Source of the DNA: Catajapyx aquilonaris
Taxonomy: Eukaryota
DNA length: 64,000 nt
NCBI GenBank assembly: GCA_000934665.2
Contig: KZ538006.1
Span: 62,001-126,000, forward strand
Reading direction: 5' to 3'
Program-made: the position numbers and the translations under genes
Part shown: positions 1 through 64,000 of the stretch, one piece after another
Layout of the letters: every line of letters starts with the position of its first letter
How positions within the stretch are numbered: position 1 is the first letter of the stretch
Notes under the pieces: generated by a model
The model's input: the letters and a program-made list of their open reading frames with translations, nothing else
The model's database searches: none
What the model was told of the DNA's origin: nothing

Positions 1-2325
1 TAGGGGGGGATACTCGAGCAAGGGGTGGGTAAAAGTGAGGAAGGGGGGCATAAAATTGATCTCTTCCTCCCTTGTCTTGGTAAGTCAAATGAGGCCCCCG
101 AGGGCTTTAAGTTTTCCGGAAGCCATAGCCGACATCTGCCAGTCGCATATTTGCTCGCTATCTGGAGAAAAGCGGGCAGGTCGTGACGTCATGAATGATA
201 ATGTCGGTACTTTTTTGCTGTAAAAAGCTGGGTCTGGCATTATCCATTCGGTTACATCTGACTAAGAAAATGTGTCACACAGCGATAACGTGTACTATAG
301 TTTATCTCTGCCACCCTCAGTTTCCGGGTAGCCAACCTATCACACACCCACACACATAGCTTGCGGGGCCAGGAAATGCTTACTACAAACCCCTTCATTT
401 TATCCACAACCTCTACCGATCTCTGGGATTGTTATGGCCGGGACATTCCCATAAATGAACTGCCATCGGGAATCATTTGATGGAGGATTATTTGCAGAAG
501 TGGCTCCAGGCTGGATCTGACTTTGCAGTTGCGCAGCGGTACTATGTACAGAACCCCAGGCACAGAAAATTTAATATTAATTTTTTGCCACCTCGCAGAT
601 TGTACATGTTGCATTAAGTCCATCATTGTTCGCATGCATATTAAGCTGGCTTACTCTCACAGACTATATTTACGACTACAAGCACCACCATGCCCGTGTA
701 CGCCAACGGTATAGTTTTTCCCAAGATAGTTAACAACAGCGGACCTAGTCTATAAAGTTAGTGGTATAAAAATAAATCTCAGTGGTCATGTCGCGAGCAA
801 ACCTACACCGTAGCCAGCTCTCCTAATCTGTAGTCCCCCCCTAGCAGTGCCGGTCCCAAAATATGCAAGTTTCCTCTCCAGAATCTCCAACACTATTTTA
901 ACCCCTACCACCATCTCTCTTGCAGCCACTGGCCCTTGTACAACTGCAGAGAGCACAAGGATGTAAAAAAAAGGAATCCGTACCAAGCATGCCCGGTGAA
1001 CAAGAAGGTAACTTTCTCCTGCAATTAAACTGAGTCCACATCATCTGCCTACAAAAGCCAGGGAACAATAGGGGCTGGAGCAAGAGGAGCCCTGGCATAA
1101 CTCCATCTCTTCTGCTGACCAGATGAAGCGGAAAGGCAGCCTTGCTCAAGTTTCCAGACCAACTCTTCCTACTCTTGCATTGTGCTTGTCATAATGGGGG
1201 GGAAAGAGGGTGGGGGAGCATTAACTAAGTGGATCCTGGACCCCCCTGCTCATCTATCCACGTCTCCATAGTGCTCCTTCTCTACTGAAAAAGACCATTC
1301 CTCCCCATCCCCAGGCTTTCTTTGATTCCCTTTTCTTCTTCTGGAAAATGGCTCCTCTCGTGTGGATCGGCTCATTAGTTCCCTATCACACATTTTCGGA
1401 CTCATTGTTATGTGATCGGAGCGGAGTCAGCTTCATCGCGTGGAAATTGATCCCACTTGTCAAGTACTCTGAAAAGGAACTTGCTGCGAGGGAGAATTTT
1501 CCCCAGGAATATAATGAGAGTATGTAAGAGACACGCCAGGGCGGCATAATTACATCTGAGTAATGTCTGAGTCTGACCGCTCCTGCGCTCCTGTTTCTGA
1601 TGTCTAATTCTGTGTCGGACAACCATTTCGCCAAAAGTAACGGCCCCATATTCGCTGTGTGCGTCAGGTAAAAGGGAACCTTGAAGCTGCTTGGTTCTCC
1701 ACCACAACAGAAACTGGCAGGTTAAAAAATTTACATTTGCTAACTTTAACCTCGTTTTCACTGTCAGGGGATAAAATTACGACCCGTGCAGTTTAACACC
1801 TACGTCTTTTGTAACATTGTGCGAGCGTGTGGTTCTATTTTTGAAATAAATTTTCAGAGGCTTTTATGAATTCAAAACAAAAACAACGTGAGATGCTGAC
1901 ATACAAATGTGACACTTGTTTACTAAAATTGTCACCCACGCTTAAATATTTTTGATCCCCATACCTTGTGGCAGCCCAGTTAATTTCATTTATTATTATT
2001 TTTAAAATTTTGCTTTTGGTCGTGCCTAATGCAGAGTTGTGTAGAGCAAAAGCCCCGTTGAAGTACGTGCTCTTGTATTCTCTATAATAATGAAACGGGG
2101 GGAAAGGCAGTGACAGGAAATAATGGCCCTGAAGGTCCTCTTTTTCAGACGAGATAAAAGACGATCCCAATTCAATTTTTAAGGTTTCGTCGCATTCACT
2201 TCTGGCCCTGCTTTTCCCATGTCTCTCAAATAAAAGGTCGTTCCGTTCTTGTTCATACGATGGGGGTTCGAACTGTGATTGCAACGAGAAATGATTCTTC
2301 TTCTACTCCTCTCTTTTCTTTTTTT

Positions 2326-2351
2326 TTCTTCTTCTTCTTCTTCTTCTTCTT
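2326..2351 (+). repeat. (TTC)n microsatellite
   Basis: About 8 TTC units. Confidence 0.85.
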
Positions 2352-4319
2352 ATTCCTTAGCTCTATCTCAATCTTGGCCAGAAAAAGGAAATGAGGGAAG
2401 AGTGCCCGGGGAAAAGAGGCAGAAAAAAGGGGAAATCAAATCCCGGCACCAACCTGCAATATCCTTACAGGAAAAAGGAGAATGTCTCAGCTTTTGCCCA
2501 TTTTCCTCGCCATTCCTATTAACATCGGAGTGATTTTCTGGCAACCCGGATTTGTCTGCGCTCTCAACTTCCGTCACTTAATGTGCCCATCCTTACAAGA
2601 TTGAACTCCTTTTTCTCCCTTCGGCGAGGTGTTTCCTATAAACGTAAAGTACTGTCGTAAAAAAAATTCTCAGGCTACAACTCAGGTGTGCAAAAAAGGT
2701 GTGTGACATGCCTACATTCCTCTTCACAATCAATATCGTCAAACGTCGCTTTTTCTTATAGTAATATTTTTTTCATATGTGTGAAGAAAGCACCATCCTT
2801 ATTCAATATAGCTGCGGCACCCGGCGTTGCCCAGGAAGAAATAAATGAAGGGAAAACACCTGCCAGTAGCCCCGTCAACTGTCTGTCGTTCTGTGTGTCC
2901 GCCCACCAATGCCATCTGTGGTCCTCCTACTCCAACACCTTCAACCTCTCCCGCCTGTATAACGGCAACCATCATTGGCCTACCATCTGTAGTCAACCCC
3001 CAACACCTCCATCCTCTCCCGGCCTGGGGGTGGAGCACAGATGGCAGGCAAATGACGGTTGGCAGGCGAACAGACAGACAGACTCACAAACGGCTTTATT
3101 TATATAGATAGATATTTATTCGGTTGTACAGTACACCATACGTATCTAAAATATAAGAAGTGGCAGAATTTTTCGTAACCAGTGTTCATATTGAAAACGT
3201 CCTCAGGTGTTTGCTATTTTTTGGCCCATATCTTCTTATTGTTAAGCAGCTACACAGCAGCTACTTCTAGCAGTTGTCAAAATATGCGCTATTGTAGGTT
3301 GCATTGCCTTCCTTGAGACGTGCTGTACACTGCATGAGAAGCTATAGGGGCATAATTGGATTCATATAACATGTCGTCAACACGGAAACACGACAAAACC
3401 GGGTATCAATTAGCATAACAAAAGAATCACGCTATATCAACAGTCCTAAATCTTGTGACAAAGGGTCCTGAAAGGGTTATATTAACAAGCGAGGATTCAG
3501 TACGCAGGTAAAATGCGTGCTCCCATTTACACTGAGCGTGAATGACTCCAGTGAGTTTCAAATACCCACTTTGCACAATGCAGTTTTCAGTGTGCAGTGC
3601 GACAGTCTAAAATTACCTTTTGCTTTGAACCCAGCGTGCCGTACAGCAGCAGCGTACAATGCTTCAAATGTCAGTTACACAGGACTTTTCAGCATCCGCG
3701 AGGACTGAATACAAAATCTTGGGGGCTCTTTCATTGTGCCGTATTATCCGTATAGCCCTCTGGCACCTGCAGCAGGGTTGAAGCCCCCGTCCACCAGCGT
3801 TATTTCCTGCGAGGTATAAGATGAAAAGATCTCTCCTATTTCCGCACAAAGACCGCTGCACAAAGTCTTCAATTCCTTCTCCACTTTCGTCCAAGACCCA
3901 AGTCCCTTTCCACATCAAACCCTGTGGCTTTGGCATGCAAATCAGGAGGCAATTCGCCGTCGGTGTCAAGACTCCACTCGACCATGAATAAATTAGAGTC
4001 CTGCCCTCTTGCCTTCTACTTCCACAGCCACAGATTTACGAATTTAGCGCCTCGGAGAATATACTGCCTGCGATGATGTGCATCAGTTGTTCTGCTATCA
4101 CCAAGACCGTAATCTCACTTAATTATTATTTGTACTCTACTGACGCCCTGGTGTGATCCACAACATTACTTTGTTTCATCCTGGCATGATGCAACCCAAC
4201 AAACACGCTTTGCATAATGATGAGAGATCGGTAGTTAAAGGCTACTATAGGAGCCGCAAGATGGCAGTACGGTATCCTATGTATCTTGATGTTAAATTTT
4301 TAAAATAAAGGCATTAAAA

Positions 4320-4733
4320 TGTAATAATTATGGTTCAAAATAAGCGTGTAATAATAATAATACTCTTATTTTGGCCGGTGAATGGGGTAGACAAACAATT
4401 AAAATAATAAATAAATAAATAAATAAGGTGAAGTGGGGTAAGTGCATACACGGGGTAAGTGCATAAACTGGCCGCCATATTATAATGAAAATGGCTGACA
4501 TGCTCACCTCTTGTGGGGATGTGATGTGCAACTACACAAAAGAGTGCCTGACGTGTTTTGGTGTCGTCAGCCATTTTCATTCCAATATGGCGGCCCCGTG
4601 TATGCACTTACCCCGTGTATGCACTTACCCCACTTCACCTTACTCTTATTTTGGTCGGAGAACGGGTTATAGACAAATAATTAAAATTATAAATAAATGA
4701 ATACTCTTATTTTGACCCATAATTGCTCGTTAC
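4320..4733. mobile_element. Older degenerate TIR element hosting the 4426-4640 MITE
   Basis: AATTATGGTTCAAAATAAGCGT (4326-4347) is inverted relative to ACTCTTATTTTGACCCATAATT (4703-4724). Internal ~60-bp direct repeats start TACTCTTATTTTG at 4361, 4641 and 4702. Confidence 0.55.
4426..4640. mobile_element. MITE, pogo/Tc1-mariner type (TA TSD), about 215 bp with ~75-bp TIRs
   Basis: TA-AGGTGAAGTGGGGTAAGTGCATACACGGGGTAAGTGCATA...TATGCACTTACCCCGTGTATGCACTTACCCCACTTCACCT-TA. The TIRs contain an internal tandem GGGGTAAGTGCATA repeat. Confidence 0.85.
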
Positions 4734-6890
4734 AAAAAATGTATGCAGCTCATGTTGATATGATGCGGCTTTATTAAGGGGTTTATGATTGCCTATCCGG
4801 TCTGTAAATTGTACTAAAAATGAAGTTTCATTAGGATCAGATACTGACGCCAATTTAGGCGTCTAAAGGTAATAGTCCGGGGCGTAAGAGTCGCGCAGGG
4901 TTGCCACAACGTGTGCGCGAGGCATAAATAATCCGAGTGATTACCACGAAGCATCAACTTTACATTCCACGGTGCTTTGTAAAGTGATCATACACTGATA
5001 CGACCAAAAGCAGGCAAACCACCAATAACTTTCCTATTCATTCAAATTACTCTCCAATAAATTACACCCCCTCCCCCTCCCAACTCCCCATCTTCCACCA
5101 CCCCCCTCCCAACTTTCTTGGTGGTCCCTCGGGTCTGGCAACGGTGGCTCTTAGTCTCCTCCAAGAAAAGCAATTTCCGGGGCTTCCTTCGTTCGGGGAA
5201 GCCTTCCTTCCAATAATGATGGCCACCCTATATAGCGATCGGCGGTTCCTAACCCTCCTCCCACTGGCTCACCTCCCACACTCCCCCTTCAACCCGCCTT
5301 CCCCCTATTGAGCTTCTGGCTTCGGAACCGAAGCAATAAGGAAGCCGTATGTCGCCCTCTCCACACAGTGCAAATGATCGCTAGTTCTCGGATTAGACAC
5401 AGTCCGAGGGAATCCGCCTGTGGCCTGGAAAGGACGTTTTGAATATCCGGAATCGAAGGGTCCGGAGCCAAAATGCGTTACTCTGCCAGGGAATAACGGG
5501 GGAGGCCTTCACTTAGTAAACATGTTATCGACTTTGGGGTGGTGCTGGGAGATAACAGTCGAAACAATAAGCTTCGCCCAAATGCATAAATTGCATTTTT
5601 TTTGCACTACCGTCACTTCCAAATTGATTCGAGCTGGCGATGCATTAGGTTCCGGAATTGACCAGGATTAGTTTTGCGCCGGATTAAGATAGAAATGGCC
5701 GCTATATGTCAGACAGTTCCTACATATTTTTTGGGGCACACAATACATATCTATAGGAGTGTCGAATTCTATGTCGAATTTCTTCCATCCGCCTTATTTC
5801 CTCTTGTTCCCTAGCGGCATGTCAAGAATGGCTAGGGAGAACAAGAGAAACGAGCTGAGGGGTTTCCTGGCGACGGAAATGGCCATTGTGCTCTTCCACG
5901 ACGCTTGATGTGATGGAAGGGGGGCAGAGGGGGGGTTGGAGGGGTGTCTGGGAGGCTTGGGATATAGGTACTGAGTGGCCGGGTACTGCCGGAGAAAATG
6001 GAGAGCGTTGGGTTTTTGAGGATTCGACGGGGTCCGTGGGGTCCAGCCAGGGCTTAGACCAAGCGCGCCTACCAATCCTCGTCTCACTCCATTTCTCTCC
6101 CGACGGACTTTACTGGCATTTGACAAGTTTACTGCCACCGCATAAAACCCACAGATTTTTTTTTTTTTTACACGGGTGAAGGTCCGCTTCGTACGTCCAG
6201 GCAAGTGCTGGCCATACCACAGAGACATACCGTAATGTTTCAGCCTAACGTTGCCAAACTCTTTCAATAAGTTTGCAATCTGCATGACATGAACGTTGAA
6301 AAATTACGTCCTTCAATTCAGCACTGCGCAAGAATAAGAAGTCGTGAAAAAAAATCAATTGAGCATCAGGCAAACAACGTGCCAATCAAGAAATGGATTT
6401 CGCCATCTCCAGCCCAACCCAATAACTGTCAAAAGGAATTGCAGTTTCATTACCTATTTTCCACGGTGGGTTTCGTCTGGACTGGGGGCGCCCCATATTT
6501 CTGTTCGGGTTATAACCACCCACTGCTTTTCAACGGAAAAACTTCTCTTTTTTTTTCTTTTCCTACAGCTCGCGGATCCATGACTCCTGAAACTCTGGTC
6601 TGTTCAGCAGTCTTCTCCTGACACGGAACGACCAGATCCCCCGCGGCTCTCACACCTTTCCCGCTGCGAATTTCACGACTTGACGACTCCTGCAATGCTT
6701 TTAATAAGCACCCAGGGAAAGTTGAACATGAAAGTGGCATATATACGACAACCAGAACACTCGGAAAAGTCAGCCAAACTTAGCCACAAATGTTAGGCCA
6801 GATTTAATCAATTTCTAAATTTCCCCGTTAATTAGCATGTCCTCAATTAAAAATTATTTGGATCATTCCTAGACTTTTCTATGTACTTGT

Positions 6891-7116
6891 CAGCGACGTA
6901 GCCAGGAAATTTGTAAGAGGGCGGGGGTTATGTGAGGGTAGAACGAAGAGGTCCGCCGCAGGCAAATTTTTTTTTGCTGTTCAAGCTCACATAAGCTACA
7001 ATACTTTGCGCATGTGCGTTTTAACACCTTAAAATTGCGGATTTGAACTATATTTTTTGGTCCAGGGGGGGGGGGGGTTACAACCCCCAACCCCCCCCCC
7101 CCTGCCTACGCCACTG
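6891..7116. mobile_element. hAT-type MITE with 8-bp target-site duplication
   Basis: Ends CAGCGACGTAGCCAGG ... CCTGCCTACGCCACTG. Exact TSD GTACTTGT at 6883-6890 and 7117-7124. Subterminal poly-G/poly-C hairpin. Confidence 0.85.
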
Positions 7117-7246
7117 GTACTTGTAATCTTGCATTATTATATAAATCAGAAAGTTTGTTGGTATTATTTTGTCATATGTTTGTCATGGCTACCTAACTCC
7201 CTTCCGGAGTACTGAGAGTGCTGAAACTTGGCACACTGACTTTGTA

Positions 7247-7667
7247 CTATCGGTCTCAATTACTTTCGGCCACTTTATCCTGGTCTTAAAGCAACCCTTC
7301 GCACAGTCCCCACGGTGAGGAGGTGTTATTGTCTTCAATAAGCTGTGGGACAGGAAGAATGTGATCTTACTGTAACTGTGGGGTCTACTGTCCACTTGTG
7401 GGGACATTTTGCGTCCCCACATCTTCACACACCGTTATAGTGGGGACACGTCCCCACAATTTCGATTTGCAGGGTTTCACAAAAGTACATTTCTCTCAGC
7501 CTAGGTTAGTTAGGGTAGGTTAGGTTAGGTTAATTTACACTAGCTTCGAAAAGTTGAGTATTAAACGTCCCCGTAGCTTATTGAGAGCAAGTCTGTGTGC
7601 GTGTGTGTATGAAGGGTTACTTCAAGACCAGGATAAAGTGGCCGAAACTAATTATTGAGATCGATAG
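7247..7667. mobile_element. MITE family X, long copy (TIR CTATCGGTCTCAAT..TTTCGGCCACTTTATCCTGGTCTT)
   Basis: ~55-bp TIRs, inner inverted repeat TCAATAAGCT/AGCTTATTGA, and an internal (TAGGT)n tract at 7502-7531. A second copy lies at 14254. Confidence 0.8.
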
Positions 7668-10600
7668 ATACGTGACGATGATTCAGTGACAAGTCCGACA
7701 ACCGCACTTTTAAAGTCTAAATGCCCAAAAATGAGAATTTGTTTTTTTTAATGATGCTTGGTGTCTCATATGCTGCAATTCTGGATCTGATGTTTTGTTT
7801 TATTTATCGATCTCCGTGCGAAGAACGGGTTCCCCTGCTAAACTATCTTCATAAGCATGGATCTTGCAGAATAACATGCATTCATCACATCCGTGACTGT
7901 TACGAATTTCTGGTCACGATCGTCTCCTAATCCCTGTGCGTCTAGATTTACCCTGGCCTAATCCCTTTCCTAAGATGGGTTCCTTCCCTTAATCCCCATG
8001 TTCTGAGAAGGGCAAAAAAAAAGTTGAAGCACTTGAGTAAAACAAGGTGATCTCAAACAAGTAGAAGCACCTCATCTCGCCTGGAAGCATCTGCCTAAAT
8101 TCAATTAGACGACGCTTTCTCTCCGACACAAAACCGCCATTTACCTCTCTCCTCTGTTCTCACTTGGCGCTTCCACACAAACTAGAGTAGTCACTAAGAG
8201 CCAGTTTGGTCCTCTCCCACCCCCCAGAATCCTTTCAGGCGATGCATTCGGTTTCATCCTGGACTTCCCGCAACCTTTCCTGCTCTCCTGTTCAACAACG
8301 AAGCAAGAAAACAGGCGGTCCCAGGCTTATCCAAACACAAAATAAAAGCCATAAACTGCTTTAATAAACACCAGAGCAAGCATCGTTACGAGCTGGCTGA
8401 GTGCACTTTTCGCGGATACAAGACGCAATTTCGCATAGGTTGGAACCAAGAGTGTGTGTGTATATAGGATGGGTTTCTTCCAGAGCAAAAAGCCAGCAAT
8501 AGAGTTCCCACGGCTGCGGCTGCATCCAATTCCCATTCGCCCCATCTATTACCGCAAACCCGGGCGCTAAGAGGGACCAACGAAAAACGATAAACCCAGT
8601 CCTTAATGAGTATTAGAGCTTTAAGGCCCCTCCTTCTCCGCTCGTCCATGTTGCCCGCCTCCCAGAAAAAGCTGAGGAATACTAATAGCTTATAAACGGA
8701 CCCCCAGAATCAATTCTGGACCAGAAAAATACAGGGTGTTCCATAACGACATTGCTTTTGACCTTATTTGCATATTTAACGAGCCGGATTTTAATGATTG
8801 CCTTCGTGTGTATTTTTTTTTAACAAGCCCCGAGAGCTTGTCGACAAAAAAAATAAACACACCCATTTTCGACTTTTTTCTCCGGGTCGTAACACCCACT
8901 TGTCCCCACTTCTCCTTCCCCCACCAAATGTTAGCACAGCACATGGCCCGAAGCCTCCAGATTTGTGGCGAGGAAGCGCCGAGTGTGACGGGCGCAAATG
9001 CGGCGCTGACAACTATAATCTCTTTTGCCGCGCCGGAAACACGACTTTTGCGGCCACTTCCGCCATAAGGAGTCTAGCTCTGGAGAAACTCCCGGTCCGT
9101 GGTATTAGAATCGGAAGGAAGTCGTCGGAGGTTTTATCTGTAAAAAAAAACTAAACAACTTACGGAGTGTAGTAATATCCGGCGTAGTAATTGGAGGTTA
9201 CAACAATTTTAGGCAATTATCTAGGAGCGTAGTAAATGCGGGCTTTTTTGGGGTTTCAAGAAAGGGAAGGCCCACATCCTTCATTACGGTCACGAGTCTT
9301 GTGCAGGGCTATCAGCCATCTTTTTTTAATTACCCTACTTCCACCTCGCTAGGACGATGCGCTGGCTAAATGTTAATGTGCCAGACTTTTATTCTGGCCT
9401 GATGCACACTGTACTCGCAGTTAACGATTAAGCTGCGTATCATAACCAGTATTTTGCAAGTCGCTTTTAGCACATTTCAACTGCCAAATTAATACCTGCA
9501 GTCCCAGCCTGACCTCCATAAATATTAAATACCTCCAACTATCCTACTTTTAATCGGAAAAGCGCAGTTTCCATTACGTAAACTCAAGCCGTCTCTAATA
9601 AATTTCCTGTCTACTTAGTCCCGATAAATAATTTCCCTCGCCAGTGATCCATACATGGGACCACAACGTGATGGGGAAAAAAGTGAAGCTACTATAGAGT
9701 CTAAAAATGGAGGGGATGCTAGCCACAGTTAATTAGCACCCTGAGCGTCCCGAGGGCCAGATGCAGCTATCGGCGGAGCAAAGGCATCTCTCTCTAGCCT
9801 GTCATCGGGAATCAATGGAGTGGGAAGGAGGAGGAAGGCCAAGTGGCCGTGTTAATGATGGAGGTGAGTTTGCCAGTGTAGACCAAGCCTTTTCCCTACA
9901 TGGTCATTTTTGGAAGCCAGAAATCCAGTCCAAGTAATGTTCACATTGTTAAGTACAAGCCTCTATAAAAAGCGACTCCGTTATTGTATAAAATATTTAG
10001 AACATTCAAAGCTCTTTCAGCAAGTTGGTGAGTGGTGCCAGGTCTGGTTGCAAAACAATCTTCCACCTACTCGCAAGTGCAGCATCTAAAAGTATATAGC
10101 CCGAAAGGTCCAATCATCCATCATGCCAACGGTAAGGAATCGAACCCCTCCCACACGACACGAAAATTAGACCAGATGTCTTTCAGGATGAAAAATGTTC
10201 TTTCTCAGCCAGGCTTCTAGCTTCCCTTCGTTATCATCCCACTCACTATACTCCTTCTCCTCAACTCTTTTAGAAACAAAAGTCCGATGCTAACCTAGAG
10301 ATATACAGTTGAAGGGGTTCCTCGACTTCTTCTAATTCCCAGAAGTCGCCGCTTCATTAGCTAAGAGCTTCGAAAGGTAACTTATAGTTTGTTGGCCGAA
10401 GGAGTACGAGTTACAAGTTGGAATTTTTTTGTGTTGGTTGTACGTTAGGGACTAGAAGCTTTGGGCTACAGAGTTGGGTCGAATTTTTTTTACAAGAAGA
10501 ACGGTGTCTAAGGATAAAATTTTATCTAAAGTTGTAACGGTTCACACACGCAACGTGTCAACAATGACTAAGTCGGAAGTCAAGGAGGCAGCAGTGGTCA

Positions 10601-13600
10601 ATATTATTTTAATTCTAATATTTTCCCACAACATCTCTCACTCATATTACAAAAAATTAATCAGAGATGTTAATTTCAGTTAACAATAACTGTACACTGC
10701 CATTTTCCACGTACTCGTGATAAAAATTCCTTGACTAATGAGTAAGTTGGTATCACCCCATCCATAATTTTTCCACCCTTCATCCCCCATCTCCCCAGCA
10801 CAAAGCAAGGCTGTAAATTTCTTAATCTTCAGTCCGATACAGCGAATCTTCCGTCTTTTCCACACCCTCAAAGAGTGGAAAATGGAAGGAGAACCAGAAG
10901 AGCAAAAACTGCAGAGAGAGAGAGAGAGCAGGAAAAGTAGGTGCGAACACACGCCTAATTTTCCCTGAGCACAGAAGCACAAGCCTGGCGGATAATTAAA
11001 TTGCTTTTTGCACACCCAGAAAGAAGAGAAAAAGGCTCTAGAGAAATATCCTTAGGAAAATGGCGACTTGTGCCATGTACAGAAAGAGAGCGAGAGAGAG
11101 AGAGCTTTTGGAGCACCGCATGAATCCGGGGGAATATACGATGTGAACAGCCACAAAGTCCACCGCACACTCACAATGCGGTGCAGATTTCGGAGTAAGT
11201 GAAGAGGGGTGCTTTTGAGCCGCTTTTCAGAGACATATCTACTATCCCCCCCTCTGGTGTAAGCCTCTTAGCTCCAACGCTCGGTGCTTTTGAGGCAGAC
11301 TGACTCGCACGGCGTCCCGACCGCAGCCATGTTTTATCATGCGGGCTTGGCAACACGTGTCGCGCATACATGTTTCCCACGAGGACACAGACTCATTACC
11401 TGCTCATCTTCCATTTTGTAACCAGCGGTTCACTCTCTCTCTCATTTCGCCCTTGACAACTTGTGCGGATGACGCTTTTCACGCTTGGGACAGCCAATCA
11501 GGAGGAGATATAGGCACTAGGTTTCACTATTCGGAAAAATGGAATCGGGTACTGACCAAAAATATTCTTGGCCCTGCAGTGTAAACGCACAAAAAATAAA
11601 TTCAAATCGATCGCTTCCAATCGGATGAAAACTTTTGCTCCATTGGAAAGCTTCCTGTCTTTACAAATCTCCTATTCAATTTAATCCCTGCTCGCTAATT
11701 GCACTATAGATAAATTCCGGGTTTCAGCCCCCCAAAAAACCGGGTGAGCGAAAATCCAAGTTCTTTCCAAATATTCCTGTTTAGTTCCGCATTGATATTA
11801 TACAAATGACTCCTTTCCATAGAGTGGAGTGTTGGGGTGTGCGGAGGAATTGTTGCTCACCTTCGCCAACCTCCCCTGGACTAATTTATGATTCCCATTT
11901 ATGGTTCCCTCCGATAAGACATCGCCCCTGCCGTGATTTATCGCGCTTTTGCCCCGATAAAGCATCACCTGTGACGCCGCATGCTAAGCTCCAGCAAGAG
12001 TTGAGGAGAGATGGGATGGAGTTTGGGGCCTGGTTTAATTTGCCAGAAATCAAGGGCTGTCGCAAGTCTGCCGTCCCTGCTGAGCAGCCACCAACTAAAC
12101 TTACGTCCAATCACAGCCACTCTTGATTTACACATTGTTACAGCATACAATGTTGCACAATTTTTTTTCCACCATGCAAATGTGTAAGGTCCGGCATTAG
12201 CAAGTCTCAGGAAGTAATCCAGCCATCCGGATTCAGGCCCGAATTTGAGAGTCTCATTTGGGTTTAAGACCTGACTTACTGGAACCATTTTCTACCGTCG
12301 CCGTATTCCTAACGCGTAATGGACCAGCGTGAATGTGACCCGCCTCTCAAACCTCATATCTTCCTCAGATGAAGATGGCCTCCTCCTCCTCCCCCCCTCA
12401 TGAAAATCTCTTTTTCTCGAAGCAGATCTGACTCCTGGTACTATCGCGGAGTGTACGAAGGTTGGAAAGTGGGGTGTCTAAATTAGTCGAGTACCATTAA
12501 TTAAATTTCTTTCCAGGACGACAGTTTCCGTTTTCTCTTCTCTAGAGTCCTTCCACATTTTTTGGGGGGGTATGTTTCCCCCCTCCCGAAGAATGAAGGG
12601 CGGGAGGGATGAAGCGGAAGGAGGTCGGAGGTTACTGCCCGGAGATTGGAAATTTGTTTTCGCAGATGAGGAATTGCGAAAAGTTGTCAAGACGGCGGGC
12701 GTACCCTTAACCCATCTGGATTTTTGTGGGGGCTACTTTGGCCAAAAGGATTACCAACTCCACACCTGGGGTCGGCCCAATTTTTCAATATTATAAGTTA
12801 TGCCAACACACTTCAAACCAGTTCAGACACTACTAATTCGTCACTTTGTTGGGAAGTAAAAAATTGTACTGCAAGTGTCAAAGTTTCTGAACCGGGTGTG
12901 TCCCCAGGCACCTTTGCCCGCCTTTGCCCTGGCTGCAGCAAGGATAGAAAGGCGGCCGGGCAATAATTGGATAATGGCCGCTGGGAGTTCCCACGGGCGC
13001 CAAGAAGGGACCGTCGACTGCGCTAATTAGGACCTGGCGCTGTTTACACTTTGGACTACGCCCCGACGATCGCCTGAGAAAATAGGTAAAGCCTAGCTGC
13101 AAATGTCTCTCTGCCTCTGTCATTAGCCATTACCATGTCCATTTCGATTAAGCCGCCTGAATATTCGTCTACCAGCAGCGGAAGATGTTGCACTGTCCAA
13201 TCCTAATTACACTTTCCAAACATTTGCACCTTATGAAATTCGAAAAGTTTGTCCACCCCAGGTGAGATTCCTCCACCTCCCCCCCCCCCCNCCCCCCCCC
13301 CCCCCACCCAGCTGGCAATCACCGTCAGTCCCTTGCAAGGCACTGGGAGGGTTTCCACTTCCTCTCCTTGCCAACTAATTAGGCCACCATGCAACCCCTT
13401 CCAACACCGGATTATTTACTCCAAACTCCATAACCTGTGCTAACTTTACATTCCACCCCTACTCCCCACCACCACCACTTTCATCCTGCCCTGCTCTGTC
13501 AGAGAGGGAGAGAGAGAGATCCCGAAAGCTGCGGGTTCGCCCCCCGAAAAGGGAGAAGTGTGAGAGAAACGAGATGAGAGGGGGTGCAGGGAGGGTTTAG

Positions 13601-13720
13601 TAGCAAAATCCGGAGGCGTGTGACAGGCAAACCGGCAAAACCCGAAACCGTGGGTGCAGGCCCGAGTCGGCAGGTGCAGCCAACAGGCTGCGACGGTGTC
13701 TGGGGGGCACCAGATGGTAA

Positions 13721-13743
13721 NNNNNNNNNNNNNNNNNNNNNNN
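13721..13743. other. Assembly gap (23 N) beside poly-C runs; single Ns also at 13291 and 21982
   Basis: N characters adjacent to long C homopolymers. Confidence 0.95.
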
Positions 13744-14253
13744 GGGGAACCCCCCCCCCCCCCCCCGGGGAGTATTGGCATGGGAAAGGACACCCCCCCT
13801 CCCCCCTGGCTGCCACCCACCCCTCAACCCTCAACCCCGAGACTTCAAGAGAAGGAGGGGAAAAGCTATATTCCTAACCTTCTTACCCCCAATATCCATC
13901 CGTCTAAGGTGCCTTCTCAGAGAAGCTGGGAGGAGGAGCGGAATTGAAATTGAATTTTTTGGGGGAAGTTTCAGGACAAACTTTGGATCTGGAATTCAAA
14001 ACGTGGTATGACATGCTAAGTAAAATGTGCACCAAAATTAAATGAAAAACCCCCTAAAAATAATTTTGTGGATAATAAGCGATTTTGTTGTACAATGTAA
14101 TTCAGGTACAGATTCATGTACGATGTACCGACTTGGAGGTGGTGATCAACAAATACCGTGTACATTACTGGCTTTATATAGCCTACAATTACAATCCTAC
14201 ATCCTTCAGGTGTACAGAACTTATTTGAAAATAGTAGACTACATTACAATGTA

Positions 14254-14392
14254 CTATCGGGATCAAATACTTTTGGCTACTTTATCCTGGTCTTAAAGCA
14301 ACCCTTCGCACAGATCCCACGTTAAGGAGGTGTGTGTATGAGGGTTGCTTCAAGAACAGGATTAGGTTGCCAAAAGTATTTGAACCCAATAA
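14254..14392. mobile_element. MITE family X, short internally deleted copy
   Basis: Shares ACTTTATCCTGGTCTTAAAGCAACCCTTCGCACAG with 7272-7306 and the right TIR with 7601-7667. Flanked by TA on both sides. Confidence 0.8.
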
Positions 14393-17300
14393 TACCGATT
14401 CATGTAACGACTTGGACGTCAAATACCGTCTACAGTACTGACTTGTAGACAGGACTTGTTGATCACACTACCACCTACAAGTTGGTACATGAATCGGTAC
14501 ATGAATTACAGTCTACACGACAATCAAAATGATCAGGGCATGATTGATCAATTATTTCCTATCGCTTTTACAAGTATCGATATTAGCCCGTTCATGACAT
14601 ATCAAATCAAAGATGGTGTCTCAAAAAATACATTCGGCGGTGAAAAAGATGGCCCTGTAAATCGAATCATAATTCGCCCCAGAATATTCCTTTACAAAAT
14701 GTCCAGAATTTCATTTGCCGACGGGGGAGGGGGAAAATGTGGGAGTAGGTAGAAAAAAAGGCAGTTCTGCACAAAAGTGCATACAAGATTAAATTTTCCG
14801 CGCCGTTTAGTAACATGATTTATGACATTTTCCACGCGAGGGGTATCACCTAGCTAACGGAGTCTCACGGCCCCAATTCGGCCAAGAAAACTCCCCACTT
14901 TCCAATATCTCCTCGTTTCCCCAGCAACACAAACAAGTCCGCTTCCTTTTATTCAAAGCTTCCAATTGAGGCACAGAATATTCTCTCACGGTTATATCTG
15001 CAAAAAAAAAATGATACGAACTTGCAGAAACACATACAAAAATTTTAAAAAATGGAGGTTGCTGGTTCGAAGCGAAAAAGATTTGGTGTGCATAATTTCA
15101 TAGCCTCATTGCGACACCAGAATCCAGCAGTTCAATGCTTGCTACTTAATAATTTAACAGTATTGACACTGTCCAATCAACAAGTTGGAAAACTCGATAG
15201 AGTGGCCGCACACGTACGCCAGCCATTTTCTCGTTCAAGACGTGAGAGATTGAAGGTAAGACGTTCCACTGCAAGAGACTGAAAATGGCGCCAAGAGACA
15301 TGGCAGCGTCACGGACCGAGTTTCCGGCAATTTTCCCGGAATTGTCCGGGGGAGGTCGGATTGTGTTGGAGGGTTGGGAGGGAGAGAACTGAGGACTCTG
15401 GTTAATTGCTCGCGGGGAACCCGTGGAGGGTTCAAGCTATGGACCAAACTGCACATTCTCCCTTATTCAGCCTTTTCAATTGCGACTCGTCTCTCCCATT
15501 AGGACCCTTTGTTTGATCAAGTGCGTGCCGCATTTTTTAACAACACAGGGTCCCCCCTTTCCCTCGGTGTTCTAGTTACTATTCTTTCCTGCCTCGTTTT
15601 ATCTCCCTCTTCTTATTTAATTATAGCCACCATCCCCAAAATCCAGCGGTTCAGGCGGGACCACGATTAAAATGGTGGCTGCAACAGTATCGTACGTGGA
15701 GGGGACACTAAGGGATGACAGTTACGACACTTACGTCGGTGCAACATCCAGACGCTTCTCTGGAATATTGCATGGAGGTGCCACCGGTTCCTTCTCATTT
15801 CAAGTATAGCCTACAAAATATATTTAACAACCAAATATTTTAAATAGACGGTACATTTCGAGCTCTGCCATAAACGGGAAAGAAATATGTCAGTGAGTCG
15901 AATTTGTACAAGTTTTCCGATGTAAAAGTTGGTTCCAACACAACAATGCATTTGGCAATAATTTGAATTATTGACAGACGATAAAAGTTGCTACGGCGGA
16001 TATACAAACGCACTAATGTATATACCGCCCGCTTTTAAAAAAAACTACGCTTCCTAAAATCACATCACGGGTTCCCCAAATTACTCGCCGTATAATTGAA
16101 TTTCTGAAACATTCCCCGGCTCATGTATCGAATGCGAATACCTTCTGATTCTCCAGTAATCTACTTGCTTTATCGTCGTGAATTTCAGAGTTGATGGACT
16201 AATTGGAATAGATAGCTTCTTTCCTCCCTCCTTACGGTAATTTTAGTGCAGGGGGGAATGAGAGTCCCCCCCCCCCCCCCTTTTCTTCATGTCTTTGCCC
16301 GCCAGCACTAAGCGAGAAAATCCGACCCATGGAGAATCAAGTTTTCGATGGGGAAGAATGAAAGAGGAAAGTTGCATTCCTCTTCCTTCCCCCCCCCCCC
16401 TCCCCTACAAGAATCTTCTCAAAGTTACTCCCGACTAATACCCTTGCTTTGTTTCATTCGGGTTCATCCTTATCCTTGATGAGCTTCCCCAAATCGGGGT
16501 ACGGATGAAGCAGAAACTAAGGTAGGATGGAGAAATGCAATGTCGGATCTTAATTATTTGAAAGCTTTGTTTGGTTCCAAATTTTCCTCCGACATGACTA
16601 TTGGGAACAGCAGTTAGGCAATTCTGGGGTCTCATAATTTCTGGAATAATGGTCACCTGTGAACCGCCAAGACGACAGTGCGGTTTTACTAACTACCGCC
16701 TCTTCCTTTTAATTTGGAGATGTGAGATAAGGAAAATTTTTAACACGCGTTGCAGGTTTGGTGAAACAAGCCGACCCCCTCCTGTTTCAACAATATAACA
16801 ACCCAGATAAACTGGTCGTCATTGATCTTTACTGATCGGACAGCTCCCGAACTTGATCCACTAATTGTAATTGATAGGTTTTTTGCAACACACGCTCCTT
16901 AAATCGGCACATAAATTTCCCTTCTAATAGATTGCTACTGGGATTGTAGTTTTTATGTGCTGATTTAATGGCTATAATAATAGCCTGGTCGCCTGGTTTT
17001 TCGGAAAAGATTAATGCGATAACCGGGCAGCTGCTTGTCAACACGGAAAAACCCTGACTTGTTATAACGTCGGTGTGATAAGCAAATCATGAATCTTTAA
17101 TGTATCTCATTACATTTAATAATTTACAACCGTGATAATGAATATTTGCACACTGTTTGCATACTGTCCCAGTGAATAAAGCAGTCAAATCAAGTGGGAA
17201 TAATTTTTTTTTGTTCGCGCTCATGGTTCAGCTCGTGTAGAAAAGGGGTTATTGTAACCGCTGACCAATCCTACTGCCCTAATTTATAGCCCTGGTCCAC

Positions 17301-20300
17301 TCTTGACAGGGAGATGACATATGGCCTGCTGTAGTAGCAGGTGTGGGCTGCTGAATATCTGCTCAGCCAAAAATAGATTTTTAGGTCGAAATTTTTGTCT
17401 TCTGGGCTTACATTATTCGCCACAAAACCGCCGCTTACACTGTAAGCCTATTTTATAACGAGTTACTTTAAGCTGAAGGATATGCTTGTGACGTACTTTA
17501 ACGCATTAATGAATCCCCAACAATAATAATATTAATAAACTACAGCTTGTTTTCTCAGAACTAATACACAGATGACGTTATCCTTCCTGGACCTGAGTTC
17601 GGTCCATTTATTGCAACCTGCATCAAATGAAAGTTACATGTTTCAATTTTCCCCTAGCCCCAGGATATGGTCTCACCACAGGGATACCAGTACAAGGTAC
17701 ATCCAATTTTTTTCTCTATATACAATAGAGCGGCCTCTCTCGCCACCTCGCTGTTCCCTGTGGGGAAAACTATTGGTGGTGGCCAGTGAAGTGCATGGAA
17801 TAAATGTTGCTCGTTCCGACTCACTTCATTTGCTTGGCGTGAGGCTTCCCATTAGTAAGTCAAGTTCCTACGTTGTATAGGCGATTTCCTCGCAATTATT
17901 TCGGAGGTCGTGATTTGTAGTTTAAGTGCGTGACGATGACACATTTAGGATCATTATGGGATAAAATATTTGACAGCACTATTATTGCCTTTCCGAAGCT
18001 CTTTATGATTACCGGTGTGCAGCATTTCATAACGTCTTGATATGCACGTGCATGAATCGCTCACTCGGGTAAGCAGACATTAGCACATTAGTCATTTCGC
18101 CTCCATTTTGCAGTATATTCACTTATCCAAAAATCAATTCATATGCCCAGAAATTGAGCACAGAATTTCTACCTATTACTCGACTTGCTCCAATTCCAGC
18201 CACAGGTGAACAAAGTTAAAAGGATTTTCATTTTACGCATTCTGCAGTAATTCGCACAAGTCCTACGCATGAAAGTTCTCCACAAGTGACTTAGCACTTG
18301 GTGAAAGAACCACGACTTTGCAATAGCTATACATATATCCCTGGAACTTTCGCCATTACCCTCCAATTACCATAGCTGGCCAGGGGGAAATTGCGCACCC
18401 CTTGAAAATCTCATTTGCCAAGCAACCATTCTCCGACACCATTTTTCTCCCGCAAAATTCCGCCAGCACTATCTCGACAGCTGGAGGAGAGAGAAATCGC
18501 ACAACACATCCCCCCTATAGTCCCCCTACCCAACCCCTTTTGCTCTCTCTCTCCCCCTTCCAAACACTCTTCCTCTGACAAATTCTATGCATAGTTCTAT
18601 CCTGGCAGGGTGGGAAGGGGTGAGAGGGGGGATATACCCCCTCTCCTTTACACGCTCTCTTATTAGTGTGGTCGTCTGAAATTCCGGAAAACCATCCCAA
18701 AATCCTCCCCTTCTCCAAGCCCACAGTCCCTCTCTCTCCCTTTCCCCCTGCGAACCCATCTGAAAGAATCGCCAGGCGCTGCCTGTGAGGAACGCGGAAT
18801 TAGGTAACGCTAATTAAATTCAACTCCTATGGAACTTTCCTTTCCCACCAGGACGGCCGGGTTTGGAACTGGAGGAACATCTCTGCCACCCCCCGCCCCC
18901 GCCATCTATTCCCTCAATTCCCCCTGGAGATTCCAGTGGTGCAAAACGAATCCGGAGGAGAGCAGTGATTCCATCCTAAGGTCCAGCCCCCCGGATTATT
19001 ACCCGTCCTTCTTTATATTGCAACTCGTCTTAAGTTGTGTATCCACACAAAAAAGAATCGATGGGTGTTTTTTTTTACAAAAAAGACGCTTTTCTGTAAT
19101 GAGGTGGACCTGGGTTGGACCGTATTTTCCAATAGTCGATAAGTTTGGCGTGGCTATTTTCGCCAAAAGCGGGGTCTTCAGTGTGACAGTTTGTACGTGG
19201 CTATCGGCATATTTTGTCATGACGTATTCTTTGTGAGTAAAGTGTCAGCATTAGTTTGACAGGAAAATAGTGGTTTATTTTTTTTGGAATGTCCAATGCA
19301 CATATGGTGCTAAAACTGTCAATATCGTACATGGTGTTGCAAACGGTCCCATACCATATTACAGATTCGGCATGACCCAACCATAATTAACGTAATTATG
19401 ATTAAATATTCCGTCGTCATACCACGACAAAAAAATGTTGCGTTTATCCTAGCTCTCTACTGCCACCATTCTGCCTCCTATGTTAGGAGGGACGCCTAAC
19501 TTTCAGGCTAAACAGGCCCACCATAATTATGTTGTATGAACTATACGGTATTAATGAAAAAGAATAATTGTGTACGACCCTTAATTTTCGGACAGTTTAA
19601 TCGATGCAACTTAGGTGCAGAGATTAATGCAAATTTTAATTTTCCTCTTACAAACAATATGGGCAGCACGTAATCTGAGATTATTTTTTTGTTAGTCTGA
19701 GTTGATGCAATGGAAGCTTAGCGCCTTGACCATGAGCCCTGAAACATCACCTGCACCCATGAGTCGATTCGGACCTTGTGGCAGATTCCTGGTGATCCCA
19801 TTCCATGCTCCAAATCTTCCAGCACACGGTAAGGGCGGGAGGACCTGGGTCGCATAAGGGGACTCATTACCACGCGGTAATTAACATTTTGGGGGGCCCG
19901 AGATAATTAGGATCGTCTAACAGGACGCTGCAGCTGGTCTTCCCCCCCCCCCTCCTTCTCTCTTCTGCTCCATGCCATCTTGATTAATCACGTCACTTCA
20001 TTACTCTTCCCTGCCGCTTTTTTTCTGGCAGCCATTTCACCTAGACATGAGCCTAATGCACTTCATGGTAAATATGAAGCACTTGTTGGCTCCCATGGCA
20101 ACCCGGCCTCAGGTGTGTTGTCGGGAGAAACCGGCTTTTTGTGGGAGAAATGCCCCCCCCCCCCTTTTTTTTTCGGGGGTTGAATAGAAGGATTGGATCA
20201 TTGAACAGTGGTCCTTCTAACTGGTCTAATTAGGAGCGATTAGGGCCCCCGATTTGGCTGGCAATTTCAAAGAATTTGTGCGGCTCAGAAGAAAAGCGTT

Positions 20301-23300
20301 GAAAATGCACGTTTAGGGGACTAAGGGAGAGGGTATTTGTGCAAGTGGTCGTGATGAAGAAGGAAGGGCATATAGAAATGAGAATGAAACGTGAGTCTGA
20401 AGCCTTGTGTAAACGTCAGTGGGGAGGCTCAATTCGTCAATATTTTACGGATTGCTCAGCGGAGCATGTCTGATTCTCTCCCTCCGCAATCAAAGGTAAA
20501 CATACGGATATTTGAGTAAATTGTGGCGTGATCTGCAATAATTACGGGAGGCTCCGTTGCGGCCGCTTGCTTTTTGAGCCCAGCAGGAAGTGATGTCATG
20601 ATTACAGAGAGACGGCAAATATTACATGGGAGTTCGACGTTCGGGGACCCCAAAAAAACTCTTTTCAAAACTGCCGGTACGTGCAGATAATAATTACGGA
20701 ACATGACCAATTTGTGCACGACAAAGGGGTTATTGGAAAGGTAACGCGATGCTCATTTTGTGCATCCGCCCAGTGCGCACAAGCGCACATAATATTAGGA
20801 GACCCACACAAAACGGAGACTAAAATTGTTTTTGAGCAGGTATTTTCAACGGGCAGTTCAGATGATATTTTCCACTCAGAAAAATCAGCTATAAACTTAT
20901 AAAGGTAAAAAAAGGTTTTTTATACAACATGTTGTATAAAACTAAATTATTGCTGGTCTTCACAAAAAAATCCAGCAGCATTGTTACAACACTGTTAAAA
21001 ATCGGCACGGTTCCCTTTCACCAATCTTCCAGCTTGCAAAAATATTTTTTGAACAAATAAGCAAATCGTGAGTCTCCTAAGGGCATTTTCCGCTGAAATT
21101 CGACCTTTTCGACCACAACTGTTTCCCCACGTTGCATTTTTTGCAGGAGGAATCTACCAACAAAAAATTACACCCTATATTTATGCACGTTTCTGTGGGA
21201 GCAGGGTAACAATACATGGCATTGAATTCTCTTAATGCCTTTATCTAATAGTTAGTTGTTTACACATGAAGAGCTGAAATGTAATTTAGTAATAATCGAG
21301 TGGCCAATTCAATTTTCTGATATATCAACTAGTCATATATGGTATTGAATTCGTTTTGAAAAATCAGCAATAGTCAACTTCAAACCTTCACATCTAAAAA
21401 TGAGCGAAATCGTTATGCATTTCTATTCTTCTTGCAAATTATTTTCATTACGTTTGCGTCATCAAACTACTTCACTGTTCATACACAACATTTGCAGCCT
21501 TTGTTGCTCGCGTATACATATGTAAACCTCATTTCAATCCATAATTGGACAAAACCTCCCACAAAAAAGGACATTTGAAAGGCCAGAGTGGACCCATCGA
21601 TTGACTGCCCTGTTTACCAAATTGAAAACCAATGGTCATTCCCTTCAAGTTATTTGAAAATAAGTGGGACTGCAAACTTCCCCCACTTTTCCCATTCCGT
21701 CTCCATCTCTTCCTTTAGGTTAGAGAAGAGCGAAAAGCTTCCCAAAAAAAAGTAACTCCGTCTGGGACGCGGCCTCGGCTCACAATTGCTAGACCAAGCT
21801 GGAATCCCAGTCCTCAGTAATTAAATTTCTTTGCAAATCCTCCTTTCCTGGGAGAGAAAGTTTCCACCATTTTCGTTATTTTCCCTTCCTCACTCCTCTC
21901 TTGGCTCAACTCTCCCCACCTTACCCCCCCCACCCAACCCTCTTCATCTTCAACCCTCATTTTTGCCCCCCCCCTCCCCCCNTCTTCTAAACCACCACCA
22001 CTCTTCTAGCTTGCTCACTTCTTCTTGCCACCCTCCGTCTATTTGCATTTCGTTTGCTCTAATGCGATTGGTGGGCGGAAATGGAAATTGCCAGGAAGTT
22101 AGGGGTTGGTTAGTGTTGGAAGGAAGTGCGGGATCAGTGGTGGGTAAAACGGGTTGGGGGAGAGAGAGGTCTTGCGTACCCCCCAACCCCCCAAAAGGCT
22201 TCAGGTCTGGAGAAAAAGACACTTGATTCTCGGAGTCACTCACTAATTGGGTATTTATGAGCAGAAAAGTATCGGAGGGTTGACTAAGCGACCTACTATG
22301 CATAAAATCGACATTGCAGTTTGTACAAAAATCGAGAGTGGTTTTTTTTCCCCCGTGAAACCACGAGGCTGAATACATGATTGTTCAATTAGGGTTTCAA
22401 CGTTAAGGTGACCGCACTATTGCGTAACATGCCTTCGCATTTGCATCTGATTACGATACTGGGAGGGGTTTTTTAAATAGGGCGTTCTTTGTGGAGTGGA
22501 CCAGCTTTTTTTGGGTCGCTTTCATCGATGATGGTCATTATTTGGTGCATTTATGGTCTTAGAGAGGGTTGTGCAAATGCAGAAAATATGCAGCGGGAAA
22601 CTGGGAAACTGCTAACGTGGTGTTTTGCGGAGATGTTTGTCGGGAAAAAGGGACATTTGTGTTTCTGCCAGATTTTATTTAACTGGAGCAAAAAAATGTG
22701 CAGTGGCAACTGTTGCATTGCTTTCCTTAATTATTACCGTTCAGATTCAGAGATTAGAAAAATAGTACTTACAAGTGCAGGTATGTGAGAAACTTACATA
22801 ATTTATCAATTATAATGCTCCTCACCAGCAAGTTGCGTAATTATGTAAGAAAGTAAATAAAGTGATATCAAATACCGCACAGTTGAAATGCATAATACAT
22901 TATAGATGCAGAGCAAATTCACTGTCCTTGCATAAGAAAGTACCGGTACAAGAATTTGCAACTGCGCAAGCACAAAATGAAAGCTGCCTTCAGGCAATTT
23001 TTGCTCCCCGTATAGTACAAACCATTTAAACTTTGATAATGGAAATTTTGTTTCGCAACCTTTACTGCCTCAAAATAAAACGATGCAACACATCTTGTAT
23101 ACCCTGCAGTCCAACGCAACAAACTTTTTTTTTGTCCAACCCATGCAGCATGCACTCAGAGTTTCAATTGGTTGCCTGAACTCCATAAAATCCCGATTGA
23201 TCGATGTCATCTGTGTCTTCCTGCAAGGCCATATAATCTGTATAAACATCAAAACTCTGCCGACTTTTGCCTGGCTGCACAGATCTTGCCCCCTTTCCTA

Positions 23301-24413
23301 GAAATGGTCCCGTGTGAACGCGCCTTCCAGCTTTTTCATAGCTTCATAAAATCGCGACGAAGTAGATATAGAGAACCAAGGGTGGAGATGTGGAGGAGCT
23401 CAAAGTGGTTGTATAACCCACACCGAAAAAAATCCTTCTTTTTTTATATATAAAACGGTGCGTGGTTTGACGACTCGAGATGGTTATCGGAGAGATAGAG
23501 TGCTGAGGTTTTGAGAGGGGTTGACTGAAGCATAGAAGAAAAGCAAGCCTGCTGGATGAAGATAATCAACCCCTACTCTTCCATCATCTTGGCGGTTGCT
23601 TGGCCCGACTAACCGACAAAGATCCTGCCTTCAATTTTCCGCGGGTGGAAGAAAATGGCCGCGATCGCTAACCCACAAAAATGGAAAGATGGCGTTCATT
23701 CAAATGCAGCACATTAATTCAATCCCTGCCGATTTTTTTTTTTTTCGCGCACATCCCCGGTGCTAGCTCCAACCGCCAGTTTTCCTGCCTTAATTAGCCT
23801 CATAGAACTCTTTGACAGTTTCTCCTCATCTCTCTTGAAACCAGATTTAAAACCCCCAGCGTGCCGATAAAATTTATTTCCATCGCGACCTGTTCCACAG
23901 AAATTTGGCCCCCCTCCGATTCCTTTCTATCTCCTTCCTCGAGTGGGTGGGAAACCCGCCTAGCTACTTACTTCCCTCGAGGGTAATTTTTCGATAAATC
24001 TGGCAATTCCGCGCCTAATTGAGCATCGGAGAGCGGCTCTCTTTCCGCACGGCTGAATCTTTGGTGACGAGAAAAGGGAGGTTGGGGCGAGCGATAATGA
24101 AGGATGCACCTACTTTGGATCAATGGGAGAAGCTATAGTCCTTTCGCAAGATATCTCCTCATCCCCTTTCTATATGCTTTATTCTTGGTCTGGAAACTAC
24201 CTCCAGGGGTTGAGGGGGCAGGTCAACTCGTTCAATGACCCGGGAACTGTTTACGCCAAATCCATCTGATATATAATAGTCCACAAGTCTGGTCTCGTTT
24301 TTTTGCGGGGTTTGTTTTGCGGTTAATTGAATCACGGCAGGTGTTTACCTTCCCTATAAGCAAGGTCTGAACTCTCTCTCTCTTGAAAGGAGTCTATTCA
24401 CTACCGGATTCTA

Positions 24414-24525
24414 CAGGGTGTATACTATCGACAACTGTTCTGGGGGACTTAACTCCACGGAGACCAGATCATTAGGGGGTATCAGTCGGTTCAAACATAT
24501 CCTCCTAGAACATGTGTACACCCTG
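24414..24525. mobile_element. Tc1/mariner-type MITE remnant
   Basis: TA-CAGGGTGTA...TACACCCTG-TA termini. Confidence 0.6.
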
Positions 24526-26050
24526 TATACGCAATGAAGTATATGAACACAATCTCCATAATTGTCACGCCATCTTTAATCACCCTTCGTTTCAAGTAGC
24601 AATACAAACCCAAAGTTGTGATCAAACAGCAGCTTCCTGGAAATTTTCTGATCAGTGCGTGCCTGGTTTAATCAACGCATTAAGTGAGCGTGCGTATGAA
24701 GGCGCGCTGTGATTGCAGCAGAATCCGGCCACAAAATATACCCTAGCATGCAGAATCGCTTTTGCAAAGGAAGAGAGGGGGATCATTTCCAGTGGGAGGG
24801 GAAACGCCCGACAAGATTCATTTACCATTGAGGATTAGGGGTGCGCTTTAATGACGTCTACCCCCCAGCCAGCCAGCCCCACCTTTTCCCCCACCCACAT
24901 GCACCCTCTCTTTTCTGCTAGTAATGCAAAAGCCGACAAACACGACGGAGTAAAGCGGATTAAGTCGAGACGCGGTTGAAAGTGTGAGCGGCCGTCCACA
25001 GATGGCCTCAGAGCCATTCCCATCCCGCTTCTGCCATCTATGAATCGGACTCGCACTTCGACTCAGATTTCAAAATTTGGGACTAATGTTGTTTTGGCAT
25101 AATAATAATTATTGGAAGACGCAACATGTCAGCGGCACACGCACAGGTACTTGGACGGTAACATCCTGCTGCCTGCGTCAAGAAACCGGGCTGTGACGTG
25201 GATCGATCATGCTGGTTGTTATGTATATGCCAAATGTGGCACATGACATGTCACACACATGTACGGTGTCAAATTATGGTTTGTATAATTACAACAAATT
25301 CTGTTACAAGTGTCTGTAAACACCATTGTACAATGACAATACATAATGCAATCACATTGTGTTCATATCGTCACATTTTTCTATGAACGAGCAGACTGTA
25401 ATGAACTCACAAAATATTAGCGTATATGAAACATATAAAATTGAATACAATTATAATACAATTAAATAATCACAACTAGGCAGAATAACAAACAACAAAT
25501 TGACGAGCTTATAGCAGTTGACTTCACCACTCTATTAATATTGCGGCTATGCAGACTCCAATAATAATTGGACAGAGGTTCTTATTATTAACCTGCTATT
25601 TTTGGTGTCAGAAACACATTTAAGTTTCAGCTCACGACAGAGGTGATGACACGGCAGATTCCGTGTCCTTATTGATGATCCTCATTAATTGGCATTCTTA
25701 TATTTTAAGGCTCTTGTTAGCTGCTCCATAGCTGAAAACAACCGAGGTTCAAGTTTGGAAAAGAGACGGTCGTATACTCTGCCATCGGACAAGATCACCT
25801 GGCCAATTAATCTCCCGGGGAAACAGTCTGTTCCTCTATCCTTTGCCTTCGACATTTGGGCGAGACGCTTAATCCTTATCGAGTCTTATCGAACGGAAAA
25901 GAGGAGGGTCCAAGTGGTGAGAAAGGAATTCCGATGGGAGTCAGGTGTCGGAATGAGACAGGTCAGGACTCTCCAACGTTTTTTTTTGTGTGTGTGTCCT
26001 CCGCAGTCTGCGTCCACAAACACAAAGGGTAGGATGTCAAGTGGCACTAT

Positions 26051-26128
26051 ACTTACGGTTCTCGACGTAAGTTAAGTAAAAACTGTCCAATGCACTCACC
26101 TGAAACAAAGAAACGCCAGTTTAGTACA
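26051..26128 (-). other. Candidate recursive splice site (ratchet point) with 43-nt cryptic RS-exon
   Basis: The minus strand reads TACTAAAC (branch-point-like) TGGCG TTTCTTTGTTTCAG|GTGAGT, so an acceptor is fused to a consensus donor at 26100/26099. A second donor ACC|GTAAGT lies 43 nt later at 26057/26056. Confidence 0.7.
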
Positions 26129-26563
26129 CACCACAGTAATTATTAACACAGCACGTAAATAGAAAACTTACTATAGGGCAAGGGGGGAAAAAAGCAATTT
26201 ATTTCCTGACCTATAACAGCTGCTGTGAACCGGTGTACATTTTTTAATGCCAAGAAAAGAACCAGGCCTTCATCATATGGGCCGATTCATGCACAAAAAA
26301 CCAAATGCTCTGAATACGAACCCGGTAAACCATATGTGACCTACAGGTCACATCTTCCGGGCTTGAGCATAAAGCACTGCAATAACTATAATGCCCACTG
26401 GTTAGCTGATAACAGTGGCGATGAACACTGTTTGCCCGTTTTTGTCAAATGGGCGTCTTGCAATTAGCATTACCTTCAGGTCAGGGTTATCACGACAACA
26501 AGTATCGTAATTAACAACGGAGCTGACACATACATGTAACGCCCCTCTTCTATATATACAGTA

Positions 26564-26705
26564 CAGGGTGGTGCACTTGCCCACACCCTCAGTTCCAGAG
26601 TGTATATAGGAACCCCCAACAATTTGTTGCAGCATGTAACATTCAGCTGGAGTAAACAATCAGCTTTTCTTCCCCAACCTTCCTGTTGGGCAATGCTCCA
26701 CCCTG
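26564..26705. mobile_element. Tc1/mariner-type MITE remnant
   Basis: TA-CAGGGTGGTGCACTTGCCCA ... TGGGCAATGCTCCACCCTG, ~20-bp imperfect TIRs. Confidence 0.6.
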
Positions 26706-28909
26706 TGTAGTAATCCTCATGTTTCGGTAATCCTGAAAGGTAGCCCCAGTTGCCAAATGTCTCGTCCATCTTCAACTCAAGCATCATAAAAAATAGACCA
26801 AAAAAACTACCCCCTACGATACAATCAGAATCCTGCCTCCATTTACCTTAGAAGTAATGCAACCTCTTTTTTTCCCCCCTTTTCCAGGTCGATCAGTTGA
26901 TAACATTCCATCCGTGTAAACGACCGCTTTTAAAAACAACCGAACTACTGTACGCTGTCAAACTCCGCAACAATTAGACAGCCCCAGTACTGCCCAGTAC
27001 ACCATGTAAATACCCTAATTTTTTGTGGTTAGCACCTGACCGCATGCTACCTGACAAATTGCATTCCTGGCAGCAACATATCCCTTTGGAAAGAAAAAAT
27101 ATAGGTCGGCGCAATCATTCCTTGGTTCCAAAAGGCACCAATCTCCTTGATCTTCGGCCCCGCCTTCCAAAGACCTCCAGCCAGGTCAACAAATCCGCCG
27201 GAGGTCCCCGCTAATGAAGCTGCCATAGTAAATATTTTATATTCCGCGGTGGAAAAAGAAGAAGCAAGGGATAAGATGCTAGAGAGAGAAAAAAACAACC
27301 TAGAGATGAGATCTGACAACCGGGCTCTGGTTTGTTGTTATGGTTAGTGCGACAGGCAAAAGGTCACCAGGGGGTTAAAGAAGGCCCTCCCTTTTTTTAC
27401 CTAAAGTTTCCACCTTAGAGTATTTTTTTATATATATTCTACGAGGCTATCCATCTATCCGTCTTGAAGACATCTTTTTGTCCCGCCTCCACACCGAACT
27501 TTTCTTAACCTGGACCCTCCTCAAGCTAAGGGATTTTCGGTGGGGAGGTTCTGATCCAGCTTGGTTCCTAATTGAAAACGATCATTTATAAGAGGAAATG
27601 TGTTGGAAACATTCCTGACCACTTTGGGCCAAATCCGAGCTGCTGTAAGGGACAGGATGAAGGTGATGCCAGTTGGAGGTCAGCGGTTTTCAATACAAAA
27701 AAATACGCTGCATTAAAAAAATGAGTAGGGCATTATCAAAACTATAGGGTACTTCCGGTAGAACATGCATGATTGGAAAATCACGTGAACGTTATTCGAG
27801 TAGACTTATTCTCATTGACAAGGAAATATTCAAATTGTTGCATTTTTATACAACAACGTGAAAAATGTAGAGAAAACGCCTTCCTAAGACCAGCTTACTC
27901 TAATCCTTCAACAAGGCTGTCATAAATAACGTATCTTTCCATTTAAGGACAAAGGAAGTCCAAAAAGTGCGGTTGCGAAGAAGACATCTTCTGGAGAAGA
28001 CGTTTGCTGACGGACGGCTGAAGAAGAGAAAATGCCCGCCTGTCTGACCTCAAGTGCCAGCTCCGGTGACCTCCTCTGCCCAACTTTTGTGTAAGGATAC
28101 CCGCCCAAAATCCAAACAAGCATCATGCCTTCCACCATTTTGTATTTTTTATAACGCTTTATCTGGCCGAGCTGTCATGGGAAAGGCGCAGGAAAATGTA
28201 GGTAGAAGGCAGGGATGAAATTACAGGTCGCGTGGAGAGAATCCCAGGTGACACATGATGGTTTCCGCCTCAGATGTCAAGCCGTCATGCTAATCATGTT
28301 CAAGGAAGGAGTCGCCAAAATAATAAACCTTTTTTTTCCTGGGAAGTCTTCCAGTGTGGTCTCAGAATTATTTATTTAAAAAGGCGCCTCCTTTTCCAGG
28401 TACTGGGGTTGGAAAATGCATGTGAATTAGGAAGTAATATTCTGCAAAAAAATGGCGACGACGGGGCGTGCTCTGCCCCCATAGGGGTCATCCAGCTCTC
28501 TCATCACAAGTCCAGAGGGGGGGACACCATAAAAGCCTGGGCGTGTTTCGTCACGCCGGGAAAAAAAAGAGATGAAGAAGAAGGTAAAAAAGAAAGGAGA
28601 AGAAATGAAGGCGGTGTGCCTGATGTGAAACACCCAGCTCAGGTCCCCCACGACACTTCCAGGCATTCCAAAGTGGGGGTAAAGGTGACCTCGCCCCAGC
28701 TAGGTGCCCATCACGCTGATAGGGTAGCCAACAATTCACTGTTGGCCCTTCACCCGACACAGTCAACCGGGTCAGAGGTCAACTAGGGGGACTTCACCAC
28801 TCTTGTACAAACTGCGGGTGGCGTTTTGTTACAGCCCTTTGAAAACACCGTCGTCACAATATTTTGCACTCTAGTTATAGAAGCGTGTAAGGATAAGTTC
28901 AAACCAATA

Positions 28910-29442
28910 TATTTTTCACTCTAAAAAATTACCAGTATTTTTCCACTCGTTTTGAGTGGTTTTCACGTTTTTCTTTCATTTGATTTGAATCCCACTTGTG
29001 AGTAAAAATTACTCGATCTTTTGAATGATTTTCACTCAAATTCCTGGAGTTATATAATAGCTCTCCAAAAATTGTGAGTGATAATTTCACTCAAAAAGGA
29101 GACATATCGCAAAATGCTCTTCTTGAGTGAATTTCTCTTGGCAAAAATTTACTTCAAATCGAGTTGAATGTTTTACTCATTTCACCTACAGAAATAGTAG
29201 CCTCTCACTTATTTTCACTCTTTTTTCGAGTTATTTTATTTTATTTTATTTATTATTGTCATTACCCCTATGGGCTTTACAGAGCATTTGGGGTTTTTTC
29301 GAATAATATTCCACTCGATTTGAGTTGAAGTAAACCTTTGTCGAGTGAAATTCACTCAAAAATAGCATTTTGCGAAATTTCTCATTTTTTGGGGTGAAAT
29401 TTTCACTCGAAAATATTTGGAGAGATATTACACCAGGAATTT
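28910..29442. repeat. Foldback-like element: TTTCACTC/GAGTGAAA modular repeats with a ~140-bp degenerate inverted repeat
   Basis: 29037-29178 aligns with the reverse complement of 29301-29442 (CAAATTCCTGG...CTCTCCAAA...GAGTGA.AATTTCAC...CGCAAAATGCT...TTGAGTGAATTTC). More than 10 CACTC/GAGTG motifs. Confidence 0.65.
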
Positions 29443-31423
29443 GCCTTTTGGGTAGTTGGCACACCTTGGCGAAATTAAGTTATCCAGCGGAATAATTTTT
29501 ACGTCGTCCTGATGTAACCCGAAGCAAGCTGTAACGATAGCAGACTAATAGGACGATAAGCAAAGTGGGCTCTAAAGGGACAGAACTCAAGGAGGAGTCA
29601 CAACTACGCCTAAGATAAATGCGGCGAGCCAAAAGATAAGGAAATGACAGCGGCATGGAGCCCATCTTGATTTGCATTTCGCGGCTTGTGCCAGTCCATC
29701 GAGCTTGGTAATATTGGATCCCATTTCTCATGCGCTACCGGGCTCAATATCTCAGCTATGTAAATCTGTCCGGAGAGTGAAAAACCGTTTTAGACCGGAG
29801 CATTGACCATGCCCATCACACACTGGGGCCATCTCTAAAAACCACACCCTATTCCCACGGATTGGATCCCAGGGTACATTCCAGGACAGAACAAAAGCGT
29901 GATGCGACGCCTAACCCAGGAAGGCCGGTCCTCTAATCCACGGGTGATAAAACCGTCCTGAACAGGTCAAACGACGATTCCTCAAACGCAATAAACGTGT
30001 CACAAAAGTACCCCTCCGCATAAACAAAAATTCCTCATTACCTATACATACCAAATTAATGAAAGTAATTGAGAGCATTGCGTTACCTGATGCCTATCAA
30101 AAAGTATCATCACCTTTCCTAGAGACAGTGTCGACGCCCATTTGTCATCCAGGTTAGAGAGGACTTGAAAAAAAAAAAATAGATAGTTGCCAGGTGGCTG
30201 GATCCAGAGGTTTGACACTCTGATGGACTTCTTTTCATGGGATGTGATGCGTGGCAATCGCGCTTTTCAAGGGATTCCTATAAATTCAGGTTCATTAGGC
30301 GTCACATTACACTGTGACACGCTCCCTTGTAAAGTGGGTTCTCCCAGGGGTACGTCCGCTGCTTTATCTTCGAGGGAGAAATATGTGGAATCAGATGATT
30401 TCTGACAGCTGCTACATGATCGAGGATGACACAAGCCATAACTTAATGATACAAAAAAATGAGATGAACTATTATTTTTTTGGGCAGTACAATCTGTTGT
30501 TTCCAGCAGCATTATTTTCTGGTGAACTCCACGCGTCTTTTTGGGAGCAGTTCAGCTCGCTATTTCAGACCCGTTGATTACAGGTCTAGCATGTGACGAT
30601 CGTAACTAAGCACTTGTCTGGAGAGCGGGGAATGGCACTTTGAGTGGAACTTGATTGTCCTAAACAACCGTGTGACATCACTACTCCAGGGAATCCAGAC
30701 ACCCTCTTTTTCCTCCTCCTCCTCTTTTCTTTCCCCGAGCTCCTTCCTAAACTCCGGAATGCTCGAAAATACTTTCAGCTCCCTTTAATGACGCCACTAA
30801 TCGAAATCCGTCCAACTCACAAAAGAAGCAAGCACAAGTATTTACAGCTGCGATCGGAAACGACCTTAGCACCTGCTTGGTTCCAAAAGGGTGCGTCGAT
30901 AAATCGGTGGATAGAATGATACGACCCCCTTGTAAATCCCAAACCTACCTGACTTTTAAGTCGTATTCTTAAATACCATTTTTTGGGTGGGATGCTTCTA
31001 ATTTTGATGGACCAAAAATACAGGAATGCAATTTTACAATCGAATCTAATGTACCCGGTACAGTACATTGCATCTACTTGCGTCATATTTCATTGTCCAA
31101 TTTGCTTACCCGCTTGTATTAGTCGATTGTGTTAGTAAGAAACTAGCAGTGCACAACAGTCCTGGTGAGGACCCAGCACGGTGAAGATACGTGGGATGTG
31201 AACAAGGTATGTGTTTTTCGCAATTACGTAATTGTACACCAACAATCTGATTCAAACTCAGAAACGTATGTGTGCCACTAAATTACTTATAGCAAATGTA
31301 ATTGACATTACTGACTTGTGAAATGGCACGTTTTTGATAACGATTACTGATGACATTGTTGGTGATTTGGTAATTAAATTCTTATTAGAAATACTAATTT
31401 CCTGGCATTTTGCAGTCAGCCAA

Positions 31424-34400
31424 ATGCCGCCCCCGATTCCCTGTCCTAGTCTGCAAAGATTGGCGCTGAGACCTGCAGCAGCTTACATGTACAGAGCGTA
31501 TGACCGGCACGTACACTACTGTACAGCACCGGAATGTAGTCATGTTAGGGAATGTATTACATCTGACGATGTCAGGCTGTGTTTGTCTCCGGTGGAAATT
31601 GCACTAGCGTTTCATGCAAGGATCAACCGGCAATGTGAGTAAAAATTACCGACTTGCGTCTTGGCCTAATTAAACTCATTGAGTACATTGTATTTGACAG
31701 TGGTGGGAGATGCTACCCAGCATGAAACGAGTGGTGACGAGCAAGATGAAAATCATGAAGACGACGACGATGCACCAAACGCCCGCACCAGTGGCACAGA
31801 CCCGAGGACGACCAAAAGACGACACAGCGCGGTTAGTATCATATGCACTCTGTACTATTCAAGTAGTGATAAAATAGATAGGAAGTGTACTGCATTATTG
31901 TTAATGCAAATATTCTAATCCTCAAGGAATCACTGAGTGATTCAGATCGTTTTGAATTTCAGGTCTTCAAAAAGTAATTTGGTGCAAACAAAAACTTTAT
32001 GGACCAGAAAGTGCATTAATGGGCCATCTATATTCCCAGATGAAAAACGACTGTAGGCGATCATTCTTTAACATGCGCGAGAGTGTTCATGCGAGAAATT
32101 ACGACAGGTTGACTGAGAAGAATGTGCCAATCTCATTTCTAGAGTTTAGTATTTGAATTATTGCCTGTAGCACAGTCATTTTAAAATAATTTTGACAGTT
32201 TGGAATTAGAATATTAATTTTCAATATACTCGTACTTTCATTACAGGAAACTGAGAGTGGGTCAAGAACCAAAGTATTACGACGCGACAACTTAACCAAC
32301 GTAAGTAAGGACCTCTGTCACATGGATATGCTTTGTTGTGATTCAGATTTTCTATTGTTATAGGTCCAACACGAAGTAACCTCCGGAGTTATCCAACACA
32401 CCGAAGAAGGCAGTAGTTCAATGAACATGCAGGAGATGGCTTACGATATGGATCAAAAGATTCTGCAGATAATGGAGGAATGTCCAGGCCTAACCCATGA
32501 GGAAATAGCACTGTCCTTACAACTACAGCAATCTTTTGCCAGTAAGACAGAGATGCAGCAGCTAATAGATATCAAAGAACGACTAAGAAGAGCAGTGAAC
32601 TTGTATATAAACGAGATCGAAACTCATCAGGCTGAAGGACACGGACCCAAACCAGCACTCCCACACGACTCCGAAGACGTACCACCACCGTACTCAACTC
32701 TTCCAGATCTGGTCGTAGCATCATCAACTTGTATGTATCCTAGAGATGAAGGCTTGCCAGCTCGGATGATGTCCCTGCTCAAAGCGCCTATTATCCACCC
32801 AGGAATTCAATATGAAGATTCGCAGGTGAGTTAGTCACAAATGTCGGTCCAAGGACATTTCTATAATTTGATTTTCTTCCCAACTAGAACAATAATCTGC
32901 AGCAGCATCCATCATCCGGTCCATCACTGGATCAACCTGGATGTAGTCAACAAGCAAGCTGCTCTTCAGGAAGACAATGTGATCCAGCACTTCCTCCAGG
33001 TGATGGTCCACCTGGGCATTCAGCAAGAGGTGATCCTATATGGTATCCACCAAGAAACGGTGATCCTAATGGTGGTCCAGCTGGAAACTGTGATCCTCCA
33101 GAAAATGGAGCGTCCGAAAACGGTCTCCATTCATCAGATGCAGAACCTGCAGACTGCGACGAATTCTCAGGACAAGCATCAGGACAAAGGGGGCTCCCAA
33201 GAAATATTCGGTCCATAAATCATTCTCCTAATAAACCCATCCTGTTTCTTCACCGAGGCCCACGTGTGTCACACCTTAACATCACCCCTGTCTCAGCCAT
33301 TCCCAAAATCACCAGACACCATCTTATCCTTCCAAGTTCAGCTCCAACCCGGCCATGGAAGTGTGAGGTGATGCAACAATTGCGTGAGTACATGGACCAG
33401 CTCCTGTGCTGGAACCCCAGAGGAAGGGAGAGGCTGTACAAATTCACAACCACTTACGAATGTAACAAGCTGAAGAACCAGACCCTTCAATTGAGGTATC
33501 TGAAGGGGTGCTACGTGGCATCGCGTTTACTGTTCGCAAGCGGATTTCAGGAAGCGCGTGTTCAACTTTTGGCAGGTTTGGATCAACAGACTCTGAGCGA
33601 CTTGCGTCCAGCTCTTTCCCAGATGAAGCGACTTGAGTTGAAACTTGAAACGTTGCCATATTATTACCTCCCGACTAATGGGCTTATGTACAACGTGAGC
33701 CACACCATGATGTACGCAGCTAACTTGACCACACTTCGCATCATATCCAGGCGGGCATGCATTAATCGCCTCTTGTTGACAATCGCTCATGAATGTGTTC
33801 ATCTGAGGGATCTGGACATTTCGGAATCAAGATTCTCCTATAAGGGCATTGAACGCATGTGTTTCTTCGGCGAAAATAACGAACCTACACCATTGGCAAA
33901 GTCACTGGAGGTCCTCAAGCTCAACAGCCTCATCCCACCTTTCTGCTTAGGCGGTAAATTCAATTTACAATCCTATACCGTGTGTGGAATTTTGCGAGCA
34001 ATGAGCAACCTTAAGAGTATATACCCCTATCCGCACACTTCAGAAGCTCTTGCCTTGATGTATCCGATGGAAAACATGGCTGCACTCAACCACACCACAG
34101 CCTTGACTTCCTTCAGTGACAGTGACACAAAAGAGAGGAACGCGCAGTTGGTTGTCACGGTCTGTCCCGAAGTGACCAAGCTGCACTTGAGCCGAGTGTT
34201 TAACGAGGACATTATCGCGACATTCGCTCAGATGAAGAATGTGGTGCACTTGATAATGGAAGACTTCGAAGCCGCTGTTATGACCTATGTACTCGCTCCG
34301 GGGAGACCATCTTTGAGTGTGATTGAACTCTTAAATGGACAAATTACGTGCGACATGCATTCATTCATTTCGTGGTTGCCTGACTTGGACGAGCTGCATT

Positions 34401-34930
34401 TCTACGAGGTAATAATCCAGGACAACCCCTACATGGTCCACACCAATCCGAATGTGTCGTCTGGAAGCGGGAAAGGCAAGTCGATTGTTGGCCAGAACGT
34501 AAAGCGAAAGGGGAAAAACTCATATGCTGGTTCAGAAAAAAAGTTATGCAAGAATGTCACAATGGAAAGGCTGCGAGTTCTGGTCTTAATTAATTGCGAA
34601 TTTAGCTCGTCAACCGATTTCCTAATGGTGCTGGACGCATGTCCCAATTTGGAGGATCTGACTGCAAGGGACAACTGTGGCAGCTTTTCGGTTGACGACG
34701 AGGACATTCGCCTGTTGTACCACGGTGGTGGACCTCGACAACTCAGGAAAATCACCCTGGTAGGCGTGAAGCTGACGATGGACTCTGTCGAGATTTTTTT
34801 GAGCTGTTGTCCCCACTTAAGGATGTTGGGGAATCTCAGGCGCTGGTACGACATTTCAGAGGAAATGTGCGACTTTTACAACAGCAGCCTGCAATCAGCG
34901 AATCAAATAGCTGTGCTCCAATGGAGGTGA
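31424..34930 (+). CDS. RNI-like leucine-rich-repeat protein with BC-box-like N-terminus (gene A, about 966 aa); coding exons 31424-31634, 31701-31831, 32247-32300, 32364-32825, 32888-34930
   Basis: Five exons join in one open frame through GT-AG introns of 66, 415, 63 and 62 nt (phases 1,0,0,0; donors GTGAGT, GTTAGT, GTAAGT, GTGAGT). The protein starts MPPPIPCPSLQRLAL. The C-terminal ~500 aa carry LRR motifs (CVHLRDLDISES, CPEVTKLHLS, CPNLEDLTA, CPHLRMLGNLRRW). A likely upstream 5'UTR exon ends at 31206 (AAG|GTATGT), with an acceptor at 31415. Confidence 0.85.
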
Positions 34931-35032
34931 AAGCTTGACTGTTTTAAAACATTGTTGTAGCTGCCGACTTCTTTTAATACTGTTCAGCTCGGCAGTGTTG
35001 TTGTTTTACGGATGAAAGATAATGCGGCCATT

Positions 35033-35038
35033 AATAAA
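35033..35038 (+). promoter_or_regulatory. Polyadenylation signal of LRR gene A
   Basis: AATAAA about 100 nt after the stop at 34930, followed by a GT/T-rich stretch (35069-35084). Confidence 0.55.
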
Positions 35039-35184
35039 AAGCTGCACAATATATTCCAACCACATTTACGTGTCCTTTTTTTTTAAAAAAAAAGTAGTGT
35101 CAAATTGTGTAGAAAAATGGTAACCCAATAGGAATGCATGACCCTTTCATAGTGCAGTCTTTCTGAAGTATCAAATGAAGCAGG

Positions 35185-36883
35185 ATGTCTTCTCTCTGTT
35201 GTCCAGGTAAGGCAACTGTACGTATTAATATGATCTAACATTTTCTGCAACAATAGTCTGCGCATGATATAGCTTAAAATATCAAGGTAACAATATCGCA
35301 TGTGACGTATGCGCTTGTGTCCACACAATTCCTGGGCGCAATTTTTCAAATCGAAATTGGGTACATCCGAGTAACATGAAGCTTTTGGTCCCAATTTTTC
35401 AGATTTTCCTCGCCCACCACTTCCAACTTTAAAATCACGAGCTGTGTCCATGATATCAATCAACATCCTGCAGTACATCAAGGCTCATTTCAAGACCTGC
35501 GACCACATCACGCACACTTTCCTGTGCCGCCACCTCAAATCCCGGAGTCAATTTCTGAACCATCTCCCGGACAACCTGATGTCCGATATTCTGGAAGACA
35601 TGCTGCACCGCCACAACATGGCCCCTCTGATCGTGCGTGCCTCCCAGCGATCCATCACCACCGGTCTCTTGGCCTTCCAATTTGTCTTCCGCCCTACCAT
35701 GGTCAGCCTTTCCCTCAAGTCCCCTCCACGACTCATATCCCTCCTATTGCAACACCTAACCCACTCGTTGCGACACCTCCGCATAACCTTCCAGAAGGGC
35801 CTAGAGGGTCACCACACGCACCAGAACAGCATCAGACAACTGGCTGCCATCCCTCTGAACAACCTCTCTGAACTTATACTGACTGACAACAACTCCGGAA
35901 AGGCAGACGCATTGTTGATTATGTTGGGCAGGACTTGTGTCCGACTACGTCTGGTCATCCTAAGAGGATTCAAGTTGGAGGAGTCAGCGTTGGTTCGAAT
36001 GTGTCTGCCTGACTGGAGCGAGAATAAGCGGTACACCCTGTGCCGTCGTAATCCGTGTTGTGAGACATTGCAAGTACTAGGGATTGAGGAGCCGACAGAT
36101 CAGCTGGGTAAGAGGATGAGGAAGAGGGTCGAGTCGATTGGGCTTCTACTGAGGGTGCTGCCCAATCTGATGGACCTGCCTTTGTCCACCAGCATCGGAC
36201 GGTCGCTCAGAAGGTTGCCCAGAAGTGGAGGACCAGCCATGCTTGAGAGGGTGGTGGAGTGCTGTCCGGATGATAGGTGTTTGGATGCCATTCAGAACTG
36301 TCCCAGCATGAACGAGCTGAGTTTAGGGAACTTGAAAAATAGGGTGCTGGACTTGAACCGTGTGTTTGCGACACCGCAGTACAGCTTGAGGGTAGTGAGG
36401 TTGTCAAATATAACGTGGAATTTGAACCTGGGTATGATGGCCAGTTGCTGGCCGCTGTTGCATGAGCTTAACTGTGCCGATATGACAATGAGCGTAAGTG
36501 ACGAGGTTGCAATTTTGAACCGACTTGAGACCTTGTCCATCACGGACGTAACATTTGACACAGCCCATTCCCTATCAGCCCTACTCAAATCATGCCCCAA
36601 TGCCAAGAGGGTAACAATTTCAGACTGTAGCTTTTCACACGGGATTGAATGGTCCGATAGTGACTTGACCGCAATTGTTCAACACCAATCGTTAAGTTTG
36701 TTGACCCAAGTTCATTTTTGCAATCTAAACTTGAGCATTGCCAACGCCTACCTGTTGGTTCAGACCTGCCCGTTGCTGTGCCATTTGCAGCACGTTTCAA
36801 AATGGAAAAAGTGTGACAGCGCAGATTTTGCAGCATTTCATGACTATCTGAGCAAATGTCACTATCGCATACTGTGTGACTAG
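35185..36883 (+). CDS. RNI-like leucine-rich-repeat protein with BC-box/cullin-box-like N-terminus (gene B, about 500 aa); coding exons 35185-35206, 35403-36883
   Basis: The 479-aa ORF extends upstream to acceptor TTTTTCAG|AT at 35402/35403. A 22-nt ATG exon (MSSLCCP, CCAG|GTAAGG) joins it in phase 1. Motifs: PPLPTLKSRAV, LNHLPDNLMSDIL, CVRLRLVILRG, CPSMNELSLG, CPNAKRVTISDC, CPLLCHLQHVSKW. Confidence 0.85.
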
Positions 36884-39876
36884 TGTTTCGATGCAACTTA
36901 TATTGAAATAATCTTATGTACAAACGCATGTGAATAATTAAAAAGTCGTTAAATATTTTGAAAATTCATTAGCTTACTGTTATTCTGGGTAATTAAATAC
37001 GCTTGGTCCTCCAGCGATAAAGACATCAACCGAAGCAATCCCCGGCCTAAACGTTGAGGTCTCCACGGTCGTCCGTTCCAATTTCTCCGGATGTCCACCT
37101 GTCCGTTCCCTTCGAGTAAACACCCAGCTCCGTAATTTCCCGAAGCTGGCCTCCGATTTCACGCCGTCACAAGATCAAGGTGGGGATCTCTTATGGATTT
37201 TAATGACATCACACACACTGACAAGTGAATCATCCGCAATAATTCTGGTACTAGACAAGTGCCAATTATCCTGCATGAGTGTATGGCCATTGCGCATTCC
37301 TGTATACATAATCAGATATTTTTACCTAATTTTCTCAATCGCCTAAAAGGATCGCATTTGACTACCCGCTCAAATAAGGAGCTCTCATCTAGTGTAAGTA
37401 ATCGGATCTAATAACCTCACGAAATCCTCATTTCCTTCAGACCAAACTCCTCCTACAGGCATGCCCGTTATTTAAACATCCTGGGCCAGGGTGTAATGAA
37501 GATGAAGGCCAAGACATGTGGGCGCTGCCGAATCTATCTCAAATTGCAGTGGGTCCCAAAAGTGACGAAGACACATATGCTGAGGCAATTAGTGGGCGGT
37601 CAGTGCGAAAAATCTTTAGCCAGATTAACATCTCAGGTCATGCCCAAAGTACATGAGTTACGAGCCAAGGTAAAGAGGAGTTTCGCCACTTACAAGCCAA
37701 TGAAAACGGGGCCGATTTTCTCCTAGAACAATTGCGGCGGTTCACACTACTAATTAGCCATCCTTACAGGGAGCTCCAACTGTGTAAAGTAGTTAGGTAA
37801 TAAATTTCATTGCCTCTTAATGCTGGCCTTGTTCAATCGACTTTTCTTTTCGCGATTAGTGCTGGAATTTTTTTTGGGTAAGTGGAACGGGCTGGTTAAT
37901 TTATGCAGCCATTGCCACTCGACCCTGCAAAAATATGAAACCTGATAATGCAGAGATTAAGATCGGGGACGTACTTTTTGCGACATGGGCGTTAACTGCT
38001 AATGCGAGGGATAATCATTACTTATGGTTCAGTCGAAAGGCCGCGTGTTCAACGCCTTGTGATTGCTCAATGAGAATGTAATTAAAAATCCAGGAAGCTT
38101 TATGCCCATTAGTAACAGTTACACACTTTTTTTTCCTCGCTAAAATATTTTAATCGCAGATTATAGCATCAGTGAAGGGTAATAAATAAGTGGCTATTTT
38201 TCAATCGCCATTTTAGCGTTGGATTCACTAATATCTGGGAGAAGCCCACCCAAACTTAGAAAATCATTCCTTCATACACAGTTAGACAGCATCAATATTA
38301 CTTACACATTATTCACATTGTTGTGTCACTATTAATCACGTCTGGAAAGAGAACTGTATACTTCTCGGTGGCTAGATCTAACTGATACGTTCCCTGTTGT
38401 GAAGTCACGACTGCTCATGTGTCATATTTACAACACCTTCCCATTCACGTCGCTGCCGACTTGGATTTACAGAACTCATTTTTTCACATGTCACATTGCC
38501 CTACTTTGGTCAGCCCCATGCGACGCTATTATATTCATCACATTAATCAAACATTTACGCTTCGAGGTTTGTTAAAAAATTGTTGAAAATAAAATCATGT
38601 TGACACATCCCTTGTTTAAATGCTGTTCTGTCTCAGCAGGTGTGGATGACTAGTGATAGTGCAGACAATCGGCGGATTGTTCCGACATTTTCCAGCCATT
38701 ATTCCTACATGTCCAGCGATTGCATCAGTAGGAGAGCTACCAGTTCCTACTTTTTTTTTGTATACGTTGCCTCAAGGGTGCAGCTTCTGTGTAATCTGCG
38801 ATTCATTTCACATCCGCGGGAGGCACCGGTACTACATTCTCTATCTACATCATAATTTAGTGGCTCTAAAATTACTTGCATGTACACCAATATGGCATGA
38901 TGGAAATAACGGCACGTGCAGACCACATACCGCGACAAAATTTTTTTTTCAAGGGTTCGTCCCACTCTTGAGTATATAAACGCATAATGTTACGAGGGAC
39001 ACAACAGGTTGTAAGTAGTGATAACATTCCAGGCAAGAGAAGAGAAGGGTTCAGGTTATGGAGGTCACCCGGTCACCTCATGGGTGGAGTGCCCCAAAAG
39101 TTCTGGTCCTCCAAGCCCATGATGGAAGAAAATTTCCTGTCGAATTACCACCACTAAAAAGGGCGTGACCCATCAGGTGACCTCCATGCTCGGAAAGAAT
39201 TGAAGCTCATGTCAACGACTCTCAAAAGATATCATCTGGATGGCATTTCCCTATACGGTAATCACTTCCTGCGCAAATACATGGAATGTATTTAGTTCAA
39301 TGGCGCCGGTTGACTCTTAGGGGTCATCTTTGGAACTGGACAAACCAGAGACCAAGAATAAGGCCGAAGAATAAAAAAAAGAGCTGATCCAGCTTTGATT
39401 GTTCCCAAAACTTTTGTGGGATTCCGCCACAGACTTTCCGGCGATGACTTATCTGATTCACTTGTCACTTTTTTTTCCGGAGAAAAGTGAATCCGAAGGT
39501 GGTGGACAGACCGACCGCTCAAGGGGGTCCCAATTAAAACCGAAGAGATGTAAGACATGAGGAGGATTTTGGGGGTTGGAGGGGAAAACGGCTTGTTTTC
39601 TACCGCTGTATAATCCGGATATCATACTTTATTATAGGTGCTACTTCTCTTCTGACAAACATCGAAACGGTTTTAATGTCCGGTCCTAATTAACGTCAAA
39701 AATTTGTAATTTTAAAAATAATGAAACTCTCGTAAAGTTGATTGTCAGTGCTGCATATGAGAAGGTCATTATCAAAACAGGGCTAGCTGATTCAGTACAC
39801 GAATCTTTCAGAAAACGAATTTCAGATTTAGTGAGTCTTTTCACTTGCCTAGTTGGAGGTGGACCAAGTGTGAAAA

Positions 39877-39990
39877 TCTCTACATATAACGTATATAAAG
39901 CAGAAAGTTTGTTGGCATGTGGCAATATCACGGCTACCTAACCCACTTTCATACTACTAATAGTTCTGAAATTTGGCACACCGATGTAGA
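39877..39990 (+). mobile_element. Possible 5' fragment of a non-autonomous Helitron
   Basis: A|TCTCTACATATAACGTATATAAAGCAGAAAGTTTGTT...CTGAAATTTGGCACAC resembles the 5' ends of invertebrate non-autonomous Helitrons. No clean hairpin-CTAG|T 3' end was identified. Confidence 0.35.
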
Positions 39991-40824
39991 ATTAACACAT
40001 TGGAAACACCATGAGACAGCCTGGTTTTGATAATGACCTACACACGTTGGCTTTCATCTGAACGTACTGAACAATATAGGCATTTTTTTTACAAAAAAAT
40101 GCTAACATGCGACATTCATTTAGTGTAAATAATTGCGGATTACAGCCCAAACCGTGTGTATCATTAACAACGTTTCTTAATAAAGGAACAAATGCATGAT
40201 GACACCCAACCTGAGCATACAAATGGCTGGCATCAAAATAAGTGGCCTAAATTGATACCCGGTGGACGCGTGGCTTGCAACCGACACCAGTACCCATTCC
40301 TCACGCACAATCACAATGTTACAAACCGTAACAGGAGACCGGCTTGCATAAGAGGACCACACACACGTTGGGCCACGAGTCAGGTGCATTATTACACATG
40401 AAGAATGTTGATATAGGTTGCAGATGAGAGAGTCGCGGTCCCGGAACCGGTCTCGGTTTTCTTCTGAGTGTGTACCCCGATAAATCCACCGTTGCTGGTA
40501 ATACCCGCACGGTAGGATAATGGTTTGGGAGGATTACAAAGTGGTTGTAATGTCTCGGCGGAGGAGGAGACTAACAAATGGGCTGGTGGAGAATAGGCGA
40601 GGCGTGGACTCGCTTCACGTCACAAATTCTAGCCCACCTGACTGATAGACGTAAAGTGACGCTAATAACTCGTAATTTTGTGCCTAAACGCGGTCCCGCC
40701 CATGTAAATAAGTCCATGTTACGTTGCACACTACAGCACCGGTGTACAATTCTATTACCTTTCCTGGAGGTTGTCCTACTCGACCGACCGCGATCGGTGC
40801 GAGACCAGCACTTCAAGTACCCCC

Positions 40825-40908
<84 letters not shown>
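40825..40908 (+). repeat. (AAT)28 perfect microsatellite
   Basis: 84 bp of uninterrupted AAT repeats. Confidence 0.97.
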
Positions 40909-43221
40909 CTCCGTCAGCCTGTCCCAACTTTCCGGTTGGTTTGTCCTTGATTATGAATGCAAGCATATTAGTCGGCACCTGATATCCTGAAGTGCAAAGG
41001 TGATTATAATTATTTACAATGCAAATTAATGATTGACAAATTGCTTCTCATAGATGGGAACCGCCTGACGTCCCGGTTCCGTTATCGGCCGCGGCGTGAA
41101 AACTTCGGCCTTGCTGTGCAGAATTTTTTAATAGACATGATGGGCAGCAATTAAGAGAACACGCTAGAATTTTAACGAAGTCGTCCTGCTATTAGCACAT
41201 AGTCCTATGAGCCAATAGCATGACTATAATTTCGTTTGCAATATATTAAAATTTCTAACTATGCACCTACTCTCAAATATTTTTACATTTTCATCGTATA
41301 ATATCATTTCGAATCCCAGGTATGATTCAATTGAACAATTTGTTGTAAATTTGAGTTGAAATCAATCAATTGTGTTTAAAAATTACCATGAAACTTGAAT
41401 CACATTCTCTGTTCGGACCAAAAGCATTTGGGTGCTATTTCTCATAGATGAAGAGATTAATTTAGAGAGCAATTAGTGGGTTGGGTGTGTTCCCAAGTCC
41501 CCAGCTTGTTTCTGATCTCGTTTATAATTGCTGGTGGCCTCTGTGTGGGGCCTCCCTTGTCTCTTTCCCTGATGGTCCGAAGTTTCAATTGCGTCACCCC
41601 CGGAGGCAATCCAGATTCCGCGGCGACAGAAATGCCTTGGGGGGAGAGAAATGTATTGCGGTCGCCTCAACGTGAGGGACAAAGCTTGTTCAGTGTGCCT
41701 CCAAAAGACATGTGGATCTGGTGGTGAAAATGTCAGAACCGGCTTGTTCCATTGTTCTGCATGAGGAAAATACAACCGTTTGCACCCAGGATCAGACCTC
41801 CGGGACAGTGAGCAACGACCACCGAGAAAGGGTCGACAATTTCAGAGATCCCCTTTCCTGCTGGGGTCGACTGGGATCACCCCAAGAGAACCAGCTTGCC
41901 AACCCTGATTCAATTTAGTGCACGTGTGTTTGGCCAAAAATTATAGCCCTGTCGTTTGCCCGTGCACAAATCATCCTCCATATTTAATAAGCGCTTGCTA
42001 CCTTAAACAGCACTTGCTGATCCTTACTGCTGTTATCATCAAAATCCACATCCGGATACGATGATGAAGAGCTGCTTGCCAATTTATAACCCTGCTGGGT
42101 ATACCCACGGAGTGATCTTTGCCTCAGAGTGTACAGTAGGCACCCTTTAAAATGATGTGATCATTATGTTATGTCTTTTAAAGAACAGGGCACACTTTCA
42201 CCTTCGGTTCTGTGATAAGACACCACAACCTTTTTTTTAAAAAAAAAACGTCTCCACCTTCAATCTCTAGCAAGCAGCAAGTTCTGTAAAGAAATCCTCT
42301 AGGATTGGGTGGAGTACACCTGAGGTCCCCCCCAATCCAATCTCTTCTCTCTTTTTTTTTGTTCTGATTGGCATGCTGGAAGTGCTCTCCTTCTTTCCAG
42401 ATCACCAAAGCCTTGGGTTCCCCCCACAACCAGCCAGGTCCACCCCATCCATTAGAACACCCCCCGAAATTCCTGGAGACACTAGGACGTGTGACAAAGG
42501 CGCCAAGTTAAGAGGAGGGCTCGCCTATGATAAACCCCCCTGCTTAGTGTCACTGTTCTTTACACTGGGACGATACCAGCCCCTATTCAGGTGGGAGGTT
42601 GAGCCTCGTGTAGCGCGTTATTCGCTTGTCCCAAGTCGGAACAAGTCCATTCCAGTATCCTCCAGGTCTGATTTGTGTGTGGAAAAGCCTCGAGCACGTG
42701 GACAGTTCCACGCCCAGTGTTCGCAAAATAGTAACAAAACGCAGTGCACGGTGCAACATTGTCAATAAGCCAGATAACGAAATCCGGTGCTCGGCATGTT
42801 CGCAATTCGATTGACTGATTTGCAAAACCGCGGGAATGGAGGGGGGGGGACCCTAACCGCACAGTATTGTAAGTCAGGGCACGTTCCACAAATCCCACTA
42901 TTCCACAGCCCCCACGCAGTTTGGGTTTTTGATACACATACCTCGGGCACCCCGCTGTGTAATTATGTAGATCTATGCTCCGCCACGAAAGGCGTAGAAC
43001 GGAAACATACACTCCGCCTTCGTGATGCAATACTGAATTAATCACCCGCACCCAAAGTACCTGACACTCTCTCCCAAACCGCAAAGTCTGCTGAGACTAC
43101 CTAGGAAGCGTCGCTGAAATAACACATAAATCCGGGATGTTGCCATAATCGTCGACGCTAATTGTACTGGTCCGCAAACAGGACCTTTTCTCAAAACAGT
43201 ATGCGAAACGGACACAAGTAC

Positions 43222-43438
43222 CTTTGATGGCGGCGGTCACTTTGTCCAAAAAGTGGATGGTGATTGGCAGGAGGCTAGAATCCAGCCGGTAGGTGCCTTC
43301 GTGATGTTTGACCAAAAATATTCGGGTGTCCAGATGTCGAACTCGGGACGAGCAGAATGAAGGGTTGCCGAAACCTCCGACGACGACGATGGTGCCTTCC
43401 ACACTACTGTCGCCCTTTAGGACGCGCTTCACTCGAAC
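43222..43438 (-). CDS. AGRN: Agrin-like NtA proximal cassette, coding exon 2 (C-half of NtA)
   Basis: Acceptor CCAG|GTT at 43439/43438. Translation VRVKRVLKGDSSVEGTIVVVGGFGNPSFCSSRVRHLDTRIFLV...YRLDSSLLPITIHFLDKVTAAIK-G. Donor AAAG|GTACTT at 43222/43221 (217 nt, phase 1). Joins exon 1 in frame. Confidence 0.88.
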
Positions 43439-43440
43439 CT

Positions 43441-44197
43441 GGTCCCAGTTGAATCGGAGACATTTGTTCGTACATTACATTCCAGAAGTTATAGTCATTT
43501 ATGGGACATGTACGGAGAGTGAAAATGGGAACAATGCGCTAAACAGATCATGGAAGTTGCAATATTGTCGTTAGAAAGAGATTATTTTTTATTTCTTCTC
43601 ACTGATGTGTCAGCATGTTTTCTCAGCTGCTTTACGACTCACGAGCCCGTTTCTGACTTACAGAAAGTAGATTATAATAGTTATGGCACAACGGGAATCT
43701 CAGTCTAACACAAGTTGTCACACTCTGTACAAGTTTGCAACAACAATGGCGACTGAAAATATTGATGACTTGATTGATTAGAATCAAATCAAATTGCGGA
43801 AAATCTGAGATAACTTATGGTGAGCATAATTCAGAATCGGCAATTTTGCCATGATTTGCTTTGCCTTATCACTGACATTTGATTTGAAGTCGATGAGAAA
43901 TTTTATGACAGCTCAACTTTTGGAAATATGTTATTTTAAAGAGGTTACAATTTTAACCACGAATATTGAGTAAGCATCCTGTTGTATGTGCACAAATTGA
44001 TGAAAAACTATAATTATGTCAGATAATTACATATTTTTCTAATCTCTATCAGAAATTTTTGTCAAATTCAAATGTTTTATTAGGCTACAACATTTTATTA
44101 TTATCAAATCGAACAAATCGGTGCTGGACAATCGGACCATTTCCAAACTCTCCGACATTTCGGTCGCTCAACAATCATCTCCGAATCAACTGGGACC
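43441..44197. repeat. 20-bp inverted repeat (19/20 match) at the two ends of the proximal NtA intron
   Basis: 43441-43460 GGTCCCAGTTGAATCGGAGA versus the reverse complement of 44178-44197, GGTCCCAGTTGATTCGGAGA. Confidence 0.9.
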
Positions 44198-44211
44198 TCC
44201 AACATACGCAC

Positions 44212-44448
44212 CCTGACGTCATACTCCTTGGCCGGCTCCACATCATTGTTGTCGCGAACAGAAAGCAGCGGTGGTCCCGTGGGCTTCTCGACCCTGACCA
44301 CCTTCCCAGTGAAGACCAAATCGGCCCTATCCTCCCGATCCTCCAGAGACGCCTCCCGACAGTGCCGTCGAGGGCGCCTCCTCCGAGAAGCCCCCGTCAC
44401 CACCACCACAATCGCCAGAAGCACCAGAAGCACCTTTGTCGTCACCAT
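44212..44448 (-). CDS. AGRN: Agrin-like NtA proximal cassette, coding exon 1 (signal peptide + N-half of NtA)
   Basis: ATG at 44448 with an in-frame TAG just upstream. Translation MVTTKVLLVLLAIVVVVTGA-SRRRRPRRHCREASLEDREDRADLVFTGKVVRV...EYDVR. Donor AGG|GTGCGT at 44212/44211; 237 nt, phase 0. Confidence 0.88.
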
Positions 44449-44632
44449 CGTCGCCACCCACTTCTAACCGCGGATGGCCACCACCACTTCCATTCGCTTC
44501 TGGAAGAACTCTGGACAGAAACAGAAGCGTGCCGGCCGCCCTTTTTTTTCAACCCGAGGTTCTGGGATGCCCATTAGAGACCTCTGACGGCCACGGCCCA
44601 CCTCCATATGTGGAGAGGGTCTCTTAAGTATT

Positions 44633-44639
44633 TTTTATA
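44633..44639 (-). promoter_or_regulatory. Possible TATA box of the proximal NtA cassette
   Basis: TATAAAA on the minus strand about 190 nt upstream of ATG 44448, in otherwise GC-rich sequence. Motif match only. Confidence 0.25.
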
Positions 44640-47600
44640 CTCCTCCTCTCCCCTCTCTCCACCTCCCGACCAATTTTTTTTGGTAGGGTTCTCTCCGGGG
44701 AGGAAGCGAAAGAAGGTTGTGGTGATCTCCCAGCGTAGAAAGTTCTATTAAGGGACTTGGTCCGACCCACCCCTGAGTGTGGAATAAATCATTTTTGCTG
44801 GGTGTGTGTAATAATTATTGGGGTCTTTCTTGGACCGCTGATTGGGGATGGACATGTCACATGTGTCCGCTCTAATAAATCGGATGATGCAGAAAGTCGT
44901 GAGGAATTTGGCGCATAAGTAATTGCACAAAAAAAATTTGATTGAAGGCCCAATATATCGTGTTGGTGTTAGAAATAGGCCCAAGGTTTGGGTATGCAAA
45001 TGTTAAGCGAAAATAAACCGGCTGCACGTGTGGTATACATGGTAAAAATGGTCAGAGGCAACAATGGCAGAAAATCGTGCTTTTGTATAATTTTTTTCCA
45101 GGTGTTGTCTTAAACTAACAAAAGCACCGCTGTAAATGCTGTTTGTTATTGTAATACCTGACCTATTGTGGCAAAAATAGGCTGTCCTATTTACAATTTC
45201 GAATGAACACATTGTATGCAGAGTGGTGCCTAAGTCTAAAAAGAATTAATATTGTCCAACCTAAGGAACAAAATTCGTGGTTTCAAGAACTCTCACCTGC
45301 AGACTATTGTATGTCAAATATTATTTTTACATCATGTAGCATGTAAGTGGCTCATATGAGTAACCGGACGGTTTATTTACTTTCACATCATTCCCGTTAC
45401 AATCTTACGTGCGCAGCATCTTGCAAATCCTCGCGCCATCAAATTACCAATGATGATTTATCAGCCATTAACCCTCCCCGACAAGCAATTATTACAGGCC
45501 TCCAATCGATAGAGATCGCCATGACCGTTAATGACCGGCATATTCATTAATCCCGCGTAAATCAGCATCCACCAAGATCCTCAGATGTGTCCGGAGCAAC
45601 GCGTAAAAGTTTCTCGGCTGTCATGTACCACAATCGGCCATACATGGTCAGGCGTGCGACACCAGCATAAATCGGGGCCGAAATTCCGCATCCGGTAAAC
45701 ACCCTGTCCGGTGACTTTTTTTTTCCCCAGCCACATACAAAAAAGACCAGTTGAAAACCTCATCCTCCTCTTCATATGAGGATAATTCAAGACGGCATTG
45801 CCTCGATGGCTCCTCGCGCATGTCGAGCCCTGGGGCCTTCCAAATGGATGGACACGAGGTCTTGCTCTCGACTCAACTCGTCTGAATGTTTTCTCAACAA
45901 AGTTGTTGGGCAGCAATTTATGCCCTTTTAAGGACCACGACTGCTGCTATACCGGAGGGTGTAAAACCCGCGTAATGGGATGTGCCACAACTCGGACTGA
46001 ATTTTTCAGAGAAATGTATACGTTTTGTAACAGTATGTCAAACTGCCCCTGAAAAATACTGAACTTGAAAAAATATTGAAAAGTCATGCAGGTATAAAAT
46101 GGACGTGTTATGCAACAATGTTTCATCCCATAAAACTGTCAAAGGAACATATACCCAAAAGATCGTACGTAAATCAGTTAAAATCAATCTGGCGAAATAT
46201 GCATACTTCTGCCATAAATGGCCGAAAAAGGACACTGAATTAATTTCACAGGTTTTCAAAGCCCTTTTTCTCATGTGGGTTGACTTATTATTGCATAACA
46301 CCGTCCAAATAGTGCATGAATTGAATTGTTCCCATAATAATGTGCGCTATTCTTTCCACATTTTCCTTGCCCCACTGATATGCAAGAGCTTACGAATAAA
46401 AGCAATTAAAATTAACATTCAGCCGCCTGTCTCCCTGAAACGCGTGACTAATCCATCAGCTGCACCCAAACACACCACATTTTCACTACCATCTTCATTT
46501 AGATGCCAGCACATACACATTGTGTTCAGTCGCAAGAAGCTGGGTACAAGTGCTACCAAAAAAGTGTTGACTTTTGTTGGTCGTGAGGGCCGTGAAATAC
46601 GACAAAGAGATCCATTCAGCTCATCCCAATTAGCATTTCAATTGCTAGTGCTGAACTCGGGGACCTCGTCTCAATACATCAGAACACATCTTACTATATT
46701 AAACAGATGTCGCTACCCGAGTCTCGTGCTCGTGACAACAGCAATGCAAACAACACTCATTTGCTGATTCACCTTCACATAGTACGTGAATCTTCGGAAT
46801 GTCTATATACCTTGCATGCATAAAGCAGAATCGAGCTTATTTTAATTGCATCACGAAATGGCGTGAGGGTCAATAGTTGACTAGTGGTACGTACTGGGAT
46901 GAAGAACGTGTCTGGGACTGATCGCATCCACAGATTGATACCTCCATCACTCCTCAACACTCGAGGCGGGAACCAAAAAGCCAGAAATTAGCATGGAATC
47001 CATCCCCGATCCTCGTGACGGCGCCTGCCTCCTGGCTACTCCTGCTTTCAAACGTCACTTTCCCTGTCAAATTTGGTTGCCAGGGCCGAAGAATATACCT
47101 CAAGACGAGCCCAAGTCTGCACCGCCTCCTTCTCTCCCATTATACCCACCCATCGACGCCCATCCCAACCTCCTTTCCATCCCTGATTAATGGTGGAAAC
47201 CCTTTAGTTTTTTCCAAAATGCGCGCTTCTTCCCTTTCGGAAGAACAAAGGGAAGGAGAAAAAGTTGGCGCCAAATCCGTGGCTTCTACTTTCGGGTGCG
47301 GATCAGACGCGGGGAAACGCCTGTAGCTACCGCATGTATGAGCATGGGTGTGGGTGCTAAGACACGCGAGATAAAGGGACGCCACAGTACCCTGGGGTAC
47401 GGCACACCATCTCGATTAGTCTGCATTCCGATGCAATTGATGTTGAAGTATGGTTTGACAGCGAATTACATGTAGTCAAATAATATTCGGTACCCAATAT
47501 TTGGCCTTGAGAGTTTTCGTGCATGACCCGGACATACGTCCCTGGCCCATCCCATGTGTGGCCACATTCTGCACCCTCCAAACCTGGGCCCCGTGTGCTT

Positions 47601-49545
47601 GAAAAGTGGAAACACTAGTGGTTGAAAGCCCCACATTATTTCTTTCCCTAATAAGGACCACGACATGTTTACCCAAGACCTAATTACGGCACACGTGAAG
47701 CCGCGAAAATTACCCCTCTTGTACTTGTGCGAAAAACCATCTCCCACGGCTTGCCAAAATACGCCGGCGCCACAAACCTGAATCCTTGGGTGGCCTCGGC
47801 GCCAACACGAAACCAAAGATTCGGGAACAAATTGACCTGACTTTGTCTTGAAGATAGGAGACATCTGACTCCACGTCTTGTGGTGCATAATAAAATGAGG
47901 TGGGTGGCTACCTCTGAGTTATTATTTCAGGGTGGAACGACTTGACCTAAAGAGTAGCCCTGCTTAGATTCACAAGTGCAAATGGCGTCGAGATGACTTG
48001 AAGGTTGGTTCACTCCTTTTTTTTCGTTTCAAAGGAACGAGCTTTCTTCGCGCCTTGACAAATCGTTTGGAAATCCAATTACCATCTTGGTATGAAATCC
48101 ACGCATCCTTCACCTAAGATGGTTCGCGGAGGTTGGTTTGGAGTGAAAATGGATGTGGTCAGCTTTGATTTAATGAGCTTTCATCGACGTAGGGACAAAA
48201 AAAAAACCAGTTTGCCAAATGAAATGAACTCGTACGTGTAGTTGAGTAAAAACACTTCCGTACAGACAGGCTTTAGGGCATGCAAATTTCGATAAAAATT
48301 ATGGAAATGTCTCACCTGAATCGACGTAATTTAAAATTGCGGTGAAAATGTTACAAAAATTTTAATGTATTGATTTCGCACTGAAATGTCATGGCATCCA
48401 TCAATTTCGAAACAATCAGAAACTGTCACACTTTCTAAAATAATGTTTTAAAACCTGAACTTTACGGGTTTGCAAACTCCGGCCTGATTTTTTTTTCTAT
48501 ACTAAATCTAGACTCACTAAAAATTTACTGCCTGTAAATCAATTTGAGTGCACATTTCGAAGGCTTAATTTTCTCCTTATACTATTAACCTCCTATGCGG
48601 ATAAGCCTCAGTGAAACAAAATTAAATTGAAGCGTGTAATATGATTATTTACGATAATCATACTCAAAGGTTGTTACCAAACTCGCACCATGACCGTATA
48701 TAGATAACATGGGGCGGGTTAGGTGTATGAGGGGCAGATTTATCCATGGAGGTCTGCACGAAAAGGTCTGAAAGATCGAGCAGTTTGCAACCGGTTGCCA
48801 CACAGGAGCGGGATAAATATTCAGATTAGACCGTGTGACAACAACCTGTCACGAGAACTGGTGACCTCGCCCATAATTTTTTTTCCCCCAGAAGGCACTG
48901 CAAAACTGGGCGAAAACTTGTCCCTCTTCTTACATTGTACAGTTAGATATGACAACTTCATCATCAAAAGGTCCGTTGTTAAATTTAAATTCTAAAAAAA
49001 ATTGCCCACTTTGCATAAATTAGGACCTGAATTAGGCCAGATTGAAACTTATTTCTCTTGACAGTCTAAATAGCAATGTACTATTAAATTGTCAGGTGCA
49101 ATCACACGTCTTGACTTTTTGAGAATGTACCTGTTGGATCTGCACACCCGCAGCAGTTCAGGAAGTGACTTGAAACAATCGGAAATGATTGAAAGTACAC
49201 GAGGCAATTATCTGCACGTCGCGGTCCCCCCCCCCCCCAACCGCCTTGAGTCGGGTTTAAAGTGTATTATATGGGAGAAGACGGTGTCTCACTGGAGGGG
49301 TCATGAATCATTCAAAAGGGCAGGCTTGAAAAACCGAAAGAGCCGATACTCTGGTAGGACAACGCCTTCTGGCACTCCCATCCTTGTGCACTCAAAAGAA
49401 CTAGGTCAATGTCGACCATACCACCATAGTATAATAGATATACCAAGTGCTTACATTGTCTTGTGTGACGGCTTAAAATGCAGAACAACCAGAGTTACAT
49501 TTGACTGATTTCGTGATATGGAGATGGGAAATAGGAAAATGCAAA

Positions 49546-49580
49546 AATAAATAAATAAGTAAATAAATAAATAAATAAAT
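49546..49580 (+). repeat. (AAAT)n microsatellite
   Basis: About 8 units with one substitution. Confidence 0.85.
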
Positions 49581-49920
49581 ACAGGACATGGTTCGTGTAT
49601 ACAAAATACCTGACCAGTTCGGCCTTCACGAGGACCAACGAGTGACGACAGTGTGCAATCATTCAGTATCTCTCAACAAGAGCCTGATGGCTGTGTTAAG
49701 GTGCGTCTCCACAGGGGGGCCTGGAAATTCGCACGAGTTTAGCAAGAGGGTCATTCGTAGCGGCGCAACCTTGGGAGGAGTGTGGGCAGGAGCCACCCAA
49801 GCGGCCCAACTCATCACGGGCAACAGGTCCGGACTGGGAAGGATTTGGTAATTCCGGAGTCCACCCTAGCCCCAGGGCAGGAGGATGCCACCACGTGTTG
49901 TTGCCCGGGCCCCCATCCCC

Positions 49921-49946
49921 AGAAGAAGAAGAAGAAGAAGAAGAAG
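49921..49946 (+). repeat. (GAA)n microsatellite
   Basis: About 8 GAA units. Confidence 0.9.
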
Positions 49947-52900
49947 CTGGATGGAAGGTTATGGGAGCCTTTTTCTACCTAGAGAGAGAAGGAGGAGCAC
50001 CCTCCCTCCCTCTCCTCTTCAAAGGCAAAAGATTAATATGGGGTGGAGGAGCGGTCTTCATAATTAACTAGGAATCCTTCTCCTGAGCCCCTCATTGCCG
50101 GGGTCTCAGGCTGATTTGTCGAAGAGTTTTCTCGTTCGAGGCCGGGCTGTCGACTGCTCCTTTCTCCTTGTCAGTAATACTGATGATTGCTTCACTGATT
50201 GAATTCTTATTATTCACTTCCTGATCACGTAACATTGCTCCTTCAACTTTGGGGATCTATCTGGTGTACTGATCCGCTCTACTTGGTGTACCGGTAATTA
50301 TTTCTAAGCGAATTTTGGTAGTCATTAAGATCAACTGAGCAAAATTAAAGTAATGAACAAGAAGTGTCGGCTACATTCTATACATTAGGCTACAGATTTT
50401 ACTCTATCTTCAACTAAGATGCACATGTGGCATGTGACATAAATGGGCAAAATACGCTCTAACTCAACCGTACCGCTTGGCTATTATACAGTGTTTATGG
50501 ACACATAATTTCTAAATGCACCCCTTCGCAGTCAAACCTCGTGTCTTTTATATCCAAGGAAGCGGGTTTAACAAGCAATCATATTTGCGCTCTCCTGCCA
50601 TAAAAATAACGCGATGTAATTATTTTTCTAGCTTACCATCGTCGTATAGGGACGCGTGGTAGTTCTCTTCCTATGTATACGTAGGTAGTACATGGTTCGA
50701 TCACTGGTTGGACGGAAAATTCGTCGTTAATCTGACGAAAGGACGAATTCAACATTTTCCTAATTTTACAGGAGAGCCAAAAGAAACCTGCAAACCGCTA
50801 TACAAATAGGCTACTGTACATATCATATAGAATAGCCTTTTTTATTTTTCATTTGTCATAACCCTGACGCCACTTGCCCCACATGTTCCCCGTTTTGTCA
50901 GAATGCGACCCAACACTTTATGGGTTTATGGTGTTGGCAGAGCTACAATACACTATAATGTTGGCAAAATTGTTGAATTCTTCCTTTTGTCATATTAACG
51001 GCGATATTGTCTTGTATGGAAAGAAAAGTGAGCTGATAGTGTGGGAATTATTTACTTATTTAATATTTCCATGCAGAGATAACACCCTCGATGTGGAAGC
51101 GGATTTCCAAATTGTTTTGAATGATTAAAGCAACCTTGAAAGCAACGTGGAAGTGAAACTCAAGTGTCTTTAGTCACAATTATGTCACAATCAGTTAAAG
51201 CAATAAATTCAATTTCTAAATGGCGACACACCAGCGGCTGAAAATCCACGCCATAAAATAAATTAAATAAAAACGTCCCACACACCCTTCCAATTTGACG
51301 CAAACGTGGTTGTACAACTGTACCTGCACGACATTCAGTGACCATTACTCTTCGTTTAAGATTTCAAATAGAGCACATTCCCATAATTGGACTGTGTCCG
51401 GCTTAATTAGAAAAAAATGCGCACATCCCACGGCAGTCCAAAGAATTAAATTCCCACCCAAAACAACAGGTCACGTTCTGTGAATGATATATAGACCAAG
51501 ACCACTGTGATGCGTGTTGATCAAGTGCCCCCTAGCGCGATTAAAAAGCCCCACCGATGCCCACCACACCCTATCACCCTACAGCCCTTGTAGAAATCGA
51601 ACCATAACGTCCAGTGGGACGTAACTTCTTGGAAAAAAAGTACCAACCACCCTCACGCCTTTGGGGCCCCCCCGTCCGTTTCTAATCGCACTTGCCACCT
51701 CATCCTCTCAATTTGCCCACCTTGCCCTTTAGGCCTCATCACACGCGCAAAATGGCGAGGCGGCGTGGGGTACCACATCCACACAAAAAAATGCCTGAGA
51801 CCGGATTTTTTTTCTTCCAAGAAGTCTTGCGAGATCACACCCATCCTGGCGCCTGTGGAAAAGATGCATGTGAGTGTGTCTGTACGAGGGAAAAGTTGCC
51901 CCCGACGTGGGGTGGAGGCCGACGAGTTGGAGGAATTCTATCTGAAGGAAATTGTCCGGTCTGGTGAAAAATGGCGGGGTGTGGACAGGGCCCAAGTTTC
52001 TAAGAAAAAAGACAAACAACACCTTTAAAAAAAAAAGGATGGTGCCAATATTCGTGAGACGAGATATATCAAGGGCGGGATGTCATATTTTTAGAATCAG
52101 AAGACTTTGTTGACGTTATAAATAAGCGAGAACGACCTGCTTGGAGCGCTAACTAGCTCTGAATGCATAATATGTGGAGGAAAGCCACCAGATTAGCAAC
52201 GCTTAACGTAACTCAAGACATGAAACGCGTAGTAAACGCACTGGATTTGGGCTTGGCGCCAGTTCCCAAAGTGAATCTGGAAGAGGACCAAGCTCCAGTC
52301 AAAATATGTTATGAGATGTTTTGCATTCGTTGCACACACCCTCAAAAATCATTACGATAACACGTCCCTTAAGAATTTCACTTTATTACCGGAGGACAAT
52401 AACTATAAATATTTATTTTTAAAAATTCCCTAATATGCTCTCTGTTACGAAGAAATGAAAATAACTTTCCAGTAGGCGCAAATCGCACGAAATTAATTTC
52501 CTGAATTTTTCGCGACTTTGTCGGATTATTAACACAAACCCATAAGTCATAATGGTGATTCCCCCAGCCAGGTTTTTGTGTTTTTCCAGTTAACCCTACC
52601 CTTCGTCCCAGCATGATCTGTAGATAGATTTACATCTCCAGCGAAGACGAAAACATGCCGAGGGGTTTCCTTGTGACGATATGACGGAAAAGGCGCCGCA
52701 CTGGTTTCGTCTGGAAAGAAAATGGATTCCGCCCTTGTGCTTTTCTTCGCCCATTCGATTTCTCAGCAGGAGGGCCACGTGAGGGGATCTGAAGGTAAGG
52801 GTGTAGAAAAGTCCGTTGGTATGTACACCACCAAAAAAAATGTTAAAAACAAGATCATTGGAACACTTCAGTCGCATGTACTTTCCCTCCATTTCTAGTG

Positions 52901-55900
52901 GACCTGTGCCGGGTCAAGGTGACCAAACCGTACTTAAGAGTCTTCCTGGACACGCATGACATAATTTAGTAACACTCGAAGATTCAAATCGCCCCATCGG
53001 TCCCGTGTTTATGACGCCTCCCCGTTGCAGAATGCTGGTCAGAGACAAGGGCGGGGCACCCACAACTGGCCATCCACTCAACAGGATCCGCTGCCATTCC
53101 TGGTTAAACCTATTGCATGCTTGTCCAATACAAGAAGAAAACAGGTCCAAGAAACGTACGGTACGTGCGTTCACTCCTGTTGCACTTGTAAGCACCGGGT
53201 GGACATGTACATAGGTTATACACCTGCTATTACTGTGGCGACACAAATGGTTTCAGGCAGATCCGGAAACTGTCTGCTGTACAGCTGACAACACAGTTGA
53301 CCAGTTCACATCTGCTGCACAAAAAATGATGAACATTTGCATTTAATATCGGCAATGGTTCTGGCATCACTCTATTGCTGCTCACAAGAAGCGGCATTTT
53401 AAAAAAATTAACAGGACACCTTCCAGCAAATTCCTGCAAAAAAAAATGTGGAGTAATTAATTTGGCTCGTGTTGCAAGTAGGTCGCCAACGCACACGTGG
53501 AAATCACGCGTAGGTTTCGCGTCACTCCGGGCGACATTTTACAAAACCACCGCCTAATTGATAGGGCAAATTAGTCAGTGCTGCCACGCTAACGAGATAC
53601 TTGCTAATTAAAAATCCGAGGCTTGCAACAGCAAAAATCCAGGCAGCTGGAAAGTGCAATTTTCCACGCCTTATTATTATTGTGATAGTCCGATGGAGAC
53701 GTCCACTCTCCAAAAAGGCTGATGGACTTGGGCATAAATTGGGGAGGTAGACGAGCAGTAGTAAAAGTCGGTTTTATGGAGGTGGAATCCCATGGAGAAA
53801 ACCGTAGGATGATACGAAAGTCAGATAGGATAGTCCAGGAGCCAGTCTTCGAGGGGCCAGAGGTTAATGGGCACCAAGGTGGAAAGAAACGGCTGAGATT
53901 CACACTCAATTAGACTGCCTGTTTCGTAAAGTAGCTGGCAATGCAGCCCACCTGGAGGTGTCTAATCACGCTCGTAATACTAGTAGCAAATAGTGTCGTA
54001 AATAATTTTACAATCGACATATGAGAAGGGGTATACTCTAAGCAACATTCTTCGGCGTCTCCATTGATCCGTGTCTCTAGCATTGCTTAAAAAGTTCCTT
54101 TGGGAAACAAAAGATCCCCAACTGAGTGACCCCTAGAGAGAGGGAGGGGGACCTCCTCATTTGGATTCTGCCAGTCCAGCCCATCCGAAAAGGTTACTTC
54201 CTCCATTTCCACGTGGCCGCCGCCTGCCTTTAGAAGTGATGTTCCGATGGGGGTTTTGCAGTCCACCCTTCTAGAACACTGCCTTCCATTCCTTGCCGAT
54301 CACCACACCTCAATTTTTAGGAGCTACGCCCTCTTACCAATCGTTCCCCTTGATCTTTGACATGGGGTTTCCCGTTACGATGGAAATACCTTCAGGTTTG
54401 GGTACAGGGTACATCTGACTTATCAGCTAACAAGTTTCAGCTTCCAATAAAGTTGTAACATGCTGTCAGACTCCACCAAAATTTAGCAAGTTTTCATTAT
54501 ACAATTTCCTGCTATTCAAATAAAGTTGTCCCTATAGATGTGTCAACATTCACAGCCGCACGTGGTGGCTACAGGACAGCACACGCCTTAAATCATCGTA
54601 AGGAATGAGAAACCCCTTACTTTATTGCGTCTGAAAAAGTCTCGCCGAAGTCCCGATTGGGATCAATTTCCAAAAGAAACAGGCTTATCTAGCATCGTTC
54701 ATAAATCAGATCTCGCATATGCGTGTGTGTGTGTGCCATGCATGCCGCCCAACTATCAACCCCATGCCTTACCCAAGGAGGACAATATCATGAAACAAGG
54801 TCCTACCTCCGAGGCCTTTAAACCATATGGGGGGAAAAGGCGTCATTTTCTGTGCACTTCACCTACTATTCAGATGTAAATTCGAAGTGTGGGGTGGGCG
54901 CTCACTATGAGAGGAATAAAAGTATAGAGGAGGAAAAGGAGGAACAAGTTAGTCTCTCAGTTAGTAGGTCGAGCCTTGTTTCCTCACAATGCATGGGGGC
55001 AGCTTCTTAGAAGAAAAAAAGGAGTTTCTTTTTAGTGCTGCTCTGGCCTTCCTTGTTCTCTTTTCTCTCTCTCGTTATCTGCACCTGCTGGGAGCCCAAA
55101 CCCTGATTAACCTGCAACTGACACCGACCTGAGAAACATTATTGCCGGCGCCACCCTTCCCCGGGACCACACATGGATCACGCCAATGGCAGAAAAAAAT
55201 GCATGAATATGCAGAGATGGCTAATTGGGATCACGATTTGTTTTGATGTTCGTAAGTGTCAATGGAGATCCGTTGGCAGTGATAAGTGTGTTGCTTCCAG
55301 GACCAAGCGAAGATAAATCACTTTAAATTTTAACATTAAAATATGTTTCTGTAGTTAGAAAATGTGTGCAGTGTATAGTGATGCACAAATGTTAATTAAA
55401 TATTGAATCACTGACTGCATGCTTACATTTGACTGCAAAGTGTGCCCACATTCATTAGCCGAAATTGAATAATGCAATACGAGTATATTAGTAACGTACT
55501 ATCAATTTTGGCTACATAGTGTATAAGCAATACTCCCTGTTGTGTTCAATCGTTGGCCCCAAATGTTGCAACGTAACCAAAATAATATTTTGTGATGTAA
55601 CCTGACCTCCCATGATGCTCATATTGAGGTCAACCAAAACCCACCCTTTTACGTGATTGAAAAGCTTACTGATTAAGATGCAAAAGTCATGTTACACGTC
55701 TTACAGAAAAGGACATCAGCAAGTATAAAAAAAAATACTGGGCGTTAAATGTCGGTGCTGTTTCACCTCCCCCACACATTTACCAAGCATAATCGTTACT
55801 TTGAGGACATCCTTTTTTTCTAATGGAAAATAGTAAAAGTCCTGATCATTGGGTGGAGCCCCGTCTAACAAAGAGCGCTTTTATTTTTCACCGCAGCTTG

Positions 55901-58900
55901 GGACCATCCAGCAGACATTATACGAGTGGACACTCAACCTTTATGATGCGCCCCGAAAAATAAGCCCTGGACTTACGAGCTTGACATGGGTCCAATTTGG
56001 GTCGTTATGCAGACCGGCGCCTGACCATCTCCGGGGGCCTCATCGATTACTGTGATTCGGCTATTTCGAAAGTTGTTATACATCAAGGTTGTATTGTAAT
56101 TGCTCGTAATACCCGGAGGAATACTGATACTTTGGTGGTGTCCTTGGCACGTCAAGTTTCGGGCTTGCTTTTGGTCACATCCCAATAGAGAGTAAGGTGC
56201 ACCCCAAGGACGTTACGCGTTTTGGGCGGATTTAAGTGGGTGTCCCCCTCCATTCAATTACAAGATTCCATTACTGCCGTCAGTTACAATTATAGAATTG
56301 AAGCGTATAACCGACTATTTCAATTCGCGGGATGAACTGTATTGACCTCTCCTTGTGGGTAGGTATCGATATTCATATGGAGGAGTAATGACACACGGAT
56401 CGTGTAGGTGTTCCAGAACTTGGGCACCACCTCGCACCTGCATTAATTGAAAGGTGTTGTCAGTAAGCTTTTGGTACGGACAATAATACAGATAAGCTAT
56501 AAATATGTCACGCCATTTGAAGTTATGATTCAGATTTGGCCTCTAACCTATTGCAGTTATTGAGTTTCTCTTTTTTTTAAATAAGCAGCATCGTGACTCA
56601 TGATAATGCTTAATCGAATTTGCACCACGCTTTATCGGATACATTTGTCATTTTCGGATAACAAATTTTACATCCACTTCGTACAATTTAAGCATGGGTA
56701 ACATTTAAGCAATATTAACGCGAGTTGTCTGTCTACATGGCTTTTGCTGATAAGTTTTGGGACCCCCTTTTCTAAACAACAAGGACGCAATTGGAAGGGC
56801 AAGCCCAAATCTGTCTGTCTCACGTCAAAAGTGGAAGGATACCACCAGAAGCCCTCACGCATACACAATATACGCATACCTCATTCACATTCATACAGCA
56901 ACATCAATTTGGCCCCTGCTCGCCACGCCACTGCAAAAATTACACTAATATCACACATGACAGTTGCTTACATTATTTACATCTCCTCATTGATTGCTTT
57001 ACGAGCATACGCAGCAGGTTCAAAAAGTCATCCGGAAAATTTCAGTGGCATTGGCTGGTGGTCTTCACGGTAGGTAGAGGAGGAAAAAAAACTGTCCTGC
57101 AGGTAAGTAGTCAAGCTTGCTGGCAGGGAATAACCGAGGAAGAGGAACGACATCCGTGAAATATGCCCAGATGCAAGTCGAGGGTGGAGCATTTTCTTTT
57201 CCAAGTCCCATCCCATCCCGTGAAATATGGCGCAGTAAACATGAATATGGAGCAGCCATGCAAGCCCTGGCTTTCCCAGGACTCGTGTTACTGGGCGTGG
57301 ACAAAGTGTGCTAAGAAGAGGATACTTATTCTTCCCTGAGCACTGCAAACGGTCTTTCATGGTTAAAAACACTCTCGACACATTGCAAGGGATTATTCAG
57401 GTCCACATATAAATGCTCGCTGCTGCTGCTCAGCAGGCTCACACTCAATGAATGCATACTGGAAAACATATGGCACACTCGTGCCACGAATTCATTAAGC
57501 GAGTACCTTTAAAGGGGTCGTTCTTTCACACCATTTAAAATAATAAAGCAGGAACCAATCTTGCCAATATATCGGCGGAAAATAGCATGTGGTCAAAAAT
57601 ACCACTACATGTATGCACTCAATGTCCACCCTTAACATACGTTGAAAGTGGTTTGAATTTACGGGATGACAAAATTCATGTGACACATTCCCTAAGGAAA
57701 TAACCATCGCCTGAATTTATGAATCTTGGATGGGCCTGAGTTGGAGGCGTGCGTGTGTGTGTATTGCCCATCTAAGCATTCGGACTATTCCGGACCAAAA
57801 GCTAAAGCTACGTAGGGGACTATACATGTGGGGACAATGCTGGAGGAGCCCTGGAGGGATATTTATCGCCATCCACTCTGGTGGTCATTGTGGAGTCTCC
57901 CCCAATCCTTGGTCTTTTCCTGCGACGCCCATGCTGAACCAGCAGCTTTCCAAAAAAGAACTGAATTATGGACGTTATGTGACAACAGAAAACACCATCA
58001 ATATCTGCCCATGTTGTGGTAGAGGCCCCTCTGCAAAATAACCGCTTTGAAAATGGTTGACGGGCACAGAAGTGAAAGCAAGAGGTGTTTTCTTTGCTAG
58101 TTTTATGCTCGGGAAGACAACTTCTTGATTTATATTCGTGTTAAGCCGTGAAAATCACTTGTGTCTGGTTCAAAAGCGTGTAAAATATTTTGCAGGTTAC
58201 TATAATAAGTTATTGCTAAATTACAATTAGCAGGGTCCATATATTTCAAACAGAAGTGACCGGAAATTATGACAATTACATGGATATTATTGAGTCGGTA
58301 AAATTGTAGGTGCATGAAATTTCTCATTGTCGCATTGTCGCATTTATGTCCGACAAGTCAGGTGCGTCCAAAATACTTTCATAACATTATGGTGCACGTT
58401 GGTACAGCATAAATTCGCCTATCAAGACCACGCCCCCGTGGTACGAAAGAGCTACTAAATCCCTCTCGTTTGAAGCTTAAGTGTCCTGTTCACATAATCC
58501 CCATTTGCACGCTTCCAAGAATGGAAAAGGCCAACAACAGGTTGGGAATGAGCCAGTGCCACCGACTCTTCTTTTTTATCCTGCAGCTCAGTAGCAGCCA
58601 GCCACTCGGGTTTCTCTCGGAGAGTTTTGGACCACAACTGGTCCACAACCTGAATTTGTCACCGTCCTTATCTCGCTCGTTTGAGACTTGATATCTGTTC
58701 CACATATAAAGGCTCACGAGTGTAGATTCTCGCCTGATTGCTTGTTAGGTGCTGCTGTATTGTCGGCCGGTGACGTTTACTTTTGACATGTAATAACCGC
58801 TCCTCATAACTTCCGTAGGTTATATGTTCGTTAAGGACGAAGTTATTAGGAGCCGTCACCTAATGTTTTTGCAGTGCATTTAAAAGTCGCAGGTAACTGT

Positions 58901-61900
58901 TATTCGACATGACTTCGGTTGTGATAAAATGCTAATGCCAAGTATTAATGCCCAAACACTAGAGTGGAAGTACCTTTTCATTTCTCTCACCTGCAAGGTA
59001 TACATTGCATTAATATTGTTAAACTAGATGTTAGAACAGCTATGATGCACGTACCAGGTACAGGCTCAAATTTTTTTTCCTTTCTAGAAGACGGGAAAAA
59101 AGGGTGGGAATGAGAGAAAAATATGTTCGTCTGTCCTGCCCCCCGCCCTTCAGGAACCAGCTTTAAAAATGTGGAGAAGGGAAGGAAGACGAAGAAGACA
59201 CCACGAAAAAAAAGTTGTAATGTCTAATTTAACTGCGGCGTCTAATTTTAGACAGAGATTCCGTATTAAAAGGGGCGTTTCCACTTTCGGGTCTTCCGGG
59301 TTCCGGTTCGCTACTTAAAGAATTTCTGATCTCTTCTTGATTTAGCAACATCTATCGCCACAATTTTTTTTTGCGCTCAAGAATTTCTTACGGAAAAGTG
59401 CATTAGTTTAATTTAAGTGTCAAAAGTCAGATATACTGAAAAGGTTCAGTTTGTGACAAGTCAAAGCGTTTTGCATTAATACACGTCAGCAGCGTTAATT
59501 GAACCGGAGCGGTAAAAAAAACAGTTAATTTTAAACCAGGTTACACCAAAATGTCAGCTCCAGACCATTCCTGACATCGACCACCAACAGCGATACCCTT
59601 CTATATCCATGTAATTCAATCCCAAATCTAACAAAATCTATCGGGGAAGTTTAAGACCCAAAAAAAAGAATTATTGCTCTCCAAACCAAGCCGCCATTTT
59701 CTAAACTGAAACTTAATCAAGCAATTTCCACGGACGGTGGCAGTAATGACGCCCCACTACTGACTTACGACTTTTTCTTTCATGTGATTTACACCTTTTT
59801 GCCTACAGGGCTAGATCCCTATTTTTATCTGAGGGTGAATACATCATAACGAGATGCGACGCAAAGTGAGGGGAGGACCTAATAACCAAAAATTAGGCCG
59901 ATTTTCTGTCCGCATTCCGTATAGGGTGTAACAAAAATATATCGAGATGATAGGCAGGTGAAAAGCACCTGTTCTTCACATAACTGTTGATTTAGATCGA
60001 TTTCTGAAAGAAAAAAAAAACGACAAGTCCGACCCGCCCTTTTCTAATCCCCTCACCCGATTCTGCCCCTACCATGTTCTTCACACCTGGGTCACCCGTA
60101 CCCTATAGAACCCCACCCGCCGCCTCTTCTCCCCAGGCAAACAGGTCATACAAGGTGGGGTTACACCCAGCCTATATCATGACCCTAAAAAAATGGGTGA
60201 TTGATTTCTATGCTCACAAATTTATAGTCTCGATCAATATTGAATCACGCGCTTCACACATTTGGAGATACGAATGAAGCAAGGCTCGCATCTGAATCAG
60301 TCAACTCCACCCAAACACTGACCAACTAACAGTGTAACCAACGCCCACACAGGAATCTTCCCTGCGGCTGTGGATATACCTGCGGTTGTACACACACGCG
60401 AATCCGGACAGTAGATGCTTGAACAAATTGGGAAACTGTTTGGCACAGCAGTCTTAGACCCCGCCCTTACGCAACTGCTACCCTGGACAAATTACCTGGA
60501 ATCTCATTTGTCGCAATGTGACCACCTGGTTGCGTAAAAACGAAATAATAAATGAGACGGAGCAACCAGCCCTAATTGGATTATAGTGAGCTGCACATAT
60601 GTCATGGAAAGTTTATGCATATTTCGCCACCACTTCACAAATGATATCTGTCACATTAGCAGGCCTGCTAAAATGCTTCATAACGGGTCATTGGCAGTGT
60701 CCATAAAACACGGTCTGGTGACGTCATTTAAGCAGCTGTTGATGAATCTTAGGTCTCGTCTTCTTCCCCTCTTCCCCCAAGTTAAAGAATGGCTAAATCA
60801 TCAAGGGTCGAAGGGATGTCTGGGAGAAAAAGCCTCAAACTGGTATTGCCCAAACAGGGGACGCGTCAGGCAAAAGGAAGCTGCGAGGCGAATCGCAAGT
60901 AAATTGTGCTGCCAACCCAAGTTCACGTATAAAGATGATCTGTCACGCGAGGGGACACGTTCACAAAGGAGGGCTCCAGTTGGAAGAACTGGTCTTGTTT
61001 GGCCCCTTCTGCCGCACTTGTCAGGTTGGAGGGGGTGGCAAAATAATGATGGCAACCTGGGAGGGGATTGCCCTCTAATGACCCTGATTTGCCATCAAAT
61101 TATTGTCGCAGGAATCTGTCAAACATCATCGCTACTAACGAGCTACGTAAGTTTACTTATGAAAATTCTGCAACATTGTTTTCATGCTTCCCCTTGAACT
61201 TGAGCTTTGCACCACCCTGTACTTATATGCCTTCTAACTTGACGACAACTTAACAGCCGTTTTGTTTTTAAGCCAGGAATAGTGACGGTTGTTTTATGGC
61301 GCCCTCCCACTGGGTTGGGCATGTGATACACATACTTCGGAAATAAATCACTTTTTAGCTGATTTGCGAGCCCACCAATAGAGCCCCATAAAACCTTGAA
61401 ATTTCGCCACCCAAAAAGTGCTGATGATTGGTAAGCATTAAAATGAGCCAAAGAAATCTGGCTAACACGGCCGACTTCTCTTTTACGACGCTTCTGGGGT
61501 GAAGGCAAATGACTCGAGGTGACACTCGTAACAAGCGCCAATATTGTTTGCATAGAAATTTTAAAAAAAGAAAGAAAGGACTCTCACGTGTGGAGGGGGT
61601 AATGGACTTGTAAAATTTTACACGCCAAAATAGCTGTGCGCTACTTCACCACTATACTCAGGGTAGTTAGTTAATGACATTTATTTTTTGCATGCACAAA
61701 TTTCCTTGTATTGGGCAGTGCACCTTTTCTGGATATGGTGACATAATTGTGTTGTGGGAAGCAGAGGAGTCAATAAATTAAGCAATGCCTTCAGGGCTAT
61801 CGGCCGAGTTGTAAACCGCACCCTTTGTCACCTACGTCACAATTTTCGATTGTAATTTATACCTGCTGAGCCGTAATTTTATGAGGACAAGCAATGACCT

Positions 61901-62263
61901 AGCCTATACCATACCTGGATAATTAATGAGATTTCGCGCAGTACCGTTCTAGCAATTTGCCACCTTATACAGTTCATTCTGGATATAACATACAAATGTT
62001 TGTTATAGACGAATCGCCACTTTTGCATAAAGTTTTCTGCCTGCCGGTTGCAAATAATGCACAATACTGGATACTGATTTATGACAATATCCACAAAAAT
62101 TCAAAATCAGCCTCATGTGCAAAACTTGCGACTAGTGTGAGGGTTGACCTCCTCAGGTCATCCCTTTGACCCCGAAAGGTCACTCAGGGTCGTTTATATC
62201 CGGAGTCTACTGTACATGTATAATTCATTTTTATGTTCTACTTAATTCGGTGCAATACTTTAC

Positions 62264-62774
62264 CTCTGACTGCGGCCATAACCTTATCCAAATTCCGAAT
62301 GGTAATGGGCACAAGACTTGAGTTGAGGTAGTAGTGACCTTTCCTGTCGGGGTCAGCCACCACCAGGAAAATGCGCGTGTCCCGATTGCGAACCCGTCCC
62401 AGACAGAACTTTGGGTTACCCACGCCTCGGACAGTCACCCGTTGACCCTCTGTCAATCCGTCACTAGAATGGCGACGACCTTTGAGGACTCGCTTGACCT
62501 GCACAACCACCGCTGGAGGGTCATCAGGTCTGGACAGCACGTAGTGGTCCTCTAGTACCTCGTTGGTCAGCAGGGAAGACACTATTTTCTCCACTTTAGC
62601 CGTGAATATGTGCGTCGCCCTTTGTTCCTTCTCCTTCATGGTGCCCTCTAGACAAGGGTGGTCACGCACTGAGCACACGCACGTGCGAAACATGACCAGG
62701 AACACTAAGACTGTTAAGGCCAGCATTGCACAGCACAAATCTCGCACCCACTCGGAACCACTAAGAAGCAGCAT
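62264..62774 (-). CDS. AGRN: Agrin-like signal peptide + NtA (laminin-binding) domain, distal cassette; single coding exon ending in a phase-1 donor
   Basis: ORF 62238-62774: hydrophobic leader (MLALTVLVFLVMFRTCVC), then CLEGTMKEKEQRATHIFTAKVEKI...VQVKRVLKG...VRGVGNPKFC..RVRNRDTRIFLV...LNSSLVPITIRNLDKV. This matches the agrin NtA pattern as I recall it (C-ERALE-REEEANVVLTGTVE..VRVWRYLKG..GFGDPLIC..DTRIFFV..LNSSLMRITLRNL). Donor AGAG|GTAAAG after 62264 (511 nt, phase 1). The symbol is by domain recognition; downstream agrin exons are not in the window. Confidence 0.88.
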
Positions 62775-64000
62775 CTAGCTTCCTAAGTTTTTAACCTAGC
62801 TGGCACAAGAGGCAAAAACCACGCAAATGAGTAAAAAATCCTGCAAAAACGTTCCTTCTGGAGGAAAAAAACAACCAGTGGGTTCTGAGGGAGGAAACAG
62901 GAGACATCACTTTTGAGGATCGGAGGTATTAACGGCATCTCGTATTTTTAATACGTTGGCTTCCAGAAAAACCAGCAGGGTTAAAAAATCTGACAAACAC
63001 ATATAGAAATTTTTGGTCCTCTGTTTGCCTCTACCAGGAAAGGGTTGGGGGCGATGTGATCAAGCAGTTTTTTGGTGTATTCTTTTTCTGGATATATCAA
63101 GTCGCTAAATATGACTGGCATTTGGTGGAAAAAATTTAGAGAGGGAGATGCGACGACAATACGCGTGGCCTGTGGGGGTTATGGTTTTTTCATCCTGATT
63201 ATATTTGCAGAGACATGCCAAGCAGTTGTTTCAGAATAACTCACTATTCCCGTGTAAAATCCTGAAACTAAAATGATATAAGAAGACTTTTATGGTCGAT
63301 TGTGGAAAAAAAATGCATGTGTGAATACAAGGCAAAATTTAGGTCACAGTTAGAAACCAGTAGCAACATTGAAACGCCTAGAAAGTTAATACCCAACACT
63401 TTAGTCCCAAAATTTCTAACAGTACTCCCCCGTTATTATCCGAGAGGCTGAGGCACTACTGTGCAACATCCTGGGTAATTAGCGGTCAGTCAGTGGCGTT
63501 AAACAATCCGGTAAACAAAACCTGGAAACTAATTGCTGGCGGTTTTCTTCCCCCCTCCAATCATTTTGTTGTGCAATGGCCGAACGCAGAAGAGGTATTT
63601 TTCCCACGGAAAAGGGCTAGTGTGACACGCGGCAACCTCAGCATTGTGTCAGTTCCTCCGCCCGTGAAAATGTTAATTACTACCTTACGTTGACTTGATT
63701 AACCCGACCCCTTTGGCTTCCATCAGAGGGTCCACCTCTTTTTGCGCCCACTTTTGGCCAACAAGAGGCATTCACATGTCGCCTACGAGAGGGCGCGGTT
63801 GCCATGCCAAATGACGGGTAAATCTCGGGAATTTAACTAACGCCCATACAATCATGATGTATGAAACTGCATAAAAGGAAAGACAGCATGTGACACGGTT
63901 GTCCTTAGAATCAAAGTGAGACATTGCTGGAATGAACGCACCTTTTGCTGCTGCGTTTGTCTTTCCCAAGATGGTGACTGACAACCGCAGCGGAGGCAGC

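Follow-up and report, generated by a model that had tools for sequence, protein, structure and literature searches.

Results

Two NtA units on one strand

The window, i.e. the whole 64-kb stretch of DNA that was analysed, belongs to contig KZ538006.1 of Catajapyx aquilonaris. Two units, each coding for a leader peptide followed by an agrin NtA domain, are found in it, both on the minus strand and with a distance of 18,326 nt from ATG to ATG. The window extends 1.2 kb upstream of the distal unit. In minus-strand order, the features of the locus are the following:

62799 to 62884, minus strand: three acceptor-like sites (pyrimidine tract plus YAG, found by consensus), with putative exon starts at 62884, 62857 and 62799
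62775 to 62777, minus strand: in-frame TAG abutting the distal ATG, read from the sequence, the ORF opening at 62774
62264 to 62774, minus strand: distal cassette, in which one coding exon of 170 codons plus 1 base carries both a hydrophobic leader and the whole NtA and ends in phase 1
62262 to 62263, minus strand: distal donor GT (GAG/GTAAAG), at the 97.5th percentile of minus-strand GT sites with a rough PWM, which makes such percentiles approximate
44449 to 62261, minus strand: spacer between the cassettes, with no recognisable agrin or Pfam-family exon in ORF, Pfam and tblastn scans
44634 to 44639, minus strand: TATAAA, 191 nt 5' of the proximal ATG, a consensus match only
44510 to 44524, minus strand: acceptor-like site 62 nt 5' of the proximal ATG (consensus match), with a putative exon start at 44510
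44212 to 44448, minus strand: proximal coding exon 1 of 79 codons, for the leader peptide and the beginning of NtA, ending in phase 0
43439 to 44211, minus strand: proximal internal intron (GTGCGT...CCAG) of 773 nt, phase 0, placed by a gap-free alignment over the junction
43222 to 43438, minus strand: proximal coding exon 2 of 72 codons plus 1 base, for the remainder of NtA, ending in phase 1
43220 to 43221, minus strand: proximal terminal donor GT (AAG/GTACTT), at the 93.3rd percentile with the same rough PWM
1 to 43219, minus strand: presumed long intron after the proximal cassette, without an agrin exon in the scans and with nested plus-strand LRR ORFs inside

The original prediction had placed two strongly diverged signal peptide-NtA units about 18 kb apart on one strand. 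Both the coordinates and the ATGs (62774 for the distal unit and 44448 for the proximal one) were confirmed, and the two proteins share 45% identity over 130 aligned columns. An in-frame stop precedes the ATG by 0 codons in the distal unit and by 5 codons in the proximal one. The common final codon and phase that had been reported (AAVR-G/GT at 62264 and AAIK-G/GT at 43222) were also recovered: both units end 1 base into a Gly codon before GT, the proximal one reading AAA G/GT at this place, and the terminal codon is the same aligned Gly, in phase 1, in the two units. This paired arrangement is far past chance.

The distal unit contains no intron. The proximal unit, which had been taken for one undivided block, is made of two coding exons, the first ending at an AGG/GTGCGT junction at 44212 and the second opening as ..ccag/GTT at 43438. 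The distal/proximal alignment is free of indels across this junction, and exon 1 retains the conserved Cys, Arg and Thr columns. The acceptor of exon 2 is pyrimidine-poor, with 7 pyrimidines out of 15. The position of the intron matches the inferred start of the second NtA exon in vertebrate agrin, before the V-R-V-x-R motif, and both this position and the phase appear to be common to the proximal cassette and vertebrate agrin.

Domain identity and predicted fold

The distal unit matched the Pfam NtA profile PF03146 over positions 1-115 of 115 with an E value of 2.5e-14 and 53.6 bits (cut-off 25.1). In the proximal unit, exon 2 (the last 72 codons) was recognised by the same profile with an E value of 4e-12 and 46.4 bits, for the same cut-off; exon 1 alone gave no Pfam NtA match at E<=1 and weakly matched the distal unit (phmmer, E 0.0019). 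The distal unit was folded alone with AF2 (pLDDT 82.5), and the four best Foldseek matches of the model were chicken NtA (1pxu, 1jb3, 3i70 and 1jc7), with TM values of 0.73-0.75 normalised to the target, followed by NTR modules. An NtA/NTR OB-type fold with flanking helices is thereby predicted for the distal unit. With a Pfam match in each of them and the predicted fold of the distal one, the two units are bona fide NtA.

Divergence and constraint of the two copies

At the DNA level, no similarity is left between the two cassette regions. This, together with the low protein identity (45%), ruled out a haplotype or assembly duplicate. Over 115 codon pairs of the distal and proximal units, pS was 0.78, i.e. 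saturated, and pN was 0.34, and the GC3 values of the two copies were 0.61 and 0.68 versus 0.444 for the window. Twenty-one alignment columns are conserved in 11 or all 12 of a set of 12 NtA sequences that includes the distal unit itself; 20 of these columns are kept by the distal unit and 19 by the proximal one. The saturated pS with a lower pN, the high GC3 and the kept NtA columns indicate that neither copy has drifted neutrally. Judged from their sequences, both copies look like constrained, live coding sequence stemming from an ancient duplication. In a tree that took in 117 of 154 rows, the 37 rows covering only part of the domain being left out, both window units, the cockroach protein described below and an 8-row clade fell in one weakly supported group (SH-aLRT 83), and this grouping is too weak for the age of the duplication to be dated from the tree.

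The conserved cysteine pair and the D-T-R-I-F motif are present in both units. The L-N-S-S-L motif is intact in the distal unit and reads L-D-S-S-L in the proximal one, which departs from all 12 relatives at two otherwise invariant columns: the N of the N-S-S sequon is replaced by D, and another N by F. The proximal head is consequently devoid of the conserved N-x-S sequon. Leu117 and Val124 of the C-terminal helix of chick NtA are presumably laminin-binding residues; at the corresponding places, hand-counted on the alignments, the distal unit has Leu and Val and the proximal unit Leu and Ile.

The two altered columns of the proximal unit, together with its weaker terminal donor and the pyrimidine-poor internal acceptor, would fit one unit being an unused relic of an old exon duplication, only the other being spliced into agrin mRNA. 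However, reading frames, splice dinucleotides and leader peptides are all intact in both units despite the saturated synonymous sites, pN does not reach half of pS, and in both copies GC3 clearly exceeds the GC content of the window. A neutral copy as old as this should bear stops or frameshifts, and we give the relic explanation hardly any credence.

Further NtA copies and agrin exons

Beyond the two units, no NtA copy was found among the 1369 six-frame ORFs of at least 30 aa in the window. A tblastn search of the window with oyster and vertebrate agrin returned nothing besides the two NtA units at E<1, and Pfam detected no Kazal, follistatin, EGF, SEA or LamG exon in 119 ORFs of at least 90 aa and 47 shorter Cys-rich ORFs. 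The claim that no further agrin exon lies between the cassettes or in the next 43 kb was thus borne out by the six-frame ORF, tblastn and Pfam scans. ORFs of 120-232 aa between the cassettes were rejected as exons, since they resemble non-coding translation and have no Pfam match. A follistatin-type exon candidate at 8398-8511 (minus strand; oyster tblastn E 0.23-0.38) was discarded for its lack of a Pfam match and of the cysteine pattern. Homology searches with the 680-aa nested ORF, and with the distal unit against longer proteins, gave no match.

We also rejected a second, complete agrin gene in the spacer, tblastn with agrin queries finding no body exons there. Since no agrin or Pfam exon is present in the spacer or in the next 43 kb, the distal unit does not open a full agrin gene of its own lying between the cassettes.

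A smaller product can be considered for one of the units, most likely the distal one, which would be a separate gene for a secreted NtA-only protein, the proximal unit alone starting agrin. The transcript of such a gene would either stay unspliced, with translation ending 8 codons beyond the donor, or be joined to a short terminal exon that the scans do not recognise. Translation past the distal donor does stop after 8 codons and an AATAAA is found at 61685-61680 (minus strand), about 580 nt further along; both are compatible with a short unspliced mRNA, but a single AATAAA per 1.8 kb is close to the chance expectation. The distal unit is under constraint like a working gene, and a separate gene would dispense with the skipping of proximal exon 2 that distal transcripts otherwise need.

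Two RefSeq models point in the same direction: in the shrimp model XP_037796393.1 (158 aa), a short tail of unrelated sequence follows the NtA, and the cockroach model XP_069690304.1 (223 aa) has a divergent NtA. They indicate that annotation can present NtA exons as short independent products and resemble the window units in being an NtA exon without agrin body. They are, however, unverified predictions, possibly annotation fragments of long genes, and the cockroach protein is without several invariant residues kept by both window units. Against an NtA-only gene, the distal unit also ends exactly at the ancestral exon boundary, with a donor that ranks high by the rough PWM (97.5th percentile), and conservation ceases at this boundary. 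We regard a separate NtA-only gene as rather unlikely, although it is the strongest competitor of the alternative-head reading discussed below. Its product might attach to laminin while lacking the agrin body and might, for instance, compete with or modulate the anchorage of agrin.

Sequences upstream of the two ATGs

The three distal acceptor-like sites are located 25-110 nt 5' of the distal ATG, in a window where the minus-strand background of such sites is 1.09 per kb (70 in the window). A consensus search of the 800 nt upstream of the distal ATG did not reveal any TATA-like motif. With no TATA and three acceptor-like sites upstream, the distal exon may be something other than a genuine first exon driven by a promoter of its own.

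Agrin heads in other animals

In mouse, Burgess et al. (2000, PMC2189804) describe a multi-exon LN head and a single-exon SN head of agrin under different promoters. Vertebrate agrin resembles the arrangement considered here in having alternative 5' heads spliced to common exons and an NtA (LN) head that is multi-exon like the proximal unit. Its second head is, in contrast, a short non-NtA segment giving a transmembrane form, whereas the Catajapyx locus has another complete, diverged NtA.

The oyster agrin set was composed of NCBI RefSeq computed gene models from Crassostrea virginica, Magallana gigas and M. angulata. Of the 31 models, 21 begin with NtA and 4 with a signal peptide and a follistatin-like segment; a further 3 have a head that looked transmembrane on inspection by eye, 1 starts with a short signal-peptide segment, and the remaining 2 start inside the linker. 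The constant body is thus found with four or more different N-termini. In the NtA head (..R-G) and in the short head, the last residue ahead of the common continuation is Gly, which is the boundary of both window units. These models provide a precedent for head swapping at this boundary. They differ from the Catajapyx locus in that each species has one NtA head type (in the 21 NtA models of 31), whereas the window has two. In metagenome contigs, one related locus of 13.4 kb was found, with a single-exon NtA and no other agrin exon, and it says little on tandem cassettes. No second case of duplicated NtA heads was found among the oyster models and this metagenome locus.

Discussion

On the evidence of the sequence, the two units could be alternative 5' heads of a single agrin gene, the body of which, from the follistatin/Kazal exons through laminin-EGF, SEA and LamG, would be encoded beyond coordinate 1; this is the reading we prefer, although we put its chances somewhat below even. 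Each head would supply a leader peptide and an NtA laminin-binding domain and end in a phase-1 donor at the same Gly. As the two donors are equal in phase and codon, either head could splice to the same first constant exon, and the secreted agrin isoforms made in this way would be identical except for the module by which they are anchored to the laminin coiled coil. Three points are inferred from the DNA: splicing to one common exon, the mode of choice and any difference in laminin binding, for which the lost N-x-S sequon of the proximal head is a candidate. Several observations stand against alternative heads, among them that neither cassette is tied to an agrin body within the window, the constant exons being outside, and that oysters show one NtA head only, among 31 models.

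The heads could be chosen by separate promoters, or else a leader exon upstream of both could be spliced to one or the other in a mutually exclusive way. The second route is possible because acceptor-like sites precede both ATGs, and for this reason promoter choice specifically is not established. Splicing of a single agrin gene from a shared non-coding exon is a sub-variant counted within the alternative-head reading, and taken by itself it seems quite improbable. Strong pyrimidine tract plus YAG sites before both ATGs (three distal, one proximal), compared with the background of 1.09 per kb, and the missing TATA-like motif upstream of the distal ATG are in agreement with it. These acceptor sites are nevertheless consensus matches only, a TATAAA is present 191 nt upstream of the proximal ATG, and vertebrate agrin and sDscam use separate promoters.

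If both units serve a single agrin gene as alternative heads, distal-head transcripts must skip proximal exon 2. The acceptor of this exon is located 3' of the distal donor, and joining the two gives an out-of-frame junction with a stop after 11 codons, so that regulated skipping would be required. The fuller proposal, in which promoter or splice choice would place either of two anciently diverged NtA modules, one of them without the sequon, on a single agrin body, is put forward slightly more tentatively, as a possibility suggested by the sequence. More heads may lie upstream of the window.

In clustered protocadherins and in UGT1A, variable 5' exons are spliced to shared constant exons, and the variable units are single first exons without upstream acceptor, organised in large arrays. 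The Catajapyx locus differs from these systems by its one intron-split unit and by the acceptor-like sites upstream of both units. The variable 5' exons of the clustered protocadherins are also summarised in the sDscam paper of Yue et al. (2016, PMC4835542), which describes sDscam 5' cassettes of two or four exons, expressed by alternative promoters plus splicing, and the use of an in-frame stop shortly before each ATG as a marker. As described there, chelicerate sDscam has tandem paralogous 5' cassettes with their own ATG and leader and an upstream in-frame stop, as in the window, and its cassettes are all spliced to a common constant exon. It differs in its many cassettes, its Ig domains and its promoters and splicing shown experimentally, whereas the window holds two cassettes, seen in the DNA. 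sDscam is a precedent showing that multi-exon 5' cassettes can work.

Compared with such tandem systems, the window contains two paralogous 5' cassettes that face the same way, have an ATG and a leader of their own and end in donors of the same phase. The cassette architecture originally proposed is retained to this extent, i.e. as tandem paralogous heads. With no more than two cassettes in view, the term "protocadherin/sDscam-style" is too strong and the comparison with a protocadherin cluster overstated; the locus is fairly labelled a "duplicated alternative 5' head".

Our literature search, whose coverage leaves out most subscription journals, found no description of duplicated NtA heads. 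The NtA domain of agrin sets where the molecule is fixed in the basement membrane. To our knowledge, the choice known so far at the agrin N-terminus is between NtA and none, i.e. between the secreted and the transmembrane form. The intron position common with vertebrates and the transmembrane-type head of oysters suggest that the alternative-head design of agrin is old in animals. Should the distal unit be a stand-alone NtA protein, it would represent a new kind of soluble laminin-binding factor. If, on the other hand, the two diverged NtA units are heads of one agrin, matrix anchorage itself would be diversified by 5' exon choice, and the principle of variable 5' cassettes would extend from cell-recognition receptors (protocadherins, sDscam) to an organiser of the extracellular matrix. 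One and the same proteoglycan could then be attached by some cells to one laminin or basement membrane and by other cells to another, and the two heads would constitute a natural pair of NtA variants for the mapping of laminin specificity.

The two agrin NtA units

Analysis of the minus strand revealed two units, each coding for an agrin NtA domain behind a hydrophobic leader.

Features of the two NtA units
62774 (ATG)-62264, minus strand: distal unit, a single open exon of 170 codons plus one extra G, then GT
44448 (ATG)-44212, minus strand: proximal unit, exon 1, ending AGG/GTGCGT
43439-44211, minus strand: proximal unit, intron of 773 nt, phase 0
43438-43222, minus strand: proximal unit, exon 2, beginning after ..CCAG and ending AAA G/GT

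The distal ATG is immediately preceded by an in-frame TAG and the proximal one by an in-frame stop five codons upstream. Both units terminate alike, with one G followed by GT (62264 and 43222). PF03146 (NtA) covers the distal unit over the full profile (E 2.5e-14, 53.6 bits, cut-off 25.1) and matches proximal exon 2 over profile positions 38-113 (E 4e-12). Proximal exon 1 by itself gave no match in a Pfam search; it aligns to the NtA family, indel-free over the splice junction, with the conserved Cys, Arg and Thr columns kept. In a PDB sequence search, the meaningful matches were limited to the solved chicken NtA structures and full-length agrin. AlphaFold modelled the distal unit with a pLDDT of 82.5, and the four best Foldseek matches to this predicted fold were chicken NtA, followed by other NTR modules. 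The coordinates and the Pfam matches are thus in agreement with the original prediction of two leader and NtA units on one strand, with their own ATGs and the same terminal phase and codon. Both units are present as it claimed, but the proximal one is not a single block, its 773-nt intron having been missed.

Other coding sequences in the window

A phmmer search with both units against 1369 six-frame ORFs of at least 30 aa recovered these three exons only. In tblastn with oyster (1490 aa) and vertebrate (2050 aa) agrin, no other match at E<1 was found in the window, nor did the N-terminal 400 residues from eight oyster isoforms give any further agrin match there. No Kazal, EGF, SEA or LamG exon was detected by Pfam in 119 ORFs of at least 90 aa and 47 shorter cysteine-rich ORFs, and the ORFs between the two units resemble non-coding translation. 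The noted absence of further agrin exons in the window was therefore confirmed.

On the plus strand, a region at 32364-36880, opposite to the presumed agrin intron in which it lies, carries ORFs of 680 codons (32888-34927) and 502 codons (35375-36880). They are weakly similar to one another and show only sub-threshold Pfam LRR matches. A word-based homology search with the longer ORF gave no match, and a feature search with the nested LRR ORF returned F-box/LRR-like clusters, mostly from arthropods. These ORFs probably represent nested LRR genes, or else a repeat-protein pair specific to the lineage. The window contains a perfect (AAT)28 microsatellite (40825-40908). Apart from an inverted pair of about 140 nt (29037-29172 and 29305-29443, 78% identical) and a dispersed direct repeat of 84 nt (7243-7326 and 14250-14333, 89%), it has few internal repeats. 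Small assembly gaps or ambiguities occur as a run of 23 N (13721-13743) and single N at 13291 and 21982.

Age and integrity of the copies

The two units are 45% identical over 130 aligned protein columns (43-46% by BLASTP) and share no DNA similarity within or around the exons, which indicates an old duplication and excludes an assembly or haplotype artefact. Across the 115 codons aligned, synonymous sites differ in a proportion of 0.78 (saturated) and non-synonymous sites in one of 0.34; GC3 is 0.61 and 0.68 in the two copies vs 0.444 in the window. Among 21 columns kept in at least 11 of 12 NtA sequences, a set that includes the distal unit itself, this unit retains 20 and the proximal one 19, its changes being N to D in the N-S-S sequon and N to F. 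Frames, leaders and every splice dinucleotide are intact. Since drift over such a time should break a copy, we take both units to be working coding sequence. The same saturated synonymous and lower non-synonymous differences, with intact frames, point to constraint on both copies and make it very unlikely that one of them is a dead relic.

HMMER with the distal unit against a representative library of 1.84 billion proteins yielded 151 matches at E<=0.001, the best being 43% identical. Nearly all are short ORF calls in which leader and NtA exon run into the intron past ..[RK]-G; named matches come from a millipede, spiders, a mite, a shrimp, a cockroach, a priapulid and oysters. Together with the mainly arthropod clusters returned for the nested LRR ORF, they are a lead towards a probable arthropod source. 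Of the 154 rows, 37 are partial and were omitted from a quick tree; among the other 117, both window units group with a cockroach protein and an eight-row clade at weak support (SH-aLRT 83), which does not date the duplication.

The intron inside the NtA domain

Twenty-four of the 37 partial rows are vertebrate-type ORFs starting just before a V-R-V-W-R-Y motif. In 21 of them, K or Q precedes the motif behind a pyrimidine-type translation, as expected from an in-frame AAG or CAG acceptor. The first V of the motif is vertebrate agrin residue 81 and falls in the alignment on base 43438, where proximal exon 2 begins. From these ORF starts and this alignment, the proximal cassette seems to have retained an intron at the place and phase of the vertebrate agrin intron, whose position is deduced from ORF calls. 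The distal cassette has no intron at this site. Short ORF calls (<=320 aa), apparently uninterrupted there, make up 111 of the 117 rows spanning both domain halves. Most invertebrate ORF calls, like the distal cassette, run through the site without interruption. The proximal intron is a candidate for an ancient intron that would have been lost repeatedly.

Possible use of the two heads

The best reading, held tentatively from sequence features, is that the two units serve one agrin gene as alternative heads for binding laminin. The proximal ATG has a TATAAA 191 nt upstream; in the 800 nt before the distal ATG none was found. Of the strong pyrimidine-tract and YAG sites, three fall in the 110 nt preceding the distal ATG and one is located 62 nt before the proximal ATG, for a minus-strand background of 1.09 per kb. 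These acceptor-like sites suggest that non-coding exons may precede the coding exons of the cassettes, and choice of head by promoter would be one possible mode. They also leave room for a less probable variant of the same reading, in which a leader exon common to both heads would be joined to them by mutually exclusive splicing.

Less probably, the distal unit could be a small gene of its own, encoding a secreted protein that consists of NtA only. RefSeq contains such short models from a shrimp and a cockroach, but these may be fragments. Read-through of the distal donor meets a stop after eight codons, with AATAAA about 580 nt further on; against this, the unit ends at the exact ancestral boundary with a good donor, as judged by a rough matrix.

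Alternative heads exist in oyster agrin, at least as gene models.

N-termini (first 170 residues) of 31 NCBI oyster agrin models
NtA head: 21 of 31
Signal peptide and follistatin-like head: 4 of 31
Long N-terminus with one hydrophobic stretch (by eye, a type II membrane anchor): 3 of 31
Short signal-peptide head: 1 of 31
Beginning within the linker: 2 of 31

The oyster NtA and short heads end in Gly, followed by an identical continuation, and thus provide an invertebrate precedent, at gene-model level, for different heads on one body. This junction matches the phase-1 Gly end of both window cassettes. A single one of the oyster heads is an NtA. In models P0203, P0204 and P0213, the first follistatin-like domain is joined to an N-terminus with a long stretch of cytoplasmic appearance and a single hydrophobic segment. 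Judged by eye, this N-terminus resembles the transmembrane (SN) head of vertebrate agrin; were it the counterpart, the division of agrin into secreted and membrane forms would predate vertebrates.

For alternative heads in the window, a distal-head transcript reaches the proximal exon 2 acceptor, which is pyrimidine-poor (7 of 15), ahead of any constant exon. Joining the distal donor to it is out of frame, with a stop after 11 codons, so that productive use of the distal head requires skipping of proximal exon 2. This is not fatal because multi-exon cassettes work in chelicerate sDscam, where cassettes of two or four exons combine alternative promoters with alternative splicing (PMC4835542). 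The proposed likeness to protocadherin clusters was overstated, just two cassettes being visible. No account of duplicated NtA heads came up in a literature search. If true, alternative heads would represent a new variant both of the alternative N-termini of agrin and of tandem 5' cassette genes.

Follow-up and report, generated by a model that had tools for sequence, protein, structure and literature searches.

Some Drosophila introns carry complementary boxes at both ends, none of them more than 150 nt from the splice site, and weak acceptors are over-represented among these introns (Raker et al. 2009, PMC2724269). The boxes are conserved across 12 genomes and have been validated by compensatory mutations (PMC2724269). 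The AC-GT bridged introns of zebrafish, 61% of which lack a pyrimidine tract, are spliced without U2AF2 (Lin et al. 2016, PMC4691745), and in yeast intronic stems cut the distance between the branch point and the 3' splice site (Gahura et al. 2011, PMC3239191). Structure placed over a splice site can also inhibit, in vitro splicing being sensitive to short structures (cited in PMC4691745). AG exclusion zones mark exons with distant branch points (Gooding et al. 2006, PMC1431707). Terminal inverted repeats are found in 72 of 177 introner families, some of them without target-site duplications (TSDs), and some introner types bring a 3' splice site and borrow the 5' splice site from the target (Gozashti et al. 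2022, PMC9860276). These systems are summarized as set out in the extracts of the respective reports used here.

Here we describe an intron of the agrin gene of Catajapyx aquilonaris, the two ends of which are complementary to each other. The intron lies in a 64-kb window, by which we mean the whole stretch of DNA that was analysed (64,000 nucleotides). The sequence feature is well verified, and its function is a prediction. This is most likely a structure-assisted intron of an already known kind.

Gene organization

The agrin gene lies on the minus strand of the window and encodes two NtA cassettes, whose components are as follows.

62264-62774, minus strand: distal NtA cassette, one exon with Met, hydrophobic leader and the whole NtA domain
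44212-44448, minus strand: exon A of the proximal cassette, ATG at 44448, 79 codons, signal-peptide-like leader and first half of NtA
43439-44211, minus strand: intron inside the proximal NtA cassette, 773 nt, GT..AG, phase 0
43222-43438, minus strand: exon B of the proximal cassette, 217 nt, second half of NtA

In a comparison with Pfam, the distal cassette matches PF03146 (E=2.9e-14, profile 1-115) and exon B matches the same family (E=1.8e-11, profile 38-113). The distal cassette ends in the phase 1 donor AGAG/GTAAAG (the slash marks the junction; 62264 is the final exon base) and is uninterrupted at the column of the proximal-cassette intron. Exon A ends in AGG/GTGCGT, phase 0, and the donor of exon B at 43222 is AAAG/GTACTT, phase 1, at a position homologous to the distal donor. 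The initial annotation had correctly assigned phase 1 to the distal donor at 62264 and phase 0 to the acceptor at 43438. Counting from the first Cys up to KRVLKG gives 53 residues for either cassette, the proximal one taken as spliced; the splice proposed here thus keeps the proximal cassette colinear with its intronless paralogue.

As each cassette has its own Met and signal peptide, the two represent alternative 5' ends of the gene and not internal mutually exclusive exons. This arrangement suggests that alternative promoters give rise to two different laminin-binding N-termini, and suggests that the cassette was duplicated, with the intron lost from one copy or never present in it. No downstream common exon was found, the 59 minus-strand ORFs of at least 45 aa with at least 4 Cys in positions 1-43100 being without Pfam match, and exon B gave no match to longer proteins (127-2000 aa).

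The window contains several other elements. An upstream ORF at 44464-44493 (minus strand) has 9 codons followed by a stop and ends 15 nt short of the exon A ATG. Inside the large agrin intron, two open frames on the opposite strand (32888-34927 and 35375-36880, plus strand) encode 680 and 502 aa; neither has a Pfam match above threshold, and they may represent a nested gene or an unclassified mobile element. At about 40800-40900 a long trinucleotide microsatellite is read as Y, I and N runs in three frames. A 396-bp element with a MITE-like look occupies 7258-7653, with 48-nt inverted ends (90%) and AATT on both sides. A nested fold-back at 4326-4724 has AATT-bounded outer arms of 46 nt (72%), and its inner part (4424-4642) has arms of 48 nt (96%) and 30 nt (93%).

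Complementary intron ends and their predicted fold

At the donor side the exon reads ..GTCAGG to 44212 and the intron opens with GTGCGT from 44211. At the acceptor side the intron tail reads ..GGGACCAG to 43439, and the next exon opens with GTTCGAGTG at 43438. The inverted repeat near these two junctions has the following arms.

44170-44197, minus strand: 5' arm of the terminal helix, intron +15..+42
43441-43468, minus strand: 3' arm of the terminal helix, intron -30..-3, stopping 2 nt before the exon

The initial annotation had reported a 20-bp stem joining the intron ends, and we confirm and extend it. The outer 20 nt (+15..+34, 44197..44178) are complementary to -22..-3 (43460..43441) at 19 of 20 positions, with one U-U, and the repeat search lengthens the arms to 28 nt at 86% (24/28 as DNA), with 701 nt between them. 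As RNA, 26 of the 28 arm positions pair, two of these being G-U, and the helix leaves the donor (-3..+8) outside. When up to 3 mismatches are allowed, the 20-mer occurs at two places in the 64 kb, which are the two arms, and two such matches were obtained in none of 100 shuffles. Inverted repeats of at least 20 nt with at most 1 mismatch within 3 kb are present at three loci in the whole window. The arms consist of unique sequence with 12 distinct dinucleotides and have no AC/GT repeat pattern.

Contigs of three DNA runs from one sample cover 42000-46000 without base differences, a homopolymer outside the intron differing in length at 42840; since these runs may be the assembly's own source, the agreement is not independent support. 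A further sequencing run, X5, had no match over 42000-46000, a result that carries no information on expression. The G-U pairs were considered as a sign of strand-specific selection and dropped, as the two among the four DNA mismatches that are G-U in the sense RNA are too few. The inner arm was considered as a possible end of a Tc1-like transposon, and this candidate was rejected because the repeat runs 5 nt past the motif and has no TA flank.

Folding of the intron, the check that had been proposed at the outset, recovers the stem in both the MFE and the centroid structure. Pairing of the arms is predicted to yield -35.5 kcal/mol over the outer 20 nt and -40.8 kcal/mol over all 28 nt; the first 60 nt of the intron against the last 60 nt give -44.3 kcal/mol, a value attained by 4 of 2828 random 773-nt segments of the window. 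By equilibrium folding, which ignores co-transcriptional folding and protein binding and concerns arms 701 nt apart, 19 of the 20 outer pairs have a probability of at least 0.957 in a 1287-nt pre-mRNA context, the mean for the outer 20 being 0.945. The region of the 5' splice site is predicted to be unpaired at 0.39 on average in the same context. The MFE of the whole intron is -192.1 kcal/mol (z=-4.28 against 20 shuffles) and the interior without the arms has z=-2.19, so that the stem accounts for most of the excess stability. By these predictions, the terminal helix is strong and non-random.

A further 9-nt match, AUUUGUUCG with CGAACAAAU, had been proposed to extend the stem into a multibranch fold. 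The match exists in the sequence, but it competes with the inner portion of the 28-nt arm, and with a pair probability of 0.000 in the ensemble the extension is not retained. Rfam matched no family on 43000-44700; a mirtron was rejected on this result and on the 701 nt that separate the arms.

Anatomy of the acceptor

The description of the acceptor as purine-rich does not hold, its flank at -25..-3 being 55% pyrimidine with a longest pyrimidine run of 5 nt. The reported lack of a polypyrimidine tract is accurate for the last ~60 nt (46-55% pyrimidine across -60..-3, no tract) but not beyond, where a richer stretch begins. The following features lie upstream of the acceptor.

43502-43533, minus strand: distal pyrimidine-rich tract, -95..-64, 75% pyrimidine
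43488-43494, minus strand: candidate branch point CUAUAAC, A at 43489 (-51), mean unpaired probability 0.90
43441-43539, minus strand: AG-free zone preceding the acceptor AG at 43440-43439

Inside the distal tract, UUCAC (A at 43520, -82) matches strict yUnAy, as no other site within the final 120 nt does, and we take CUAUAAC (-56..-50) as a second candidate branch site. The AG that precedes the acceptor begins 102 nt from the intron end, at 43540. The AG-free zone is the widest AG gap in the intron, and gaps of at least 100 nt number 18 among 3718 on the minus strand of the window. Together, the distal tract and the 100-nt AG-free zone suggest a branch point that is distant from the acceptor AG, for which the sequence offers these candidate sites.

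Position and age of the intron

Comparison of the distal cassette with 1.84 billion representative proteins gave 151 matches at E<=1e-3, the best being 37-46% identical. Twenty-two vertebrate-type ORF fragments begin with unrelated residues that are followed by VRVWRYLKG; we take these to be vertebrate from their likeness to the long match P0139. In 20 of the 22 the V is directly preceded by Q (8 fragments) or K (12 fragments). Both are products of NAG codons, which fits ORF read-through of a phase-0 ..AG acceptor at the column where exon B starts, and 10 of the 12 fragments with K have in front of it a residue that no NAG codon encodes, so that this K must be the last codon of the intron. At their other end the vertebrate-type fragments read VE-G(K) and then unrelated residues, as in read-through of a phase-1 G/GTAAG donor. 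Judged by these starts and ends, exon B shares its two boundaries with a vertebrate-type exon. A further 13 vertebrate-type matches are contiguous across the intron site. The exon 1/2 boundary of human AGRN presumably lies at the position of this intron. The extracts used here state that the NtA-specific sequence of mouse is spread over at least three exons (PMC2189804) and that human Glu42 is encoded in exon 1 (PMC7160337).

Exon B also has matches in metagenomes, on two animal contigs with NtA exons.

L001, 1021-1354: 51% identity to exon B, ending at the same phase-1 donor position
L002, 250-640: 42% identity to exon B, ending at the same phase-1 donor position

Both are contiguous across the intron site, and the signal peptide of L001 must lie on a separate upstream exon. 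Many invertebrate-type matches are likewise contiguous across the site while reading into the downstream intron. Protein searches with the read-through ORFs of exon A and exon B returned no close relatives carrying the translated arms. The absence of the intron from the distal cassette, L001 and L002, together with the contiguous invertebrate-type matches, leaves room for a later independent gain. Such a gain would have had to strike one of 31 GT sites or one of 15 AG/G sites in the 454-nt spliced coding sequence, and by our own arithmetic the coincidence with the vertebrate-type boundary has a chance of ~3-7%. The sequence comparison therefore favours an old intron that the proximal cassette has kept and that the distal cassette has lost or never received.

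Alternative explanations

The origin of the inverted repeat admits readings in which the helix has no role in splicing. In one of these, which we regard as unlikely, an element with terminal inverted repeats entered a continuous NtA exon and became the intron in introner- or MITE-like fashion, the stem being a by-product. Terminal inverted repeats as in a MITE are indeed present (28 nt at 86%), they lie within 15 nt of both intron ends, excision is seamless relative to the intronless paralogue, and the intron is missing from the paralogous cassette and from both metagenomic relatives. The acceptor signals are atypical, as those of a young intron would be, introners with terminal inverted repeats, some of them free of TSDs, are known in the extract of PMC9860276, and two other inverted-repeat-bounded, transposon-like elements are present in the window, although these have different, AATT-bounded ends. 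The position and phase of the intron equal those of the vertebrate-type exon boundary, however, a coincidence already put at ~3-7%, and the 5' arm sits 14 nt inside the intron. Intron +1..+5 matches exon B +1..+5 at 4 of 5 positions, and AGGT occurs at +14..+17 and again over the 3' junction; as TSDs both were rejected as insignificant given the offsets tried. No convincing TSD was found; the best of 81 offset pairs gave a direct repeat of 4 nt, offset by 3 nt, and by our own arithmetic chance alone would produce such a repeat up to about 30% of the time. The window holds no second copy of the intron or of an arm. In contigs of the same sample (three DNA runs, at least 80% likeness), only the locus's own fall on 42868-45313 among the matches listed, and the 18-25-nt matches of other contigs, again among those listed, are placed at three other spots; as evidence on copy number this comparison is weak, since it shows presence rather than absence and missed the 19/20 arm-to-arm match. 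The lack of a TSD, of a second copy in the window and of one among the listed same-sample contig matches weakens a simple multicopy MITE, against which the initial annotation, having seen no evident TSD, had also argued. The 15 nt at 44197-44211 (minus strand), which run from the donor to where the AGGT of +14..+17 ends, continue the exon A frame and read through as VRMLE; removal of the AGGT-bounded segment would consequently keep the frame, an outcome with a chance of 1 in 3. If the repeat does mark a transposon-born intron at the vertebrate site, it would document parallel intron gain in an animal. A neutral inverted repeat without effect on splicing, arising as a local inverted duplication or a decayed mobile-element remnant, is in our estimation improbable. 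Inverted repeats this good occur at three loci in the 64 kb, hence the genome generates them, and a long-range stem spanning 701 nt may fail to form in vivo. Random placement in a 773-nt intron, however, would bring the arms to within 15 nt and 3 nt of the splice sites with a probability of only ~1e-4, and the neighbouring acceptor lacks the usual tract, so that some compensation is expected. Insertion into an existing intron would have left just 16 nt of original sequence. This geometry carries the most weight, and by it the repeat gave rise to the intron or else took shape around the intron's ends. Chance complementarity is extremely improbable; the 4 of 2828 random segments that reach the same end-to-end duplex energy speak for it, and against it stand the 100 shuffles without two 20-mer matches and the added improbability of placement at both splice sites.

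Other readings give the helix a function different from assisting the joining of distant sites. The initial annotation had proposed insulation, in which the helix makes the acceptor of exon B private to the exon A donor and transcripts from the distal promoter skip exon B, and to this we attach a low probability. A Met and a leader are present in each cassette, the two cassettes terminate in phase 1 at homologous sites, and by our own reading exon B is the first acceptor-bearing coding exon past the distal donor, to which its joining would shift the frame. The acceptor is weak and mostly sequestered in the predicted fold, and bridging structures have been reported to enforce correct splice-site pairing (PMC4691745, in the extract used). 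On the other hand, distal-promoter transcripts likewise contain the two arms together with the donor of exon A, so that the helix cannot tell the two transcript types apart; docking/selector systems have a competing copy, whereas the window holds no third arm copy, nor did a downstream common exon turn up in it. A related and equally doubtful reading treats the helix as a cis-tether that keeps a two-exon 5' cassette, nested in an intron of the upstream-promoter transcript, safe from the upstream donor. Such a tether may have originated at the duplication of the NtA cassette and, if true, would constitute a structural rule that keeps multi-exon alternative 5' ends exclusive. Far less probable still is a regulatory dsRNA element, in which the acceptor is blocked to give regulated intron retention, or the stem is a target of ADAR or of dsRNA-binding proteins. 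The 26 paired positions of 28, with the helix abutting the AG, would suit this role, and retention reads on for 35 codons and then meets a stop. There is, however, no sign of a switch, the 9-nt alternative pairing having P=0.000, and the region 43000-44700 is without an Rfam match. Insulation and the bridging helix set out below are compatible, and both may hold.

A proposed bridging helix in an old agrin intron

The explanation we prefer, to which we give a little short of an even chance, is a bridging helix that sets the donor or the branch beside a branch-distant AG in an old agrin intron. Under this model the stem probably helps both splice sites to find each other. In support of bridging, 14 nt separate the donor from the first arm and 2 nt separate the second arm from the AG. 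Against it speak the absence of the intron from both metagenomic relatives and from the distal cassette, the 701 nt between the arms, the mean unpaired probability of just 0.39 at the 5' splice site region and the inhibition that structure over a splice site can cause. We infer that the helix forms in vivo, promotes splicing and is kept up by selection.

The mechanism is derived from the anatomy of the intron and would proceed as follows. The two ends of an old agrin intron would have become complementary, and in the pre-mRNA +15..+42 would pair with -30..-3, leaving the donor free for U1, with 2 nt between the helix base and the acceptor AG. Some 50-95 nt upstream of the acceptor, before the 100-nt AG-free zone, would lie the probable branch site with its pyrimidine tract, and the helix would tie the acceptor to its own, nearest donor. 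Once the first catalytic step had joined the intron's 5' end to the branch, with the 5' arm beginning 14 nt from that end, the AG, as the sole one available, would be held within about 16 nt of the branch along flexible chain and not 51-82 nt away. The shortened effective distance between branch and AG is proposed to allow the AG to be found in the second step.

If the helix works in this way, it would provide a unique-sequence invertebrate case in which RNA structure replaces a missing adjacent polypyrimidine tract and compensates for a distant branch point, and structure-assisted pairing would extend beyond the repeat-based introns of fish and the short boxes of Drosophila. The locus, in a host gene with two alternative laminin-binding N-termini, would then also lend itself to simple minigene work, as a single stem and a single intron are combined with two donors in competition.

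Comparison with known systems

The features of the agrin intron were compared with those of described systems as these appear in the extracts used. It resembles introners (PMC9860276) and symmetrical stwintrons (PMC8469720) in having inverted repeats at or near both intron ends, in its seamless removal and in the absence of the intron from a paralogue. Unlike introners, it has no family of similar introns in the window or among the listed same-sample contig matches, its position coincides with that of a vertebrate-type intron, and its 5' repeat lies 14 nt inside. With the docking/selector system of Dscam (as described in PMC4691745) it shares intronic base pairing proposed to choose the splice sites that are joined, but with up to 3 mismatches allowed the window contains just two copies of the arm and so no competing partners, and the cassettes are alternative first exons and not an internal exon cluster.

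Closer parallels are found among introns in which structure acts on the branch point or spans the intron. As with the yeast stems between the branch point and the 3' splice site, the agrin structure would shorten the effective distance from branch to AG, and the long AG-free stretch ahead of the acceptor is similar to that of AG-exclusion-zone exons (PMC1431707). The yeast stems are local hairpins within the spacer between branch point and 3' splice site, whereas the agrin spacer would pair with the 5' end of the intron; for the agrin branch point the sequence gives candidate sites. The (AC)m-(GT)n introns of zebrafish and lamprey have an intron-spanning helix beside both splice sites, as is predicted for agrin, and donor-acceptor pairing as the proposed function. 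Their missing tract has a counterpart in agrin across -60..-3, but a pyrimidine tract is present there at -95..-64. They differ in forming a genome-wide class, the agrin intron being a single case with arms of unique sequence.

The Drosophila boxes provide a further match, with an arm close to each splice site (within 150 nt of donor and acceptor), a long spacing (more than 150 nt), a weak acceptor, an alternatively spliced gene and the bringing together of splice sites as the proposed role. In comparison with these boxes, for which the minimum is 9 nt and which are conserved across 12 genomes and tested by mutation, the agrin stem covers 28 positions, ends 2 nt from the AG and is known from sequence and predicted folding. 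Both of its arms lie within 150 nt of the splice sites and its predicted stability is beyond chance, as in the intron-bridging class. There is a nearly even prospect that the agrin intron is another example beside the Drosophila boxes, the zebrafish AC-GT introns and the yeast stems between branch point and 3' splice site.
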